57,287 bases of DNA from an uncultured Candidatus Peribacteria bacterium (GTDB taxonomy: Bacteria; Patescibacteriota; Gracilibacteria; UBA4473). Under the pieces are notes generated by a model. That model was not told the origin of the DNA, ran no database searches, and was given only the letters and a program-made list of their open reading frames with translations. The stretch spans positions 1 to 57,287 of the forward strand of contig CAZEON010000001.1 of assembly GCA_964513975.1 (NCBI GenBank). The letters run 5' to 3'. Shown here one piece after another: positions 1 to 57,287 of the stretch; positions within the stretch are counted from its first letter, which is position 1, and every line of letters starts with the position of its first letter. The position numbers and the translations under genes were made by a program.

Positions 1-176
1 TTCGCGTAGATCGTAATCCCACGTTCCTTCTCTTGGTCGTTGCTGTCCATCACGCAGGTTTCCACTTCCTCGTGGTCGTTGAAAACTCCTCCAGCCTTGA
101 GCAGACCGTCAACCAAGGTTGTTTTTCCGTGGTCAACGTGGGCGATAATGGCGATATTACGAATTTCTTGTGTCAT
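1..176 (-). CDS. typA: Translational GTPase TypA/BipA, N-terminal fragment (gene continues off the left edge)
   Basis: The reverse complement reads [27 protein letters not shown]...[10 protein letters not shown]. This carries the G1 motif AHVDHGKTT and the typical BipA N-terminus. The start codon is at 174-176. Confidence 0.8.
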
Positions 177-412
177 TGGATGAATTAACCTTTGAGTTTG
201 TAGTCAATTAGTATCATAAGTCAATCAATTAATTTCTTTTTGAAAATAATCCCGAAAGGTTACCGAAGGTCCCGAGCATTTTGGAGGGATAGGTATTAAG
301 CGGGATAAGTCAAGGTTGGAAGGGAAGGAAATCTTATTTTTATATTAAATATTGAAATTGTAAAATTCGGACTTTTCGTTATATTATAAGCATAAAGTTT
401 AGTTAATAAATT

Positions 413-1270
413 ATGACCAATTTACTTGTTGCTTTAGTGAATATCATTGAAAATCCCATCACTGATTTGATTTCTTTTTATAATGGATCGAATAGAGCTA
501 ATAATATGGGAGAGGCACTTGAAACCTATGTCAAAGATGTTTTTTGTAATTCTTTAGGGAAAGATAATTTAGAAAAGGATAGTCTTTATAGTCAAAATTT
601 TTCTTATCGAGGAAATCAAAACAATCCACCAGACATTATAATCAAAAATGGAGATGCTATTGAGGTAAAAAAAATAGAAAATATTTCTGCTGCTATTCCA
701 CTCAATAGTTCTTATCCTAAAAATAAATTACATTCTGATGATTCGAGAATTACGAATGATTGTAAAAATTGTGAAGCATCTCCTTGGGAACAAAAAGATA
801 TTATTTATTCCATTGGGGTTGCTCCAAAGGAATCTAATCAGCTAAAAATTCTTTGGTTTATTTATGGGGATTGTTATGCAGCAAATAGGGATATTTATAA
901 AAGAATTGCTGATAAAATTTCAAATGGAATTTGTGAAATTTCGGATGTGGAGTTAGTTGATACAAACGAACTAGCAAAAATAAAAAAAGTTGATCCATTG
1001 GGGATTACCGACTTACGGGTTCGAGGAATGTGGCATATTGAAAATCCCATAAAGGTGTTTGAAGATTATACAATTATCAATAGAAGTAACGAATTTACGA
1101 TCAATGCAATTCTGCTAAAAGAAAAATATATGTCATTTCCAGAGGAAGATCGTCAAAAGCTTGAAGAGTTACAAAATGAAAATTTTATAATTCAAGATAT
1201 TGAAATTAAATCTCCAAACAATCCAGCTCAACTTTTAGAAGCGAAACTTATTTCTTATGAAAAACAATAA
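413..1270 (+). CDS. Putative type II restriction endonuclease (PD-(D/E)XK), partner of the adjacent C5 methyltransferase
   Basis: 285-aa ORF that abuts or overlaps the methyltransferase gene. It has a candidate catalytic motif PPD-x9-E-V-K (NNPPDIIIKNGDAIEVKK). No other family was recognised by eye. Confidence 0.55.
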   Translation: MTNLLVALVNIIENPITDLISFYNGSNRANNMGEALETYVKDVFCNSLGKDNLEKDSLYSQNFSYRGNQNNPPDIIIKNGDAIEVKKIENISAAIPLNSSYPKNKLHSDDSRITNDCKNCEASPWEQKDIIYSIGVAPKESNQLKILWFIYGDCYAANRDIYKRIADKISNGICEISDVELVDTNELAKIKKVDPLGITDLRVRGMWHIENPIKVFEDYTIINRSNEFTINAILLKEKYMSFPEEDRQKLEELQNENFIIQDIEIKSPNNPAQLLEAKLISYEKQ

Positions 1271-1271
1271 A

Positions 1272-2342
1272 ATGAAAATAGTTTCTCTTTTTAGTGGTGC
1301 TGGAGGACTTGATCTTGGTTTTCACCAAGCTGGTTTCGAAACTGTTTTTGCAAACGAATTTGATAAAACTATTTGGTCAACATTTGAGCACAATTTCCCA
1401 AACACAGAACTTGATAAAAGAAGCATTGTAGATGTTCCATCATGTGATGTTCCTGACTCAGTGGGAATCATTGGTGGACCACCATGTCAAAGTTGGAGCG
1501 AGGCAGGAGCAGGAAGGGGAATTAATGACAAAAGAGGGCAACTTTTTTTTGAATACATAAGAATTTTAAAAGAAAAAGAACCATTATTTTTTCTTGCAGA
1601 AAATGTTTCAGGAATTTTATTACCAAAGCACAAAGAGGCGTTTCACAAAATTCTCGAGGAATTCAAAGCACTTAATTACAAGGTGTCTTATTTTCTTTTG
1701 AATGCTAATGATTATGGAGTTCCACAAGATAGAAAACGAGTTATTATCGTGGGCTATCATAAAAAAATGAATAAAATATTTATTCCTCCCAAAGTTATTT
1801 CTGAGAAAAAAACACTGAGAGATGCTATTTGGGATTTGAGATCAGCAAAGCCTGCAAAAGAAAAAAATTATACAAATGGAAATGAAAATCTCAAAGCTCT
1901 CAATCATGAATATATGAATGGTGGCTTTTCAACAATTTACATGTCAAGAAATCGTGTAAGAAGTTGGGATGAGCCAAGTTTCACTATTCAAGCGGGAGGT
2001 CGCCATGCTCCGCTTCATCCACAAGCACCTAAAATGGAATTTGTTGAGCAAAATAAAAGAATTTTTGTACCAGGAAAAGAAGATTTATACAGAAGACTTT
2101 CTGTTCGGGAATGTGCAAGAGTTCAAGCTTTTCCTGATGATTTCTTATTCAAATATGACAGCATTGCAAATGGATACAAAATGATTGGGAATGCGGTTCC
2201 TGTCACATTTGCAAAACACTTGGCAAGTGCAATTTACAAAGACGTTTCAGAGTATTTAGCACAAAAACAATCAACAAGATTGCACTCGAAAATCGGAACC
2301 ATTACAACAAGCAGGAAAGAAGAAAATTTGGTGGAAGTTTGA
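1272..2342 (+). CDS. DNA (cytosine-5)-methyltransferase, M.HaeIII-like
   Basis: Motifs present: motif I LFSGAGGLDLGF, motif IV GGPPCQSWS, ENV, QDRKRV, RECARVQAFPDDF and GNAVPV. From memory it is colinear with M.HaeIII over its whole length. An alternative start is at 1257. Confidence 0.9.
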   Translation: MKIVSLFSGAGGLDLGFHQAGFETVFANEFDKTIWSTFEHNFPNTELDKRSIVDVPSCDVPDSVGIIGGPPCQSWSEAGAGRGINDKRGQLFFEYIRILKEKEPLFFLAENVSGILLPKHKEAFHKILEEFKALNYKVSYFLLNANDYGVPQDRKRVIIVGYHKKMNKIFIPPKVISEKKTLRDAIWDLRSAKPAKEKNYTNGNENLKALNHEYMNGGFSTIYMSRNRVRSWDEPSFTIQAGGRHAPLHPQAPKMEFVEQNKRIFVPGKEDLYRRLSVRECARVQAFPDDFLFKYDSIANGYKMIGNAVPVTFAKHLASAIYKDVSEYLAQKQSTRLHSKIGTITTSRKEENLVEV

Positions 2343-2394
2343 TTGTGTTTTTTTATCACCGCCTTCTTCCTTTCACTTTTTCTTCAACCAAAAA

Positions 2395-2458
2395 TACGTA
2401 TTCGAATACGTATTCGAATACGTACTTAAAGATTTGATTACGTAATCGATTACGTAAT
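2395..2458. repeat. Composite palindromic element: TACGTATTCGAATACGTATTCGAATACGTACTTAA plus the perfect 22-bp palindrome ATTACGTAATCGATTACGTAAT
   Basis: Read directly. It lies between convergent gene ends. The first part recurs at 47601-47640 and 51536-51570. Confidence 0.85.
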
Positions 2459-2469
2459 TAACGAAAGCT

Positions 2470-4287
2470 CTAGTACCGCTTCTTGCCTGACTTCCTGCCG
2501 GAATCGTTAGACTTACCCTTGCGCTTCCCTCCAGTTTTATTCCTCGCTTTGGAACGATCGGTGCGAGAACCAACCTTTCCTTGTTTCATCTTTGAAACTC
2601 GTTCAACACGAACGGGTGGTCGTTGTTTTTTCTTCATCTCATGAAACGCATCAAGAATTGTCTCGGCCTCCGGAAAGGGGACAGAAACAAACGTGTAGTC
2701 GTTCATGATGTCGATGTCGCCGACAAGTTTGCCTGAGACTCCGAAGTCTTTCTCAATCATCTGGAGAATAGAAATAACACTGGCTCCGTCTCGTCGTCCT
2801 GTCGTGAGAAAGAGTCGGGTAATTCCCATAGTTCCACCAGATTGTTCTCGTCGTTGTCGTCGTTCTCGATCATGACTGTGATCGCCTCCACGTTCAACAC
2901 CTCGATCTCGACCTCGTCCACCCCGTTCTCGTCCACCTCGGTCAGGTTTTTGGTCGCTTTGGAGTGTGGCAATATGCTTGTACGCATTTTTATCAAGGGT
3001 GTCAGAGAAACTGTATTGGAGCAGTGCCGCAATAACCTCTTGTGGTTCGTGTTTCCCAAACATTTCGCCAGCAAGCAATTGGTATTTTTCAAAATCTTTG
3101 GACGGTTCGAAGAGTGGTTCGAGGTCCTTCATAATTCTTCGTTTCTTTATATCCACCATTGCTGTTGCATCCGGCACGTTTTGCTTTTGGATTTCTGCTT
3201 TGGCGTGATGCTCAAACATCCTGAGTTTTCGGTATTCTGATGGTGTGATAAGCGTGATGGCTTTCCCATCTTTTCCTGCTCGTCCGGTCCGTCCGATACG
3301 GTGCACGTAGGATTCTGAGTTTTGTGGCAACGCGTAATTAATCACGTGCGTGAGATCATTCACATCAATTCCTCGAGCGGCCACATCGGTCGCCACTAAG
3401 ATCTCAACTTTTCGTTTCCGGAAATCATCCATAATCTGTTCTCGTCTATCTTGCGAGATGTCTCCGTGGAAAGTCTCTGACCGGTATCCCCGTTGAGAGA
3501 GATGTTGATTCACTTCGTCACTGGAAATCTTGGTTCGGCAAAAAACAATTCCATAAAATTCTTCCTCCATATCAATAATCCGGCACAGCGTGTCGAACTT
3601 GTTGCCTTGGGTTACTTCGAAATAAATCTGATCCACAGCGTTATTCGCGATGCGATCTTGTTCGGTTTTGATGCTGATAGCATTTCGCATGTACTTCTTC
3701 GCGAGGTTGGCGATCCGTGATGGCATCGTCGCTGAGAACAGCAATGTTTGTCGTTCAGGATTAGTAAATTCCAAAATCGCTTCGATGTCTTCCACGAATC
3801 CCATGTTGAGCATTTCGTCCGCTTCATCGAGCACGCAGTATTGGATTTGGTCGAGTTTCAACGTTCCTTTTTTCAAATGGTCGAGCACTCGTCCGGGTGT
3901 TCCCACGACGATATCGACTCCTGCATTCAAGTGCTTTCTTTGAAGTCCCCATGATTGCCCTCCGTAAATTGGGGCGATTGAGAAGTTGTTTTTTCCTTTG
4001 AGGGACGACAGTTCATCGGCCACCTGCACGGCGAGTTCTCGCGTTGGGGTGATCACGATCGCTTGTGGAGATTTGTGTTTTCCGGCTTTCAATTTATCGG
4101 TAAAGACAAGTCCGAAGGCGGCTGTTTTTCCGGTTCCTGTCTGCGCTTGGGCAATCACATCGCTGTCATTTTTCAAAAGTAATGGGATTACTTTAGCTTG
4201 GATTTCAGTCGGTTCTTCGAACCCTTTTTTTGAAATGGCTTCAAGCGAGAGGTCAGAGAGACCGAGTTTGGCGAAAGATTCTGTCAT
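2470..4287 (-). CDS. deaD: DEAD-box ATP-dependent RNA helicase, DeaD/CsdA-like, with a DbpA-type RNA-binding domain and a basic tail
   Basis: Motifs present: Q-motif GFEEPTEIQ, AQTGTGKT, PTRELA, DEAD (VLDEADEM), SAT and HRIGRTGRAG. The tail is Arg/Gly/Lys-rich. Confidence 0.88.
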   Translation of the reverse strand: MTESFAKLGLSDLSLEAISKKGFEEPTEIQAKVIPLLLKNDSDVIAQAQTGTGKTAAFGLVFTDKLKAGKHKSPQAIVITPTRELAVQVADELSSLKGKNNFSIAPIYGGQSWGLQRKHLNAGVDIVVGTPGRVLDHLKKGTLKLDQIQYCVLDEADEMLNMGFVEDIEAILEFTNPERQTLLFSATMPSRIANLAKKYMRNAISIKTEQDRIANNAVDQIYFEVTQGNKFDTLCRIIDMEEEFYGIVFCRTKISSDEVNQHLSQRGYRSETFHGDISQDRREQIMDDFRKRKVEILVATDVAARGIDVNDLTHVINYALPQNSESYVHRIGRTGRAGKDGKAITLITPSEYRKLRMFEHHAKAEIQKQNVPDATAMVDIKKRRIMKDLEPLFEPSKDFEKYQLLAGEMFGKHEPQEVIAALLQYSFSDTLDKNAYKHIATLQSDQKPDRGGRERGGRGRDRGVERGGDHSHDRERRQRREQSGGTMGITRLFLTTGRRDGASVISILQMIEKDFGVSGKLVGDIDIMNDYTFVSVPFPEAETILDAFHEMKKKQRPPVRVERVSKMKQGKVGSRTDRSKARNKTGGKRKGKSNDSGRKSGKKRY

Positions 4288-4329
4288 AGTTTCTGTTTCA
4301 AGGTCGCCACAGTAGTCGGGAAGTGGATT

Positions 4330-4450
4330 TGTGCAAGGGGGATCTAATTTTTTCTCCCCCTTGTAGGGGGAGTTAGAGGGGGTATGGAATTTTCAATAAT
4401 AAGGAATTCTCTCGATACCCCCCACCGTCCCCCCTGCGAGGGGGGAAAGA
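4330..4450. repeat. Cluster of G5-6/C5-6 hairpin arms, including CTCCCCC-TTGTA-GGGGGAG at 4354-4372 and TCCCCCC-TGCGA-GGGGGGA at 4428-4446
   Basis: Read directly. At least seven alternating G-run and C-run arms can pair in competing ways. The region lies upstream of deaD (minus strand) and of the antiporter gene (plus strand). Confidence 0.7.
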
Positions 4451-4516
4451 CGATTTCCCCTTGCTCCACTTTGTATTGGTGACATAATACGTGCGGCAAT
4501 TCTCCATCCGATTTCT

Positions 4517-5515
4517 ATGAACTTGTTCCTTGTGCTTCCGATATTGCTCATAGTGCTGGCTCTTTTTGTCTTGGGCGTCCAAAAGTTAAAACTCCCTGGA
4601 GTCATCGGACTTATTGTGGGAGGACTTGTTTTGGGAATGCCTTTGGTGAAGAACGTTCTTATCGAGCCACATACCGAACTTATTTTTTTTCTGGGCGATA
4701 TTGGACTGCTCTGTTTGATGTTTTTAGCAGGATTTGAGAGTTCTTGGAAAAAGATCTATCACGAAAAAAAAGATTCGTTCGTTATTTCTGTGTTTGCGGC
4801 ACTGACGCCATTTGTCCTCGGGTTTGTTATTTTTAAAGCCCTTGGATTCTCTTTTATTACCGCAACAGTGGTGGGAATAGGAATGAGTATTACAGCAGAA
4901 GCAACGATTGCCGAGATACTTCTCGACATGGGGAAACTCAAAACGCGTGTGGGGTCAGCCATGATGGGGGCGGGAATTATCGATGATATATTTGGATTTC
5001 TGGCGTTTATTCTTTTGATATATTTTTTGGGAATACAGAATCCCGGGGGCTATGTTTTTTTACTGACCGTCATTGCGGTATTTTTTCTTGGAATCGGTGT
5101 TCGAACATTTGCAAAAAGAGAGAATCACATTGTGCAATCTATAAGAAAAGCACTGATGTGGCTGGTCGTTCCCTTTTTCTTTCTTTCGGTGGGACTCCAT
5201 TTTGATATTGGATCACTTGTGATTAGTCCGCTTTCTTTATTCTTTATCGTGGGGGTAGCCTTGGTAGGAAAAATTGGAGGATCGCTTTTGGCAAAACCCT
5301 TTACTGATCTCAGTTGGAAGCAACTTCATCTTATTGGTTGGGCGATGAATAGTCGCGGAGCGATAGAAATGGCATTAGCACTCATTGCGTTTCGCGTGGG
5401 ACTTCTTTCTTCTGAGCTGTATTCAGGGCTTATCATTATGGCATTGGTCACAACATTGATATTTCCGTTTGTGATGAATTATCTGATGAAGAAGAATCCG
5501 AAGATAATGAATTGA
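4517..5515 (+). CDS. Cation:proton antiporter (Na+/H+ exchanger family, CPA-type)
   Basis: 332 aa with about 10 hydrophobic helices and glycine-rich helices typical of Kef/NapA-type exchangers. No soluble domain. Confidence 0.65.
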   Translation: MNLFLVLPILLIVLALFVLGVQKLKLPGVIGLIVGGLVLGMPLVKNVLIEPHTELIFFLGDIGLLCLMFLAGFESSWKKIYHEKKDSFVISVFAALTPFVLGFVIFKALGFSFITATVVGIGMSITAEATIAEILLDMGKLKTRVGSAMMGAGIIDDIFGFLAFILLIYFLGIQNPGGYVFLLTVIAVFFLGIGVRTFAKRENHIVQSIRKALMWLVVPFFFLSVGLHFDIGSLVISPLSLFFIVGVALVGKIGGSLLAKPFTDLSWKQLHLIGWAMNSRGAIEMALALIAFRVGLLSSELYSGLIIMALVTTLIFPFVMNYLMKKNPKIMN

Positions 5516-5928
5516 TATTTTTTTGTTCTTCTTGTTCTGTTCACGTGAGAAGTGGGAGTCTACTTTGTTATTTTGTTTTTATTTTGTGCCAATAGGGAAA
5601 CACTTTGTATCCAAGACAAAAGTTAAATAACGCTTCGGGATCAGCTACCAGTATAAGTATTTCCGTAACTATCTGAGTAAGAGGAATGTATTCAAAAAAG
5701 AAAAAGAAACAGTGACAGAATAGTTATTTGGAGTACAACCAGTCGAGCAATCTGTTTGTTGATTATGATTCTTGATATCGGACATCCAACATTTGGTATT
5801 TTCTTTCTTGACTTAAAGAACAGAAATATGAATTTTTCGACTTGCTTTTGTTCGCTCAGGATTAATTCCGCTATCAATTCAGACCAAACGCTTTGTATTT
5901 GTTTTCATCGAGCGTCATTGATTTTTAT

Positions 5929-5959
5929 TTGACATACCCCCACCCCCCTATGGTATCAT
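5929..5959 (+). promoter_or_regulatory. Putative promoter (TTGACA-19 nt-TATCAT) enclosing a C-tract operator, ATACC-CCCACCCCCCTAT-GGTAT
   Basis: The -35 element is at 5929-5934 and the -10 element at 5954-5959. Inverted ATACC/GGTAT arms flank the C-runs. The ATG at 5966 lies about 7 nt after the -10, which suggests a leaderless mRNA. Confidence 0.45.
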
Positions 5960-5965
5960 GAAAAC

Positions 5966-6217
5966 ATGGAAAATCAAGAAAAAACTTCTCGGCATTTAAA
6001 AATCATACAGGGACAGTTAACGGGTATTAAAAAAATGCTTGCGGTAACAGATCCTGATTGCATGGAGATTCTTACCCAACTGAAATCAGTACAGAATTCT
6101 TTTCGATCAATGTCTCAGAAAGTAGCTCAAAATATGTTGGAAAAATCTTTTCCGGAAGGAATGAGTATGAAAGAAAAAGATTTAAAGAAATTTCTCGATT
6201 TTGCATTTAGTGATTAA
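5966..6217 (+). CDS. CsoR/RcnR/FrmR-family (DUF156) transcriptional repressor, atypical single-Cys form
   Basis: LKIIQGQLTGIKKMLAVTDPDCMEILTQLKSVQNSF matches the family core (RL.RI.GQ..G...M.....C.DIL.Q). The downstream His/Cys ligand positions are absent. Confidence 0.8.
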   Translation: MENQEKTSRHLKIIQGQLTGIKKMLAVTDPDCMEILTQLKSVQNSFRSMSQKVAQNMLEKSFPEGMSMKEKDLKKFLDFAFSD

Positions 6218-6222
6218 ACAAC

Positions 6223-7326
6223 ATGAACAATTTTAAAAATATCATTTCTACACTTGAAGCGCGTTGGTTTATGTCGAGCATGGCAACAGGAGCGCTTGGA
6301 GTTCTCTGGGCAAAAATGGCATTCTTTTTGCAGATGCCGTGGATGACTTCAGTTGGTATCGGCTTTATTGGAATCGCATTTTTGTCATTTATTTTTGCAA
6401 GTATTGGATATGGATTTCGGTTGGCGTATTTTTATCCTTTGGTGAAAAAAGATTTTTTCCAACCCGACACTTCTAAATTTTTTGCAGGGATTTCTATTTC
6501 TTTGGGGGTGTTAAGTACAGCAACAACAACTGTTCTTGTTCCACAAGGGGTTCTTGCTTTTCCCGTCGGGCAGTGGCTTGCGGGGATTCTTTACGTATTT
6601 GCAATGGTGCTTGGAATATTCTTTCTTCTTGGGGTGTGCTCTACCATGATTCAGTCAGCAGAAAACAAAATTGAGCAGGCCATTGGGATCTGTCTTTTGC
6701 CACCGGTTGGACTTTTTGTAAGTATGTTTGCGGGGAACTTTTGGGCTCAGAAATTTTTTGCGGGCACTCCTTTGGCATCGGGAATGGGGATGTTTCATTT
6801 TTTTCTTTTCACTCTTTTAGTATTGCTTACAGGATGGATACTCACCTTTGTTATTTTTCGACTTCGATTTCATCCACTTCCTCGAAAAGAAATGGCGCCT
6901 AGTTTTGTTATTCTTCTTGCGCCAGCAGGGGTTTCTATTATTGCTTTAGTGAGTCTTTTGCCATTGCTTTTACCGACATTGCCATATCAAGCCATATTAA
7001 AAACGTTCGGATTTTTATTTCTTCCGACGATGATTAGTTTTGGAGTGTTTTGGTTTTTACTTATTTTAAAAGTGATGCATGGATATCTTCGTACGGAGGG
7101 AATTCCGTACACGCTTGGGTTTTGGGCACTTGTATTTCCGATGTCAGCATTTGGAATTAGTTTTTTTGTAGCTTCTCAATTTTTACCGGGGCTATCAGTA
7201 TTAGGGTGGTTTGGGATTGTGTGGGGAATCTTGGCAACACTGCTTTGGATTCTGGTTTTTCTAAAAACATTTCAAGCTATTTGGACGCGAAAAGCATTTG
7301 TACGACCGCCTTGTTTAAAACATTAA
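6223..7326 (+). CDS. TDT-family (TehA/SLAC1/Ssu1-like) anion channel or transporter
   Basis: 367 aa with about 10 transmembrane segments. TehA-like stretches include SSMATGALGVLW, LLAPAGVSIIA and FWALVFPMSAFGIS. The gene starts 5 nt after the repressor stop. Confidence 0.55.
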   Translation: MNNFKNIISTLEARWFMSSMATGALGVLWAKMAFFLQMPWMTSVGIGFIGIAFLSFIFASIGYGFRLAYFYPLVKKDFFQPDTSKFFAGISISLGVLSTATTTVLVPQGVLAFPVGQWLAGILYVFAMVLGIFFLLGVCSTMIQSAENKIEQAIGICLLPPVGLFVSMFAGNFWAQKFFAGTPLASGMGMFHFFLFTLLVLLTGWILTFVIFRLRFHPLPRKEMAPSFVILLAPAGVSIIALVSLLPLLLPTLPYQAILKTFGFLFLPTMISFGVFWFLLILKVMHGYLRTEGIPYTLGFWALVFPMSAFGISFFVASQFLPGLSVLGWFGIVWGILATLLWILVFLKTFQAIWTRKAFVRPPCLKH

Positions 7327-7334
7327 TAAATACA

Positions 7335-7562
7335 ATGAAAAAATATACGTTTACCGGTACGATGTATAATCGATATGAGATTATAAAAGATGGAGAAGGA
7401 AATGCTGTGAAAACAGTACACATCGGAATGGATGATGGAGGTTCGGGAGAATTTGGAAAAACACTGACAACCATTGTTCCAGAAATTGGTGATACGCAGA
7501 CAGTGCGGATAACATTTGAAGTTTTATCAAAAGAAAACAAGGACAAGAAGTCTAAAAAATAG
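7335..7562 (+). CDS. Hypothetical small protein (75 aa)
   Basis: In-frame ATG 8 nt after the transporter stop. The ORF upstream of this ATG overlaps the transporter gene and was trimmed. Confidence 0.4.
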   Translation: MKKYTFTGTMYNRYEIIKDGEGNAVKTVHIGMDDGGSGEFGKTLTTIVPEIGDTQTVRITFEVLSKENKDKKSKK

Positions 7563-7629
7563 AAAAAGTTTGACTTTGAAAATATTGGGTATATATTCAA
7601 AATGATTTTAATCTTTAATTTTAAAAATC

Positions 7630-7893
7630 ATGCCAAATTTTGATAAAACGGGACCGGCTGGACAAGGGCCTCTTACAGGAAGAGGTCAAGGTATTTGTGT
7701 TGGAAAAGGAAGTGGTTTTCAAAACGGATTCGGAAGAGGATTCAGAGGTTTTGCTCGAGGAATGCGAAGAGGAATGGGGAATTTCTTTGGACAAGCAAGT
7801 GAACAAATATCACTCAAAGAACAAGAGAAAATTTTGGAAGAACGACTTCAAGCTATTCGAAAAGAAAGAGAAAATGGTAATATGAAAAAGTAA
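7630..7893 (+). CDS. DUF5320-family protein
   Basis: The N-terminus MPNFDKTGPAGQGPLTGRGQGICVG matches the family signature (MP..D.TGP.G.GP.TGRG.G.C). The C-terminus is a coiled coil. Confidence 0.7.
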   Translation: MPNFDKTGPAGQGPLTGRGQGICVGKGSGFQNGFGRGFRGFARGMRRGMGNFFGQASEQISLKEQEKILEERLQAIRKERENGNMKK

Positions 7894-8171
7894 TGCCGAG
7901 ACCTCGATCATTTCGAATGATTTCTCAGAATCCAAAAGTGACTTTTTATAAGCCACAGGGGGTTCCTTTGCGAATGCTCAAAATTGTAGAAATCACTCAT
8001 GAGGAGTGGGAAGCTCTTCGTTTGAAGAATACGGAATCGTTGAGTCAGGTTGAAGCGGCTGGACAAATGGAAACGTCTCAGAGTACATTTCAAAGGATTC
8101 TGACGAGCGCGCAAAAAAAACTCAGTACAGCGGTTGTTCAAGGAATGGCAATTAAAATTGTGAAAGAATGA
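7893..8171 (+). CDS. DUF134/UPF0251-family predicted DNA-binding protein
   Basis: MPRPRSFRMI...FYKPQGVPL...EEWEALRL...SQVEAAGQM.TSQSTFQRIL.SAQKKL is the family pattern. It overlaps the previous gene in a TAATG arrangement. Confidence 0.75.
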   Translation: MPRPRSFRMISQNPKVTFYKPQGVPLRMLKIVEITHEEWEALRLKNTESLSQVEAAGQMETSQSTFQRILTSAQKKLSTAVVQGMAIKIVKE

Positions 8172-8296
8172 GGAAGCGGATTTGGGTAAGGGGGAAAGTA
8201 TAGGATTCGGATTCCAACCTAAGCCTCTTTCATTTTTATTTACCTCATTCCTGCGAAGGTGGGAAACCAGTCAATAATGTATTTCTTTTGAAAAAA

Positions 8297-8348
8297 ATAA
8301 GGAATTTTTTGAAAGACTGGGTTCCCAATTAAATTGGGGATGAGGGAG
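8297..8348. repeat. 52-nt repeat ATAAGGAATTTTTTGAAAGACTGGGTTCCCAATTAAATTGGGGATGAGGGAG, a paralog of 17567-17618
   Basis: Aligned directly with the 17.6-kb copy. It contains the hairpin CCCAAT-TAA-ATTGGG. A related hairpin unit, TCATTCCTGCGAAGGTGGGAAACC, lies at 8245-8268. Confidence 0.7.
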
Positions 8349-8412
8349 AGAGTGAAAGGTATAGGAGATTCACTTGCAAAATTTTTCAATTTCATTACAT
8401 TATTCTTGCAAT

Positions 8413-8514
8413 TTTTATTAAGAGGTGAGGAGAGGTACGACTCTATGAATCACCAGCAACCCGCCAACTGAATGGCAAAGGTGCTCCACTCGTATGGGAT
8501 GAAGTTTGATAGAA
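8413..8514 (+). promoter_or_regulatory. SAM-I (S-box) riboswitch aptamer
   Basis: UUAUUAAGAG-GUG-AGGAGAGGUACGACUCUAUGAAUCACC-AGCAACC-CGCCA..UGGCAAAG-GUGCU...UGAUAGAA follows the S-box consensus. That includes P1, the P2 kink-turn GA motifs, GCAACC and GUGCU. It lies directly upstream of metK. Confidence 0.8.
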
Positions 8515-8536
8515 GTTGCTAACGCAACTTTTTTTA
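8512..8536 (+). terminator. Riboswitch expression-platform terminator (AAGTTGC-TAAC-GCAACTT plus a T-run)
   Basis: A 7-bp stem followed by TTTTTT, 13 nt before the metK ATG. The 5' arm can alternatively pair with GCAAC at 8456-8460 in the aptamer. Confidence 0.75.
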
Positions 8537-8548
8537 ACACTACGCACA

Positions 8549-9667
8549 ATGAAAACTTTTTTCTCATCGGAATCGGTAACTGAAGGGCATCCTGATAAAA
8601 TCGCGGATCAAATATCCGACAGTATCCTTGATGCCATCCTCGCTCAAGATCCGGATGCACGCGTTGCGTGTGAGGTTCTCGTCAATACGGGACTGGTCAT
8701 AGTGGCTGGAGAAATCACCACCAACTGCTACATCGATGTGCAGAAGATTGCACGAGAGCGAATTTTAGAGATTGGATACAACTCTGCCGATGTGTGCTTC
8801 GATGGGAACACGTGTGCCGTTATTAATGCGATTGAGGAACAATCACCCGATATTGCGCAAGGAGTCGACACAGGGGGCGCAGGGGATCAAGGATTGATGT
8901 TTGGATACGCATGCGATGAAACGCTAGAGCTCATGCCGTTGTCTATTGTCACGGCGCATAATTTAACGCGGAAACTCGCGGAAGTGAGAAAAGCAGGAAC
9001 GTTAAAATACTTGAGACCTGATGGGAAAGCGCAGGTTACGTTTGAGTATTGTGACGGCGTGCCAGTTCGATTAGACTCAGTCGTGGTGTCAACACAACAT
9101 AATGACAAAGTAGATCTCAAACAACTGCGAGAAGACATCAAGAAGGAAGTTATAGAACCGATTTGCGCAGAATGGATGGACGAGAAAACAATTCTTCATA
9201 TCAACCCAACCGGACGATTCGTTATTGGAGGTCCGCAAGGAGATTGTGGAATGACCGGACGAAAAATTATCGTTGATACGTATGGTGGATACGGACGACA
9301 CGGAGGAGGTGCTTTCTCTGGGAAAGATCCATCCAAGACAGACCGATCAGGAGCCTATGCTGCGCGCTGGGTGGCCAAAAATATAGTCGCGAACAAGCTC
9401 GCAACTAAATGTGAAGTGCAACTCGCGTATGCGATTGGCGTTGTCGATCCTGTTTCTATCTACGTGGATTGTTTTGGAACAAGTGAATATTCTCCCGAAC
9501 AATTGGAAAAAATTGTACGAAAAAACTTTGACCTAACGCCGAATGGCATCATTTCTTCGCTTGATCTCAAACGTCCCATATACGTACCAGTAGCGAGTTA
9601 TGGACATTTTGGACGAGAGGATTTGAACTTGCCGTGGGAGCAAATTAAAACAGTGAACAGTTTATAG
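8549..9667 (+). CDS. metK: S-adenosylmethionine synthetase
   Basis: Motifs present: [26 protein letters not shown] and [16 protein letters not shown]. The start was trimmed to the MKTFF ATG downstream of the terminator. Confidence 0.95.
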
Positions 9668-9710
9668 TTTTTAGAATCGAGAAGGGTTGAAAAGTTTAAG
9701 TAATAATTTC

Positions 9711-9751
9711 AGATTGTGGATTGCAGATTTAAAAATCCGAAATCGAAAATC
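9711..9751. repeat. Short tandem AT-rich tract (GATTGYG / AAATCGA heptamer-like units)
   Basis: Read directly: agattgtggattgcagatttaaaaatccgaaatcgaaaatc. Confidence 0.7.
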
Positions 9752-9767
9752 TTTCCTGGTTGACCGC

Positions 9768-11138
9768 ATGAGAAACATTTCTATAATTCGCCCGATGAAG
9801 GAATTTAAAGTGCGAAAAATCGAACAGAAACGATCGCGCAGTAAATATAAAGCCTGGAGAAAACTAACCCGTATTTTTGGACGAAAGGGGGCGATTGGGA
9901 TTATGGCTGTGATTGGTCTGGGGATTATTTTTTGGGGAGGATCGGCGGTAATTGATTCTGGATTTTTTGTAGAAACAACGCGTCAGATTTTTTCATTTGG
10001 TCCACTCGATAAAGATAAAAATGGACACACTAATATTCTCCTCTTGGGAGTAGCGGGAGAAGGGGCTGAGGGAGGAAACCTGTCTGATTCTATTATGGTG
10101 GTGTCAGTCAATCCGAGCACGCCATCGGTTTCAATGTTGAGTTTACCACGAGATTTATTCCTTTCTTCTCGAATTGGAGATCGAAAAGTGAATGAGATTT
10201 ACGCAGCAGCTCGATATAAACAAGGAAATCGTCGGGGACTTGAGATTATAAAAGACGCAGTATCAGAATTCACCGGCATGCCGATTCATTATGGAGCGGT
10301 GATTAATTTCAGAGTTTTTGCAGAAGTGATTGATGAAATGGGAGGGCTTGATATTTTTGTTCCCGAAGCGATTGAAGATCCGTTTTATCCAGATGTTGAT
10401 TATGGATATCAAACATTTGTTGTGCGCAAAGGATTCCAACATTTCGATGGGGATACAGCGCTCAAATACGCGCGAAGTCGAAAAACATCGTCTGATTATG
10501 ACCGAGCAAAACGACAACAAGATATTATTCTCGCGATTCGGCAGAAAGCAGAAAACATGAGTTTGCTAACAGACTTTGGGAAGCTCGGAGAATTCTTTCA
10601 ACTCTATAGAAAAAACGTGAATACAGACATGGGGTTGACACAGATGATCGCACTTGCAAAAGTAGGCTTGGGAATTGATTACGGAAACGTAGTTTCAGCG
10701 GTGCTCAATGATGATCCGACACAAATGGGAGGATTTCTCTATACGCCTGCGAAAGAGTTTTACGGAGGGCAATTTGTTCTGCTTCCAGAGGATTTGAAAG
10801 ACACACAACTTTTTATGGATTTAGTATTGATTCACCCAGAGATTCTGCTCGAGAATACACAGATTTCTGTGCTCAACGGATCAATGACATCAGGGCTTGC
10901 TTCTCGTATGGCAATTCGGCTTCGACGTCTTGGATTTCATATAATTGATGTAGGAAATTATAAGTCAGATCGTCCAGTGTTTCGTACATTTTTGCGTGAT
11001 TACACGGGGGGCAAGGATATCAAAACAAAGAAAATTATTGAGCGTGTGTTTGATGTAAACCACACAGAAGTTATCTCCGTAGAAGAACAAGATCCGAATA
11101 ACTTGATCGACTTGCAAGTGATTTTGGGAACGAACTAG
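9768..11138 (+). CDS. LytR-CpsA-Psr (LCP) family cell-envelope phosphotransferase with a LytR_C domain
   Basis: N-terminal transmembrane helix, then NILLLGVAG...NLSDSIMVVSVN...LSLPRDL and the C-terminal ISVLNGSMTSGLAS...LRRLGF. The start was trimmed out of the repeat tract. Confidence 0.82.
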   Translation: MRNISIIRPMKEFKVRKIEQKRSRSKYKAWRKLTRIFGRKGAIGIMAVIGLGIIFWGGSAVIDSGFFVETTRQIFSFGPLDKDKNGHTNILLLGVAGEGAEGGNLSDSIMVVSVNPSTPSVSMLSLPRDLFLSSRIGDRKVNEIYAAARYKQGNRRGLEIIKDAVSEFTGMPIHYGAVINFRVFAEVIDEMGGLDIFVPEAIEDPFYPDVDYGYQTFVVRKGFQHFDGDTALKYARSRKTSSDYDRAKRQQDIILAIRQKAENMSLLTDFGKLGEFFQLYRKNVNTDMGLTQMIALAKVGLGIDYGNVVSAVLNDDPTQMGGFLYTPAKEFYGGQFVLLPEDLKDTQLFMDLVLIHPEILLENTQISVLNGSMTSGLASRMAIRLRRLGFHIIDVGNYKSDRPVFRTFLRDYTGGKDIKTKKIIERVFDVNHTEVISVEEQDPNNLIDLQVILGTN

Positions 11139-11139
11139 G

Positions 11140-11220
11140 GAATTTTCAATTTTCAATTTCCCATTTTCAAATGAAAGTGTTTTTTTTAAATTGCAAATTG
11201 ACAATTGGCAATTGAAAATG
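11140..11220. repeat. Short tandem AT-rich tracts ((AATTTTC)n and CAATTG-based units)
   Basis: Read directly: gaattttcaattttcaatttcccattttcaaatg ... aaattgcaaattgacaattggcaattgaaaatg. Confidence 0.75.
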
Positions 11221-11252
11221 ATTCTGTTTTGTTTTAGAATGTAGGTAATTTC

Positions 11253-11657
11253 ATGCTAAAAAAATTATTCTGGAGTTTGTGCATAGGAGTTCTCCTCACG
11301 GGAGGAGTATTTGCAGTATCAGCTCCACCAGTTTCTAATGGTGGACTTTTGCCAGGGCCAACATTGCATACAAAAGAGGGAGAGGCGCCTATAGACGTAA
11401 AAATAGGACAGACCTATATTTCAAACAAACTGATTCCCAAAATTGTGAGTGGGTTTTTGATGATTATGCTTATGGTAGGAGTGATAATGCTTATTATTGC
11501 AGGAATAAATTACATTCTCTGTGCTGGGGATTCGGAGAAAGTGAAGCAAGCAAAAGATATTATTTACTGGGCACTTGTTGCTATTATTATTGCCGTGATG
11601 GCATTTGCGATTGTGAAATTTGTTATTGGTATTGATATTGGTAATGTCTTTGGATAA
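11253..11657 (+). CDS. TrbC/VirB2-like pilin-type small membrane protein (paralog 1)
   Basis: Signal peptide and two C-terminal hydrophobic helices joined by the loop AGINYILCAGDSEKVKQAKDII, as in CPR-type pilins. Confidence 0.55.
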   Translation: MLKKLFWSLCIGVLLTGGVFAVSAPPVSNGGLLPGPTLHTKEGEAPIDVKIGQTYISNKLIPKIVSGFLMIMLMVGVIMLIIAGINYILCAGDSEKVKQAKDIIYWALVAIIIAVMAFAIVKFVIGIDIGNVFG

Positions 11658-12109
11658 TGATGAAACGAGTATTTATGGTTGCACTTCTTTTTTTACTCTT
11701 GGGAGGGAGTGTAGGAGCAGTGACGTTTGAAGAGGCAATGAAACAAAAAGGGAATAACAATAGTGGTGTTGAAGGACTTTTTCCAAGTTGGGAGCATAAG
11801 CCAGATGGAAAAATTTGGGTTTACCCCCAGGTTGCTGGAGTAATAGGACAGAATGAAGATGGAGAGAACGGAACAGAAAAGTTGCTCATGCTTTATATTC
11901 CCCATCTTATTAATATCCTTCTGAAATTTGTGGCCCCACTGATTATGGTAGCAATGATTTATGCAGGGATTCGATTTGTGTATGCAGGAAGTAATGAAGA
12001 AGAACTCTCTCAGGCAAAGGATGTTTTCACCTACACCCTTATGGGAGCACTTTTTGTAATATTGAGTTATTCCATTATGAAGGCGCTATATTTTCTTCTT
12101 TCAACATGA
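11657..12109 (+). CDS. TrbC/VirB2-like pilin-type small membrane protein (paralog 2)
   Basis: Same architecture, with the loop GIRFVYAGSNEEELSQAKDVF. It overlaps the previous gene by 1 nt. Confidence 0.55.
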   Translation: MMKRVFMVALLFLLLGGSVGAVTFEEAMKQKGNNNSGVEGLFPSWEHKPDGKIWVYPQVAGVIGQNEDGENGTEKLLMLYIPHLINILLKFVAPLIMVAMIYAGIRFVYAGSNEEELSQAKDVFTYTLMGALFVILSYSIMKALYFLLST

Positions 12110-12543
12110 AAAAATTAATTTTTGTTTTCTGTTTAATTTTTGCAACAGGGAGTGTTTTTGCACAATATGAAGGGTATAACTTAGAAAATGCTTTGAAGGA
12201 ATTAAACGTAAATATTGAAAACCATCCAGAATACTTACCTGGGGCAGGACAAATGGAGAACCATGAAATAAGAACGAAGTATATGGGATCGAGCTGGGCA
12301 ATTACGTATTATATCCAAAGAATCGCGACGGCTCTCACTGGTCTTGCGGCTGCCGTTGCCGTTCTCTTTATTATTCAAAATTCATTTAACATTCTCACCT
12401 CAGCTGGTGGATCGGAAATAATAACAAAATCAAAAAAAGGTCTGATGTGGTCAATTATCGGACTCGTGCTTATTATGGGGGCGTATATTGTCGTAAAGAC
12501 TATTGTCTCACTGCCATATTCAGCAGAGGTATTAATACCTTAG
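12106..12543 (+). CDS. TrbC/VirB2-like pilin-type small membrane protein (paralog 3)
   Basis: Same architecture, with the loop ILTSAGGSEIITKSKKGL. It overlaps the previous gene by 4 nt. Confidence 0.5.
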   Translation: MKKLIFVFCLIFATGSVFAQYEGYNLENALKELNVNIENHPEYLPGAGQMENHEIRTKYMGSSWAITYYIQRIATALTGLAAAVAVLFIIQNSFNILTSAGGSEIITKSKKGLMWSIIGLVLIMGAYIVVKTIVSLPYSAEVLIP

Positions 12544-12550
12544 TTTGTTA

Positions 12551-12997
12551 TTACTTTCCCATCAATTTCTTCCGCAGAGCTTCAGCTTCGGCTTCTTCGC
12601 CAGAGGCCTCAGTTTCTTCTTCGGCTTTAATCTCTCCCATTTCGATTTCTTTTTCTCGTTCTTTTTTGAGTTTCCCTACATCATCTGAGAATTCTTTTTC
12701 GAGTTCTGAAAATTTTTGTTTTTCTTCTTCAAATATTTTGATGAGCTCGTTGATCTGTTCAATCTTGAGTCGTGGAATTGCATCAATTACTCGTTTCTTC
12801 TCCTCCATTGTGAGAGAAATAGATCCTTCAAGGAGTGTCAAAAAAGCATCGTCATCAAAGGTTGTATCTGGATGGGGAGGAATAGTGAAGACGTGTCCAT
12901 CTCGTTTTCCGAGTTGTCCGTCGCGAGTATTTGGATCTACTGGAGAATCGTCTCCAGCGGGTTTTTGATCTTGTGGATTGGTGTTGTCTTCAGTCAT
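12551..12997 (-). CDS. Hypothetical acidic coiled-coil protein
   Basis: 148-aa ORF with a Glu/Lys-rich C-terminus. The plus-strand ORFs across it are low-complexity shadows. Confidence 0.5.
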   Translation of the reverse strand: MTEDNTNPQDQKPAGDDSPVDPNTRDGQLGKRDGHVFTIPPHPDTTFDDDAFLTLLEGSISLTMEEKKRVIDAIPRLKIEQINELIKIFEEEKQKFSELEKEFSDDVGKLKKEREKEIEMGEIKAEEETEASGEEAEAEALRKKLMGK

Positions 12998-13057
12998 ATT
13001 GAGAAAGAAAATATATGAGAAATGTACAGAATTATCCCTTCGGAAACAATAGTTTTT

Positions 13058-13498
13058 CTATTTCTTTTTTGGATTCGCCTTTTTCACGGCTGGTTTTTTT
13101 GCCGCTGGTTTTTTTGTAATCGACTTTTTAGCGGGTGTTTCTTTCTTTTCTTCAGTTGCTTTTGGTGCCGTTTTCTTTGCAGCGCCTCCTCCGATCTTCG
13201 TAATTTCAATAACGGTATAGTGTTGTCTGTGGCCTCGTGTTCGTCGGTATCGTTTTCGTGGTTTCATTTTAAAGACCACAATCTTGTCTCCTCGTCCTTG
13301 TTCAAGAACCTTTGCTTCTACTTTTTTTCCTGCGATAAGTGGTGTTCCGATTTCAAATCCAGAACCGTCATCTTCAGAAATAAGAAGTGTGTCAAAAGAA
13401 ACAGTTTTTCCAATTTCTGCTTCGAGTTTGTCTACTTCGATTTGCTCTCCTACTTTTACGAGCGCTTGATGTCCGCCGATTTTTGCTACTGCAATCAT
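13058..13498 (-). CDS. rplU: 50S ribosomal protein L21 with a Lys/Ala-rich C-terminal extension
   Basis: MIAVAKIGGHQALVKVGEQIEVDKL...GDKIVVFKMKPRKRYRRTRGHRQHYT is the L21 core. The start was trimmed to ATG 13498. Confidence 0.85.
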   Translation of the reverse strand: MIAVAKIGGHQALVKVGEQIEVDKLEAEIGKTVSFDTLLISEDDGSGFEIGTPLIAGKKVEAKVLEQGRGDKIVVFKMKPRKRYRRTRGHRQHYTVIEITKIGGGAAKKTAPKATEEKKETPAKKSITKKPAAKKPAVKKANPKKK

Positions 13499-13610
13499 TT
13501 TAGAGTGGTTCGTCATGGCTTGGAGGTTTTTCAACGCTTGAACCCAAACACATAGAAATAATCGGGTGGAATGTATTGTTTTACAAAGGAATGTCAACAG
13601 GAAGGGGGCT

Positions 13611-13678
13611 ATTTTCAATTGGCAATTGCCAATTTGCCATTTCGGATTTGCGATTGCGGATTGCGAATTTTCGATTTA
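13611..13678. repeat. Short tandem AT-rich tract (CAATTG / GCGATTG units)
   Basis: Read directly: attttcaattggcaattgccaatttgccatttcggatttgcgattgcggattgcgaattttcgattt. Confidence 0.75.
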
Positions 13679-13690
13679 CAATGAGAGGCA

Positions 13691-14596
13691 ATGAGACACG
13701 TTTTATCGGCGGCGCAATTTGAGAAGGCAGAGTTGCTAGAAATCATGCAACAGTCGGTAGAAATGGAAAAATTACTTGATAGCGGGGGGACCGATATGGC
13801 GAAAGGAAAAATATTGGCAACGCTCTTCTACGAACCTTCTACACGAACACGACTCAGCTTCGAAACAGCGATGAATAGACTCGGAGGAAAAGTGATTTCT
13901 ACGAGTGATGTGACGTTCTCTTCGGTAAGCAAAGGAGAGACAATTGAAGACACGATCCGTATTCTCTCGGGATATGCTGATGTGGTCGCGATGCGATCAA
14001 AAGAAGTCGGATACGCCGATCGAGCGGCAAAGATGTCGGGAGTTCCCGTACTTAATGCAGGAGACGGGGCTGGAGAACATCCTACGCAGTCACTCCTTGA
14101 CCTCTACACGATTCAAAAATATTTCACACTGGATGAACCACTCAACGTGGTGTTTGTCGGAGATATGAAATACGGACGAACGGTTCACTCACTCGAAACA
14201 ATTTTGAGAAACTTTGATAATGTGACAATTACCTTCGTCGCGCCGGAAGTGATTCAGATTCCAGAGAGTCATTTCAAAGCAGAACTGGGGGATAAGAAAT
14301 TTAATGAATTGAATGATGAAATTTTGCAGAACGCGGATGTGATTTATGACACGCGAGTACAAGAAGAACGATTTGAAGATCGTGATGAATACATGCGACT
14401 GCGAGACGCCTTCATCTTCGACACAGAAAAAGTATCCAAGATGAAACCGAATGCGATTCTGCTTCACCCACTGCCACGGGTAAATGAAATCACGGTAGAA
14501 GTAGATGACCTTCCACAAGCAAAATATTTCGAGCAAGCAAAGAATGGAGTGCCTGTACGAATGACGCTTATTGCGCGAGGACTCGAGTTGATATAA
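13691..14596 (+). CDS. pyrB: Aspartate carbamoyltransferase catalytic subunit
   Basis: Motifs present: STRTRLSFE, HPTQ and HPLPR. Confidence 0.92.
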   Translation: MRHVLSAAQFEKAELLEIMQQSVEMEKLLDSGGTDMAKGKILATLFYEPSTRTRLSFETAMNRLGGKVISTSDVTFSSVSKGETIEDTIRILSGYADVVAMRSKEVGYADRAAKMSGVPVLNAGDGAGEHPTQSLLDLYTIQKYFTLDEPLNVVFVGDMKYGRTVHSLETILRNFDNVTITFVAPEVIQIPESHFKAELGDKKFNELNDEILQNADVIYDTRVQEERFEDRDEYMRLRDAFIFDTEKVSKMKPNAILLHPLPRVNEITVEVDDLPQAKYFEQAKNGVPVRMTLIARGLELI

Positions 14597-14685
14597 TGTT
14601 AAAGGCTAAAGGTAAAAGGTAAAAAGAATTTCCAAATTTTAAATTTAAAACAGTATTGTCATTGCGATCAGGATGATTTTGAGAT

Positions 14686-14914
14686 GAGGAATGAGTCCAA
14701 AAGCATGCGGAGAAGCAATCTACTTCCGATTTTTTTATAAGTTTTTGTACAGAATCATTTGTACAGAATCAAAAGACTCATCCGACTCTGTGAACAGGAT
14801 GATATGATCAAGTATAATATTCGCCACCTTCTCTTTCACTTCCATTCCATTTCAGTGAAAAAGAAGGTTTTAATGATGGTACAACTTTCTATCATTTTAA
14901 ACAAAATCAATGAT
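14686..14914 (+). repeat. Structured intergenic repeat, copy 1 (core 14761-14914), paralog of 57002-57180
   Basis: The core is about 88% identical by eye to 57026-57180. It contains a 15-bp imperfect hairpin, ACCTTCTCTTTCACT-N13-AGTGAAAAAGAAGGT, at 14826-14868. There is also a local tandem duplication of TTTGTACAGAATCA. Confidence 0.8.
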
Positions 14915-14962
14915 AGGGCGGAACGAAGAATTTCTTTGCAAAAAAGAGCGAACCATGTTGAA

Positions 14963-16174
14963 ATGAGCGTAATGAATTATCAGATTAAAAATGTTCGCAT
15001 TATCGATGCAACGCAAGATCGGGTGGGCGATGTATTTATTGAGGACGGTGTCATTGTTGAAAACGAAATCCAAGATGCAGAGGTTCTAGACGGGACAGGG
15101 AAGATTCTTTTTCCGGGGCTCATTGATCCACATGTTCACTTTCGAGATCCTGGACTCACGCACAAAGAAGATCTTTTTACCGGATCTCGTTCTGCCGTTG
15201 CGGGAGGCGTAACGACATTCTTTGAAATGCCCAATACTAAACCACCGACATTTACCTTACAAAATCTGGAACAAAAACGCGCACTGGCTCGTGAAAAATC
15301 CTGTGCAAATTTTGGGTTTTACTTCGGAGCGGGAATGGCGAATGCGGAAGAAATTAAAAAAGCAAAAAATATTCCAGGTGTGAAATTGTATCTGAACACG
15401 ACAACAGGGGACTTGAAGATGGATCAAGAAGATACGTGGCGCACGATCTTCAATGTTGCGCACAGAGTACTTCTCCACGCGGAAGGAGAGACGTTTGCAC
15501 GAGCTATTGAAATTTGGAAAGAAGAAGGTGCGCCATGTGAGGTGCATTTGTGTCATGTGAGTTTGGCCTCAGAAGTCGCACTTCTTCGAGAATTAAAACA
15601 ATCAGAATATGCAGACAAAATTTCCTCAGAAGTGTGTCCACATCACCTGCTTCTCACCAATGAAGCACAAGGACCATTTGCAGAAATGAAACCACCACTG
15701 GCAACAAATGCCGACCTGAAGGCACTCTGGGAAGGCGTAGAAGATGGTACGATTGATATCTTTGCCACCGATCACGCTCCCCATACCAAAGAAGAAAAAT
15801 TGGGGGCTACTGTTCCTTTCGGTGTTCCGGGTGTGGAAACATTGTTGCCACTTCTGTTTACAGAATTTCAAAAACGAAACCTATCGCTTCAAAAACTCGC
15901 CTTCATGATGAGTAAGCGAACGGTAGAACTTTTTCACGTTCAAGACAAGAAAGGTGTTCTTGCGTCAGGATATGATGCGGACCTTGTTCTTCTCGACCCA
16001 ACATCGGGTGTTATCGACGCAGAACAATTTTTTTCCAAAGCAAAACATTCACCGTTCGATGGGCGAGAAGTAGAGGGACGGGTTGAAAAAACATTTGTAA
16101 ACGGAACATTGGTGTTCGACAAAGGCGTCTTTGTGGACGAAGATTTTCGTGGGAAGGAAATTCTTTTTTCTTAA
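14963..16174 (+). CDS. pyrC: Dihydroorotase
   Basis: DPHVHFRDPG, ATDHAPH and the amidohydrolase fold pattern. The listed ORF start at 14759 runs through the repeat and was trimmed. An alternative ATG is at 14972. Confidence 0.88.
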   Translation: MSVMNYQIKNVRIIDATQDRVGDVFIEDGVIVENEIQDAEVLDGTGKILFPGLIDPHVHFRDPGLTHKEDLFTGSRSAVAGGVTTFFEMPNTKPPTFTLQNLEQKRALAREKSCANFGFYFGAGMANAEEIKKAKNIPGVKLYLNTTTGDLKMDQEDTWRTIFNVAHRVLLHAEGETFARAIEIWKEEGAPCEVHLCHVSLASEVALLRELKQSEYADKISSEVCPHHLLLTNEAQGPFAEMKPPLATNADLKALWEGVEDGTIDIFATDHAPHTKEEKLGATVPFGVPGVETLLPLLFTEFQKRNLSLQKLAFMMSKRTVELFHVQDKKGVLASGYDADLVLLDPTSGVIDAEQFFSKAKHSPFDGREVEGRVEKTFVNGTLVFDKGVFVDEDFRGKEILFS

Positions 16175-16626
16175 GGACCGATAAAGAATCCTGGATTAAT
16201 CGTCTTAAGAATTACTGCCGATAAAAAGAGGAGTGCCAAGCTTAAGAGTGCTTGGAATATTCTTGTTTTTGCAGAAGCAACAAGATCAGCCTGTGCGCCT
16301 CCCATGGTAATCTGAATTCCTGAAATAACGATAATCAGCACACAGATAATTCCCAGAATAGAAGCTCCGTAAACATAAATAATATGGATATAATTTTTCA
16401 TAAGATCTACTCCGCTTTTCCCCACAATCATATCGTCTTTTCCTATTTTTTCCCGGAATTCTATTTTATAACAACAGCACTCATATTGTTCATTTCCTGG
16501 TTTAGAACAATCTGGATTGATTTTACATACTACCTTAGAGCAATCATAACCGTCCTCTGCAAACGCCGTAGAGAGGGGGGAACAAATGGCAAGAACCAGA
16601 AAGAAAAGGAGTATTTGTTTTTTCAT
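16171..16626 (-). CDS. Pilin-like small membrane protein with a Cys-rich N-terminal domain (TrbC/VirB2-like C-terminus)
   Basis: Signal peptide, eight Cys residues in DCSKVVCKINPDCSKPGNEQYECCC, then two transmembrane helices with the loop GIQITMGGAQADLVASAKTRIF. Confidence 0.5.
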   Translation of the reverse strand: MKKQILLFFLVLAICSPLSTAFAEDGYDCSKVVCKINPDCSKPGNEQYECCCYKIEFREKIGKDDMIVGKSGVDLMKNYIHIIYVYGASILGIICVLIIVISGIQITMGGAQADLVASAKTRIFQALLSLALLFLSAVILKTINPGFFIGP

Positions 16627-17414
16627 TATCCAGTGGAGGTAAAGATGATGGAAAGGACAAATTGAACGGTAATAAAACTCATAAAGGCAATGAGCAATCC
16701 AATAACAGTGTAGAAGAAAATGTTTTTTCCTTTTTGAAGCTGACTCTCATCCCCCTGAGAGGTGATCATATAATAAGCTCCAATGATAAGCATGAGGACA
16801 GCAAAGGTTCCAATGACTTGTGTCATAAGTTTGAGTATCCGGTTGAGAATATTTCGATCTTTTTCTTCTTTATCAGTAATATCAAAAATATTAAGATTTG
16901 CCTCATTTCCTACATTGATTTTAGAAAGCTTAAAAAAGCTGGTAGTACTTCCTATAAAATTAATACGAGAGGTTGAAGCAGAATTATTTGCACAATTTAG
17001 TCTTTTTTGTAGTTCGGCGATTTCATCGTAAAGTGGTACAATTAATGCTTCGATAGGAGGGATTGCATCAAGCTTGTCTTGACGGTTATCGTTAATTGCT
17101 TTTTGTAATTCATAAGGGGTCCAATTTTCTACACCAGGTGTTTTTTTTACTAAAATAACACAGTCATCATATTTTTTCTTTAGATCCGCAATCTCGTCTC
17201 TTTTTTCTTGTATTTTAATATCAAGAACTTTTTTTTCTTTATCGAAATCGGCTTGAGCTGTTTTTTGCTGAGTGAGGCAGTTTGTAACTTCTTGTGCTGT
17301 TCCTACTGTCTCTTTGCACGTATTGATTGTTTCGTCACAATAATCCTTCATCGCAAAAGAAACTCCGCTGGTGAGGAGCGAGAGGAGAAGGAAAAACAAA
17401 AGGAATCTTTTCAT
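16626..17414 (-). CDS. Secreted coiled-coil protein with a TrbC/VirB2-like C-terminal membrane hairpin
   Basis: Signal peptide MKRFLLFFLLLSLLTSGVSFA, a coiled-coil middle, and the C-terminus IGAYYMITSQGDESQLQKGKNIFFY. The start was trimmed to ATG 17414. Confidence 0.5.
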   Translation of the reverse strand: MKRFLLFFLLLSLLTSGVSFAMKDYCDETINTCKETVGTAQEVTNCLTQQKTAQADFDKEKKVLDIKIQEKRDEIADLKKKYDDCVILVKKTPGVENWTPYELQKAINDNRQDKLDAIPPIEALIVPLYDEIAELQKRLNCANNSASTSRINFIGSTTSFFKLSKINVGNEANLNIFDITDKEEKDRNILNRILKLMTQVIGTFAVLMLIIGAYYMITSQGDESQLQKGKNIFFYTVIGLLIAFMSFITVQFVLSIIFTSTG

Positions 17415-17438
17415 TTCCCAGATAATAACATTGGGGTA

Positions 17439-17475
17439 GAGAATTTTCAATTTTCAATTGCCAATTTACAATTTT
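17439..17475. repeat. Short tandem AT-rich tract ((AATTTTC)n / CAATTG)
   Basis: Read directly: gagaattttcaattttcaattgccaatttacaatttt. Confidence 0.7.
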
Positions 17476-17523
17476 AAGCCTGGCCTTAAAGAAGAGCAAT
17501 TCTCGTCATAGAGTGAAGAGCGC

Positions 17524-17552
17524 TTGTGAAAGTCTTGAATATGTGGTATAAT
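17524..17552 (+). promoter_or_regulatory. Near-consensus orphan sigma70-type promoter (TTGTGA-17 nt-TGgTATAAT)
   Basis: Read directly. It points into the 3' end of the convergent minus-strand operon, and no plus-strand ORF follows. Confidence 0.4.
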
Positions 17553-17566
17553 GAGGGGCTAGAGGG

Positions 17567-17618
17567 ATAAGGAATTTTTAAAAAGACTGGATCCCCAATC
17601 AAGTTGAGAATGAGGAGG
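17567..17618. repeat. 52-nt repeat, paralog of 8297-8348
   Basis: ATAAGGAATTTTTAAAAAGACTGGATCCCCAATCAAGTTGAGAATGAGGAGG aligns with the 8.3-kb copy. Confidence 0.7.
17580..17600 (-). terminator. Likely intrinsic terminator of the ferredoxin/FNR operon (GATTGG-GGAT-CCAGTC plus TTTTT on the minus strand)
   Basis: A 6-bp stem with one G-U pair, followed by T5, 26 nt downstream of the stop at 17626. It lies inside the 52-nt repeat. Confidence 0.5.
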
Positions 17619-17625
17619 GTGTTTT

Positions 17626-18342
17626 TCAATTAAACCGTTCCATGAAAATACTCTCCTTTTCGACGTTCTTTGCTTCCAATAATTCGTTTACAGATTTCAC
17701 CATGCTTCCGCTTCCGCAAATGTAGAACTCGAAATTTTTGTTCCAATCTTCTTCCTCTAAAAAAGTTGTAATACGGCATGGTTTCCAGGGGAGATCTATA
17801 TCTGTTGATTCCTCTCGAGACAGTCCGAGCTTTACCTCTAATTGATCAGACCAGTCTGACATCTCGTCGAGATAGGAAATATCTTCCGCATTTCGACCAC
17901 CATACAGGAGTGTCATTTTTCGTGGAGATTTCTTTTTTACTTCTTCGAGAATCATAGATCGGAACGGGGCAATCCCTGTTCCTGTTGCACAAAATACAAG
18001 GTGGGCATCATCGTTCTTCGACAAACAAAATTCCCCAAAGGGGCCCTTGAATTCAAACGTGTCGTCGACTTTTGTTTTCCAAAAAACATCAGAAGCCGTT
18101 CCGTTGGGAACATACCGGACAACGAACTCAATATATTTTTCATTTGGATGAGAGGCGATAGAGTAGGCTCTCCATGCGGTCTCACTAAATTTCAAGGACA
18201 AGAAGTGTCCTGGTTGATACTCAAATTTCTCATCACTTGGCACGAGTGTTTTGGCATCCATCACAGAGAATCGAAACTTTTTTGTGTCACGAGCAACTGT
18301 TTCGATAGACTCGACTCGCAATGTTCCCTGAAAAATATTCAT
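17626..18342 (-). CDS. Ferredoxin-NADP reductase-type FAD/NAD(P)-binding oxidoreductase
   Basis: RAYSIAS (the RxYS FAD motif) and CATGTGIAPFRSM (the NAD(P) motif), with a C-terminal CGSGSM. Confidence 0.78.
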   Translation of the reverse strand: MNIFQGTLRVESIETVARDTKKFRFSVMDAKTLVPSDEKFEYQPGHFLSLKFSETAWRAYSIASHPNEKYIEFVVRYVPNGTASDVFWKTKVDDTFEFKGPFGEFCLSKNDDAHLVFCATGTGIAPFRSMILEEVKKKSPRKMTLLYGGRNAEDISYLDEMSDWSDQLEVKLGLSREESTDIDLPWKPCRITTFLEEEDWNKNFEFYICGSGSMVKSVNELLEAKNVEKESIFMERFN

Positions 18343-18602
18343 TTCTTTTTCTTAAGATTGCGAATGATTTTCCCCATTTCTATAGGTGTTGTGTAGGAAT
18401 GCAATTGCTGTTTCCCGTCTTGTTCTACGACAACATTCGGTCCTTTATCACACTTCCCCAAACACGGACATTCTTCGCACTCGACGTGGTCGAGTTTCAA
18501 CGCCTCCTTATCATTCTGCGCTCGCTCCAAAGAATAGGGAGCCAAATTCCTTCGGCACGCATTCCCGTGGCATACCTTAATTTTTGTCGTTTTGTCTGCC
18601 AT
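18339..18602 (-). CDS. Thioredoxin-like [2Fe-2S] ferredoxin
   Basis: Four Cys residues in the pattern C-x4-C ... C-x3-C (VCHGNACRR ... CPCLGKCDKGP). It overlaps the reductase gene by 4 nt. Confidence 0.6.
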   Translation of the reverse strand: MADKTTKIKVCHGNACRRNLAPYSLERAQNDKEALKLDHVECEECPCLGKCDKGPNVVVEQDGKQQLHSYTTPIEMGKIIRNLKKKK

Positions 18603-18628
18603 TGTTTAGGTTATTTTCTTGCAAGCCC

Positions 18629-20593
18629 TTAGAGAGAAAATTCGTAGATCTTGTCCTTCGTGAGGACATTTACTTTCTGTCCAGAATCATCAATCACAAA
18701 GTCTCGCGCATCAGCAAGATCGAAGAGTACTTGTTTCTTGTAGGTCGCAAATCGTTCTCCTTTTACGAATACCAAGATTCGAGCATTGTCTGGATCCAGT
18801 ACGTAGAGGAAGTCGAGATTTGGTGTCGTGAAGATCTTTAGATTTTGTCCTGAGAAAGGAATCGATGGAAGATCTCGGAATGTGTAATCCACCTTTGTTC
18901 CTCGGAAAATTTTCTGCAATGTTCCGTCATCAGACAAGATATAAATTCCGCCATCAATCGTCATGCTGATTGCTCGAGAAAGATCAGCTCCTTGATTGTA
19001 TGCAATCGCAGGAGAGTACTTTGCTCGTCGTCGTTCGTATTTCCAGATTTGATTCTCGACGGGATCGAGGATGTATGCGTATCGTCCGTAGGTCTTAATA
19101 TCAAGCCCACGTTTCCATGTTTCGTCCTCAGTTCCCATCTGTGTGATGAGCCCTTCTCGGTACTCAACTACCTTTGGAGCGTCTGTTAAGAAGAGTAATG
19201 TATTTTGATCAGTTCGGGTAGTAGACGCGAGGATTGTTTCTTTTTCTGAAAGTGGCAGTCCTTTTTCTACAATATTTCGAACGGTTTTGTGAACTTGTTT
19301 AAGATCGTGAACGTATAAATTTCCACTGAGTTCCAAAAGCCCTGTTGCTTCCAAATTATCATTCTTCACTCCCAAATCTGCCAACAGTTGTGGCGTGACT
19401 TTACGAGCATTTTCAACTTGGAGTTGTTTTTCTTGAATGTCAGCGAGCAAGAATTGTGCGTCTGATCGAAAGCTCTTTGATTTAGAACCTAAGACCACTT
19501 GAACAGACCCTTGTGCTTTCTGAAGGTATTCAGAAGCGGATTGTCGTTCTCCTTGGAGAAGGAATGTATCGGCTTGTACAAGCGCTTCACGGGCAATTGA
19601 GAGTTGTTCTCGGAGAGCTTTCGTATCTGTTGATTCATAACCTGCGATAGATTTAATTCCAATTCCAACGATCAAAATCAAGAGTACCGTTCCGGCGATC
19701 ACCATTAGATTTTTCTGTGGTTTTATTTTTTTCTTTGGGAATGGGATTTTCTCGAGAAGTCCTTTGCATTTATTCAATAGATCACCAACTTTAAGAGGTT
19801 CTTCTTCGATTGTTGGAGTGTCTTCGAATGTTTCTTCTTCGAAATCTTCTGCATCGAAATCTTCCTCGATCGCTTCTTTCACAACAGGTTCAACTGGTGT
19901 CGGTTCTTCGTCGTTCGCGAGAACTTTCTTTCCTTTTGATACTACTTTAGAAAGGAATCCGGCACTTTGCGAAGTTTCTTTTTTTCCAATTCCAACCGCT
20001 GTTACAAGCGTGTCTTCGTCACTTGCTGTTTGGAGTTCGTGTCGTAAGAGTCCAATCGCTTCTCCGAAATCGCTTCGGCTGAGCGTATCGACAATTTGAT
20101 TTGCGGTAATGACACGAAGGAGTCTGTTTGAAGAAAGAATCACAACATCATCAATAGCCACTTGTCCGCTCAAAATATTTGAGAAGAGTGAGTCTTCGTT
20201 TTCAGGTGTTTCTGTGATTTGAGAAACACTTGTTCCTCGGATCAAATAGGCTTCGCATTCACCGGATTGAGAAAGATAGAGATTATTGAAATCAAAAAAT
20301 GAGATAACAATGTTTGGCACTTGCTTCCAGTTCTTTTTTCGTTTTTGCGCTTCGAGGTTTGCTGCCTTGAGGGCATCTTCGAACTTATCATAGGCATCTG
20401 TAGTCTTAGAACTCGTGAAGCTTTCAACGGCGGCTCCAAAGATTGCCTCGGTAACCGTTTTGGCGTCAACGTCGTCTTCATGAAATTTTCCTAAGAAAAA
20501 TACCTCTTGGCCTTCGGCGATGTTCTCGCGAAAGGCGAAACCGAGGTTTCCTTCTGATGGATTGGTTTCGAAAGTGTGTGCTGAAAAAGTCAT
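18629..20593 (-). CDS. Hypothetical single-pass membrane protein (cytoplasmic N-domain, acidic linker, extracytoplasmic C-domain)
   Basis: 654 aa from ATG 20593, with a transmembrane helix NLMVIAGTVLLILIVGIGIKSI. No family was recognised. Confidence 0.5.
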   Translation of the reverse strand: MTFSAHTFETNPSEGNLGFAFRENIAEGQEVFFLGKFHEDDVDAKTVTEAIFGAAVESFTSSKTTDAYDKFEDALKAANLEAQKRKKNWKQVPNIVISFFDFNNLYLSQSGECEAYLIRGTSVSQITETPENEDSLFSNILSGQVAIDDVVILSSNRLLRVITANQIVDTLSRSDFGEAIGLLRHELQTASDEDTLVTAVGIGKKETSQSAGFLSKVVSKGKKVLANDEEPTPVEPVVKEAIEEDFDAEDFEEETFEDTPTIEEEPLKVGDLLNKCKGLLEKIPFPKKKIKPQKNLMVIAGTVLLILIVGIGIKSIAGYESTDTKALREQLSIAREALVQADTFLLQGERQSASEYLQKAQGSVQVVLGSKSKSFRSDAQFLLADIQEKQLQVENARKVTPQLLADLGVKNDNLEATGLLELSGNLYVHDLKQVHKTVRNIVEKGLPLSEKETILASTTRTDQNTLLFLTDAPKVVEYREGLITQMGTEDETWKRGLDIKTYGRYAYILDPVENQIWKYERRRAKYSPAIAYNQGADLSRAISMTIDGGIYILSDDGTLQKIFRGTKVDYTFRDLPSIPFSGQNLKIFTTPNLDFLYVLDPDNARILVFVKGERFATYKKQVLFDLADARDFVIDDSGQKVNVLTKDKIYEFSL

Positions 20594-20670
20594 CTTTGTG
20601 GGGAAAAAAAGCTTTTCCTTTTTATAGCACAATTTCGAGAAAACAAAAAAAGATACGAGAGAATAATGGG

Positions 20671-20802
20671 GAATTATCAATTACAAATTACGAATTAGAA
20701 ATTGCGAGTTATTGAAAAGTTTAAAAGTTAGAGAATTAAAAAGTATGTTTGCTTGAAGGAGAGTGTTCAAAATCGAAAATCCGAAATCGAAAATCGCAAA
20801 TT
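20671..20802. repeat. Short tandem AT-rich tracts (ATTACRA units and (AAAATCG)n)
   Basis: Read directly: gaattatcaattacaaattacgaattagaaattgcgag ... caaaatcgaaaatccgaaatcgaaaatcgcaaatt. Confidence 0.75.
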
Positions 20803-20929
20803 ATTCATTTTCATAACCACTTCTTGATTCCTGAACGGTGCTCAACTTTTCTTTCACAGAGGCTTGAATTTATATATGTTTTGTGTTATAATAACATGTA
20901 GTAAATCATGAAATTGACAAAAACAAAGA

Positions 20930-23350
20930 ATGTTTAAAATAAATATAAAAAAACTACTCGGAATAACTGAACTAGAATCCTCACGTCTACAACTCTGTTG
21001 GGGGGCTCGTTTCTTGTTTCAAATAGGGTTTATTGTCTCTTGGATTATTTTGACAGCGCTCTTCGTAGAGCAGTTTGGAATTCATAATTTGTTATGGTTC
21101 TTCTTGTTCGACGCAGGGTTGTATGTAGTGGGATCAGGAATCGCAAGTTTTTTGTTTCCACGATTATCACTCAGAACATTCTTATTGTTTCTTATTTTCG
21201 CAACGGCGGTATTGGTTGGAGGATCATTCTTTTTCGAACCAACGCAGTTGGCCTTTTTCATTCTTGTAATTTTTGCGAAAGATCTCTTCTTTTCTCAAAT
21301 TAATATCGCGCTTCATCGACTCACGGAACACCTGTTCTCTCCGTCTGAAGCGCAGCGATTTATGCCAAAGATCGAATCAGCGATTACGATTGGATCGGTC
21401 GTGGGAGCGGCCTTGATGGTCTTCTTCCTCGACATGATCGCGGATCAATCTGTGTTGTGGTTGTGGATGGGATCACTGTTTGGGATTGGGCTTTTGATTA
21501 CATTTATGCCGAAAATTCTGCATACGATTCCAAGTTTTCTCAAACCAAAGATTCAAAAACAGAATCAAAAAAATCCGCTGGGAGAAGGTCTTCGAGGCGT
21601 TGGGAAGATTCAATTCCTCAAACACTTGCTGGTGATGCTCCTGTTACAAGTAGTTGTATTTACGATTATTGAGTTTGAATTTACGAAGGAAATTCAGTCG
21701 CACATTGTGCCATCTGGAGAACATCACGAAGTTCATGTGCCGGCACAAACAATGCAGGCATCGCTTTTCACCAAGGTGATTGAAAAAGTAAAAGACGTGC
21801 AACACGCAACGCAAGAAAAGGTGGAGACCATTTCTTCACAACTCATTATGCGGAAATCACTGGCGCATGACTTGGGAATGTTTCATCTCTTCTTTGCGTT
21901 TTTCGCACTGTGTATTCAGTTCTTCCTGACCCCACGAGTATTGCAATACTTTGGAGTAGTTGGATCGATGTTTACGTATTTCTTCCTGCTCTTGGCAGGA
22001 CTCGCACTATCGGTTTTGGGATACGGAGGAGTAGCGCTGACCAGAGCGATCCAACACGGAACGCACTCAATTGGAGAATCGGCGTATCATATTAGTTTTT
22101 ACTCAGTGTTCTCTCATCGGAGAGAATCAGTGCGACTTTTTTTGGAAGGAATTATCAGACCGTTTGGAATTGGGCTCGGAGTGTTGCTCCTCTTTTCCGT
22201 TCCGAGTATATTTATCTTTCCTGCAGCGGCAGGAGTGACAGTGATCTTGTTGCTGATTTGTTTTCCTTCTTGGAAAAGTTTCACTCAACTCTCAAAAGCA
22301 AATTTGGAATCAGAACAAAATATTGAAGGGAAGCTTCATTCGATTGAAGTACTTGGACAAAGAGGACACAAAGATCGAGCTGATATTCTCGTTCAGAAAC
22401 TTCAACACAGAGATGAAATCGATCTTATTCGAGAAAAAATTATCAACACAATTTCTGCGATTAATGATCCACGGGTTGTTCATGTGTATTTAAATATCTT
22501 GCGAGACAAAGATGAGAATTTGGAAACAAAGATGAGAATTGCTGATTCACTTTTTCATCTAAACATTCCGACTTCGTACTGGGAAGATCATGCGTTTACG
22601 CACTACCATTTGAGAGAAACATTGCAGGAATTGTTTGCGAAAGCGAAACATCCGCACTTCAAAAAGTTGCTGGTGATGAATATCTTTAAACATTCTCCAA
22701 ATCATGAAGTCGCTCCGTTTTTTCTCAAGAACATGCGAAAGGCGGATGATAAATTAAAATCTGTGTACCTGCGTTCATGCCGAATGTTTGATGATCCGGA
22801 AATCGTTTTCTACGTACAAAAGTATCTTGAGTATCGTGATCCGCGAATCAAATCACACGCGGTGATTGCGTTGTGGAAGTTTGAAGAAAAAGAACCATTG
22901 CGGGCAATCTTGCAGGAATTGGTAACAAGTAAACAAGTAAAGCACCAGATCTCAGCGTTGTATGCGATTGGAGAGGTGCAGGATAAAATGCAACAGGAAA
23001 CACTGTACAAATTTATCAATCACAAGTCGGACAACATCAGATTGCACGCATTAGTTGCGCTTGCGAAATTTGGAGATGCACGGGCTCTTCCAGGATTGAT
23101 TGAGATTCTCTTTGGGAAAGATCAGAAGTTGTCGCAAAAAGCGTTCTACATGCTCGACCGTGTTCCGCGGGAAATTCGCATCTTGCTTCAACGAAAAATT
23201 CAGACAGAAGTTTCACGAGAAGTGTTTGCCATTCTTCACTCAGAAGTGTTTCTCACTTCTCCCAAAAATATCATGGCACGATTGCAGTGGTTGTATCAAA
23301 TGGCTGGGCGACATGATGATATTGTGGCGATGGGGCAGTTCGGAAGTTAA
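20930..23350 (+). CDS. Polytopic membrane protein (MFS/nucleotide-transporter-like N-terminal half) fused to a C-terminal HEAT/PBS-lyase repeat domain
   Basis: About 10-12 transmembrane helices in residues 1-450. HEAT-like repeats follow (DPRVVHVYLNIL, DPRIKSHAVIALWKF, NIRLHALVALAKFGDARALPGLIEIL). Confidence 0.55.
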   Translation: MFKINIKKLLGITELESSRLQLCWGARFLFQIGFIVSWIILTALFVEQFGIHNLLWFFLFDAGLYVVGSGIASFLFPRLSLRTFLLFLIFATAVLVGGSFFFEPTQLAFFILVIFAKDLFFSQINIALHRLTEHLFSPSEAQRFMPKIESAITIGSVVGAALMVFFLDMIADQSVLWLWMGSLFGIGLLITFMPKILHTIPSFLKPKIQKQNQKNPLGEGLRGVGKIQFLKHLLVMLLLQVVVFTIIEFEFTKEIQSHIVPSGEHHEVHVPAQTMQASLFTKVIEKVKDVQHATQEKVETISSQLIMRKSLAHDLGMFHLFFAFFALCIQFFLTPRVLQYFGVVGSMFTYFFLLLAGLALSVLGYGGVALTRAIQHGTHSIGESAYHISFYSVFSHRRESVRLFLEGIIRPFGIGLGVLLLFSVPSIFIFPAAAGVTVILLLICFPSWKSFTQLSKANLESEQNIEGKLHSIEVLGQRGHKDRADILVQKLQHRDEIDLIREKIINTISAINDPRVVHVYLNILRDKDENLETKMRIADSLFHLNIPTSYWEDHAFTHYHLRETLQELFAKAKHPHFKKLLVMNIFKHSPNHEVAPFFLKNMRKADDKLKSVYLRSCRMFDDPEIVFYVQKYLEYRDPRIKSHAVIALWKFEEKEPLRAILQELVTSKQVKHQISALYAIGEVQDKMQQETLYKFINHKSDNIRLHALVALAKFGDARALPGLIEILFGKDQKLSQKAFYMLDRVPREIRILLQRKIQTEVSREVFAILHSEVFLTSPKNIMARLQWLYQMAGRHDDIVAMGQFGS

Positions 23351-23603
23351 AAACCTCACTCTTGTCATTCCGACCGAAGCGGAGGAATCCCTTCTTTTAT
23401 CGTGGTTGGATATTGAGAGAACTGTTCTTTTTATAACTAAAAAGAACCAAAAAGTTCTGGAAAAAAAAACTCGCTTTCATTGGTATAGCACAAAGTTGCC
23501 GAGTTCCATTGGCGCTCAAACACTTCTCGTTCCCAAACCCCCAAGCGATAGCGAATATGAAAATCAATTGATAATTCTGAACTGATAACTAATAATCGGA
23601 ACA

Positions 23604-24611
23604 ATGGAATTGTCATTCTTTTTTCTGATTGGTTTTGTTTTGTCACTCATCTTGACATGGGGGGCTGTAAAAATATTCCCAGCACTCGGACTGCTCGATT
23701 TTCCTTATAGATATGGATTAAAGAGAAAACGAATTCCATATCCAGGAGGACTGGTGATTTTGGTACTGAGTATTCTTTTCTTTGTGACAGAACCGATGCT
23801 TTGGTTTCTCAGTATTCCATTGGCATTGCTCGGAGTGATAAGTTTTATCGATGATAGGAAACCACTCCCTGTGTGGATTCGGGGACTCATTCATTTAATT
23901 GCCGCAGGACTTGTTTTTTATTACGGGATTCGGATTGCGTTTATTGGAAATCCATTTTCTGCGGGAGCAAGTTTCGATCTCACAACGATACCCATTATTT
24001 CATTCGGACTAACGGTGGTTTGGATTATGCTGATTCAGAATGCCATGAACTGGTTTGATGGAATCGAAGGATTATCGGTGGGAGTTTCAGGGGTTGGTTT
24101 TTTGACACTGGGAATCTTTGGACTGATTCGACAAGAAGTAGCTTGGGAAGCAGGACTCGAATCGTTTCTGCTTGCGAGTTTCTTTTTGGCAGGGATTTGC
24201 GGAGGGGCATTTCTCCTCTTCTGGCGTGGGAAAATTCTTCTTGGAGATAGTGGATCACAGGTATTAGGATTTCTTCTTGCAGTACTCTCTATCTTTGCAG
24301 GAACGAAAATAGCAACGACATTACTTGTCCTTGGACTGCCGATTCTTGATCTTCTCTTTGTGATTGTGCGTCGAGTATGGAAAGAAAAAGTATCACCTTT
24401 CCGAGGGGATAAAAAACATCTCCATCATAATTTATCTCGCAAAATAGGAGAACAGCGTACAGCTCTTTTAATGATTGCTATTTCGGGAATATTTGGCGTG
24501 ATTGCTATTTTCGTGACCGGATATCCAAAGTTGTTATTTTTGCTTTTGGTTGTGTTTCTAATTTTTCTTCTAAATGAATGGAGTCAGAAAGGTCTTCGAT
24601 TGAAGTTGTGA
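23604..24611 (+). CDS. Glycosyltransferase family 4 polyprenyl-phosphate sugar-1-phosphate transferase (WecA/MraY-like)
   Basis: IDDRKPL, the NAMNWFDGIEGLSVG motif, LGDSGSQVLGF, and about 10 transmembrane helices. Confidence 0.8.
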   Translation: MELSFFFLIGFVLSLILTWGAVKIFPALGLLDFPYRYGLKRKRIPYPGGLVILVLSILFFVTEPMLWFLSIPLALLGVISFIDDRKPLPVWIRGLIHLIAAGLVFYYGIRIAFIGNPFSAGASFDLTTIPIISFGLTVVWIMLIQNAMNWFDGIEGLSVGVSGVGFLTLGIFGLIRQEVAWEAGLESFLLASFFLAGICGGAFLLFWRGKILLGDSGSQVLGFLLAVLSIFAGTKIATTLLVLGLPILDLLFVIVRRVWKEKVSPFRGDKKHLHHNLSRKIGEQRTALLMIAISGIFGVIAIFVTGYPKLLFLLLVVFLIFLLNEWSQKGLRLKL

Positions 24612-25296
24612 AATTTTCGATTTTATCCAAAGTTGTTTTTGTTTCTGGTTGTAATGTTTCTTTTTCTTCTTCTTTATCAGTGGAAAAGAAGTCAAGGAGG
24701 TCTTCAATTGGAGTCGCGAAATTTTTCATTTCCTTCACCATCTTTTCCCATTCACTTGGTTCTGTTGGAACTTTTCGAAGAAGTTTATTTTGAGGAAGTG
24801 ATTGAATATAATCCTCATCGATTTTTATTTCAAAACAGTTTCCATCACGAATATCGAGAATAGATTCAAATTGCGTAGAGTTGCGATTAATTTTTGAAAT
24901 ATTGGAAAGATCTTTCCATTGTGCACGAAAGGGAGGAGTTCCTTGTACAAGTACATTATCTCCTAATTTATTAACTCCGATGACGGTGTAGTTTTCATTA
25001 AAATTCACATCATTAAAAGTGCGTGTCGATTTGTCATAACAGTAAAAAAATGCGTAATCTTCTACGAGAATAAAGTACTCATTTTTGAGGAACAGTTTTT
25101 CCAAGCTTTCTGGGGTATATTCGTATTGTGGGCTTGAAAAAAGAGATTCGGCAGTAACGAGCTTTCCGACGGTGTTAACCACTGCTTGTGCGGGGATTGC
25201 TTTTGCCTCATGATAAGCTTTCATAAGCTCCTCTTCATTACATCCGGAGATAAATATGCTTGAGAAGAGGCAGAGAAGAATCAATAACTTTTTCAT
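24505..25296 (-). CDS. Hypothetical lipoprotein
   Basis: Lipobox LFSSIFISGC and an internally duplicated acidic C-terminus. Its 3' end overlaps the convergent GT4 gene by 107 nt. Confidence 0.5.
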   Translation of the reverse strand: MKKLLILLCLFSSIFISGCNEEELMKAYHEAKAIPAQAVVNTVGKLVTAESLFSSPQYEYTPESLEKLFLKNEYFILVEDYAFFYCYDKSTRTFNDVNFNENYTVIGVNKLGDNVLVQGTPPFRAQWKDLSNISKINRNSTQFESILDIRDGNCFEIKIDEDYIQSLPQNKLLRKVPTEPSEWEKMVKEMKNFATPIEDLLDFFSTDKEEEKETLQPETKTTLDKIENFTTSIEDLSDSIHLEEKLETQPKAKITTLDIRSRK

Positions 25297-25323
25297 TGTG
25301 TTTATAATAAAACAACAGATTGA

Positions 25324-26127
25324 TTATGGCAAAAAATCTTGAAGTGTTGAAAAATAGAGTGATGACGATTTAGAAATAGCGTTATTGTGTCCGCCTGTAA
25401 GTTCGATAAACTGTTTTTCAGTTTCAGCTTTTTTAAAAAGCTTTTCTCCATGAGAAAAAGGAACCATTTGGTCATCCGGACTATGGAGAATCAGAAGAGG
25501 GAGAGTGAGTTCTGAAATTTTTAATTCATTATCTAATTGGTATTGGAACAACCATCGTGGGGGTGAAAAGTGAAGGAATTTATGCGCGAGTGTGGGAACG
25601 GATAGAAAGGGTGCTTCAAGTATCAATGCTGCAACAGGATTTCGGAGTGCTATTTCGGTTGCAACACCTGTTCCCACAGAGAATCCCCACAATGTAATGT
25701 GTTGGGGCGAAACGTGCTTCTCTTCGCTCAGAAAATCGATAGCAGCTTGTCCATCGAGATATATATCTTCTTCTCTTTTTATCTTCCCCTCGCTTTGTCC
25801 ATATCCGCGATAGTCGAAAAAGAGAGCGTTTTTACCGAGTTTTTTGAGCATATACAACTGTCCAGTGTAGTAGGAAATGTTTGTTGCATTCCCGTGAAAA
25901 AAGACCACAGTCTCTGTGGATCCGACGTTCATCCACCATCCATGAAGGAGTACATCATCACTTGTGCGAAAATTAACTTCTTCCCAATCGAAATTTCTGG
26001 GAATTGGATGTTGAACGTAATTTCCTGGAGCTGGGAAAATAAATTTTTCTTGAAAAGAATACAGCACTCCAATCCATCCAATAAAGATGACGAGTAGTAC
26101 GAGAAGCCATTTAAGAATATATTTCAT
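25324..26127 (-). CDS. Alpha/beta hydrolase
   Basis: FFHGNA oxyanion motif, GFSVGTG nucleophile elbow, and downstream Asp (SPDDQ) and His (GGHNN). There is an N-terminal transmembrane anchor. Confidence 0.78.
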   Translation of the reverse strand: MKYILKWLLVLLVIFIGWIGVLYSFQEKFIFPAPGNYVQHPIPRNFDWEEVNFRTSDDVLLHGWWMNVGSTETVVFFHGNATNISYYTGQLYMLKKLGKNALFFDYRGYGQSEGKIKREEDIYLDGQAAIDFLSEEKHVSPQHITLWGFSVGTGVATEIALRNPVAALILEAPFLSVPTLAHKFLHFSPPRWLFQYQLDNELKISELTLPLLILHSPDDQMVPFSHGEKLFKKAETEKQFIELTGGHNNAISKSSSLYFSTLQDFLP

Positions 26128-26768
26128 GTAAGCAGGAATTCGCGAAGAATATGTTTTTCATATTCCCCGTGCTCGTTTTTCGCTTTTCCAAAAAACACTT
26201 TTTCCACCTTTATTATCGACGATTCCAATATTCTATCAAACGATTCGTTCAATAAATCAGCATGATGCGCTCCGTAAAAAAGTGAGACATGCGGTTTGTA
26301 GTTTTCAAATCGGTACTCTGGATTTTGAGAAAAGGGGATCGCTTTGCAAATCTCATTGTGCAATCGTTGTAGTTCTCCCGATTCGTCCAACACTTCTCGA
26401 AAGAGGCTGTCGGGAAAACAATTTACGTTGCTCAAGATTACCTCAAATGGCTTCGTGTTTTCTAAAATCTTCTCAATTGCTTTTTCCATAAAACTCACTT
26501 CGTTCTGCTGAAAGTGCACTCCCATGCGTCCGGGGAGGGCAAGTGTGATGTGCATTCGTTGAGGTGCAATCCAGTGTCCTTGTGAAAAAGATTCTCGGAA
26601 TTTCAACTTCTCTAACACCTGTTCCATTTCAGTTCTCATACTGGATGGAATCGGAATTTCTATAAAAAACAAAAAGTTCGGATCGGGGACCCATTGTTTT
26701 GTTCCAAAGAGCGGAGCGTTCTGTTTCCAGTTTTCTTCCCAAGCGTTTTGTTGATCTTTGATATTCAT
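26124..26768 (-). CDS. 2H phosphoesterase superfamily protein (LigT-like)
   Basis: Two H-x-T/S-x motifs (MHITL and PHVSL) at the expected spacing. It overlaps the hydrolase gene by 4 nt. Confidence 0.55.
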   Translation of the reverse strand: MNIKDQQNAWEENWKQNAPLFGTKQWVPDPNFLFFIEIPIPSSMRTEMEQVLEKLKFRESFSQGHWIAPQRMHITLALPGRMGVHFQQNEVSFMEKAIEKILENTKPFEVILSNVNCFPDSLFREVLDESGELQRLHNEICKAIPFSQNPEYRFENYKPHVSLFYGAHHADLLNESFDRILESSIIKVEKVFFGKAKNEHGEYEKHILREFLLT

Positions 26769-26819
26769 GTTGGGGGAATTATTAATGGAAAATCACGAAT
26801 TATCAATTGAAAAATTTCC

Positions 26820-26927
26820 TGTCATCCCGAACTTGTTTTGGGATCAAACCTTTAGTTTTTGTGCTCGCTTCGCTCCAGAAAGTCATAACTTCCAATCGTC
26901 TGATTCCGCAATAAATGCGGAATGACA
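26820..26927. repeat. Inverted pair of TGTCATYCCG hairpin units (TGTCATCCCGA ... GCGGAATGACA)
   Basis: Read directly. The right unit forms ATTCCGC-N7-GCGGAAT. The ORFs across it (26803-27153 on the minus strand, and the 5' end of 26915-27460) are spurious. Confidence 0.7.
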
Positions 26928-26974
26928 AAAGAGGGCGGTCGATTTTCCATCCTAAATATGCCACAATGGGAACG

Positions 26975-27460
26975 ATGAAGATATTAGGTGTTGATCCTGG
27001 ATACGGGCTTTGTGGGTTTGCAATCCTGACCAAAGAGAAGGGGGATATGAAACTCGAAACGTTTGGGGTGATTAAAACAAAACCAAATACAAATTTCGCG
27101 GACCGACTTTTCGAAATCGCCAACGACTTCAAGGCGATTTTGGCGCAACACAAACCAGATGTGGTTTCGATTGAGGATTTATTCTTTGTTCAAAATGTTA
27201 CCACCGGAATCCAGGTGGCACAGGTGCGAGGGGTTCTTATTCTTCTCGCCCATGAGTACGGAGCTCAGATCATTGAACCCAAACCCGTCGAAATAAAACA
27301 GTGTTTTACGGGAAATGGACAAGCAAAGAAGCCGGATATGAAAAAAATGGCACAAATGATGTTCAAATTAGACAAAGTACCGAAGCTCGATGATGGTGTT
27401 GATGCGATAGCTGCAGCATTTTATGCGGGCCAGAACCTTGACTTCATACCAAATAAGTGA
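26975..27460 (+). CDS. ruvC: Crossover junction endodeoxyribonuclease RuvC
   Basis: MKILGVDPGYGLCGFAIL (catalytic Asp) plus later EDLFF and DAIAAA motifs. An alternative start is at 26966. Confidence 0.88.
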   Translation: MKILGVDPGYGLCGFAILTKEKGDMKLETFGVIKTKPNTNFADRLFEIANDFKAILAQHKPDVVSIEDLFFVQNVTTGIQVAQVRGVLILLAHEYGAQIIEPKPVEIKQCFTGNGQAKKPDMKKMAQMMFKLDKVPKLDDGVDAIAAAFYAGQNLDFIPNK

Positions 27461-27472
27461 TAAAATTAGTAA

Positions 27473-28591
27473 ATGGACAATCCATTCTCTGATTCTCCTC
27501 AAAAAACAGATGCTCCTGCCTCAAGTGTCGCTCCAAAAGCGCCAGTAAAAGGGACGGAGAATCCTTTTGAAAATCCTGATAAAGAGACGCCAGTGACCCC
27601 TGCGCCTTCAGTAGTTCAAACACCTGCATCAACTCAGGCGTCTGCTGAAGAGAAAAAGGAAGACATACAAGAAGAAGGAGAAGTGGTAGATGAGAAAGGA
27701 AATGAATTGCTTATCGAAAATGACGGAAATGTTTTTTGGATTTTTCAGAAAGTTGCGTGGAGTTTCCTCAAGATGGTGCTTGTTTTTGGAGTAATTGCGC
27801 TTTTGGCGTGGGTTATCTGGCGACCCGTGAATAATCCTTTCAATAAAATTCATCGTTCGATAAATGCAGAAGAAAGTGTAAAGAGAGAAACGAAAAAAGT
27901 GATTCCAGAAAAAAAGAAGGAACCACAAAAGAAAGTGGAGAAAAAAGTGGAGACGCCTGTGGGAACAAAAGAAGTACCAATAGCAAGTGTTCTTGCGGAA
28001 AACTATGCGTACAAAGCGAGCCTTTGGGCTGATTGGATGGAGAACACTCGGCAAGCACAAAATGCACAGATTCTTTCTCGATCACTCTATTGGGCGAAAC
28101 GAGCAGAAGGATTTTTTGATCTGACAACGGCAGATTTACTTTCTTCAGAAGATGCTGATGTGAGAGCGAAAAAGATCGATGGAACGCTTGGCGCGCTTCG
28201 AGGAATTCTTGAAGAATCAAAAGGAATTGTGATGACGTTAAATTCAGAACAGAGTCGAGCATCGGCACAATCACTAGCTTCGGAAGCGGAAATGCTCGAA
28301 TATGATCGACAGTTGTCGATGAGCATTGAAGTATTGGATGGGGATAGAGTAGAATATCTTTTGACGGAGAAATCTCGTTTGTACCAAGATTTTGTGACAC
28401 AAAAGACAAAGGTCACGGCGTATTATTACACGCTCAATCGTGTGCAGAGTTTGATTCCCATGTTACAGGGAATTCACGATAACATCCTTGCGAATCGCCA
28501 GGTTCTGATTGATAACGTACAGGTTGTGGGATTCCCACAGGATATGTTTCATCGGATTCTTACTCCAGCGGAGTGGCAGCAGATGCGATAA
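27473..28591 (+). CDS. Hypothetical single-pass membrane protein (disordered N-terminus, helical C-domain)
   Basis: 372-aa ORF with a transmembrane helix VLVFGVIALLAWVIW. No family was recognised. Confidence 0.5.
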   Translation: MDNPFSDSPQKTDAPASSVAPKAPVKGTENPFENPDKETPVTPAPSVVQTPASTQASAEEKKEDIQEEGEVVDEKGNELLIENDGNVFWIFQKVAWSFLKMVLVFGVIALLAWVIWRPVNNPFNKIHRSINAEESVKRETKKVIPEKKKEPQKKVEKKVETPVGTKEVPIASVLAENYAYKASLWADWMENTRQAQNAQILSRSLYWAKRAEGFFDLTTADLLSSEDADVRAKKIDGTLGALRGILEESKGIVMTLNSEQSRASAQSLASEAEMLEYDRQLSMSIEVLDGDRVEYLLTEKSRLYQDFVTQKTKVTAYYYTLNRVQSLIPMLQGIHDNILANRQVLIDNVQVVGFPQDMFHRILTPAEWQQMR

Positions 28592-28609
28592 TCTCTTCTC
28601 ATTCCATAT

Positions 28610-28711
28610 TGTCATTTCGATTCTCCGATTTTTCGAGGACAGGCTCTGCGGAGAAATCGCTTTTTTATCACACTCAAAAGAAGGGATTCCTCGATTGCGC
28701 TCGGAATGACA
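28610..28711. repeat. Inverted pair of TGTCATYCCG hairpin units (TGTCATTTCGA ... TCGGAATGACA)
   Basis: Read directly. Same family as 26820-26927 and the solo units at 23363-23390, 14657-14667 and 8245-8268. Confidence 0.7.
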
Positions 28712-28722
28712 AAGGGGGGAAT

Positions 28723-30417
28723 TTAAAAACACCACGGTTCTAGAAAAACGAGACCAATATTCTTTGATATTTTTTGTTTTTGATTTGAACTAAATTTATC
28801 TTTTTGAAATAACGTTCTTTGCAGTGGAGTATATTCCACAATTGCAACTGGGGAAGCGAAGGTTGAAAAATCAGTATAATCTTTCATGAGATTATTTGCA
28901 TCGATGGTGGCGAGGAAGTCAGCAAAAAAATCATCGGCTACTTCTCCTGTCTTCACCTCCGCATTGCGAGGGGCCTTGGTCAGTTCTTTCTCGATCCATT
29001 TTTTCAGACTACTGGTAAATGCACTTGGTGCACTCCCTGCGCCAACTTTGAATGGATCTTTTGTTAACGATTGTGTGAAGGTGTGCGTAGCGCCAGAATA
29101 ATCTTCAACAACGAGTGTCACCGTGAAGGCGTCTTTTTTTTCAAAGTTAAAATAAATCCGGTCGGGATTGGAACGCGTGGATTCCTCCTCGCAGGTCCGT
29201 TCTCCGATTCTGGTTTGTCGCCACTCCCAAAAATCCGTTGCATACTCCCCGCAGGATTTTCCATTCACTGTCCACTGATACTGCTTAATATCAAAACTTC
29301 CATTCGGATCGGTCGAGGTTAGCGTCGTCCCATCAAATCCCGTGAGATTGAGTGAAGTTTCATGGATTTTTGCTCCGCCCTGCACGAGGAATTTCGCGGT
29401 TGGGGTTTGATTTATCGTATTGGGGAAAGAGTTCTCAATTCCTCGTGAACCGAGATAGTGGTGCAGAAAATCAGTAGTTGTATCAGTGTCATTTCCATCA
29501 CGGGCAAAGGATTCGTTTTCCACTCGGTCTGTAATATTTATACACTCACCAGACCAGACGCCTTCGCCAATTTTCTTCTCAACTTCACTCGCGACAGACT
29601 GACTGATATTGCCCTTTTTCCAACAGACAAAATCCTCACTCACTTCCCAGCTCGTTCCTGCATAGAGGATAACTTCAAATGTTTCAGAGCCTCCTGAAAG
29701 ATCCGTTTCGATTATAATTAGCTCGTCATCTTCCACCAATAAATCAGAGGTCTGGAACAGTACTGTGCGCGGAGAGCTTTTTTTCTTGAGCTCCATATAT
29801 TTCAAATTTGCATCGCTTGAGACTCGCAGTTCTACAAAATTTCCATCGAGTGATACCTCATTGATTGATATCTCCACATCGTCCGGGAAAGTCGGCATTG
29901 AGTAATTCAAAAATCCCTTGGAATGGCGGAAATTGGGATCTCCACTGCTTTTATAAATCAAAGGAAAAACTTCATTCGTCGCATCTCGTCGGTTCCAGAT
30001 CTCGGCGTAGGGGAATCCTCCAGAGGTTCCCGACTTGGTATCGAGATAGGTCACTTCATCCAGTACTTCGTCGACATCATTCATAATCTGCACAGTGCCT
30101 CCACCGTTTGGGAGACTCAGAGGGGATTGTGTCCATGAGAAATACGCAATTTCCCCTTCAGGAGTAAAGACAAGTTCTTCACTCAGCACTCCTTCAGAAT
30201 GAAGCGTCAGTCGATCCGCATAATCAGAAAACAATTTCTGTGTCGTGCCGTTTGAAATTTTCCAGTTCGCCAGAGAGACCTCTTCACTCGATTGCACCGT
30301 AAACTCAAACCACTCCTTCTCATCGCCAACAGTGGCGGGGGAGATTTCGGTGATTCTTACTTCAGCAAAACAGAGGCAGGGAATCAGTATTCCGAACAAA
30401 AATACGCGGGGGGTCAT
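28723..30417 (-). CDS. Secreted protein with an N-terminal lamin-tail domain (LTD) and beta-rich repeats
   Basis: Signal peptide, then RITEISPATVGDEKEWFEFTV...LANWKISNG (LTD pattern). A PKD-like segment lies near QYQWTVNGKSCG. Confidence 0.6.
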   Translation of the reverse strand: MTPRVFLFGILIPCLCFAEVRITEISPATVGDEKEWFEFTVQSSEEVSLANWKISNGTTQKLFSDYADRLTLHSEGVLSEELVFTPEGEIAYFSWTQSPLSLPNGGGTVQIMNDVDEVLDEVTYLDTKSGTSGGFPYAEIWNRRDATNEVFPLIYKSSGDPNFRHSKGFLNYSMPTFPDDVEISINEVSLDGNFVELRVSSDANLKYMELKKKSSPRTVLFQTSDLLVEDDELIIIETDLSGGSETFEVILYAGTSWEVSEDFVCWKKGNISQSVASEVEKKIGEGVWSGECINITDRVENESFARDGNDTDTTTDFLHHYLGSRGIENSFPNTINQTPTAKFLVQGGAKIHETSLNLTGFDGTTLTSTDPNGSFDIKQYQWTVNGKSCGEYATDFWEWRQTRIGERTCEEESTRSNPDRIYFNFEKKDAFTVTLVVEDYSGATHTFTQSLTKDPFKVGAGSAPSAFTSSLKKWIEKELTKAPRNAEVKTGEVADDFFADFLATIDANNLMKDYTDFSTFASPVAIVEYTPLQRTLFQKDKFSSNQKQKISKNIGLVFLEPWCF

Positions 30418-30455
30418 GGGGATGATTTCACCTTTTTTGCGGAAAAAAAGAAAGA

Positions 30456-30484
30456 GGGGGATTTAAGGAAAAATTAAGAAATAA
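30456..30484 (+). repeat. Direct repeat 1 flanking the Fic cassette (GGGGATTTAAGGAAAAATTAAGAAATAA)
   Basis: A 22-nt perfect core, TTAAGGAAAAATTAAGAAATAA (30463-30484), recurs at 31752-31773. Confidence 0.8.
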
Positions 30485-30488
30485 TTTC

Positions 30489-30620
30489 TTATTCTAAAAA
30501 ACTTTTAAAATTAGAATAATAAAATTAATTATTCTAGGGTCTGGAATTAATCCTGTTTTTATTCTAGAAAATGCTTGCAAACTAGAATAATAACTATTAT
30601 GGTTCCAATGTTTAGAATAA
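30489..30620. promoter_or_regulatory. Array of six TTATTCTA(G/A) motifs, three forward and three reverse, upstream of the Fic gene
   Basis: Forward copies are at 30489, 30529 and 30559. Reverse copies (TAGAATAA) are at about 30512, 30582 and 30612. Forward-reverse pairs recur with 23-nt offsets. Confidence 0.55.
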
Positions 30621-30628
30621 CTATAAAT

Positions 30629-31726
30629 ATGACAAAACATTCATTCGATCCACCTTTGCTACCCCCAGAACTAAACCTTTCCCCTATCTTTTCTAAAATT
30701 ATAAAGGCAAGAGACATAGTGGCTCGCTATGATGAAGCTGTTAAAAGATTGCCAAATCCAGAAATTATTCAAAGATCTTTTGAAACTAAAGAAGCAGTTT
30801 TAAGTTCTAAAATTGAGGGAACACAGGCTACATTTGAGGAAGTTTTACTACTCGACGCTCAAGAAACCAAGTCAGAAGAAAATGAGAAAGAAAAAGATTA
30901 TCGTGAAATTTTAAATTACCGTTTTGCACTCAAGTACGGGAAAGATATATTGGCCCAAAAACCATTGATAGCAAGCGTTATAAAAGAGCTTCATAAGATA
31001 CTTTTAAATTCTGCTCGTGGACACAACAAAGCACCAGGTCAATTTCGAAAAAACAAAGTTTTTATCGGACCATATGGAGGAACTATTGAAGAGGCAACAT
31101 ATGTTCCTCCTGAACCACAAAAGATTCCAAACCTTTTTTCGAATCTTGAAAAATACATTCACTCAGAAGAAGTTCTTGATCCACTTGTACAAATAGCGGT
31201 TGCACATTATCAATTCGAAGCCATTCACCCGTTTATGGATGGAAACGGAAGGGTCGGAAGGTTGCTTATTCCATTATTTCTCTATGAAAAAAAAGTAACA
31301 GCGTATCCTAATATTTATATTAGTGAGTTCTTGGAAGAAAATCGAAGTGTTTATTATGAGCTACTGGGAAATGTAAGTAAAAACGGAGATTGGATACCTT
31401 GGATTTCCTTTTTTCTTGATGCAGTTTACGAACAAACAAAGCTTACTATTGAGCGTGTAGAAAAAATAGAAGCATTATATAAAGGGTTAAAAGAACGAAT
31501 GCCTGAAATTAACTCCATTTATGCCAACACATTTCTAGATGCTATTTTTATCAAACCAATATTTACAACAAACTTTATTAAAAAAATTGCAAAAATTTCT
31601 AACAATCAAACACTTTATTCTGTTATAGAAAAATTTGTTGAATTACAAATTGTCAGAGATGTGACTCCTAAACAAGTTCGTAATAAAGTTTATATTTTCA
31701 CTGATTTAAGAAAAATTATTAGATAA
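30629..31726 (+). CDS. Fic-family protein (Fic_N + Fic core + C-terminal winged-helix-like region), auto-inhibited class
   Basis: Active site HPFMDGNGRVGRLL and the inhibitory-helix motif SSKIEG ([ST]xxxE[GN]). The start was trimmed to ATG 30629. Confidence 0.88.
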   Translation: MTKHSFDPPLLPPELNLSPIFSKIIKARDIVARYDEAVKRLPNPEIIQRSFETKEAVLSSKIEGTQATFEEVLLLDAQETKSEENEKEKDYREILNYRFALKYGKDILAQKPLIASVIKELHKILLNSARGHNKAPGQFRKNKVFIGPYGGTIEEATYVPPEPQKIPNLFSNLEKYIHSEEVLDPLVQIAVAHYQFEAIHPFMDGNGRVGRLLIPLFLYEKKVTAYPNIYISEFLEENRSVYYELLGNVSKNGDWIPWISFFLDAVYEQTKLTIERVEKIEALYKGLKERMPEINSIYANTFLDAIFIKPIFTTNFIKKIAKISNNQTLYSVIEKFVELQIVRDVTPKQVRNKVYIFTDLRKIIR

Positions 31727-31742
31727 AACGATAAAAAAAATA

Positions 31743-31773
31743 GGGAGGGAATTAAGGAAAAATTAAGAAATAA
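31743..31773 (+). repeat. Direct repeat 2 flanking the Fic cassette
   Basis: GGGAGGGAATTAAGGAAAAATTAAGAAATAA. See 30456-30484. Confidence 0.8.
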
Positions 31774-31964
31774 AATATTGACACTTTTTGTAGAAAGTAC
31801 TAATAAACATAAGTACTCTCGTTTTTATTTGAAAAAATAAGAAACAAGGGGCAAGTGTTCTTTGAAATTTTCTTCTCTTTTTGTATCGAACAGATTCAGG
31901 TAATTGTTTTGCTCACAGCTCGTGGTCAGGAGAATTACTTGAATTAAAAATTAAATTTGAAATC

Positions 31965-32435
31965 ATGGAACAAAAACCAAAAATTAGAAACGTCTTAAAA
32001 CATCTTGGCATTATTTTACTTGCCATGGTGGTGGTTGGGTGCAGTTACTTCTTTATTATTAGGAAGCATCTTTTTGAGTTTGAACCTGCTCCACCAAAAA
32101 ACTATGTAATTGAATCTGACATCATCAATCATCGGCCTGTTAGTAAAGTAGCATTTTTTATTTCAATCGGTGCAGATAGCAGTATTGTAATATCGTGGAA
32201 ATCTTTTTTAAAAGATCCGGAGATAGCCTGGACAGAATCTTTTATGACAAGAAAAGATTTTAAGTATAAAAGTCTTCTTCAGATTGTTTTGAAAGAAAAA
32301 AAGGACACAGGTATTCGTCAATATATTGGATTTCGTGTTCAGGAGGTATTATGGGTATTAGATTCTATAACGATTATAACGAATGAAAATCGAACGGGAT
32401 ATCATAGTTCTTCTTCCATTTATAATTCTTATTAA
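31965..32435 (+). CDS. Hypothetical membrane-anchored protein
   Basis: 156 aa from ATG 31965, with an N-terminal transmembrane helix LGIILLAMVVVGCSYFFII. No family was recognised. Confidence 0.4.
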   Translation: MEQKPKIRNVLKHLGIILLAMVVVGCSYFFIIRKHLFEFEPAPPKNYVIESDIINHRPVSKVAFFISIGADSSIVISWKSFLKDPEIAWTESFMTRKDFKYKSLLQIVLKEKKDTGIRQYIGFRVQEVLWVLDSITIITNENRTGYHSSSSIYNSY

Positions 32436-32498
32436 AGAAGAAAAATTTAAAAAAACACTCAAAGCACTCTTTCTAGGGTGCTTTTTGTTATGCGAAGA

Positions 32499-33752
32499 TT
32501 ATCGTCTTCCTCCTCGTCGGAATCCACCTCTTCGACTCTGCGTAGGGCGAGTAGAGGGTCTGCTGAATTGTCTCGGTTTTGAAGATGACCTTTTCCCAGA
32601 TGTCTTGGGTGCAAAAGTTATATGAAAGGGATGCTCTTCGGTGATTGGGATTTGTTGATTGATGAGCTTGTGAATATCCTGAACAAAATCTCGTTCAGAT
32701 TCATCACAGAATGAAAGCGCGATTCCAGATCTTTCTGCACGACCCGTTCGTCCAATTCTGTGGACGTAGGTTTCTGGTTCATTTGGAATTTCGAAGTTGA
32801 TCACGTGAGAGAGTTCTTTGATATCAATTCCTCGGGCGGCGATATCAGTTGCCACGAGTACTCGGGTTTGATTTGATTTGAAGTTCTGCAGTGCTTTTTG
32901 TCGAGCATTCTGCGATTTGTTTCCGTGAATGGCTTCAGTTTTTATCCCTGAGACATTCATGAATTTTGCGAGTTTGTCCGCTCCATGCTTGGTTCGCGTG
33001 AACACGAGAGCAGAGGGAATAGCTGGGTCTTTGAGAACGTGACGAAGGAGATTTTTTTTATTTGCTTTTGCGACCATGTACATTTTTTGAGCCACCGTGT
33101 CTGCCGTTGGAGCATCAGGGGTCACTTCCACATGTACGGGATTCGTAAGCATGCTTCCCGCGAGCGTGATAATAGTCGGCGGCATTGTTGCCGAGAAAAA
33201 GAGAGACTGTCTCTTTGGGGGAAGTCTTTTAATAAGCTTCTTGATATCATGAATAAATCCCATATCGAGCATACGATCGGCTTCATCGAGGGTGAAAAAT
33301 TTCAAATTTTGCAAGGGAATATATCCTTGATTGCAGAGGTCGAGAAGTCGTCCTGGAGTGGCGATAACAATATCAACACCTTTTTTCAGTTTTCTCACTT
33401 GGGAGTGTTGCTTCACCCCTCCATAGATAACCGCGTGATCGAATCCCAGACCTTTTCCGTAATCAGTAAAACTTTCTCCAATCTGAATCGCGAGTTCTCG
33501 TGTAGGCGTGACAATGAGCACTTTTATGCCTCGTGGCCACTCTTTCGATTCCCGTTTTTTATACAATGTTTGGAGCATGGGAATGGCAAAGGCAGCGGTT
33601 TTCCCGGTTCCTGTTTGCGCACATCCCATGATGTCTCGTCCCTCTAGAATAGGCGGGATTGACTGCATTTGGATGGGCGTTGGTACGGTGTACCCTTTTG
33701 ATTTTATAGCACTCAGAATCGGTTCAATCAGGTGTAAGTTTTCAAATTTCAT
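32499..33752 (-). CDS. rhlE: DEAD-box ATP-dependent RNA helicase, RhlE-like, with an Arg/Gly-rich tail
   Basis: Motifs present: GYTVPTPIQ, AQTGTGKT, PTRELA, DEAD (TLDEADRM), SAT and HRIGRTGRAE. The tail is RRGGFRRGGRR. Confidence 0.9.
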   Translation of the reverse strand: MKFENLHLIEPILSAIKSKGYTVPTPIQMQSIPPILEGRDIMGCAQTGTGKTAAFAIPMLQTLYKKRESKEWPRGIKVLIVTPTRELAIQIGESFTDYGKGLGFDHAVIYGGVKQHSQVRKLKKGVDIVIATPGRLLDLCNQGYIPLQNLKFFTLDEADRMLDMGFIHDIKKLIKRLPPKRQSLFFSATMPPTIITLAGSMLTNPVHVEVTPDAPTADTVAQKMYMVAKANKKNLLRHVLKDPAIPSALVFTRTKHGADKLAKFMNVSGIKTEAIHGNKSQNARQKALQNFKSNQTRVLVATDIAARGIDIKELSHVINFEIPNEPETYVHRIGRTGRAERSGIALSFCDESERDFVQDIHKLINQQIPITEEHPFHITFAPKTSGKRSSSKPRQFSRPSTRPTQSRRGGFRRGGRR

Positions 33753-33850
33753 AGTAATGGACAGGGAGGGCAGTGTAACGAGTGTTCCTGCAAAAACCTA
33801 TCTTTCATAATATATACAAAAAATGTAAAGTGTCAAGAGAGTCAAGGTTG

Positions 33851-33879
33851 GGGTCCGGAGCCCGAAAGGCTCCGGACCC
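33851..33879. other. Perfect 12-bp GC-rich hairpin, GGGTCCGGAGCC-CGAAA-GGCTCCGGACCC
   Basis: Read directly. There is no flanking T-run on either strand. It sits between the rhlE start and tRNA-Gln. Confidence 0.8.
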
Positions 33880-33926
33880 TATCGAGCTTGAAATATTCCA
33901 AAAAAATACTACCCTGCGTTCGGCTA

Positions 33927-34000
33927 TGGGGCGTCGCCAAGTGGTAAGGCTCTGGTTTCTGGTGCCAGTATCGGGGGTTCGAATCCCTCCGCCCCAGCCA
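33927..34000 (+). tRNA. tRNA-Gln (anticodon CUG), CCA encoded
   Basis: Manual cloverleaf:
- acceptor TGGGGCG/CGCCCCA (a U1-A72 pair, as in E. coli tRNA-Gln)
- D arm GCCAAGTGGTAAGGC
- anticodon stem CTGGT/GCCAG with loop TTCTGGT
- T arm GGGGGTTCGAATCCCTC
- discriminator G plus CCA. Confidence 0.9.
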
Positions 34001-34021
34001 AAGAAATATTTTAGAAATTTT

Positions 34022-34507
34022 ATGAAGAATCCACTTATCGAAAAAACTGGTGAGCTATGGGTGAATTATCTTTCCTTAGAGTTAATAATTAGGTTCTGTC
34101 TCCAAATACAAGAATTCAAATCAAAGAAAGAATTGGATAGTACCTTTGGTTCTGCTTTGAAGTGTAAAGAGGGAGATGAGTTGGACGAAAATCATTTTAC
34201 TAATTTCAAAAACCCCACTGAGTTGATAAATTTGTTTAATGAAAAATTTCCTAAAGAATGCCTTGATAAAGATAGAATCTTGCGTATCCGTCATGCACTA
34301 GCGCACGGAAGAATGCTAGCTACGAACGAAGGCGGACCTTGGACGGTTTATAAATTTTCTCCACCAACCAACAACAGAGTTACTGCTGAAATTGTTCAAG
34401 TATTAGATGATGAATATCTCAAGAGCTCCATATGCTATTTTTATGATGAGATAAATAGGCTACATGGCATATATGAAAAACTCCGAAAAGATTATATTCC
34501 CAAGTAG
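34022..34507 (+). CDS. Hypothetical alpha-helical protein with an R-x4-H (HEPN-like) motif
   Basis: 162 aa from ATG 34022. The listed ORF start at 33782 runs through the tRNA gene and was trimmed. The motif is RIRHALAHGR. Confidence 0.35.
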   Translation: MKNPLIEKTGELWVNYLSLELIIRFCLQIQEFKSKKELDSTFGSALKCKEGDELDENHFTNFKNPTELINLFNEKFPKECLDKDRILRIRHALAHGRMLATNEGGPWTVYKFSPPTNNRVTAEIVQVLDDEYLKSSICYFYDEINRLHGIYEKLRKDYIPK

Positions 34508-34565
34508 CCAGCCATCCCATTTTATGGAATACGTATCCGGTTTTATGTTTTTATTAAAAAATCTT

Positions 34566-34622
34566 TTGACTTTTTCTTTGTATCTATGTATTAATGTGTG
34601 AGTACAAGACTACATAAATACA
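34566..34622 (+). promoter_or_regulatory. trp operon promoter (TTGACT-17 nt-TATTAA) overlapped by an 11-nt inverted repeat, TGTATTAATGT-N14-ACATAAATACA
   Basis: The -35 element is at 34566-34571 and the -10 element at 34589-34594. The inverted-repeat arms are at 34587-34597 and 34612-34622, matching 10 of 11 positions. Confidence 0.5.
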
Positions 34623-34624
34623 CG

Positions 34625-35497
34625 ATGCAACTTCTTCAAGATATAGAAACCATCCAGACCACCCAAAAACGCATAGGAGAAGCGCTTGAGAAGCTCTACT
34701 GCATGGGAGAATCTGTGTCTGATATTGTGCAAATAGTGCGGTTCCTCGAATCGCAAAAGGTTGTCGTTCCCACTCCCGAAGGTATGAAATTGTTTGATGT
34801 TTGTGGAACGGGGGGCACGAGGAAACAAAGAATGAATCTTTCCACAGCGCTTGCGGTAAAACTTTCAAAAGAGTTCTCTATTGCGAAACACGGAAACAAA
34901 TCAAGTTTGGGGCGATGTGGGAGTTTTGATATTATTGAACACTCCTCATTCCCGGCGTGCAAGACACCAGAGCAAACGCATGGAGAACTTCGGGATAAAA
35001 ATATTGCGTTTTTGTTTGCACCAGCGTTTCATCCAATACTCGGACTCCTTGTATCGGTTCGGAAGTCATTGCCCCATCCGACAATTTTTAATCTGGTCGG
35101 TCCATTGCTGAGTCCCATGAGCACTCTTACCGCTCAACTGATCGGGGTCAAAGATATTCCCACGGCCCGTAAACTGGCAGAAGCCTGTGCCGAGCTCGGG
35201 AAGGATGCGCTTCTGGTGCACGATACGGTCTTTGATCTGGATGAAGTTTCGATTGGGGGAGAAACGCATTATTTCAAAGTTATTAATGGGAACATTGAAG
35301 AAGGCACGTTTGTGCCGGAAGATTTTGGAATTGAGCGCGTGACAGATTTCACCCTTATAAAAGGCGGAGAAACAAAAGAACAAAATGTGCAGATGTTCCA
35401 ATCATTATTAGACGGAACAGCGACGTCTGCGCAACAAGCGTTCCTTGATATTAATTATCGTGTTGCGAAAGATTTCTTCTCTTCATTTCAACAATGA
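34625..35497 (+). CDS. trpD: Anthranilate phosphoribosyltransferase
   Basis: DVCGTGGTRKQRMNLSTA and KHGNKSSLGRCGSFDIIE match the GTGGD...N.ST / KHGNR..SS..GS.D motifs. An alternative TTG start is at 34598. Confidence 0.85.
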   Translation: MQLLQDIETIQTTQKRIGEALEKLYCMGESVSDIVQIVRFLESQKVVVPTPEGMKLFDVCGTGGTRKQRMNLSTALAVKLSKEFSIAKHGNKSSLGRCGSFDIIEHSSFPACKTPEQTHGELRDKNIAFLFAPAFHPILGLLVSVRKSLPHPTIFNLVGPLLSPMSTLTAQLIGVKDIPTARKLAEACAELGKDALLVHDTVFDLDEVSIGGETHYFKVINGNIEEGTFVPEDFGIERVTDFTLIKGGETKEQNVQMFQSLLDGTATSAQQAFLDINYRVAKDFFSSFQQ

Positions 35498-36270
35498 CCA
35501 TCCTCGATACCATTCTCGAACACAAACTCAAGGAGGTCGCGATGCTTCCCAATTTTATGGAACGAGACTTGAATCCGAATCAGAATTCTTTCGTGGAAGT
35601 TCTTTCTCGTCCGACAGAAAGTCAGATTCATATTATTGCAGAAGTGAAACAACAATCGCCTTCCCAGGGAGCTATTCGTTCGGTAGATTCGTCTCAGCGG
35701 GCGCAATTATATGAGCAATCTGGTGCCACGATATTATCGTGTCTGACAGACAAAGAATTTTTTGGAGGGAGTTGTGAAGACCTTCTCTCGGTAGCCGAAG
35801 CGGTATCAATTCCGGTGATTCGGAAGGATTTTATTTTTACAAAAAACCAAATTGCACAGGCCCGATATTTTGGAGCGGCGAGTTTTTTACTCATGATGGA
35901 AGTGATCGAAAAAACAGGCGCGAATCTTTCAGAACTTATCGAATATGGTCGGGATCTGGGCATGGAACCCTTGGTAGAAATCCAGAACGAAGTTTCCCTC
36001 ATGACTGCCGTACAAGCGGGCGCCAAAATTATTGGTGTGAATAGTCGGAACTTCCAAAAGGAAGGATTGCCGATTGAGTTCGAACGATTTGAAAGGTTGT
36101 TACCGCTGATCCCAAATGGGATTATTCGTGTGGCAGAATCAGGAATGCAGACGTCTGAGGACATTGAAACGGTGCGTGGATTGGCCGATGCGGTTCTTCT
36201 CGGAACAGTGCTTATGAAACAAAAAGATCAGGATGTGCCGAAATTTCTTTCATCTCTTATCACTCAATGA
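35494..36270 (+). CDS. trpC: Indole-3-glycerol phosphate synthase
   Basis: ILDTILEHKLKEV, IIAEVKQQSPSQG, IRKDFI and IGVNSRNF. It overlaps trpD in an ATGA arrangement. Confidence 0.9.
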   Translation: MTILDTILEHKLKEVAMLPNFMERDLNPNQNSFVEVLSRPTESQIHIIAEVKQQSPSQGAIRSVDSSQRAQLYEQSGATILSCLTDKEFFGGSCEDLLSVAEAVSIPVIRKDFIFTKNQIAQARYFGAASFLLMMEVIEKTGANLSELIEYGRDLGMEPLVEIQNEVSLMTAVQAGAKIIGVNSRNFQKEGLPIEFERFERLLPLIPNGIIRVAESGMQTSEDIETVRGLADAVLLGTVLMKQKDQDVPKFLSSLITQ

Positions 36271-37529
36271 ACCAAACGAATTACCGACAAACGCTGTTAA
36301 ATAAAACGGGTCGCTTCGGCGACTTTGGGGGATGTTATGTGCCCGAGATGTTGATGCCCGTTATGAAAAACCTGCAAAAATCTTTTTTTAAAGCGAAAGA
36401 AGACGAAAGTTTTTTACAGGATTTAAAAGATTTGTATGAACACTATTCGGGGAGAGCGACGCCACTTTTTTGTGCCAAAAATCTCACAGAGAAACTTGGG
36501 GGAGCGAAGATATATATTAAAAACGAAGGACTGAATCATACTGGTGCTCACAAGATGAACCATTGTTTGGGACAAATTCTCCTTGCGAAACGAATGGGCA
36601 AAACACGTATTATTGCCGAGACAGGAGCGGGGCAACACGGTGTGGCAACGGCAACGGTGTGCGCGAAATTCGGAATGAAATGTTGTATTTATATGGGACG
36701 AAAAGACTACGAACGACAACGGCCGAATGTCTTTTGGATGGAACGATTGGGGGCAGAAGTGGTCCCTGTTGAAGAAGGAGGTCAGAGTCTTCGCGATGCG
36801 GTGAATGCCGGACTTCGTGATTTGCTTCAAAATCCACACGATACGCATTACTTACTCGGAACGGTCTGTGGGCCGCATCCCTATCCAGTGATGAATACGT
36901 TTTTTCAAAAAATAATCAGCGAAGAAATTCGAGATCAAATGACGAACCTGACGGGGAATATTCCCGATGTTGTTATTGCGTGTGTGGGCGGAGGATCAAA
37001 TGCGATGGGATCATTCTTTGATTTTTTCGACGACGCGAATGTTCAGCTTATCGGAGTGGAGGGAGGCGGGAAGGGGATTACCGAAACCCCAAAGGAGTGC
37101 GATCATGCGGCTCGATTTCAAACCGGAAGTGTGGGCGTGGTGGAAGGTATGAAAACGTATTTCCTCCAAGATAATGATGGACAACTGAAAAATACACACA
37201 GCATTTCTGCGGGACTTGATTACAGCGGCGTAGGCCCACAGATTTCATATCTGCAAAACGAAGGACGTATTCAGATGACCTATGCGACGGACGAAAATGT
37301 TCTCGAAGCGTACGATCTATTGGCGCGCACAGAAGGGATTATTGCGGCACTAGAAAGTTGCCATGCGGTGGCAGAAGCAATTCGACTGGCGTCAATGTTG
37401 GATTCTAGCAAATCTATCGTCGTGAACGTAAGTGGGCGAGGAGATAAAGATCTCTTTATCACAGCTCCGAAGTTTGCGAATGATGACTTCAATCAATACC
37501 TCCATTCACACCTTCAACAATATGAATAA
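36267..37529 (+). CDS. trpB: Tryptophan synthase beta chain
   Basis: GRFGDFGGCYVPE, LNHTGAHKMNH (the PLP lysine), AETGAGQHGVATAT and GGGSNAMG. Confidence 0.95.
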   Translation: MNQTNYRQTLLNKTGRFGDFGGCYVPEMLMPVMKNLQKSFFKAKEDESFLQDLKDLYEHYSGRATPLFCAKNLTEKLGGAKIYIKNEGLNHTGAHKMNHCLGQILLAKRMGKTRIIAETGAGQHGVATATVCAKFGMKCCIYMGRKDYERQRPNVFWMERLGAEVVPVEEGGQSLRDAVNAGLRDLLQNPHDTHYLLGTVCGPHPYPVMNTFFQKIISEEIRDQMTNLTGNIPDVVIACVGGGSNAMGSFFDFFDDANVQLIGVEGGGKGITETPKECDHAARFQTGSVGVVEGMKTYFLQDNDGQLKNTHSISAGLDYSGVGPQISYLQNEGRIQMTYATDENVLEAYDLLARTEGIIAALESCHAVAEAIRLASMLDSSKSIVVNVSGRGDKDLFITAPKFANDDFNQYLHSHLQQYE

Positions 37530-38256
37530 ATTAATGACCCATATCGTAGCGGGGTATCCGGATCTCAAAATATCCGAGAAACTCGTGAAATGCATGGACG
37601 GATTGGGAGTTTCTTTTATTGAAATTCAAATTCCTTTTTCAGATCCGGTCACGGATGGAACAACCTTGATGGGGGCGCAAAAAGTGGCGCTTGAAAATAA
37701 CACCACCACTGAGGATATTTTTCAGTTGATGGAACGATTGAAAACAACGGTGAAAACGCAGCTTCTTTTTATGACTTATTTCAATGTGGTGTATGCATAT
37801 GGCGTAGAGGCGTTTTGTAAACGCGCTGGCGAACTGGGTGTCTACGGATTGATTGTGCCCGATATGCCACTGGATGAAGAAGACAGGGAGCATTATGTAT
37901 CGTCATGTACCCGTCATGGACTCCATGCGATTCAGATTGTTTCTCCACAGACCACGGTCGAGCGATTAAAACAGATTGCCACGGTGGCGACGGGGTTTGT
38001 TTACTGTGTAAGTCGAGAAGGCATCACGGGTGAGGGAACGACCTTGAATCCAAATCTTTCCGAATACCTCCGTACCGTGCGCCAGTATATTGATATTCCT
38101 CTTGCTCTTGGGTTTGGGATTAGTACTCGTGAGCATGTGCAGTCAACCTTGAACCATGCAGATATAGCCGTCATCGGATCGGCTGTTGTGAATGTTTACA
38201 ATAAGGAAAAGAAACTCTCGGATGTGGAAGATTTTTTAACAGAAATAGTACGATGA
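37522..38256 (+). CDS. trpA: Tryptophan synthase alpha chain
   Basis: THIVAGYPD, IEIQIPFSDPVTDGTTLM and GFGIS. The ATG at 37522 overlaps the trpB end by 8 nt. Confidence 0.9.
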   Translation: MNKLMTHIVAGYPDLKISEKLVKCMDGLGVSFIEIQIPFSDPVTDGTTLMGAQKVALENNTTTEDIFQLMERLKTTVKTQLLFMTYFNVVYAYGVEAFCKRAGELGVYGLIVPDMPLDEEDREHYVSSCTRHGLHAIQIVSPQTTVERLKQIATVATGFVYCVSREGITGEGTTLNPNLSEYLRTVRQYIDIPLALGFGISTREHVQSTLNHADIAVIGSAVVNVYNKEKKLSDVEDFLTEIVR

Positions 38257-38864
38257 AAACAAAAATCTGCGGAATTCGAAATACAGAAATGGTGGACGCG
38301 TGCGCGGACAAGAATGTCGCGTATGTGGGATTCAATTTCGTTCCCGATTCTCGGCGATGTGTGACACTGGAGTTTCTTCAAAAACTTGAAACAATTCCCA
38401 AGCGTTCCCAGTACGTGGGGGTGTTTCAAAACCAATCACTTGAAGAAGTGCAATTGCTTTCAACAAAATATAATATGGATTGTGTTCAGCTTCACGGACA
38501 AGAATCGCTCGCCTTCATTAAAGGTGTATCACGACCTGTTATAAAGGGGATTTCCTTACAGAAGAAACATGACATTGAGGCGGTAATGAAGTATCTTGGG
38601 CATGTAAAAATTATTCTTTTAGATGGTCCTCTGCCAGGGAAAGGGAAGGCAGCAGAAACAGCATTGCTCGAGAAAGCGGTACAGTGTTGTCGAGAATCTC
38701 ATCAGGCGTACGCGATTGCAGGAGGGATTCAGGCTGACAATGTGGAAGCGCTTCTCCAGCAGTATCCCGATGCGACTTTTTTTGACACCGCATCCGCCAT
38801 CGAAGACGAACACGGTCACTTTTCAAAAGAACAATTTGATTCCTTTCTCAATAAAATATCATGA
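38253..38864 (+). CDS. trpF: N-(5'-phosphoribosyl)anthranilate isomerase
   Basis: MKTKICGIRN...YVGFNFVPDSRR...QLHG...LDG pattern. It overlaps trpA in an ATGA arrangement. Confidence 0.85.
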   Translation: MKTKICGIRNTEMVDACADKNVAYVGFNFVPDSRRCVTLEFLQKLETIPKRSQYVGVFQNQSLEEVQLLSTKYNMDCVQLHGQESLAFIKGVSRPVIKGISLQKKHDIEAVMKYLGHVKIILLDGPLPGKGKAAETALLEKAVQCCRESHQAYAIAGGIQADNVEALLQQYPDATFFDTASAIEDEHGHFSKEQFDSFLNKIS

Positions 38865-39901
38865 CATTTACGACAGTCTCCCCACTTCCAAAGGCTTCTG
38901 ATGTGCTCGCACAATACCCACTTTCTTCAGAAACGAAAAAGCGTATTGCTCAGCATAGACAGGAAATACAGGACATCTTATCAGGAAAAGATAAACGACT
39001 CCTGCTGATCATCGGGCCGTGTAGTGCGTGGCCAGAAGACGCAGTGATTGAGTACGCTCAAAAACTCAAAGCGGCGACCGAATCCTTGAAAGACAAAGTG
39101 AAAGTTGTTTTCCGGGTCTACACACAAAAGCCACGAACCACGTTTGGATGGAAAGGCGCATTGCTCCATCCAGATCCCTTCGGAGAACCGGATGTTCCGG
39201 CTGGTATTGCGTATTGCCGAAAAATGATGCTTCACATTGCAGAAGAAATAGACCTGCCCATTGCGGATGAAGTGTTGTACACAGACCTTTGTCTGCCGTA
39301 CTTGAGTGACTTGTATAGTTACGGATGTATCGGGGCTCGGTCATCAGAATTGCAACGAAAACGAATGGTTGCGTCGGGGATCGATTTTCCAATGGGAATG
39401 AAAAATCCTACGAGTGGTGATCTGACAAAAGCCGTTCAGAGTGTGCTTGTCGCACAAGAGGGGAACGGCCCATTTCCACATCTGGGAGAAGTGGTTGAAA
39501 CGACCGGGAACCCGTACGCGCATCTTGTTTTGCGAGGGGGCGGAGGACGACCCAATTATTACCCGCATGTGCTCGATCTCGCGACGGAAATGATTTTGGC
39601 ACAAAAGATCCAAAACCCATCTATCATCGTTGATGCGAGTCATGAAAATAGTATCAATGGGAATGGGAAGAAAAACACACTCAGCCAACTCGTCGTTGCC
39701 GAAAGTGTGCTCACGTACAGGAAAGAGCATCCTGAGGGAGCGGTGAAAGGAATTATGATGGAGAGCTTTTTGCATCTGGGAAACCAAGATATTCCGGCCG
39801 ATGGGGCGGAGTGCGTCAGTGGAACCTCACTGACTGATGCGTGTTTAGGATGGGAGGAAACCGAAGCTTTTTTGAAAGAAATTACGTCATATCTCTCATG
39901 A
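38861..39901 (+). CDS. aroG: 3-deoxy-D-arabino-heptulosonate-7-phosphate (DAHP) synthase, class I alpha, copy 1 (embedded in the trp operon)
   Basis: RLLLIIGPCSAW, VFRVYTQKPRTTFGWKGAL and VDASHENS. It overlaps its neighbours by 4 nt on both sides. Which isozyme (F/G/H) it is was not determined. Confidence 0.88.
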   Translation: MTFTTVSPLPKASDVLAQYPLSSETKKRIAQHRQEIQDILSGKDKRLLLIIGPCSAWPEDAVIEYAQKLKAATESLKDKVKVVFRVYTQKPRTTFGWKGALLHPDPFGEPDVPAGIAYCRKMMLHIAEEIDLPIADEVLYTDLCLPYLSDLYSYGCIGARSSELQRKRMVASGIDFPMGMKNPTSGDLTKAVQSVLVAQEGNGPFPHLGEVVETTGNPYAHLVLRGGGGRPNYYPHVLDLATEMILAQKIQNPSIIVDASHENSINGNGKKNTLSQLVVAESVLTYRKEHPEGAVKGIMMESFLHLGNQDIPADGAECVSGTSLTDACLGWEETEAFLKEITSYLS

Positions 39902-41217
39902 AAGCCTTTCCACTCTCTTCATTCCCTGGGCTTACCCCACTGTCCCTTTTTGCATCTCTGCGAAAAGCCTACGGGGCGCCAGCGATGTTGCTCGAATCAG
40001 CGGTGCAAGATGAAACCAATCGGATTTCTTTTGTGGCGTGTGATCCTGTACAAAAGGGAGAAGTATCAGACGAGATAGCATCGCATCTTCGTGAAACACT
40101 CACTCGTTGTCACAGCTTTTCGGAAAATCCGTATTTTTCTGGAGGTCTCATGGGGAGTCTTTCGTTCGAGTCTGTTTTTGATTTTTCTTCTAAATATTCA
40201 TCGCAACACACAGAAGATATTCCGCGAACGCTGTTGTATGAGTTTGGATTGGTCTGTGTTTTTGATCACGTGCAGAATCTCATCACCATTCTTCAGCATC
40301 CAAAAAACAAATGTGAAAACATCGAAGAAATTCTTCGTGAGACAGAACTGATTCCCGCGGTACCGCTTGATACACAAACAAAGCGAATACAAGATTCGCC
40401 GGATCAACAATTTCTCGACGGAGTGAAAACCGCGCGCGAGGCTATTTATAACGGAGAAGTGTTCCAGCTGGTGTTGTCTCATGTGTTTGAGGAACCCCTT
40501 CCTCATGGCCGAGAACTGGCGCTCTATAGTGCCTTGAAACAACTCGAACCGACGACCCATCTCATCCTTGCCGATTACGGTGACCACGGAATCTATACCT
40601 GTGCGAGTCCAGAGATTATTGGAAAAAAAGTGGGATCACGATTACTTGTTTCGCCCATAGCTGGAACTCGTCGTCGGAAATTAACGGAGCAAGAAAACAA
40701 AATAACGGAAGCAGAACTTCTTTCTGATCCCAAAGAAAACGCGGAACACGATATGTTGGTGGATTTGGGACGCAATGACTTAGGGCGGATTTCTCTCCCC
40801 AAAACCGTTGAAGTAACCAAGCATAAATACCTTCAGGCGTATGCACACGTGATGCATTTACTCAGCGATATTGAAGCGGAAATAGATCCGCAGTACGATG
40901 CTGTCGATTTTTTACAAAGTATTTTTCCAGCGGGGACGCTGAGCGGGGCTCCGAAATTACGAGCTATCAACCTTATCCAATCATTAGAAAAAAGTTCTCG
41001 AGGACTCTATGGAGGCGCAACGGGAATGATCGCTACCAACGGAGATTTGCAGATGGCCATCAACATCCGAGGTGTGCACATACAAGACGGTCGCGCTAAA
41101 ATACAAGTTGGAGCGGGTATTGTAAAAGACAGCGTTGGGGAGTATGAATGGAAAGAACTGCAGAATAAATCACAAACACTCAGACGCATTCTCACATCTC
41201 TCCCTTCAGATCTATGA
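39898..41217 (+). CDS. trpE: Anthranilate synthase component I
   Basis: Chorismate-binding C-terminus: GTLSGAPKLRA, SRGLYGGATG and GAGIV. The start was trimmed to ATG 39898, which overlaps the upstream TGA. Confidence 0.9.
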   Translation: MKAFPLSSFPGLTPLSLFASLRKAYGAPAMLLESAVQDETNRISFVACDPVQKGEVSDEIASHLRETLTRCHSFSENPYFSGGLMGSLSFESVFDFSSKYSSQHTEDIPRTLLYEFGLVCVFDHVQNLITILQHPKNKCENIEEILRETELIPAVPLDTQTKRIQDSPDQQFLDGVKTAREAIYNGEVFQLVLSHVFEEPLPHGRELALYSALKQLEPTTHLILADYGDHGIYTCASPEIIGKKVGSRLLVSPIAGTRRRKLTEQENKITEAELLSDPKENAEHDMLVDLGRNDLGRISLPKTVEVTKHKYLQAYAHVMHLLSDIEAEIDPQYDAVDFLQSIFPAGTLSGAPKLRAINLIQSLEKSSRGLYGGATGMIATNGDLQMAINIRGVHIQDGRAKIQVGAGIVKDSVGEYEWKELQNKSQTLRRILTSLPSDL

Positions 41218-41789
41218 ACATCTTGATTATCGATAACTACGATTCATTCACCTATAACTTGGTGCAATTCGTTCGTGCATTTGGTGCGGAGGTGATTGTG
41301 AAACTGAATGACGAAGTGACGCTTGATGACATTGAAAAAATGGATATCGAGGGAATAATTCTTTCCCCTGGTCCTGGAACTCCACTGAACGGAGACGATG
41401 TAGGGATTTGTACGGACATCATTAAAAACGTGTCGCTCCCCATCCTTGGCGTGTGTCTCGGGCACCAGCTTATCGGACATCTGCACGGAGGAACGGTCAC
41501 CCACATCGAACCTCAACACGGGCAACCATCGACCATTCACCAGATTGGATCGAGTCCACTTTTTGCAAACCTACCGAACCCATTCGATGCGATGCGGTAC
41601 CATTCGCTTGTGGTTGGGAAAGAAAATTTTCCAGAAGAACTTATTATCACCGCAGAGACGGAAGATGGTATTATTATGGCTGTCGAACACACCAACAAAA
41701 CACTGTACGGCGTACAATTTCATCCCGAATCAATCGGGACTCCGCACGGAAAAGAAATTATCGGTAATTTTTTACGAATCTGCCAATAG
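41214..41789 (+). CDS. trpG: Anthranilate synthase component II (glutamine amidotransferase)
   Basis: ILIIDNYDSFTYNL, GVCLGHQ (catalytic Cys) and VQFHPES. Confidence 0.9.
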   Translation: MNILIIDNYDSFTYNLVQFVRAFGAEVIVKLNDEVTLDDIEKMDIEGIILSPGPGTPLNGDDVGICTDIIKNVSLPILGVCLGHQLIGHLHGGTVTHIEPQHGQPSTIHQIGSSPLFANLPNPFDAMRYHSLVVGKENFPEELIITAETEDGIIMAVEHTNKTLYGVQFHPESIGTPHGKEIIGNFLRICQ

Positions 41790-42911
41790 ATGGGTGATTG
41801 ATTGCTCGCATCCGATGAAACCGGATATGTTTATGCGACCATTCTGAAAGATATATAAGCCATGTTTTTGTACGATTTGTTCGATTGTTTCAGAAGAAAG
41901 GGGAAGGAGTGCAAACAATCCTTCGCCGTCTAATGCTGTAATCCAGGACGAAGGAGCGTCTTCATCGGTTAGTAATTTCTGAAGTATTTTGCGAGTTCGA
42001 GCCAGTTGATTTTGTATTCGATTGATATCTTCTTCCCATTCAGATGCGTAGTTTTTTTGTACCTGTTGCATGATGAGACTTCCCCATCGAGGAGGCATAG
42101 AGATGCTTCCACGCATTGCGGCTTGCATGTAACTTTCCATTGCTTTTGCTTGTGATGCATCAGGGCATTTTATCATCAAAGCTCCGAGACGATGACCGTA
42201 CATTGTCGCGGTTTTGGAGAAACTCACGCCGAGCATTACCTGATCAACGCCTTTCCACATATTTGAAACCCAAGAAGTATCAGCTTTCAAACCAGCTGCT
42301 AATCCTATGTAGGCACCATCCATGTACACCCATATTTTTCGTTTATTTACCATTTGTATGAGTTCGTCCCGTTGTGCTTCATTTAGATTTTTTCCAGTTG
42401 GATTGTGAGCACCGGTGGCTTGGAGAATGAGTACAGAGCCTTCGTCAGCGGATTCAATCGCATTTTTATAAGCGTTCCAATCGATTTCGCATTTTTTGTT
42501 TATATGAGGAAAGGTTGTCTGCGTTCCGTGTTCCAAAAGCACAAAATAATTGTCCCATGTAGGAATAGGTATTAAAAAGGGACCCCAGCCACACCGTTTT
42601 CCGATTTGGTCCATGATCCAACAAGCGTGCGTTCCACCAGCTGTTTGTTGAAGGGCTACACAATCATTCTTCTCGGAAGGAAGGTACAGGTCTCGGACCC
42701 ACTCCAAAAAGGAGCGATCTCCTCCGATAGGCAGATATCCATAATCATCATGTTTCACGTGGGTAGCAGCTTGTTGCACACTTGGCATGACATATCCTTT
42801 TTGGTTTTGTAAAAGGATGCCAATCGCGGCATTTATCTTACTTGGTCGAGGGTCTTCAAGGTATCGACCGTAGATATTAAAAATCGGATCTGGAGGTATT
42901 TGGTCCCACAT
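41772..42911 (-). CDS. Aromatic/aspartate aminotransferase (AspC/TyrB-like, class I)
   Basis: INAAIGIL, GAHNPTG, SFSKTATMYGHRLG (the PLP lysine) and GRINISG. The start was trimmed to ATG 42911. The 3' end overlaps trpG by 18 nt. Confidence 0.8.
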   Translation of the reverse strand: MWDQIPPDPIFNIYGRYLEDPRPSKINAAIGILLQNQKGYVMPSVQQAATHVKHDDYGYLPIGGDRSFLEWVRDLYLPSEKNDCVALQQTAGGTHACWIMDQIGKRCGWGPFLIPIPTWDNYFVLLEHGTQTTFPHINKKCEIDWNAYKNAIESADEGSVLILQATGAHNPTGKNLNEAQRDELIQMVNKRKIWVYMDGAYIGLAAGLKADTSWVSNMWKGVDQVMLGVSFSKTATMYGHRLGALMIKCPDASQAKAMESYMQAAMRGSISMPPRWGSLIMQQVQKNYASEWEEDINRIQNQLARTRKILQKLLTDEDAPSSWITALDGEGLFALLPLSSETIEQIVQKHGLYIFQNGRINISGFIGCEQSITHLLADS

Positions 42912-42962
42912 GATAGAAAAATGGTTGACATTTTTTTGCACTATAAGTAGGGTTCCTTCGAA

Positions 42963-43022
42963 ATGCAAATGACTACTTATGGATTCTTCTTTTATTCTCC
43001 TTGGGCTAGAGCCTGGGCGTAA
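42963..43022 (+). CDS. Putative attenuation leader peptide MQMTTYGFFFYSPWARAWA (7 aromatic residues of 19)
   Basis: ATG CAA ATG ACT ACT TAT GGA TTC TTC TTT TAT TCT CCT TGG GCT AGA GCC TGG GCG TAA, read directly. It lies 39 nt upstream of a terminator hairpin and 81 nt upstream of the DAHP synthase ATG. No clear Shine-Dalgarno sequence precedes it. A possible TTGACA (42925-42930)-17 nt-TAGGGT promoter would make the transcript nearly leaderless. Confidence 0.55.
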   Translation: MQMTTYGFFFYSPWARAWA

Positions 43023-43060
43023 GAAAGGAATCTAATTATTTAGTCACTTCTCTTCATCCC

Positions 43061-43086
43061 ACAGGCTCGCAGAGTCTGTTTTTTTT
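43061..43086 (+). terminator. Attenuator terminator (ACAGGCTC-GCA-GAGTCTGT plus T7)
   Basis: An 8-bp stem with one G-U pair, followed by a T-run, 17 nt before ATG 43103. Its 5' arm (43062-43068) is complementary to GAGCCTG (43009-43015) inside the leader ORF. Confidence 0.65.
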
Positions 43087-43102
43087 ATAGTACCAAAATA
43101 CC

Positions 43103-44155
43103 ATGTCACATATTACTCAACACACACTCCCAACATACGCAGAAGTTTTCACGCGACTGCCACTTTCTCCAGAACTTCAATCAAAGATCGAACAGGATCG
43201 TCTTGAAATAGAAAACATCCTTATGGGGAGGGATCCTCGAAAGTTCATGATTATTGGCCCCTGTAGCAGTTGGCCATCGGAGGAAGTCGTTGAATACGCT
43301 CGTCGTCTTGCGCCTTTGGCAGAGGAATTACAAGATGTAATCAAGATTGTTATGCGAACGTACATCCAAAAACCTCGCACGATTGCAGGTTGGATGGGGC
43401 CGTTAGTTCAGCCAGATCCATTTGCAGAACCACATATTCCGACCGGTATTTTTTACTGTCGAGAAATGATGCTGCAGGTTTTGGAAACAGGACTCCCTAT
43501 TGCTGATGAAATACTCTTTCCTCGGTACCAGAGTTACTTTCGAGATCTTTTAACCTGGGCGGCTATTGGAGCTCGATCGAGTGAAAACCAAGAACATCGT
43601 GTTGTGGCTTCATTGTTGGAGTTTCCTATCGGTGTCAAAAATCCTACGTCAGGAAGTATTCCCATAGGAATCAATTCAGTGTTGGCCTGCCAAACGCCGA
43701 ACTTCATGGCGGTAGGAGAGAATCAGGTAAAAACATCAGGAAATCCTTGTGCGCATCTCGTACTGAGAGGGGGGAATGGCAATCATAATATTGGACAGGA
43801 GCATCTTGAGCAGACAGTGCAATTTTTGCAGGAAAAAGGTGTTCAAAATCCAAGCGTTGTCGTCGATATAAGTCATGATAATACTCGTGATAAAAACGGT
43901 GTGAAGCAATACGAACGACAAACAGAGGTTCTTTGGGAGACACTGAATATCATGTCTCAAAACCCAAAAATAATGTCGACAGTGAAGGGATGGATGGCAG
44001 AAAGCTTTCTTGAAGAGGGAAGTCAAAATCTTGCGAAGTGTTCGCATGATTCTGTTATCCCAGGAAAATCCATCACGGATGGATGTCTCGGGTGGGATAC
44101 TACTCAAGATCTTTTAATAACGCTCGCAAATAAATTAAGAACCACTTCACCATAA
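43103..44155 (+). CDS. aroG: DAHP synthase, class I alpha, copy 2
   Basis: KFMIIGPCSSW, VMRTYIQKPRTIAGWMGPL and VDISHDN. It is a paralog of 38861-39901. Confidence 0.88.
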   Translation: MSHITQHTLPTYAEVFTRLPLSPELQSKIEQDRLEIENILMGRDPRKFMIIGPCSSWPSEEVVEYARRLAPLAEELQDVIKIVMRTYIQKPRTIAGWMGPLVQPDPFAEPHIPTGIFYCREMMLQVLETGLPIADEILFPRYQSYFRDLLTWAAIGARSSENQEHRVVASLLEFPIGVKNPTSGSIPIGINSVLACQTPNFMAVGENQVKTSGNPCAHLVLRGGNGNHNIGQEHLEQTVQFLQEKGVQNPSVVVDISHDNTRDKNGVKQYERQTEVLWETLNIMSQNPKIMSTVKGWMAESFLEEGSQNLAKCSHDSVIPGKSITDGCLGWDTTQDLLITLANKLRTTSP

Positions 44156-44901
44156 AAACGATTGCGACTATCGGCATCATAGGACACGGTCGAATGGGAA
44201 AGTTATTTGAGAAAATGTTCGAACCTTTCTCAGATACAATTTTTGTGCGCATATACGATCGTAATAATTTTCATCCACAAGATCAGTTTGTGGATTTTGA
44301 ATCAGTATGTGATGCGGATCTTATCATTCCGTGTGTTCCCATTCCTGATTTTGAATCGGTTATAAAAAAAATGGTTCCTCATCTTCATGCTGGGCAAACA
44401 ATTCTGCATATTTGTTCTCTGCAGACATACCCCAAGGAAATACTGCGGAAACATGTACCGCCATCAGTACATTTAATTGGGAGTCATCCTATGTTTGGTC
44501 CACAAACACTGGCGGCTTGTGAGAACTCCTTCGAAGGGTTGAATTTTGTGGTGGATCCGATTTTTTGTTCGGATTCCATTTTCAATGAAGTGACGGATTT
44601 CTTGCGAAAACTGCAGTTTAACGTCATTCAGATGAATGCGGAGGAGCACGATGCTCGAGCTGCAAAATTTCATTTTATTTCTCATGTAGTGGCAAATATT
44701 CTCACAAAACTTGAATTAGAACACACACCCATTGATACAAAATCATACGAGTTTCTCTTTAATTTTTTGGATCGTATAGATCCCGACCCAGTGCTCATGC
44801 AAAGCATGTTGCAACACAATCCTTTTGCAAGAATCGAACTAGAACGATTTAACGAAAGTTTTGCCGATATAAAAGATATTCTTTCTCAATTCAAATCATG
44901 A
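44152..44901 (+). CDS. tyrA: Prephenate/arogenate dehydrogenase; a non-canonical ATA start overlapping the upstream TAA stop is inferred
   Basis: The first ATG is at 44194, but the in-frame upstream codons encode KTIATIGIIGHGRMGKLF, the GxGxxG Rossmann motif. No ATG, GTG or TTG lies in frame back to the stop at 44131. HPMFGP is present downstream. Confidence 0.7.
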   Translation: MKTIATIGIIGHGRMGKLFEKMFEPFSDTIFVRIYDRNNFHPQDQFVDFESVCDADLIIPCVPIPDFESVIKKMVPHLHAGQTILHICSLQTYPKEILRKHVPPSVHLIGSHPMFGPQTLAACENSFEGLNFVVDPIFCSDSIFNEVTDFLRKLQFNVIQMNAEEHDARAAKFHFISHVVANILTKLELEHTPIDTKSYEFLFNFLDRIDPDPVLMQSMLQHNPFARIELERFNESFADIKDILSQFKS

Positions 44902-46034
44902 CAAATCCACTTCCGCTTTCGGTTTACACACTTGGTCCCAAAGGTTCGTTCAGCGCACAAGGATCGGAAATATTCTTGGCTTCGGGGTGTTCCGATTCTG
45001 CGAATCCGCAGATTCAACTTTGTGATTCATTTCCTCGTATTTTCGAATCTGTAAAAGCTCATCCTGGTTCACTGGGAATTGTTCCTCTACAAAACGAATC
45101 AACGAGCAGTATTCATGAAAATGTAGATATGTTTTTTCAAGATTCAAGCCTGTGTATTTGGGCTGAGTTCTTGCTTCCGGTCAGATTGCATGTGCTTGGA
45201 CCTCCTGGCACTCAATTTGAAGACATCACACAACTTCATTCGCATCCAAAGGCCTTTGAGCAGTGTAAAACGTTCACAAATTCTTTTTCTGGAGAAATTC
45301 ATTACGGGAAAAGTACGTCTGCGCTTGCACAAAAAATAAAGAACAATGGAGAAAAAAATGTGGCGGTTCTTGGGGGGGAGGCCCTTATTCATCAAGGACT
45401 TTGCATCCTCAAACCCAACGTGCACGATCATGCGGTAAACGAAACACAGTTTGTTGTGTTTGGGGTTCAAGGCACGGCACCGAAATGTTTCCCAAAAAAT
45501 TCCAAATGGACGGTCCATTTTGAATGCCAACACAAACCGGGTTCTTTGGCACAGGTATTACAACTCGTGGCATCCCAAGGTGGAAATTTAATGAAAGTTG
45601 AGTCGCGCCCGATTCCAAATCAACGAGAACGATTTCGGTTTTGGCTTGATATAGATGCCACGCATGCGAAACCAACTTTGTACGAAGAGCTAAAAGCCTC
45701 GACGGTGGATTTTCATTGTGTTGGTCAATACGCACCAGGACAAGTACTTGATCTTGATAGTCCACATTCTCGAATATCGTTGTTGCGTCGACAGATAGAC
45801 TCAGTTGATACGGATATTGTAGATTTATTAATCCATCGACAATCGTTCGTTCGGTCGATCGCTCAGGAGAAGGAAAAAGAGAATATACCAGTAGAACAAC
45901 AGGAACGTTTTGCAGAAATTCTTCAGTCGAGAATCCTTCAAGCAAAGAACAATGATCTCAATATTGAGTTTGTACGAAAACTCTATAATCTTATCCATAC
46001 AGAATCTGTTTCCTATCAGAACGATAAGCCATGA
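44898..46034 (+). CDS. pheA: Prephenate dehydratase + ACT domain + C-terminal AroQ chorismate mutase
   Basis: The prephenate dehydratase domain has TLGPKGSFS, and the ACT domain has KPGSLAQVL...ESRP. The C-terminus reads LLRRQIDSVDTDIVDLLIHRQ...IPVEQQERF...LYNLIHTESVSYQ, the chorismate mutase pattern. Confidence 0.85.
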   Translation: MTNPLPLSVYTLGPKGSFSAQGSEIFLASGCSDSANPQIQLCDSFPRIFESVKAHPGSLGIVPLQNESTSSIHENVDMFFQDSSLCIWAEFLLPVRLHVLGPPGTQFEDITQLHSHPKAFEQCKTFTNSFSGEIHYGKSTSALAQKIKNNGEKNVAVLGGEALIHQGLCILKPNVHDHAVNETQFVVFGVQGTAPKCFPKNSKWTVHFECQHKPGSLAQVLQLVASQGGNLMKVESRPIPNQRERFRFWLDIDATHAKPTLYEELKASTVDFHCVGQYAPGQVLDLDSPHSRISLLRRQIDSVDTDIVDLLIHRQSFVRSIAQEKEKENIPVEQQERFAEILQSRILQAKNNDLNIEFVRKLYNLIHTESVSYQNDKP

Positions 46035-47245
46035 AAACAGCTCCAATAATTTCTATCCTTGGTTCTAAGTCGATTGCTCAGCGAGCACTCATCTGTGCCG
46101 CACTCTGCGCGAAACCGACCATCCTGCACAATGTTCCAGATGGCGACGATGTAGGACATCTCATGCAGGCACTCGTGCAGTGTGGTGTGGAAATAAAACC
46201 GTTGGAAGAATTCTCCTTTCAAATCATTCCTCCGAAAGAGTTCACCCTTCAAAATCCAGATTTCAACGTCGGACACGGAGGAGCACCCTTGCGATTTCTC
46301 ATGAGTTTCCTTGGTCTTATCCCGGGTAAAAAAATACTCGATGGATCGGAACGATTACGAGAACGACCAATTGGCCCCTTTATTCACGCACTCAAAAACG
46401 CAGGGGCAGACATCAACGACAAACTTCCGCTTACGATCGGACAGCATAAATTGTCGGAAGAAATCACGATACGGGGAGGCGATAGTAGCCAAGGTATCAG
46501 TTCACTCCTCTTGAGTGGAGTCGCTTTGGGAGTCAAAAAAATAATCATCACTGGAGAACGAACGTCCGCTTCGTACCTCAACCTGACACAAAAAGTCCTC
46601 GCGGACTTCGGCATTTTGATTGCCGAGACGATGGACGGGTACATGCTCATGGGGCATTACACATCGCATGAAACGTACTTTGTCGAGCCAGATTGGGCGA
46701 GTGCTGGGTATTTAATTGGGGCTTCATTACTCCAAAGAAAACCGCTCCTCATCCCGCAGCTCACCCTAAATTCACCACAACCCGATGCGCTCATTGTTCC
46801 CGCTCTGCAGGCCATGGGAATGAAAATCGGGCAAACACCGGAAGGACTGCTTTTCACTCCGTCAGGAGCTTTTCAGAGTCCAGGAACAGTCGATTGTCGT
46901 CTCTTCCCAGACAGTGCGTTGACGCTGGCAGTGCTTGCGGCTTTTTGCAAAGGAACCACAACCCTCACGGGTCTCTACACACTTCCGCTCAAGGAATGTG
47001 ATCGACTCACATCCCTTCACACAGAACTCGCGCAGATGGGGATACTGAGTGAAGTTACTGCCGATTCCATCACTATTCACGGGGGAGATCCCAAGTTTGC
47101 CACGATTCAAACCTATGATGATCATCGGATGGCGATGGCGTTTGGGATGGCACAAGTGTGTTTTCCAGCATTGCGAATTGAGAACCCCGAGGTTGTTTCC
47201 AAATCGTTCCCTGGGTTTTGGGATATTCTCACCGCTCTCAAATAA
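46031..47245 (+). CDS. aroA: 3-phosphoshikimate 1-carboxyvinyltransferase (EPSP synthase)
   Basis: LGSKSIAQRALICAAL, RERPIGP and DDHRMAMAF. Confidence 0.87.
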   Translation: MKTAPIISILGSKSIAQRALICAALCAKPTILHNVPDGDDVGHLMQALVQCGVEIKPLEEFSFQIIPPKEFTLQNPDFNVGHGGAPLRFLMSFLGLIPGKKILDGSERLRERPIGPFIHALKNAGADINDKLPLTIGQHKLSEEITIRGGDSSQGISSLLLSGVALGVKKIIITGERTSASYLNLTQKVLADFGILIAETMDGYMLMGHYTSHETYFVEPDWASAGYLIGASLLQRKPLLIPQLTLNSPQPDALIVPALQAMGMKIGQTPEGLLFTPSGAFQSPGTVDCRLFPDSALTLAVLAAFCKGTTTLTGLYTLPLKECDRLTSLHTELAQMGILSEVTADSITIHGGDPKFATIQTYDDHRMAMAFGMAQVCFPALRIENPEVVSKSFPGFWDILTALK

Positions 47246-47282
47246 TGATTCGAAATTGTAATATTTGTGTTATCATACTCCT

Positions 47283-47570
47283 ATGAAAGTACAAAAGAAA
47301 AAAGTTAACGATCTCGTTCAAGCTTTTCTTCTTCTCGAGAATGAGAAACAAGTCAGATCATTTTTTGGGGATATTTTTACACCGCAAGAAGTAGAAGCGT
47401 TCATTGAACGATGGGAGATTGTTCAAATGCTTCTGGGAACGGAGCTCTCACAGAGAGAGGTTGCGAAGAAGATTGGGTGCAGTGTGACGCTTGTGTCTCG
47501 TGCGAGTCGAATGCTTCAATATGGAACAGGGGGGTTTGAAGCGGTCTATGCTCTTGTGAAGAAGAAATAA
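47283..47570 (+). CDS. TrpR-like YerC/YecD-family DNA-binding protein
   Basis: About 95 aa. FFGDIFTPQEVEAFIERWEIVQML..G.SQREVAKKIG.SV..VSR matches the YerC/TrpR helix-turn-helix pattern. Confidence 0.75.
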   Translation: MKVQKKKVNDLVQAFLLLENEKQVRSFFGDIFTPQEVEAFIERWEIVQMLLGTELSQREVAKKIGCSVTLVSRASRMLQYGTGGFEAVYALVKKK

Positions 47571-47600
47571 AGGGGGAATATTCGGTTTTTTGTGGTATGC

Positions 47601-47640
47601 TTAAGTACGTATTCGAATACGTATTCGTGTACGTACTTAA
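47601..47640. repeat. TACGTA/TTCGAA composite palindrome, TTAAGTACGTATTCGAATACGTATTCGTGTACGTACTTAA
   Basis: The outer 11-nt arms are exact inverted repeats, and the inner ACGTATTCGAATACGT is a perfect 16-nt palindrome. It ends 9 nt before the AbrB-like ATG. Confidence 0.85.
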
Positions 47641-47649
47641 CAAAATACC

Positions 47650-47869
47650 ATGGCACGTCCAAGAACAGCGTCAGAACCGGTTCGTAAGCTTACGAGAGTT
47701 GCGGGAAGTAGCTACTATGTCACCATTCCTTTGGATTATATTAGGCCATCGGCTCTGAGGAAAGCGAGGAATGCTCAGGCTCGAAGAAGAATTGGGGTGG
47801 AGGGAACGGCAGAAGGTGGTGGTGAAGAAAAGAGGGAAGAAGTTGATTATTGAGGATTGGGAAGGGTGA
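47650..47869 (+). pseudogene. AbrB/SpoVT-type (antitoxin-like) gene, copy A, frame-disrupted by a 43-nt insertion
   Basis: The N-terminal half MARPRTASEPVRKLTRVAGSSYYVTIPLDYIR is in frame 0. The C-terminal half ELGWRERQKVVVKKRGKKLIIEDWEG is in frame +1. The two halves are separated by 47746-47788. Confidence 0.7.
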
Positions 47870-48142
47870 GAAATGTAAAATAAATAAAAAATTTCCTATT
47901 TGGAGTTCTCACGATCCTTCTTTATAATTTTGCATACATGGTGCCAATTTGCACAGTTTCATTGGTTTCAAGCCATTCTGTGATTTGAAAAATGAAAAAA
48001 GAAAACACAATAATTTTGTTTAATGAAAAACAAGTCCGTCGGATTTGGGATGAAAGCAAGGAGCAGTGGTATTTCTCAATTATTGATGTGATAGAAATCC
48101 TAACAGATTCACGCATTCCAAAAAGATATTGGAGTGACTTAA

Positions 48143-49272
48143 GGAAACCCTGATAAAAAAAGAAAAAAGAGTAAAATAGGGACATGAAACAATTCACCTT
48201 ATTGGAAACAGCGACGAATGGACGTCGAGTGAGAGCAGATAAATTTTTGGAAGAGATGGACAAAGCCATCCCTTGGGGAAATTTTTTGGGATTAATTTGT
48301 CCAAAATATTACAAGAAGAAAGATAATCGCGGACGAAAACGAGCAGATGTGGAAACACTTTTGAGAATATATTTTTTGCAGCAATGGTTCAATTTGGGTG
48401 ATTTATCAGCAGAAGAAATGGTGCACGACAGGCTCAGTTTTCGACGATTTATAAGTTTGGATATTTGTGAAACAAGTCTTGATGAAACAACTATTTGTAA
48501 GTTTCGACATTTTTTAGAAGACCATGAATTAACCGAGAAAATGTTTGAGAAAGTAAATAATATTTTGGAAGAAAAAAACTTAATGATACGAGATGGAACA
48601 TGTGTCGATGCAACAATAATAGAAGCATCTGGCTCAACAAAAAATAAAAAGAATGAACGAGATTTAGAAATGAGTTCGACAAGGAAGGGAATGAATTATC
48701 GATTTGGAATGAAAGTGCACACAGGAGTTGATGCAAAATCAAAACTAATTCACACAATGAAAGTAACAACAGCAAGCATTCATGATTCACAAGTTTTTGA
48801 TGAATGTTTACATAGAGAAGAACAAGCGGTTTTTGCTGACAAAGCATTCGTTTCCGCAGACAAAAAACGGAAATTTAGAGCAGAAGGAAAATATTGGGGT
48901 GTGCAAGAGAAAGCTGTTCGTGGGAAAAAACTCTCATCATCTCAAAAAAAGAGAAACAAAAAAACGGGATCTGTTCGTGCTGGTGTTGAGCATCCATATT
49001 TAATGATCAAACATCACTGGGGACACAAAAAAGTCCGATATAAAGGACTTGAAAAAAACACAGTTCAATTCTTTTCGTTGTGTTTTTTAGCAAATCTACA
49101 TCGAGTACGGTTTGCTCTCGCAAAAGTTTAAAAACTTTTGCAGGAGAAGTGTGTCTAAATTCCCCAAGATAATCTAAAAAAGAGCGAGAAATCGCTCAAA
49201 AGACTGCTTTCTCTTAAAAAATAAAATGATTTATGAAATAAACCCTGATAAACCTAATTTATCAGGGTTTCC
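48143..49272 (+). mobile_element. IS5-family insertion sequence (1130 bp) with 15-bp perfect terminal inverted repeats and a TTAA target duplication
   Basis: The left inverted repeat GGAAACCCTGATAAA is at 48143-48157, and the right one TTTATCAGGGTTTCC at 49258-49272. TTAA occurs at 48139-48142 and 49273-49276. An internal copy of the left repeat at 49240-49252 forms a 13-bp hairpin with the right repeat. Confidence 0.9.
48184..49131 (+). CDS. IS5-family DDE transposase (InsH-like N-terminal domain)
   Basis: 315 aa. The N-terminus has the DUF772-like ...LLRIYFLQQWFNLGDLSAEEMVHDRLSFRRF. The C-terminus is the DDE_Tnp_1 type (DATIIEA ... ADKAF ... VEHPY). Confidence 0.88.
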   Translation: MKQFTLLETATNGRRVRADKFLEEMDKAIPWGNFLGLICPKYYKKKDNRGRKRADVETLLRIYFLQQWFNLGDLSAEEMVHDRLSFRRFISLDICETSLDETTICKFRHFLEDHELTEKMFEKVNNILEEKNLMIRDGTCVDATIIEASGSTKNKKNERDLEMSSTRKGMNYRFGMKVHTGVDAKSKLIHTMKVTTASIHDSQVFDECLHREEQAVFADKAFVSADKKRKFRAEGKYWGVQEKAVRGKKLSSSQKKRNKKTGSVRAGVEHPYLMIKHHWGHKKVRYKGLEKNTVQFFSLCFLANLHRVRFALAKV

Positions 49273-49951
49273 TTAAAAAGTAAATTAGAAAAGGAAGGGA
49301 GTGAAGTGTACGAAAAAATCGTACGGTTGAAAATGCTTGCGATTGATGGCAAAAATAGAGAAACGGATTGTTTTTCTACAGAAGATTTACTTCGTCTAAT
49401 TCAATCAATCCCTTCTCCAAAAGCAGAGCCGTTTAAATTATGGTTAGCACGGGTGGGGTATGAGCGAATTGAGGAAACGGAAGATCCAGAATTAGTTTTT
49501 AATCGGGCGATGAAGACATATCTTCAAAAAGGATATTCGAAAGAATGGATCAATCAGCGTCTCAAAAGTATTGAGGTACGAAAGGAGCTGACGGATGAAT
49601 GGCAGTTGAGAGGGGTTCAGGCGGGGATGGAATATGCGATTCTTACGGATGAGATTACCAAGGCGTGGGCGAACAAAAGCGTCAAAGATTACAAAAAATT
49701 CAAAGGGCTTCAGAAGGAGGGGTTGCGTGATAATATGACGAATCTTGAATTGGTTCTTAATATGTTGGCAGAGGTGTCTACAACTGCTATTTCCCAAAAG
49801 AAATACCCGGAAGGACTGGAAGCCAATAAGCGCATGGCGCGCAAAGGAGGTGGTGTTGCAAAGAAGGCAAGAATAGAGATTGAGGTGCAGACGGGAGAAG
49901 ATGTCCTGTCCGAGAAAGGGGTTCAGAAGAGGATATAGGGGAAAATCCTAT

Positions 49952-50237
49952 TCAGAGCCGGTTCGCAAGCTTGAATGAGTTGCAGGAAGGAGCTACTATG
50001 TCACCATTCCTTTGGATTATATTAGGCCATCGGCTCTGCTTTCGAGAGCCTCCCCTCGGGGTCTGAGCTCGGGGTCGAAGACGACCCTCGTGGAGAGGAG
50101 GAAAGCGAGGAATGCTCACTTCGAGTGGTGACCTCAGTGGAACCAGGCTCGAAGAAGAATTGGGGTGGAGGGAACGGCAGAAGGTGGTGGTGAAGAAAAG
50201 AGGGAAGAAGTTGATTATTGAGGATTGGGAAGGGTGA
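49952..50237 (+). pseudogene. AbrB-like gene remnant, copy B (5'-truncated, with a 130-nt insertion at the same codon as copy A)
   Basis: It aligns with copy A from SEPVRKL onward. The insertion at 50027-50156 equals the copy A insertion plus extra blocks of 60 nt and 27 nt. There is no start codon, and a TGA lies in frame. Confidence 0.7.
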
Positions 50238-50272
50238 GAGGGAAAAGAGGCTCGTGCTAGACACCTTACAGA

Positions 50273-51307
50273 CTAGCTAAAGATAGAATAAGTGACCCCT
50301 TTTCCGACTCCGTGTTTCTGAATTTTTTTCATTCGCACTAAATCTTGAAGATCTTTTTTAAGAGTTGGACGCTTAAATTGTGGTAAATGATCGTGGATTT
50401 GACCAATAGAAAGTTCTTCTTTTTCTAAAACCCCCAATATCAAATTTTTTCTTCCATCCATATTTAATTTAGTAGTTATGAAATAAGTAGATTGTTTTTT
50501 ATTTGTGATTAAATCGTAGACCAAGGTCATTGTTCCCAAAAGTTCTTCAGCAATGAAAAAGGAAAAAGAATTAAGATTATTTGTTTGATCAATCTTCTCA
50601 AGTTCTAAGAGGTATTTTCTTCTGTTTTCGTTTCTAATAACACATGGAGGGTATCCATCTTGCATAAGAATCAAGTTCATTAGTAATCGTGACATACGAC
50701 CATTCCCATCATCGAAAGGGTGAATACTGACAAATCGATAGTGAAAAATACTTGCGCGCTCTATCGCAGAAAGTAACTGTGTTTTTTTTGAATAATACCA
50801 GGTTAATAATTTTTCCATCTCTATTTGAACCTGCTCAGGTTCAGCATAGTGATGAATTTTTCCAGAAACAGTTAAAACATGATTTGGACGAATTTTATAT
50901 CTTCCAATATTAATCGGTTTTTTTATTAAACTCCCGCCGGCTCCTTTAACATATATATGATCAATACCTTTAAGCAAAAGTCCGTGAAGCGATTTAATAA
51001 AATGTTCAGTAATCTCTTGTTTCTTTTGTACAATATTATCTAAAACCTCAATAGCTTCAGCGTGATTTTGAGCTTCTAAAAACTCTTTCAGTGACCTCCC
51101 CTCAGAAGTGAGACCTTCCTGAAGAAAGAATGCGGTTTCTCCTAGGGTAAGCGTATTTCCCTCAATAGCGTTTGAGTTATAGGTCCATTCGATTCGCAGT
51201 CGATCTTGAATAGCTCGATTTAAACTGTCATCAAATGGTTTATGAGCTCCAATTTTTTCCTGAAGCCTCGTAATTTGATCGAAAAGGTTTTGAAAAGAAG
51301 TTTTCAT
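50273..51307 (-). CDS. Fic-family protein with a C-terminal winged-helix domain, auto-inhibited class
   Basis: Active site HPFDDGNGRMSRLL, inhibitory motif SNAIEG, and C-terminal ...KKIQKHGVGKGVTYSI. Confidence 0.88.
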   Translation of the reverse strand: MKTSFQNLFDQITRLQEKIGAHKPFDDSLNRAIQDRLRIEWTYNSNAIEGNTLTLGETAFFLQEGLTSEGRSLKEFLEAQNHAEAIEVLDNIVQKKQEITEHFIKSLHGLLLKGIDHIYVKGAGGSLIKKPINIGRYKIRPNHVLTVSGKIHHYAEPEQVQIEMEKLLTWYYSKKTQLLSAIERASIFHYRFVSIHPFDDGNGRMSRLLMNLILMQDGYPPCVIRNENRRKYLLELEKIDQTNNLNSFSFFIAEELLGTMTLVYDLITNKKQSTYFITTKLNMDGRKNLILGVLEKEELSIGQIHDHLPQFKRPTLKKDLQDLVRMKKIQKHGVGKGVTYSIFS

Positions 51308-51311
51308 TTTA

Positions 51312-51378
51312 TGGATATTTTCATTCTTATTATATCCATAAATATCCAGAAGTCAACAATTATATCCATAAATATCCA
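51312..51378. promoter_or_regulatory. Phased TATCCA repeats upstream of the second Fic gene (two 20-nt direct repeats ATTATATCCATAAATATCCA plus one inverted TGGATA)
   Basis: TATCCA occurs at 51333, 51343, 51363 and 51373, a spacing of 10/20/10 nt. TGGATA is at 51312-51317, next to the start codon. Confidence 0.5.
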
Positions 51379-51535
51379 TAAAATTATGAATATAAATACC
51401 AACTATTTTAACCTTCCGCCGAAATTCCCCGCCCGTAAGGGCGAGGGCTGGAGAGAATCCAGAATCTTTTAAATACAAACCCCCTAAATCCCCCTTATCA
51501 GGGGGGAGGAAAATACTTTTTATGGTACAATCATC

Positions 51536-51745
51536 TACGTATTCGAATACGTATTCGTGTACGTACTTAATAAAACATCATAGAACGTCCAAAGACAGTG
51601 TCAGAAACGGTTCGTAAGCTCGAATGAGTTGCAGGAAGTCACTATTTCTTTGGACTTTATTCGAGAATTGGGGTGGAGGGAACGGTAGAAGGTGGTGGTG
51701 AAGAAAAGAGGGAAGAAGTTGATTATTGAGGATTGGGAAGGGTGA
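51536..51745 (+). pseudogene. TACGTA palindrome plus AbrB-like gene remnant, copy C (no insertion, ATG to ATA, premature TAG)
   Basis: The palindrome is at 51536-51570. The coding remnant reads ...VTISLDFIRELGWRER*KVVVKKRGKKLIIEDWEG, showing the uninterrupted junction. Confidence 0.7.
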
Positions 51746-51811
51746 TGAAATGTTAAATTTATCGAAAATTTCCTATTTACAAAAAATGACTTCAGCGTAA
51801 TTATAAAAATC

Positions 51812-52087
51812 ATGACAAAACAGGAGTTGAAAAAGAATCAAATAGTTATTTATAAAACTTCAGATAATGAAGTTGGGTTCGAGGTGAAATTTGATGGTGA
51901 AAGCGTTTGGCTTAGACAAAACCAAATTGCAGAGCTTTTTGAGAAAGATAGAACTGTTGTTACTCGACATATAAACAATATTTTTAAAGACAAGGAAATG
52001 GATAAAAAAAGCAATGTGCAAAAAATGCACATTGCAAATTCTGATAAACCCATAAATCTTTATAGTTTGGATGTGATGGGGATATGA
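51812..52087 (+). pseudogene. RhuM-family gene fragment (N-terminal about 90 codons only)
   Basis: IVIYKTSDNEVGFEVKFDGESVWLRQNQIAELFEKDRTVVTRHINNIFKDKE...YSLDV matches the RhuM N-terminal region. Full-length members are about 3-4 times longer, by my recollection. Confidence 0.6.
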
Positions 52088-52215
52088 AGTAAGAGAAGAA
52101 ATTAATGAAAAATTAAGGAATGGGAGGATGGTGGTTGAAATAAGGGCATTATTTGAGTATGGTGTGTTGAAAAGAAATTTTGAGATAATTTGATAGAAAG
52201 GTTAGTATTCATGGG

Positions 52216-57287: not shown

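Follow-up and report, generated by a model that had tools for sequence, protein, structure and literature searches.

A candidate leader-peptide attenuator ahead of an aromatic amino acid operon in a Peribacteria-type genome

In the 57,287-nt stretch of DNA analyzed here (the window), the region ahead of a DAHP synthase-tyrA-pheA-aroA operon contains a short ORF rich in aromatic codons, an intrinsic terminator and the strands of two competing helices (Table 1). We propose, from the sequence and from folding models, that this leader is very probably a ribosome-mediated transcription attenuator of the operon, responsive to charged tRNA-Phe and tRNA-Tyr. In silico, this reading is well supported. 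What we computed directly comprises the component sequences, the competing folds and how they depend on where the ribosome stands, and the conservation of the architecture; the transcription start, translation of the ORF and the actual response to Phe and Tyr are what we infer.

Table 1. Predicted and observed features of the leader region, the downstream operon and the divergent gene, in window coordinates
Feature	Position	Strand	Basis
Divergent class I/II aminotransferase (AspC/TyrB-like)	41772..42911	-	Pfam PF00155
Predicted -35 hexamer TTGACA of the leader promoter	42925..42930	+	Sequence and relatives
Predicted -10 hexamer TAGGGT (TAnnnT), 17-nt spacer, 9 nt ahead of the leader ATG	42948..42953	+	Inferred
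Leader ORF, 19 codons and TAA, MQMTTYGFFFYSPWARAWA	42963..43022	+	Read from sequence
Long imperfect hairpin ('1:2' or anti-antiterminator)	42970..43046	+	MFE structure of the free leader
Regulatory codon block Tyr-Gly-Phe-Phe-Phe-Tyr (TAT GGA TTC TTC TTT TAT)	42978..42995	+	Mask folding and conservation
Antiterminator strand GAGCCUGGG (Arg-Ala-Trp-Ala codons), pairing with 43059-43068	43009..43017	+	Mask folding and duplex energy
Terminator hairpin ACAGGCUC-GCA-GAGUCUGU	43061..43079	+	Terminator scan and folding
T8 run of the intrinsic terminator	43080..43087	+	Sequence and terminator scan
DAHP synthase (type I), first gene of the controlled operon	43103..44155	+	Pfam PF00793, E = 3e-47
Short prephenate dehydrogenase (tyrA-like)	44194..44901	+	Pfam PDH_N, E = 4e-16
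Prephenate dehydratase-ACT-chorismate mutase fusion (pheA-like)	44898..46034	+	Pfam PDT, ACT, CM_2
EPSP synthase (aroA)	46031..47245	+	Pfam PF00275, E = 4e-74

Leader organization and predicted ribosome-dependent folding

A previous sequence-only reading of this DNA had placed here an aromatic-rich ORF, a hairpin and a complementarity between GAGCCTG and CAGGCTC, and all three are present where it placed them. The ORF runs from the ATG at 42963 to the TAA at 43020–43022, and 7 of its 19 codons are aromatic (3 Phe, 2 Tyr and 2 Trp), with Y-G-F-F-F-Y contiguous. GAGCCTG (43009–43015) is the exact reverse complement of CAGGCTC (43062–43068), and the two additional G-C pairs that had been described beyond a 1-nt bulge are possible between GG at 43016–43017 and CC at 43059–43060, across the bulged A43061. 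The terminator hairpin, which was recovered independently by a terminator scan, consists of 8 bp including one G-U, with a GCA loop and a folding energy of −9.3 to −9.6 kcal/mol. Two details required correction: the T run comprises eight residues rather than seven, and it ends 15 nt rather than 17 nt before the DAHP synthase ATG at 43103. Two further elements were missing from that reading, namely the long hairpin that would correspond to the classical 1:2 structure and a conserved predicted promoter 9 nt before the ATG. The 5΄ strand of the long hairpin (42970–43006) contains the regulatory codons, and its 3΄ strand (43011–43046) contains the antiterminator strand and the stop codon.

To mimic the ribosome, we masked everything between the 5΄ end of the RNA and a point 12 or 15 nt beyond the A-site codon and then folded the remainder. 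The free leader folded into the long hairpin and the terminator, with a minimum free energy of −35.8 to −42 kcal/mol (z = −2.2 compared with shuffled sequences); in this structure the aromatic codons pair with the stop-codon region and the antiterminator strand is buried in the apex. The probability of the terminator, P(terminator), was 1.00 for the free RNA, 0.19–0.27 with the A-site at Tyr-6 through Phe-10, 0.00 with the A-site at Tyr-11 or Ser-12, and again 1.00 from Pro-13 onward, including both Trp codons and the stop codon. Correspondingly, the antiterminator pair 43011:43066 formed with a probability of 0.74–1.00 under a stalled ribosome (0.997 for stalls at Tyr-11 or Ser-12) and of 0.00 otherwise. 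The proposal that the terminator and antiterminator helices are mutually exclusive is thus supported by constrained folding, and also by the architecture kept in relatives; the masked folds likewise agree with the relief expected from a stall in the Phe-Phe-Phe-Tyr block, where P(terminator) fell to 0.00–0.27, and with the termination expected from a ribosome at the stop codon, where it was about 1. A comparison of the energies of the two helices, which had been named beforehand as a check, gave −16.8 kcal/mol for the antiterminator duplex (RNAduplex, ORF end versus the 5΄ arm of the terminator) and −9.6 kcal/mol for the terminator.

These values were compared with those of shuffled sequences. 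The duplex energy of −16.8 kcal/mol was equalled by 4 of 300 shuffles, and in 500 dinucleotide shuffles of positions 43006–43058 a P(terminator) below 0.3 under the stall was obtained in 7.2%, compared with 0.003 for the native sequence. Taken alone, the window locus is suggestive and not conclusive in these models, the shuffle control being only moderately significant (7.2%).

The results can be arranged into the following model. Transcription would begin at the promoter TTGACA-17-TAGGGT, and translation of the 19-codon ORF would start at, or almost at, the 5΄ end of the RNA. When Phe and Tyr are plentiful, the ribosome would reach the Trp and Ala codons and the stop codon and cover the antiterminator strand (43009–43017), in which case the terminator at 43061–43079 with its U8 run would form and transcription would stop ahead of the DAHP synthase gene. 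In untranslated RNA, the hairpin at 42970–43046 would sequester the antiterminator strand, and the terminator would form as well. If instead the A-site is stalled in Y-G-F-F-F-Y, the 5΄ half of the long hairpin would be melted and 43009–43017 left exposed; this strand could then pair with 43059–43068, and the terminator would be blocked and the operon read through.

The start of transcription was predicted from a promoter layout. A motif of the form TTGAC[A/G/C]-N16-18-TAnnnT precedes the leader ATG by 8–9 nt in eight of the nine leader types described below (seven by scan and L023 by eye), the eight being those that lie in a true intergenic region. Among short-ORF sites of the 57-kb window, this layout was found at the present one only. 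The −10 hexamer TAGGGT is weak (3/6), and a generic sigma-70 scan did not report the plus-strand leader promoter. The same scan reported a minus-strand candidate, TTTGCA-18-TATAGT at 42969–42940, which may serve the divergent aminotransferase gene.

Because the −10 box lies only 8–9 nt before the ATG, transcription is predicted to start approximately 0–3 nt ahead of the AUG, and the leader ORF is predicted to be leaderless or nearly so. From the same promoter-to-ATG spacing, we took 42963, not 42969, as the leader start; this first ATG is kept in the leader of locus L010 (ATGCAAAC...). For the sequence-only reading, the lack of a transcription start upstream of 42963 would have counted against an attenuator; a start practically at the AUG, as predicted here, would nevertheless be compatible with the attenuator model. 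The leader has no Shine-Dalgarno sequence, which is nothing special in this DNA because such motifs are generally missing from the genes in the window.

Leaders ahead of related DAHP synthase genes

We fetched the DNA around DAHP synthase homologues and scanned it for short aromatic ORFs. Nine distinct leader types were obtained (Table 2), from metagenome contigs of Peribacteria/Gracilibacteria type in which the DAHP synthases of the relatives are 53–68% identical to that of the window. Only six loci were added by a metagenome scan, and two of them, L003 and L005, proved informative. All nine types have the same order of elements: a short ORF that contains a Phe/Tyr run, then a GC hairpin with a T run, and then an aromatic-pathway operon. 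The Phe/Tyr run is the sole peptide feature common to all of them, and synonymous exchanges (TTC/TTT, TAT/TAC) preserve its Phe and Tyr codons. The leaders are 14–27 residues long, and their termini and the sequence outside the run vary among types.

Table 2. Leader types found ahead of aromatic-pathway operons
Loci	Leader peptide	Context
Window, L001, L003	MQMTTYGFFFYS[P/S]WARAWA	
L010	MQTARYQFFFYYFQP	DAHP synthase 68% identical, same divergent aminotransferase
L002, L005	MRNQFFFANYFYFLATAG	
L011	MRNQFFANYFFYFLAQAGS	
L012, L013	MRKQFFWANYFYFLAKAGS	
L014, L015, L016	MNRSFFYFGYFFLV	
L018, L019	MNALNFFYFFFNSDSVGLF	
L023	MQKYFSYFFFWNNA	
L022	MKTQTLCYTPQTAAQCGWFAFAYYWFA	Between trpF and DAHP synthase

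The assignment of these loci to Peribacteria or Gracilibacteria presumably holds as far as the MAG labels do. The DAHP synthase of L001, 96% identical to that of the window, comes from a MAG labelled Candidatus Peribacteria, in agreement with the earlier impression of a CPR-like genome, and that of L002 (61% identical) from a MAG labelled Candidatus Gracilibacteria. An exact-protein look-up with the DAHP synthase of the window returned no match, and its named nearest database homologues were mostly from CPR.

We computed the complementarity between the ORF end (−16 to +1 from the stop) and the 5΄ arm of the terminator for each leader type. It was present in eight of the nine types, including that of the window, with duplex energies of −12 to −20 kcal/mol that were equalled by 0–11 of 300 shuffles; for L022 it was not significant compared with shuffles. 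The sequences of the antiterminator helices are unrelated between types. Equilibrium mask-folding was applied to seven types (all except L022 and L023), and six of them flipped from antiterminator to terminator exactly where the aromatic run ends. In the seventh, L010, a very stable terminator won at equilibrium, and the switch was seen only in a truncated co-transcriptional fold.

Alignment of orthologous leaders had been suggested as a further check, both for the aromatic codons and for compensatory changes in the helices. The first part was borne out, with aromatic codons in nine types and the architecture in eight, whereas covariation was weak. In the Gracilibacteria subfamily, where the cores of the helices do not vary, column-wise covariation is nearly uninformative; a single pair of the antiterminator, lying outside the terminator stem, turns from A-U into G-C in L011 (compensatory) and into A-A in L005 (disruptive). 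The alignment of the window with L010 is out of structural register at the terminator, and no pair counts were taken from it.

The leader is not universal, since several close relatives lack it. It was absent from L009/P0004 (DAHP synthase 67% identical, 51-nt gap), from L020 and L021 (Peregrinibacteria CG22-type) and from L004, in which a CM gene lies directly upstream with nothing ahead of it. The distant homologues L006–L008 showed only AT-rich noise at this position. L017 has a possible ORF beginning MKTYMFFFHTQ with no hairpin and T run and is ambiguous. In P0002, whose DAHP synthase is 68% identical and whose operon order is the same, the contig begins 55 nt upstream of the gene.

The comparison also bears on the possibility that the ORF is untranslated or does not act as a sensor. 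The leader would then be an RNA switch responsive to a protein or small ligand, or else act constitutively as a partial terminator or as a pause site, and the aromatic codons would be a by-product of T-rich DNA. TTY and TAY codons do arise readily from T-rich intergenic DNA, and the window holds eight further small ORFs with at least five aromatic residues in eight; these, however, lie at unrelated positions and have no hairpin and T run within 130 nt downstream. Likewise, the switch of the window was mimicked by 7% of shuffles, but the frame, the position of the stop beside the antiterminator and the distance to the promoter are constant over eight to nine divergent lineages despite nucleotide change, and the Phe and Tyr codons survive through synonymous changes. 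The ORF has no Shine-Dalgarno sequence, as this explanation would expect, although its absence is a genome-wide trait. Rfam gave no riboswitch or T-box match to the element at gathering thresholds in the window or the relatives, and none in the leader region (42900–43110) at E values up to 10. With these points on both sides, we regard this explanation as improbable.

It is also conceivable that the peptide product of the short ORF has a role beyond sensing, either as a functional hydrophobic micropeptide or by acting in trans. One leader peptide for which functions in trans have been documented is peTrpL of Sinorhizobium (PMC7298713). Among the leader types compared here, the sequence outside the aromatic run, the length and the termini all differ, a pattern expected of codon sensing and not of a folded or binding peptide, and we consider such a role highly improbable.

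Amino acids sensed and operon context

The gene identities that had been given for the DAHP synthase-tyrA-pheA-aroA operon agree with the Pfam matches in Table 1, and the enzymes of this leader-linked operon belong to the Phe/Tyr branch. The trp operon of the window consists of trpD-C-B-A-F, a DAHP synthase paralogue at 38861–39901 (46% identical to the enzyme encoded behind the leader) and trpE-G. A search ahead of this operon (34507–34625) found no leader with Trp codons.

Combined sensing of three aromatic amino acids, as the sequence-only reading had it, was unsupported for the window in our folds, in which stalls at either of its Trp codons gave P(terminator) = 1.00. Such an attenuator would be relieved by stalls at Phe, Tyr and Trp codons alike. 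The window ORF does contain two Trp codons, which are kept in the 96–97% identical copies L001 and L003, and DAHP synthase feeds all three aromatic branches. The two codons (43002 and 43014), however, lie 3΄ of the relief zone, in or adjoining the antiterminator strand; a ribosome stalled there covers that strand and for this reason still permits termination, and a mask ending at 43011 was already enough for a P(terminator) of 1.00. The UGG triplets can be accounted for by the G-rich stem sequence GGGCUAGAGCCUGGG. Moreover, the leader of L010, which is the closest distinct orthologue and shares the synteny, lacks Trp codons altogether, and a separate DAHP synthase is encoded within the trp operon. 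Sensing of all three amino acids by the window element thus seems unlikely.

We accordingly read the element of the window as Phe/Tyr-responsive, because its Trp codons lie outside the relief zone, L010 has none and a separate DAHP synthase is encoded in a trp operon that has no Trp leader. Elsewhere in the leader family an input from Trp is plausible, judging from the peptides, since distant relatives have Trp in or beside the aromatic run (FFW in L012, FFFW in L023 and GWFAFAYYWFA in L022); in L012, a stall on the Trp of its run gave P(terminator) = 0.00.

The divergent aminotransferase gene shares the intergenic region as context and lies outside the switch. Its orthologue in L010 is 52% identical and likewise divergent, and the comparison places the start of the gene at the ATG at 42911; the intergenic region therefore extends from 42912 to 43102. 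Genetic code 25 (UGA = Gly), considered from the relatives labelled Gracilibacteria, was rejected for the window, in which TGA ends 11 of 32 long ORFs.

Significance and relation to known attenuators

Leader-peptide attenuation is textbook knowledge in Proteobacteria and is established in Actinobacteria and some Firmicutes (PMC2965389). Our full-text literature searches found no report tying it to CPR/Patescibacteria. The mechanism itself is already known; what would be new is a set of leaders unlisted in Rfam, their CPR setting and the conserved layout with its predicted leaderless start. The present leaders may well be the first family of amino-acid-sensing leader-peptide attenuators to be recognised in CPR (Peribacteria/Gracilibacteria), with a leaderless ORF at a fixed distance of 8–9 nt past the −10 box.

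If this is the case, transcription and translation would be tightly coupled in ultra-small bacteria, and some of these would be regulated prototrophs for aromatic amino acids, unlike Ca. Peribacter riflensis, a described member of Peribacteria for which most amino acid biosynthesis was reported missing (PMC4736985). A functional element would mark a CPR lineage with its own, regulated synthesis of Phe and Tyr (and Trp), a point relevant to host dependence. It would also define a compact family of regulatory RNAs that is open to testing and comprises at least nine sequence types, help to annotate CPR MAGs, in which such ORFs are missed or called 'hypothetical', and, through the fixed spacing of promoter and AUG, allow the leaderless initiation of a regulatory ORF to be studied in a natural system.

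The closest functional analogue, likened by description and not by sequence, is aroR of C. glutamicum, described as an F-Y-F leader peptide preceding the operon of the DAHP synthase gene aroF (Neshat et al. 2014, via PMC11802643; first noted in PMC4046766). The two would share mixed Phe/Tyr regulatory codons, an operon starting with DAHP synthase and attenuation by ribosome stalling. According to PMC11802643, only Phe limitation had an effect on aroR experimentally. According to Morbach 2000, as cited in PMC4046766, corynebacteria are able to synthesize leader peptides in the absence of a ribosome-binding site, and the same is predicted for the leader of the window. The systems differ in phylum (Actinobacteria versus CPR/Patescibacteria), in the aromatic run, which is longer in the window (Y-G-F-F-F-Y), and in operon content.

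The window element would resemble the E. coli pheL-pheA system (pheL groups are described in PMC3082878) in that it has a run of Phe codons in a short ORF, follows the 1:2/2:3/3:4 logic, includes an intrinsic terminator and controls a gene for chorismate mutase/prephenate dehydratase. Unlike pheL, its codon block includes Tyr codons, its operon starts with DAHP synthase and adds tyrA and aroA, and its translation start is predicted to be leaderless, whereas pheL is led by a Shine-Dalgarno sequence. As in the Yanofsky model of E. coli trpL, the position of the ribosome would choose between antiterminator and terminator, and untranslated RNA would terminate. The regulatory codons of trpL, however, are Trp codons, whereas those of the window lie outside the relief zone, and no leader was seen at the trp operon of the window. 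In mycobacteria, leaderless polycysteine short ORFs are reported to be Cys-responsive attenuators, according to bioRxiv 10.1101/834739; as described there, they resemble the present leader in that a regulatory ORF at or near the 5΄ end of the transcript senses an amino acid through its own translation, and they differ in the amino acid (Cys) and in the phylum.

A comparison with Rfam at gathering thresholds matched no leader family in the window or in eight related loci. The best sub-threshold match was to Phe_leader (RF01859), over the full length of the model (positions 1–125), with 20.2 bits and E = 0.28; because the gathering score is 55, the leader of the window is not a member of this family. 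Elsewhere in the window, Rfam identified a single riboswitch, a SAM-I element at 8412–8505.

Predicted promoters around the leader, and translation initiation in the window

Gene starts were examined for 28 long ORFs of the window, and in no case did the 25 nt before the start contain a recognisable Shine-Dalgarno motif. Translation in this organism appears to begin independently of such sites. On the minus strand, a promoter-like site (TTTGCA-18-TATAGT) directed toward the divergent aminotransferase gene overlaps both the leader start and the leader promoter; because of this overlap, the aminotransferase gene and the gene downstream of the leader may have overlapping divergent promoters.

We also observed that a palindromic motif (TTTCGCGGGA / TCCCGCGAAA) is repeated in Gracilibacteria-type contigs, immediately 5' of the leader promoter and in other intergenic DNA. 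This motif, often accompanied by G/C-rich inverted repeats (e.g. ccccctttc...gaaaggggg), may represent a repeat element or serve as an operator.

Features of the window and of related metagenome loci (L numbers)
Feature	Location	Strand
SAM-I riboswitch	window 8412-8505	+
metK (S-adenosylmethionine synthetase)	window 8516-9667	+
trp operon (complete)	window 34598-41789	+
DAHP synthase paralogue	window 38861-39901	
Promoter-like site	window 42969-42940	minus
Prephenate dehydrogenase and pheA-like protein genes	window 44194-46034	
Low-GC region	window 48184-55392	
DDE transposase	window 48184-49131	
BRO-N protein	window 49306-49938	
Fic protein	window 50273-51307	minus
Fused RM protein	window 52216-55392	
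Aromatic leader	L022 2294-2470	
Palindromic motif	L002 3520-3800	
Palindromic motif	L005 1100-1330	
Palindromic motif	L012 1990-2170, 2915-2960	
Palindromic motif	L017 520-540	

Other possible control regions

The trp operon of the window (trpD-trpC-trpB-trpA-trpF-DAHP synthase-trpE-trpG) includes a DAHP synthase paralogue with 46% identity to the attenuated enzyme. Neither a Trp-codon leader nor a terminator was found upstream of trpD, where the sole feature is a promoter-like TTGACT...TATTAAT. In the related locus L022, the aromatic leader (GWFAFAYYWFA, with Trp, Phe and Tyr) lies within an operon, between trpF and DAHP synthase, and lacks its own promoter. No significant antiterminator was found in this leader, which may be an internal attenuator of different design. 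A SAM-I riboswitch (52.5 bits, above the gathering threshold) lies immediately 5' of metK, and riboswitch control is therefore also used by this genome.

Enzymes of the putatively attenuated operon and the adjacent low-GC region

The prephenate dehydrogenase of the window is unusually short (235 aa, with a PDH_N domain only); homologues of approximately 200 aa, with 26% identity, are present in four related loci (L011, L012, L014 and L018). The pheA-like protein has the domain order PDT-ACT-CM, with a C-terminal chorismate mutase, which is opposite to that of the E. coli P-protein. Immediately 3' of aroA is a low-GC region (0.33-0.38) with the appearance of a mobile or defence island: it encodes a DDE transposase, a BRO-N protein, a Fic protein and a large RM protein in which N6-methylase and specificity parts are fused.

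Follow-up and report, generated by a model that had tools for sequence, protein, structure and literature searches.

We propose that a 43-nt, non-autonomous hairpin repeat probably splits AbrB-type genes at the DNA level in the tiny genome of an uncultured Candidatus Peribacteria (CPR) bacterium, with separate fillings of one site, later gene conversion and optional extra modules. The window analysed here is a stretch of 57,287 nt that contains three copies (A, B and C, all on the plus strand) of a gene for a small AbrB/SpoVT-fold regulator. The insert would be a unit of a small dispersed family, spread over this Peribacteria genus and neighbouring genera. It would enter DNA as a discrete piece with exact ends and without target-site duplication, and because it is 3n+1 nt long it would split the gene by frameshift after the Arg-32 codon. 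The consequences would be confined to the DNA level, the interrupted copies being pseudogenes or on the way to becoming so, with no restoration of the protein.

Copy A starts with a TACGTA/TTCGAA composite palindrome (47601-47640), presumed to be its operator/promoter. In this genus the 35-40-nt motif precedes all full-length homologues, and it also stands alone at other loci. The N-terminal half (47650-47745; MARPRTASEPVRKLTRVAGSSYYVTIPLDYIR) has an ATG start and 32 codons free of stops, and matches the uninterrupted counterpart in genome G003 at 88/96 nt, the differences being mostly synonymous. Alignment places the 43-nt core unit (CCATCGG...GAAGAA) at 47746-47788; it shifts the C-terminal half (47789-47869; 26 codons and a stop, ELGWRERQKVVVKKRGKKLIIEDWEG*) into the +1 frame. 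In copy B, a 5'-truncated N-half remnant (49952-50026) with an in-frame TGA (49976-49978) and no start is followed by a composite insert of 130 nt (50027-50156) and a C-half (50157-50237) identical to that of copy A (81/81). Copy C has a palindrome (51536-51570) and a gene remnant (51580-51745) with the uninterrupted junction ATTCGA/GAATTG at 51664/51665. Its C-half matches that of A at 80/81 positions, and it is dead: ATA occupies the start position (51580), stops occur at 51625 (TGA) and 51686 (TAG), and 11 nt are deleted. The alignment confirms the earlier note in placing a 43-nt insert in A and a 130-nt insert in B at the same codon, with C uninterrupted. Its description of three palindrome-plus-gene modules fits A and C but not B, which has no TACGTA palindrome.

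The interrupted gene is weakly recognized by profiles. The PF04014 (MazE_antitoxin) HMM gave 20.3 bits with an intact copy on contig C3 and 22.9 bits with copy A minus its insert (cut-off 24.7), a precomputed PF04014 match existed for 5 of 24 homologues, and a profile search against the PDB reached AbrB only at E = 0.2-0.3. An AF2 model (pLDDT 72; E15-17, E21-23, H28-34, E42-47, E50-55) had MazE, AbrB-N, SpoVT and VapB as top Foldseek matches (prob 0.85-0.99, TM 0.5-0.68, E 0.16-0.9). The predicted fold is thus the SpoVT/AbrB beta-beta-alpha-beta-beta 'swapped-hairpin' half-barrel, and the insert, after R32, falls within the middle helix of the model. The proteins are 57-63 aa long and lack a C-terminal toxin-binding tail. 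Gene neighbours vary by locus (csp, glycosyltransferase, aroA/crcB, Bro-N, RhuM-like), and a search of the AbrB-type loci for a conserved adjacent toxin gene found no common downstream partner of the kind that a MazE/VapB-type antitoxin, as distinct from a stand-alone AbrB-type regulator, would be expected to have.

Three further AbrB-type gene copies exist in the genome: the intact one on contig C3, an uninterrupted one with ATA at the start position, and an interrupted one on contig C27, outside the window. In the C27 copy the insert, at the codon interrupted in A and B, measures 70 nt (43+27), and the gene has a TAA in its N-half and ATA in place of a start. The insertion boundaries, whose equality had been marked for checking, fall at the same point in A, B and the C27 copy. 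The A/B/C arrangement recurs in two independent assemblies (99.83% identity over 10.2 kb, gap-free) and the C27 locus in two further ones, so neither is an assembly artefact. All 14 homologues from nine related genomes that we aligned, as the earlier note had suggested, were uninterrupted, including syntenic counterparts of copy A, which is linked to aroA, and of the C27 copy, which is linked to a glycosyltransferase gene. For copy A, empty sites are found in G003 (TATATTCGG^GAATTGGGG; 92-94% identity with the flanks of A) and at the syntenic aroA-crcB-AbrB loci L047-L052; for the C27 copy, G001:C29 is the empty syntenic site.

Searching for the inserts outside the gene, also proposed earlier, recovered the 43-nt unit and both extra blocks. 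The unit occurs with the same ends in an intergenic position in G000 (C16:5753-5797) and, within the loop of another hairpin repeat, three times in G001 and once in G002, both sister species. Diverged relatives are present in two other genera (G020, with six related copies, and G008). An empty version of the unit's hairpin host (C35:1647-1685) provides a third clean empty/filled pair, and all three such comparisons give an exact 43-nt insertion with zero duplicated bases. The observed junctions follow (A/C/T)G(G/A)^GA(A/T)T, with the intergenic C16 site deviating; this target rule is weak, because it is drawn from no more than about four independent insertion contexts. The 19 TTCGRGAATT sites checked outside AbrB genes were all without insert, and the resemblance between the AbrB-gene site and the unit's usual hairpin-loop target was not significant. 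The unit forms a 10-bp imperfect hairpin with a 14-nt loop. The inserts are hairpin-forming by eye (this core stem; GGGTCG-AAGA-CGACCC), as had been claimed, but thermodynamically they are not exceptional, as dinucleotide-shuffled sequences fold equally well (z = -0.2 to -0.65). The genome has 520 small repeat intervals, 15% of them inside ORFs of at least 150 aa, which make up 82% of the genome.

The composite insert of copy B is the insert of A plus 60 and 27 nt, as first read: it consists of core 1-12, block 1, core 13-30, block 2 and core 31-43 (12+60+18+27+13), and the 12-, 18- and 13-nt pieces match A letter for letter. The GAAAGCGAGGAATG string, at first placed in the extra blocks, actually lies within the 43-nt core. 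Block 1 (50039-50098, boundary ambiguous by 1 nt) is a GC-rich hairpin module with relatives at C26:13863-13916 (53/54 nt), C32:10512, C4:30304, C7:13427 and C17:5735, all located between ORFs of at least 70 aa. A diverged intergenic copy of the unit at C4:30303-30363 shows block 1 splitting the core just where it does in copy B. Block 2 (50117-50143) is flanked by a 2-nt CA repeat, is identical in the C27 copy and has a 32-nt exact match inside another intergenic hairpin repeat (G001:C3:72567-72598). Block 2 and the block-1 hairpin are also modules of other repeats. Since block 1 is preplaced at C4 and the modules occur in other repeats, the length variants are best read as optional modules of the repeat family, and growth at the site need not be invoked. 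With zero substitutions between insert forms, loss of a block is as likely as gain. That both block lengths are multiples of 3 has no visible meaning. The 43-, 70- and 130-nt forms would then differ only by two optional members of the genome's nested hairpin repeats, whose gain or loss may outpace the accumulation of point mutations by a wide margin.

How often was the site filled? Copies A and B differ at 8 of the first 39 nt and then at none of 160 nt (p = 1.2e-6), the identity including 36 nt before the insert and 83 nt after it; in the first 39 nt the B remnant resembles copy C, with which it has its TGA in common. Between A and C, 16/80 positions differ 5' of the junction and 1/81 on its 3' side (p = 6e-5). 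The flanks shared by A and B indicate a recent conversion or duplication tract and not independent insertions. The C27 copy is different: its insert shows 0/70 differences from that of B, and its flanks show 35/156 (Fisher p = 1.2e-6); against copy A, the inserts are identical and the flanks only 69-85% identical. Because these identical inserts sit in diverged flanks, there were at least two separate fillings of this codon. The earlier statement that a small structured element repeatedly used one site therefore stands through the C27 copy and not through the comparison of A with B. We suggest that the aroA-linked (A) and glycosyltransferase-linked (C27) paralog lineages, which would be older than the split between the sister species, were filled separately, and that A, B and C were afterwards partly homogenized by ectopic gene conversion or duplication, in tracts that start or stop at the insertion point.

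One ancient insertion, inherited by the interrupted copies from their ancestor and passed on by gene duplication alone, with plain pseudogene decay afterwards, would account for the A/B pair with its identical flanks and for the identity of all core sequences. It is already contradicted by the empty orthologous sites: the C27 locus is old and separate, and its counterpart in G001 is uninterrupted, as are the counterparts of copy A in G003 and at the aroA-linked loci. The contrast between the B and C27 inserts and their flanks also speaks against it, and copy C lacks the insert although, over the 3' half, A and B are the copies closest to it. We consider a site used only once very improbable.

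The filling of one site separately in two old gene copies looks like an oddity amid apparent selfish-DNA decay. For the second filling we tentatively put first, at slightly below an even chance, a sequence- or structure-targeted re-insertion by a putative trans-acting enzyme. Nearly as likely is that, once the site had been broken or nicked, the insert alone was copied from one paralog to another, and some other route seems rather unlikely. Copying of the insert only, between flanks of 69-85% identity and with zero flank bases co-converted, would be unusual for RecA-type recombination.

The identity of the insert across three carriers (100%, vs 69-89% in parts of the flanks) could alternatively reflect selection and not recency, the insert being kept because it works in cis, for example as a terminator, as a hairpin bound by a protein or as a site of RNA processing. 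Copies of the unit that stand free of the gene do vary, however (2 differences in G001 C3, about 9 in C16), the fold is no more stable than that of shuffles, no U-tract follows the insert, the carriers are decaying genes and the presence or absence of modules is patternless. We hold this explanation to be highly unlikely.

Could copy A yield a full AbrB-like protein after all, the insert being neutralized at expression by bypass, by a +1 frameshift or by excision and ligation of the RNA? The ATG of copy A is preserved, and neither of its halves is broken by a stop codon. A ribosome could take off at AGG 47743-47745 and land at AGG 47777-47779, giving ...DYIR-LEE-ELGW...; the matched AGG is in the +1 frame, GAGGA lies 6 nt upstream of that AGG, and the codon before the insert is AGG in A and B vs CGG or CGA at empty sites. 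Alternatively, a +1 shift at CGA-AGA-AGA in A, or at TGG-TGA-C in B and C27, where it would restore the frame, might serve. Known bypass sites combine a take-off codon that matches the landing codon and lies inside a stem, a stop or hungry codon directly behind it, a gap without early landing triplets and an otherwise intact host ORF. The AGG/AGG match is confined to A and B, the would-be take-off codon of C27 being CGA; CCA, not a stop, comes next, and earlier AGG triplets (47758, 47767) would catch a scanning tRNA. Programmed frameshifting of the prfB type would require a P-site codon able to re-pair in +1 beside a slow codon or stop, a Shine-Dalgarno stimulator further upstream and an intact ORF; such re-pairing is impossible for any P-site codon here, including those of the two candidate motifs. 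With stops in the N-half and no usable start in B and C27, two of the three carriers could not benefit from any rescue. As a self-splicing or protein-dependent intron the insert is no better a candidate: it had no Rfam family match (E up to 10), 43 nt is far below self-splicing intron size, and the genome, which is 81% complete, yielded no RtcB ligase. Since the unit measures 43 nt in non-coding contexts as well, its length is no adaptation to the gene. Neutralization in any form therefore deserves very little credence, and the earlier judgement that RNA removal and +1 recoding are much less likely is upheld by the broken N-halves and by the lack of any known slippery or take-off/landing architecture. 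Copy A is otherwise intact, and a rescue mechanism for A alone is conceivable, though improbable.

That the insert, by offering GAGGA-N9-ATG in frame with the C-half, creates a split gene whose beta-alpha-beta halves are made separately (67 or 32 aa for copy A; for B and C27, a C-half peptide of 41 aa) and assemble is barely credible: an ATG-started ORF does enter the C-half in 3/3 carriers, the 27-nt block keeps the frame and C27 differs from A in the C-half mostly by synonymous changes (9/12, manual count), but one unit common to all three carriers makes this a single observation, a stop-free block of multiple-of-3 length would arise by chance with a probability of about 0.2, B and C27 have no N-half partner left intact, divergence before insertion explains the synonymous excess equally well, and we know of no precedent for half an AbrB domain as a separate chain.

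We return to the repeat unit as a DNA-level insertion and compare it with known systems. The mobile GC clusters or 'byps' of yeast mitochondria and the bypass cassette of T4 gene 60 (bioRxiv 10.1101/2022.08.31.505936; PMC5009743) are likewise short, GC-rich, hairpin-forming mobile inserts without an ORF in coding sequences of AT-rich genomes, occupying the same codon in diverged host genes. There, however, the ribosome skips the insert and the host genes are intact and essential, whereas here the signals that define bypass are absent and the majority of carriers are damaged elsewhere too. Rickettsia palindromic elements (RPE), together with ERIC, Correia and further intragenic MITE-like repeats (reviewed in PMC2229807; PMC10969869) are a second group. 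Like RPE, the unit is a small palindromic repeat of a reduced genome found inside protein-coding genes. RPE and intragenic ERIC are in frame and stop-free, and the host protein survives with an extra peptide; the 43-nt unit is frame-breaking (each form, whether 43, 70 or 130 nt, has a length of 3n+1), frame 0 through the insert meets an out-of-frame stop in A and the TGA of block 2 in B and C27, and the unit is two to three times shorter and has no TA target duplication. It does not behave as a MITE either: no target-site duplication occurs in the three empty/filled pairs, the ends pair imperfectly as a hairpin stem, and a BLAST search with them found no IS with matching termini, whereas a MITE would have terminal inverted repeats in common with an autonomous IS.

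Palindrome-associated elements derived from IS200/IS605 (PATEs) carry two hairpins, one per end, and go in on the 3' side of a fixed target of four or five nucleotides. The unit resembles them in the absence of target duplication, in hairpin DNA dependence, in orientation-specific insertion and in the presence of Y1 transposases in the genome. Unlike PATEs it has one hairpin, not two, and its flanks (AGG, CGG, CGA; on the other strand AATTC, GAATC, CACTT) are only loosely alike, giving no firm rule.

The mosaic BIMEs of E. coli serve as a comparison system alongside REP/REPIN. REP/REPIN elements are mobilized by RAYT (Y1 HUH) transposases (Bertels & Rainey 2011, PMC3116915; PMC3337134). The 43-nt unit differs from them in its 1-6 copies per genome, in having no GTAG-type head, in occurring as singletons and not inverted doublets, and in lying inside a gene. 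No Y1 gene is flanked by it: none of the 10 PF01797 (Y1/HUH transposase) matches in G000 adjoins a unit copy (C1, C16, C27; all singletons). G020, with its six related copies, has 0 matches, and G003 has Y1 matches but no unit copy. It is like REP/REPIN/BIME in being a short, imperfect palindrome that is non-coding, dispersed, mostly extragenic and inserted without target duplication, in persisting vertically across related species, in forming mosaics with other short motifs and in residing in a genome with many Y1 genes.

A miniature hairpin repeat disrupts copies of a small AbrB/SpoVT-like regulator gene in this CPR genome (1.2 Mb, 40% GC, 81% complete), and the case is real and well delimited. 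The genome holds six copies of the gene, three of them in the window. Copy A starts with ATG at 47650 and runs for 32 codons to a 43-nt insert (47746-47788), after which the +1 frame continues for 26 codons and a stop, up to 47869. In copy B (49952-50237) the insert measures 130 nt (50027-50156) and is composed of 12 + 60 + 18 + 27 + 13 nt, of which the 12, 18 and 13 nt pieces are an exact copy A insert. Copy C (51536-51745) reads ATTCGA|GAATTG through the junction without interruption; its lesions are ATA in place of the start codon, a TGA (51625), a TAG (51686) and the loss of 11 nt. Aligning these copies and checking the coordinates upheld the earlier note's description of the filled sites in A and B, of the empty junction in C and of the copy B insert as the copy A insert plus 60 and 27 nt. 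Three details had to be corrected. Copy B lacks both its 5' end (and has TGA at 49976) and the upstream palindrome that had been ascribed to all three copies; the string GAAAGCGAGGAATG, which had been placed in the two extra blocks, is part of the 43-nt core; and the inserts, taken to be hairpin-forming, show no more stable folding than shuffles do (z = -0.2 to -0.65).

Outside the window, an intact copy adjoins a cold-shock gene (contig C3:29337-29510), a second uninterrupted copy has ATA at its start (C2:50602-50775), and a third (C27:5021-5255; ATA at the start, TAA in the N-terminal half) carries a 70-nt insert, consisting of the core and the 27-nt block 2, at the codon interrupted in A and B. 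The window arrangement recurs in two independent assemblies (L053 and L054; 99.83% identity over 10.2 kb, gap-free) and the C27 locus in two others (L043 and L045), so the insert-bearing arrangement is no assembly artefact. In two further metagenome assemblies (L055 and L056), copy A up to 47871 runs straight into what follows copy B, from 50144 on with the Fic gene (window 47776-47871 versus 50144-50239), and 2.37 kb with an IS5 element, a Bro-N gene and the N-terminal half of copy B are absent. Either recombination over an identical repeat of 96 nt has truly deleted this stretch, or an assembler has collapsed it. The IS5-family element (48139-49276; inverted ends GGAAACCCTGATAAA, TTAA duplication) interrupts the Bro-N gene downstream of copy A.

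The uninterrupted gene encodes 58 aa and scores slightly under the cut-off of the Pfam MazE_antitoxin/SpoVT-AbrB family. A PDB sequence search gave no significant match and a fold search was needed to place the protein: an AlphaFold model from 24 homologues (pLDDT 72) shows beta-beta-alpha-beta-beta, the element order of the SpoVT-AbrB fold, with MazE, AbrB-N, SpoVT and VapB as its top structural matches. In this predicted structure the insert falls after Arg-32, within the central helix, and separates the two beta-hairpins. The neighbours of the gene are not constant across loci, so it is a stand-alone regulator rather than an antitoxin. The TACGTA-TTCGAA palindrome lies upstream of all full-length copies in the genus. 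It also stands in intergenic positions without an AbrB gene (window 2392-2461; C11:12021-12064; C20:6330-6364), and twice in a 315-nt tandem repeat on C32 (10819-10859 and 11134-11174). Occurrence both before the genes and alone at several loci is as expected for the operator of a small regulon, and the solitary palindromes look like additional operators for this regulator family. A partial palindrome within a coding frame (C27:12683-12707; MKYVIEYVLKELPEE) probably reflects chance or coding constraint. ATA replaces ATG at the exact start position in four copies, namely copy C (51580-51582), C2:50602, C27:~5021 and contig C33 of the related genome G003 (L003 position 1196). The G003 and C2 copies are otherwise intact, differ from their relatives mostly at synonymous positions and have no other in-frame start, and the former has TAA four codons 5' of the ATA. 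Use of ATA as a start codon is possible in this genus.

The earlier note had proposed searching for the inserts elsewhere, and the core was indeed found outside the gene, between convergent genes at C16:5753-5797. A covariance model built from three core copies and applied to related genomes recovered it three times in G001 and once in G002, always within a TGTCATCCCGGAAT-type hairpin repeat, in its loop, as well as more distant relatives of 53 nt from two further genera (G020 with six, G008 with three). A 21-nt core pattern scanned against the whole collection matched only this organism and one genus-mate, besides a chance match in an unrelated Brevibacterium sequence. An empty host hairpin at C35:1647-1685 reads CCCTCTGG^GATTCCGGG and, together with the empty gene sites, provides three clean empty/filled comparisons. 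In all three the insertion is exactly CCATCGG...GAAGAR, with target bases neither duplicated nor lost, and the junctions are YGG^GAWT or CGA^GAAT. The extra blocks are themselves repeat modules: relatives of the 60-nt block 1 occur on C26, C32, C4, C7 and C17, all between ORFs of at least 70 aa, the C4 copy being homologous, with divergence, to the initial ~90 nt of the copy B insert and having block 1 at the corresponding place inside it, and block 2 also lies inside another hairpin repeat in G001. The block-1 hairpin is moreover an optional insert in some copies of a leader-like unit, GCAGGTTCAG...CCTGCTCTCGAGAGCCTC...AGAGGAAC, which is repeated upstream of a small-ORF family whose members begin with MRSKTPFNT or MRNRTPFNT (C26:13780-14000, C4:40960-41120, C20:560-720, C7:13380-13563 and C10:4480-4550).

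CPR genomes are usually described as streamlined, yet nested hairpin repeats of small size number in the hundreds here. Small repeats and Y1-transposase matches are many for a 1.2-Mb CPR genome: short-repeat intervals number 520, with 15% inside ORFs of at least 150 aa compared with 82% of the genome in such ORFs, and ten matches to Y1 transposases (IS200/IS605- or RAYT-like) were found. We found no such small nested hairpin repeats described in the genome paper of the related Ca. Peribacter riflensis (PMC4736985). A ~150-nt unit with about 19 copies adjoins Y1 genes, the GAACAAGGGGTTTAAACCCCTTGTTC hairpin has about 32 copies, and TGTCATYCCGG...CCGGRATGACA hairpins are numerous, some small repeats being nested in others (for example at C2:28346-28926, C12:16066-16508 and C10:9068-9316). 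As partners of the core, the Y1/RAYT transposases were rejected; their genes are present, but beside no core copy and not co-distributed with it.

A search of 60 related genomes yielded homologues in nine, and all 14 homologues are uninterrupted. The G003 copy, 92-94% identical to the flanks of copy A, has the empty site TATATTCGG^GAATTGGGG; at loci L047-L052 the uninterrupted gene lies directly downstream of aroA, as copy A does; and on contig C29 of G001 a copy with the empty site ATTCGA^GAATTC precedes the same glycosyltransferase as the C27 copy. Copy A and the C27 copy are thus two old paralogs, each interrupted only in this lineage, and one insertion followed by duplication was abandoned on account of these empty syntenic sites. 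The inserts of B and C27 are identical at 70/70 shared positions while their flanks differ at 35/156 (Fisher p = 1.2e-6), and identity ends 0-5 nt beyond the insert ends; the insert is younger than its flanks. Identical inserts in diverged flanks, together with the empty orthologous sites, require at least two fillings of the site within this lineage. The proposed repeated use of one codon therefore stands for these two fillings; it does not extend to A and B, which are not independent. These two agree throughout the 36 nt that precede the insert and the 83 nt that follow it, and differ at 8/39 positions in the stretch before that, where copy B resembles copy C and has the same TGA. Copy C agrees with A and B at 80/81 positions 3' of the junction and at 64/80 on the 5' side, a break which indicates that recombination tracts in the cluster start or stop at the insertion point. 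The 43, 70 and 130-nt forms differ by whole modules with zero substitutions, which means that modules are gained or lost quickly compared with the pace of point mutation. Growth of the insert at the site need not be assumed; gain and loss are alike compatible with these steps, since the bare unit is free-standing and core plus block 1 occurs at C4.

How the second site was filled is divided mainly between two readings. To targeted re-insertion at the AbrB codon we give close to an even chance. The exact ends without target duplication, the flanks without co-conversion and the alike junctions across contexts all favour it, but only about four independent contexts are known. TTCGRGAATT occurs 22 times, and none of its 19 sites outside AbrB genes is filled; for the longer ATTCGRGAATT, seven sites are empty, four of them outside AbrB genes, too small a number to weigh. 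Likeness of the gene site to the loop-closing region of the core's hairpin host was not significant either (local-alignment scores only in the top 1.5-13% of genome windows for sequences of this genome), and no enzyme is tied to the core, Y1 genes neither adjoining it nor sharing its distribution. Copying of the insert between paralogs is a serious possibility as well, if short of even: each carrier has it at the same codon and gene conversion within the cluster is demonstrated, but the flanks are just 69-85% identical and zero flank bases were co-converted. The genome is incomplete, and donor copies of the insert may be absent from it. A more far-reaching reading, which we regard as rather unlikely, is that the ORF-less 43-nt unit behaves as a homing element. 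A putative trans-acting recombinase or nuclease would insert it precisely at ATTCGR^GAATT and in the loops of other hairpin repeats, without target duplication or flank co-conversion; diverged paralogs would be hit independently, and recombination tracts would be seeded at its borders.

The core is a new family among miniature repeat elements and shows homing-like recurrence at one codon with modular length variants. The AbrB case offers rare before/after pairs that fix a repeat unit to the base: its ends are exact, it duplicates no target sequence, and its internal modules are optional. Units of this sort can inactivate regulators and lie at the borders of gene-conversion tracts. Should the recurrence be true targeting, it would point to a new integration mechanism for very small DNA, and homing proper would make the core a new class of site-specific mobile DNA, extremely small in size, among CPR bacteria; if not, this is tidy, ordinary selfish-repeat decay in an accessory island.

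That the interrupted genes still yield their protein, whole or in halves, is improbable in every form considered. The 3n+1 insert length is no adaptation to the gene, as the core is 43 nt in non-coding places too. Production of the halves as separate peptides is very doubtful: an ATG in the core opens an ORF reaching the C-terminal half in all carriers, but all carriers amount to one observation and the N-half partner is missing in 2/3. Rescue could matter for copy A alone, since B and C27 have stops in the N-terminal half, and recoding or splicing to restore its product, with the junction GATTATATTAGG|GAATTGGGG or DYIR(LEE)ELGW, were rated much less likely by the earlier note and each keep only a marginal chance here. 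At the proposed +1 sites no codon can re-pair; as to splicing, the inserts have no Rfam match (at the gathering cut-off or at E up to 10) and no RtcB ligase was found in the 81%-complete genome. Bypass could draw on a matched AGG in the +1 frame of copy A (47777-47779) with GAGGA ahead of it, but CCA is the codon that follows the presumed take-off, the gap contains two AGG triplets ahead of the matched one, and the take-off position in C27 is CGA. In these respects the sequences differ from the feature list of gene 60-type bypass.
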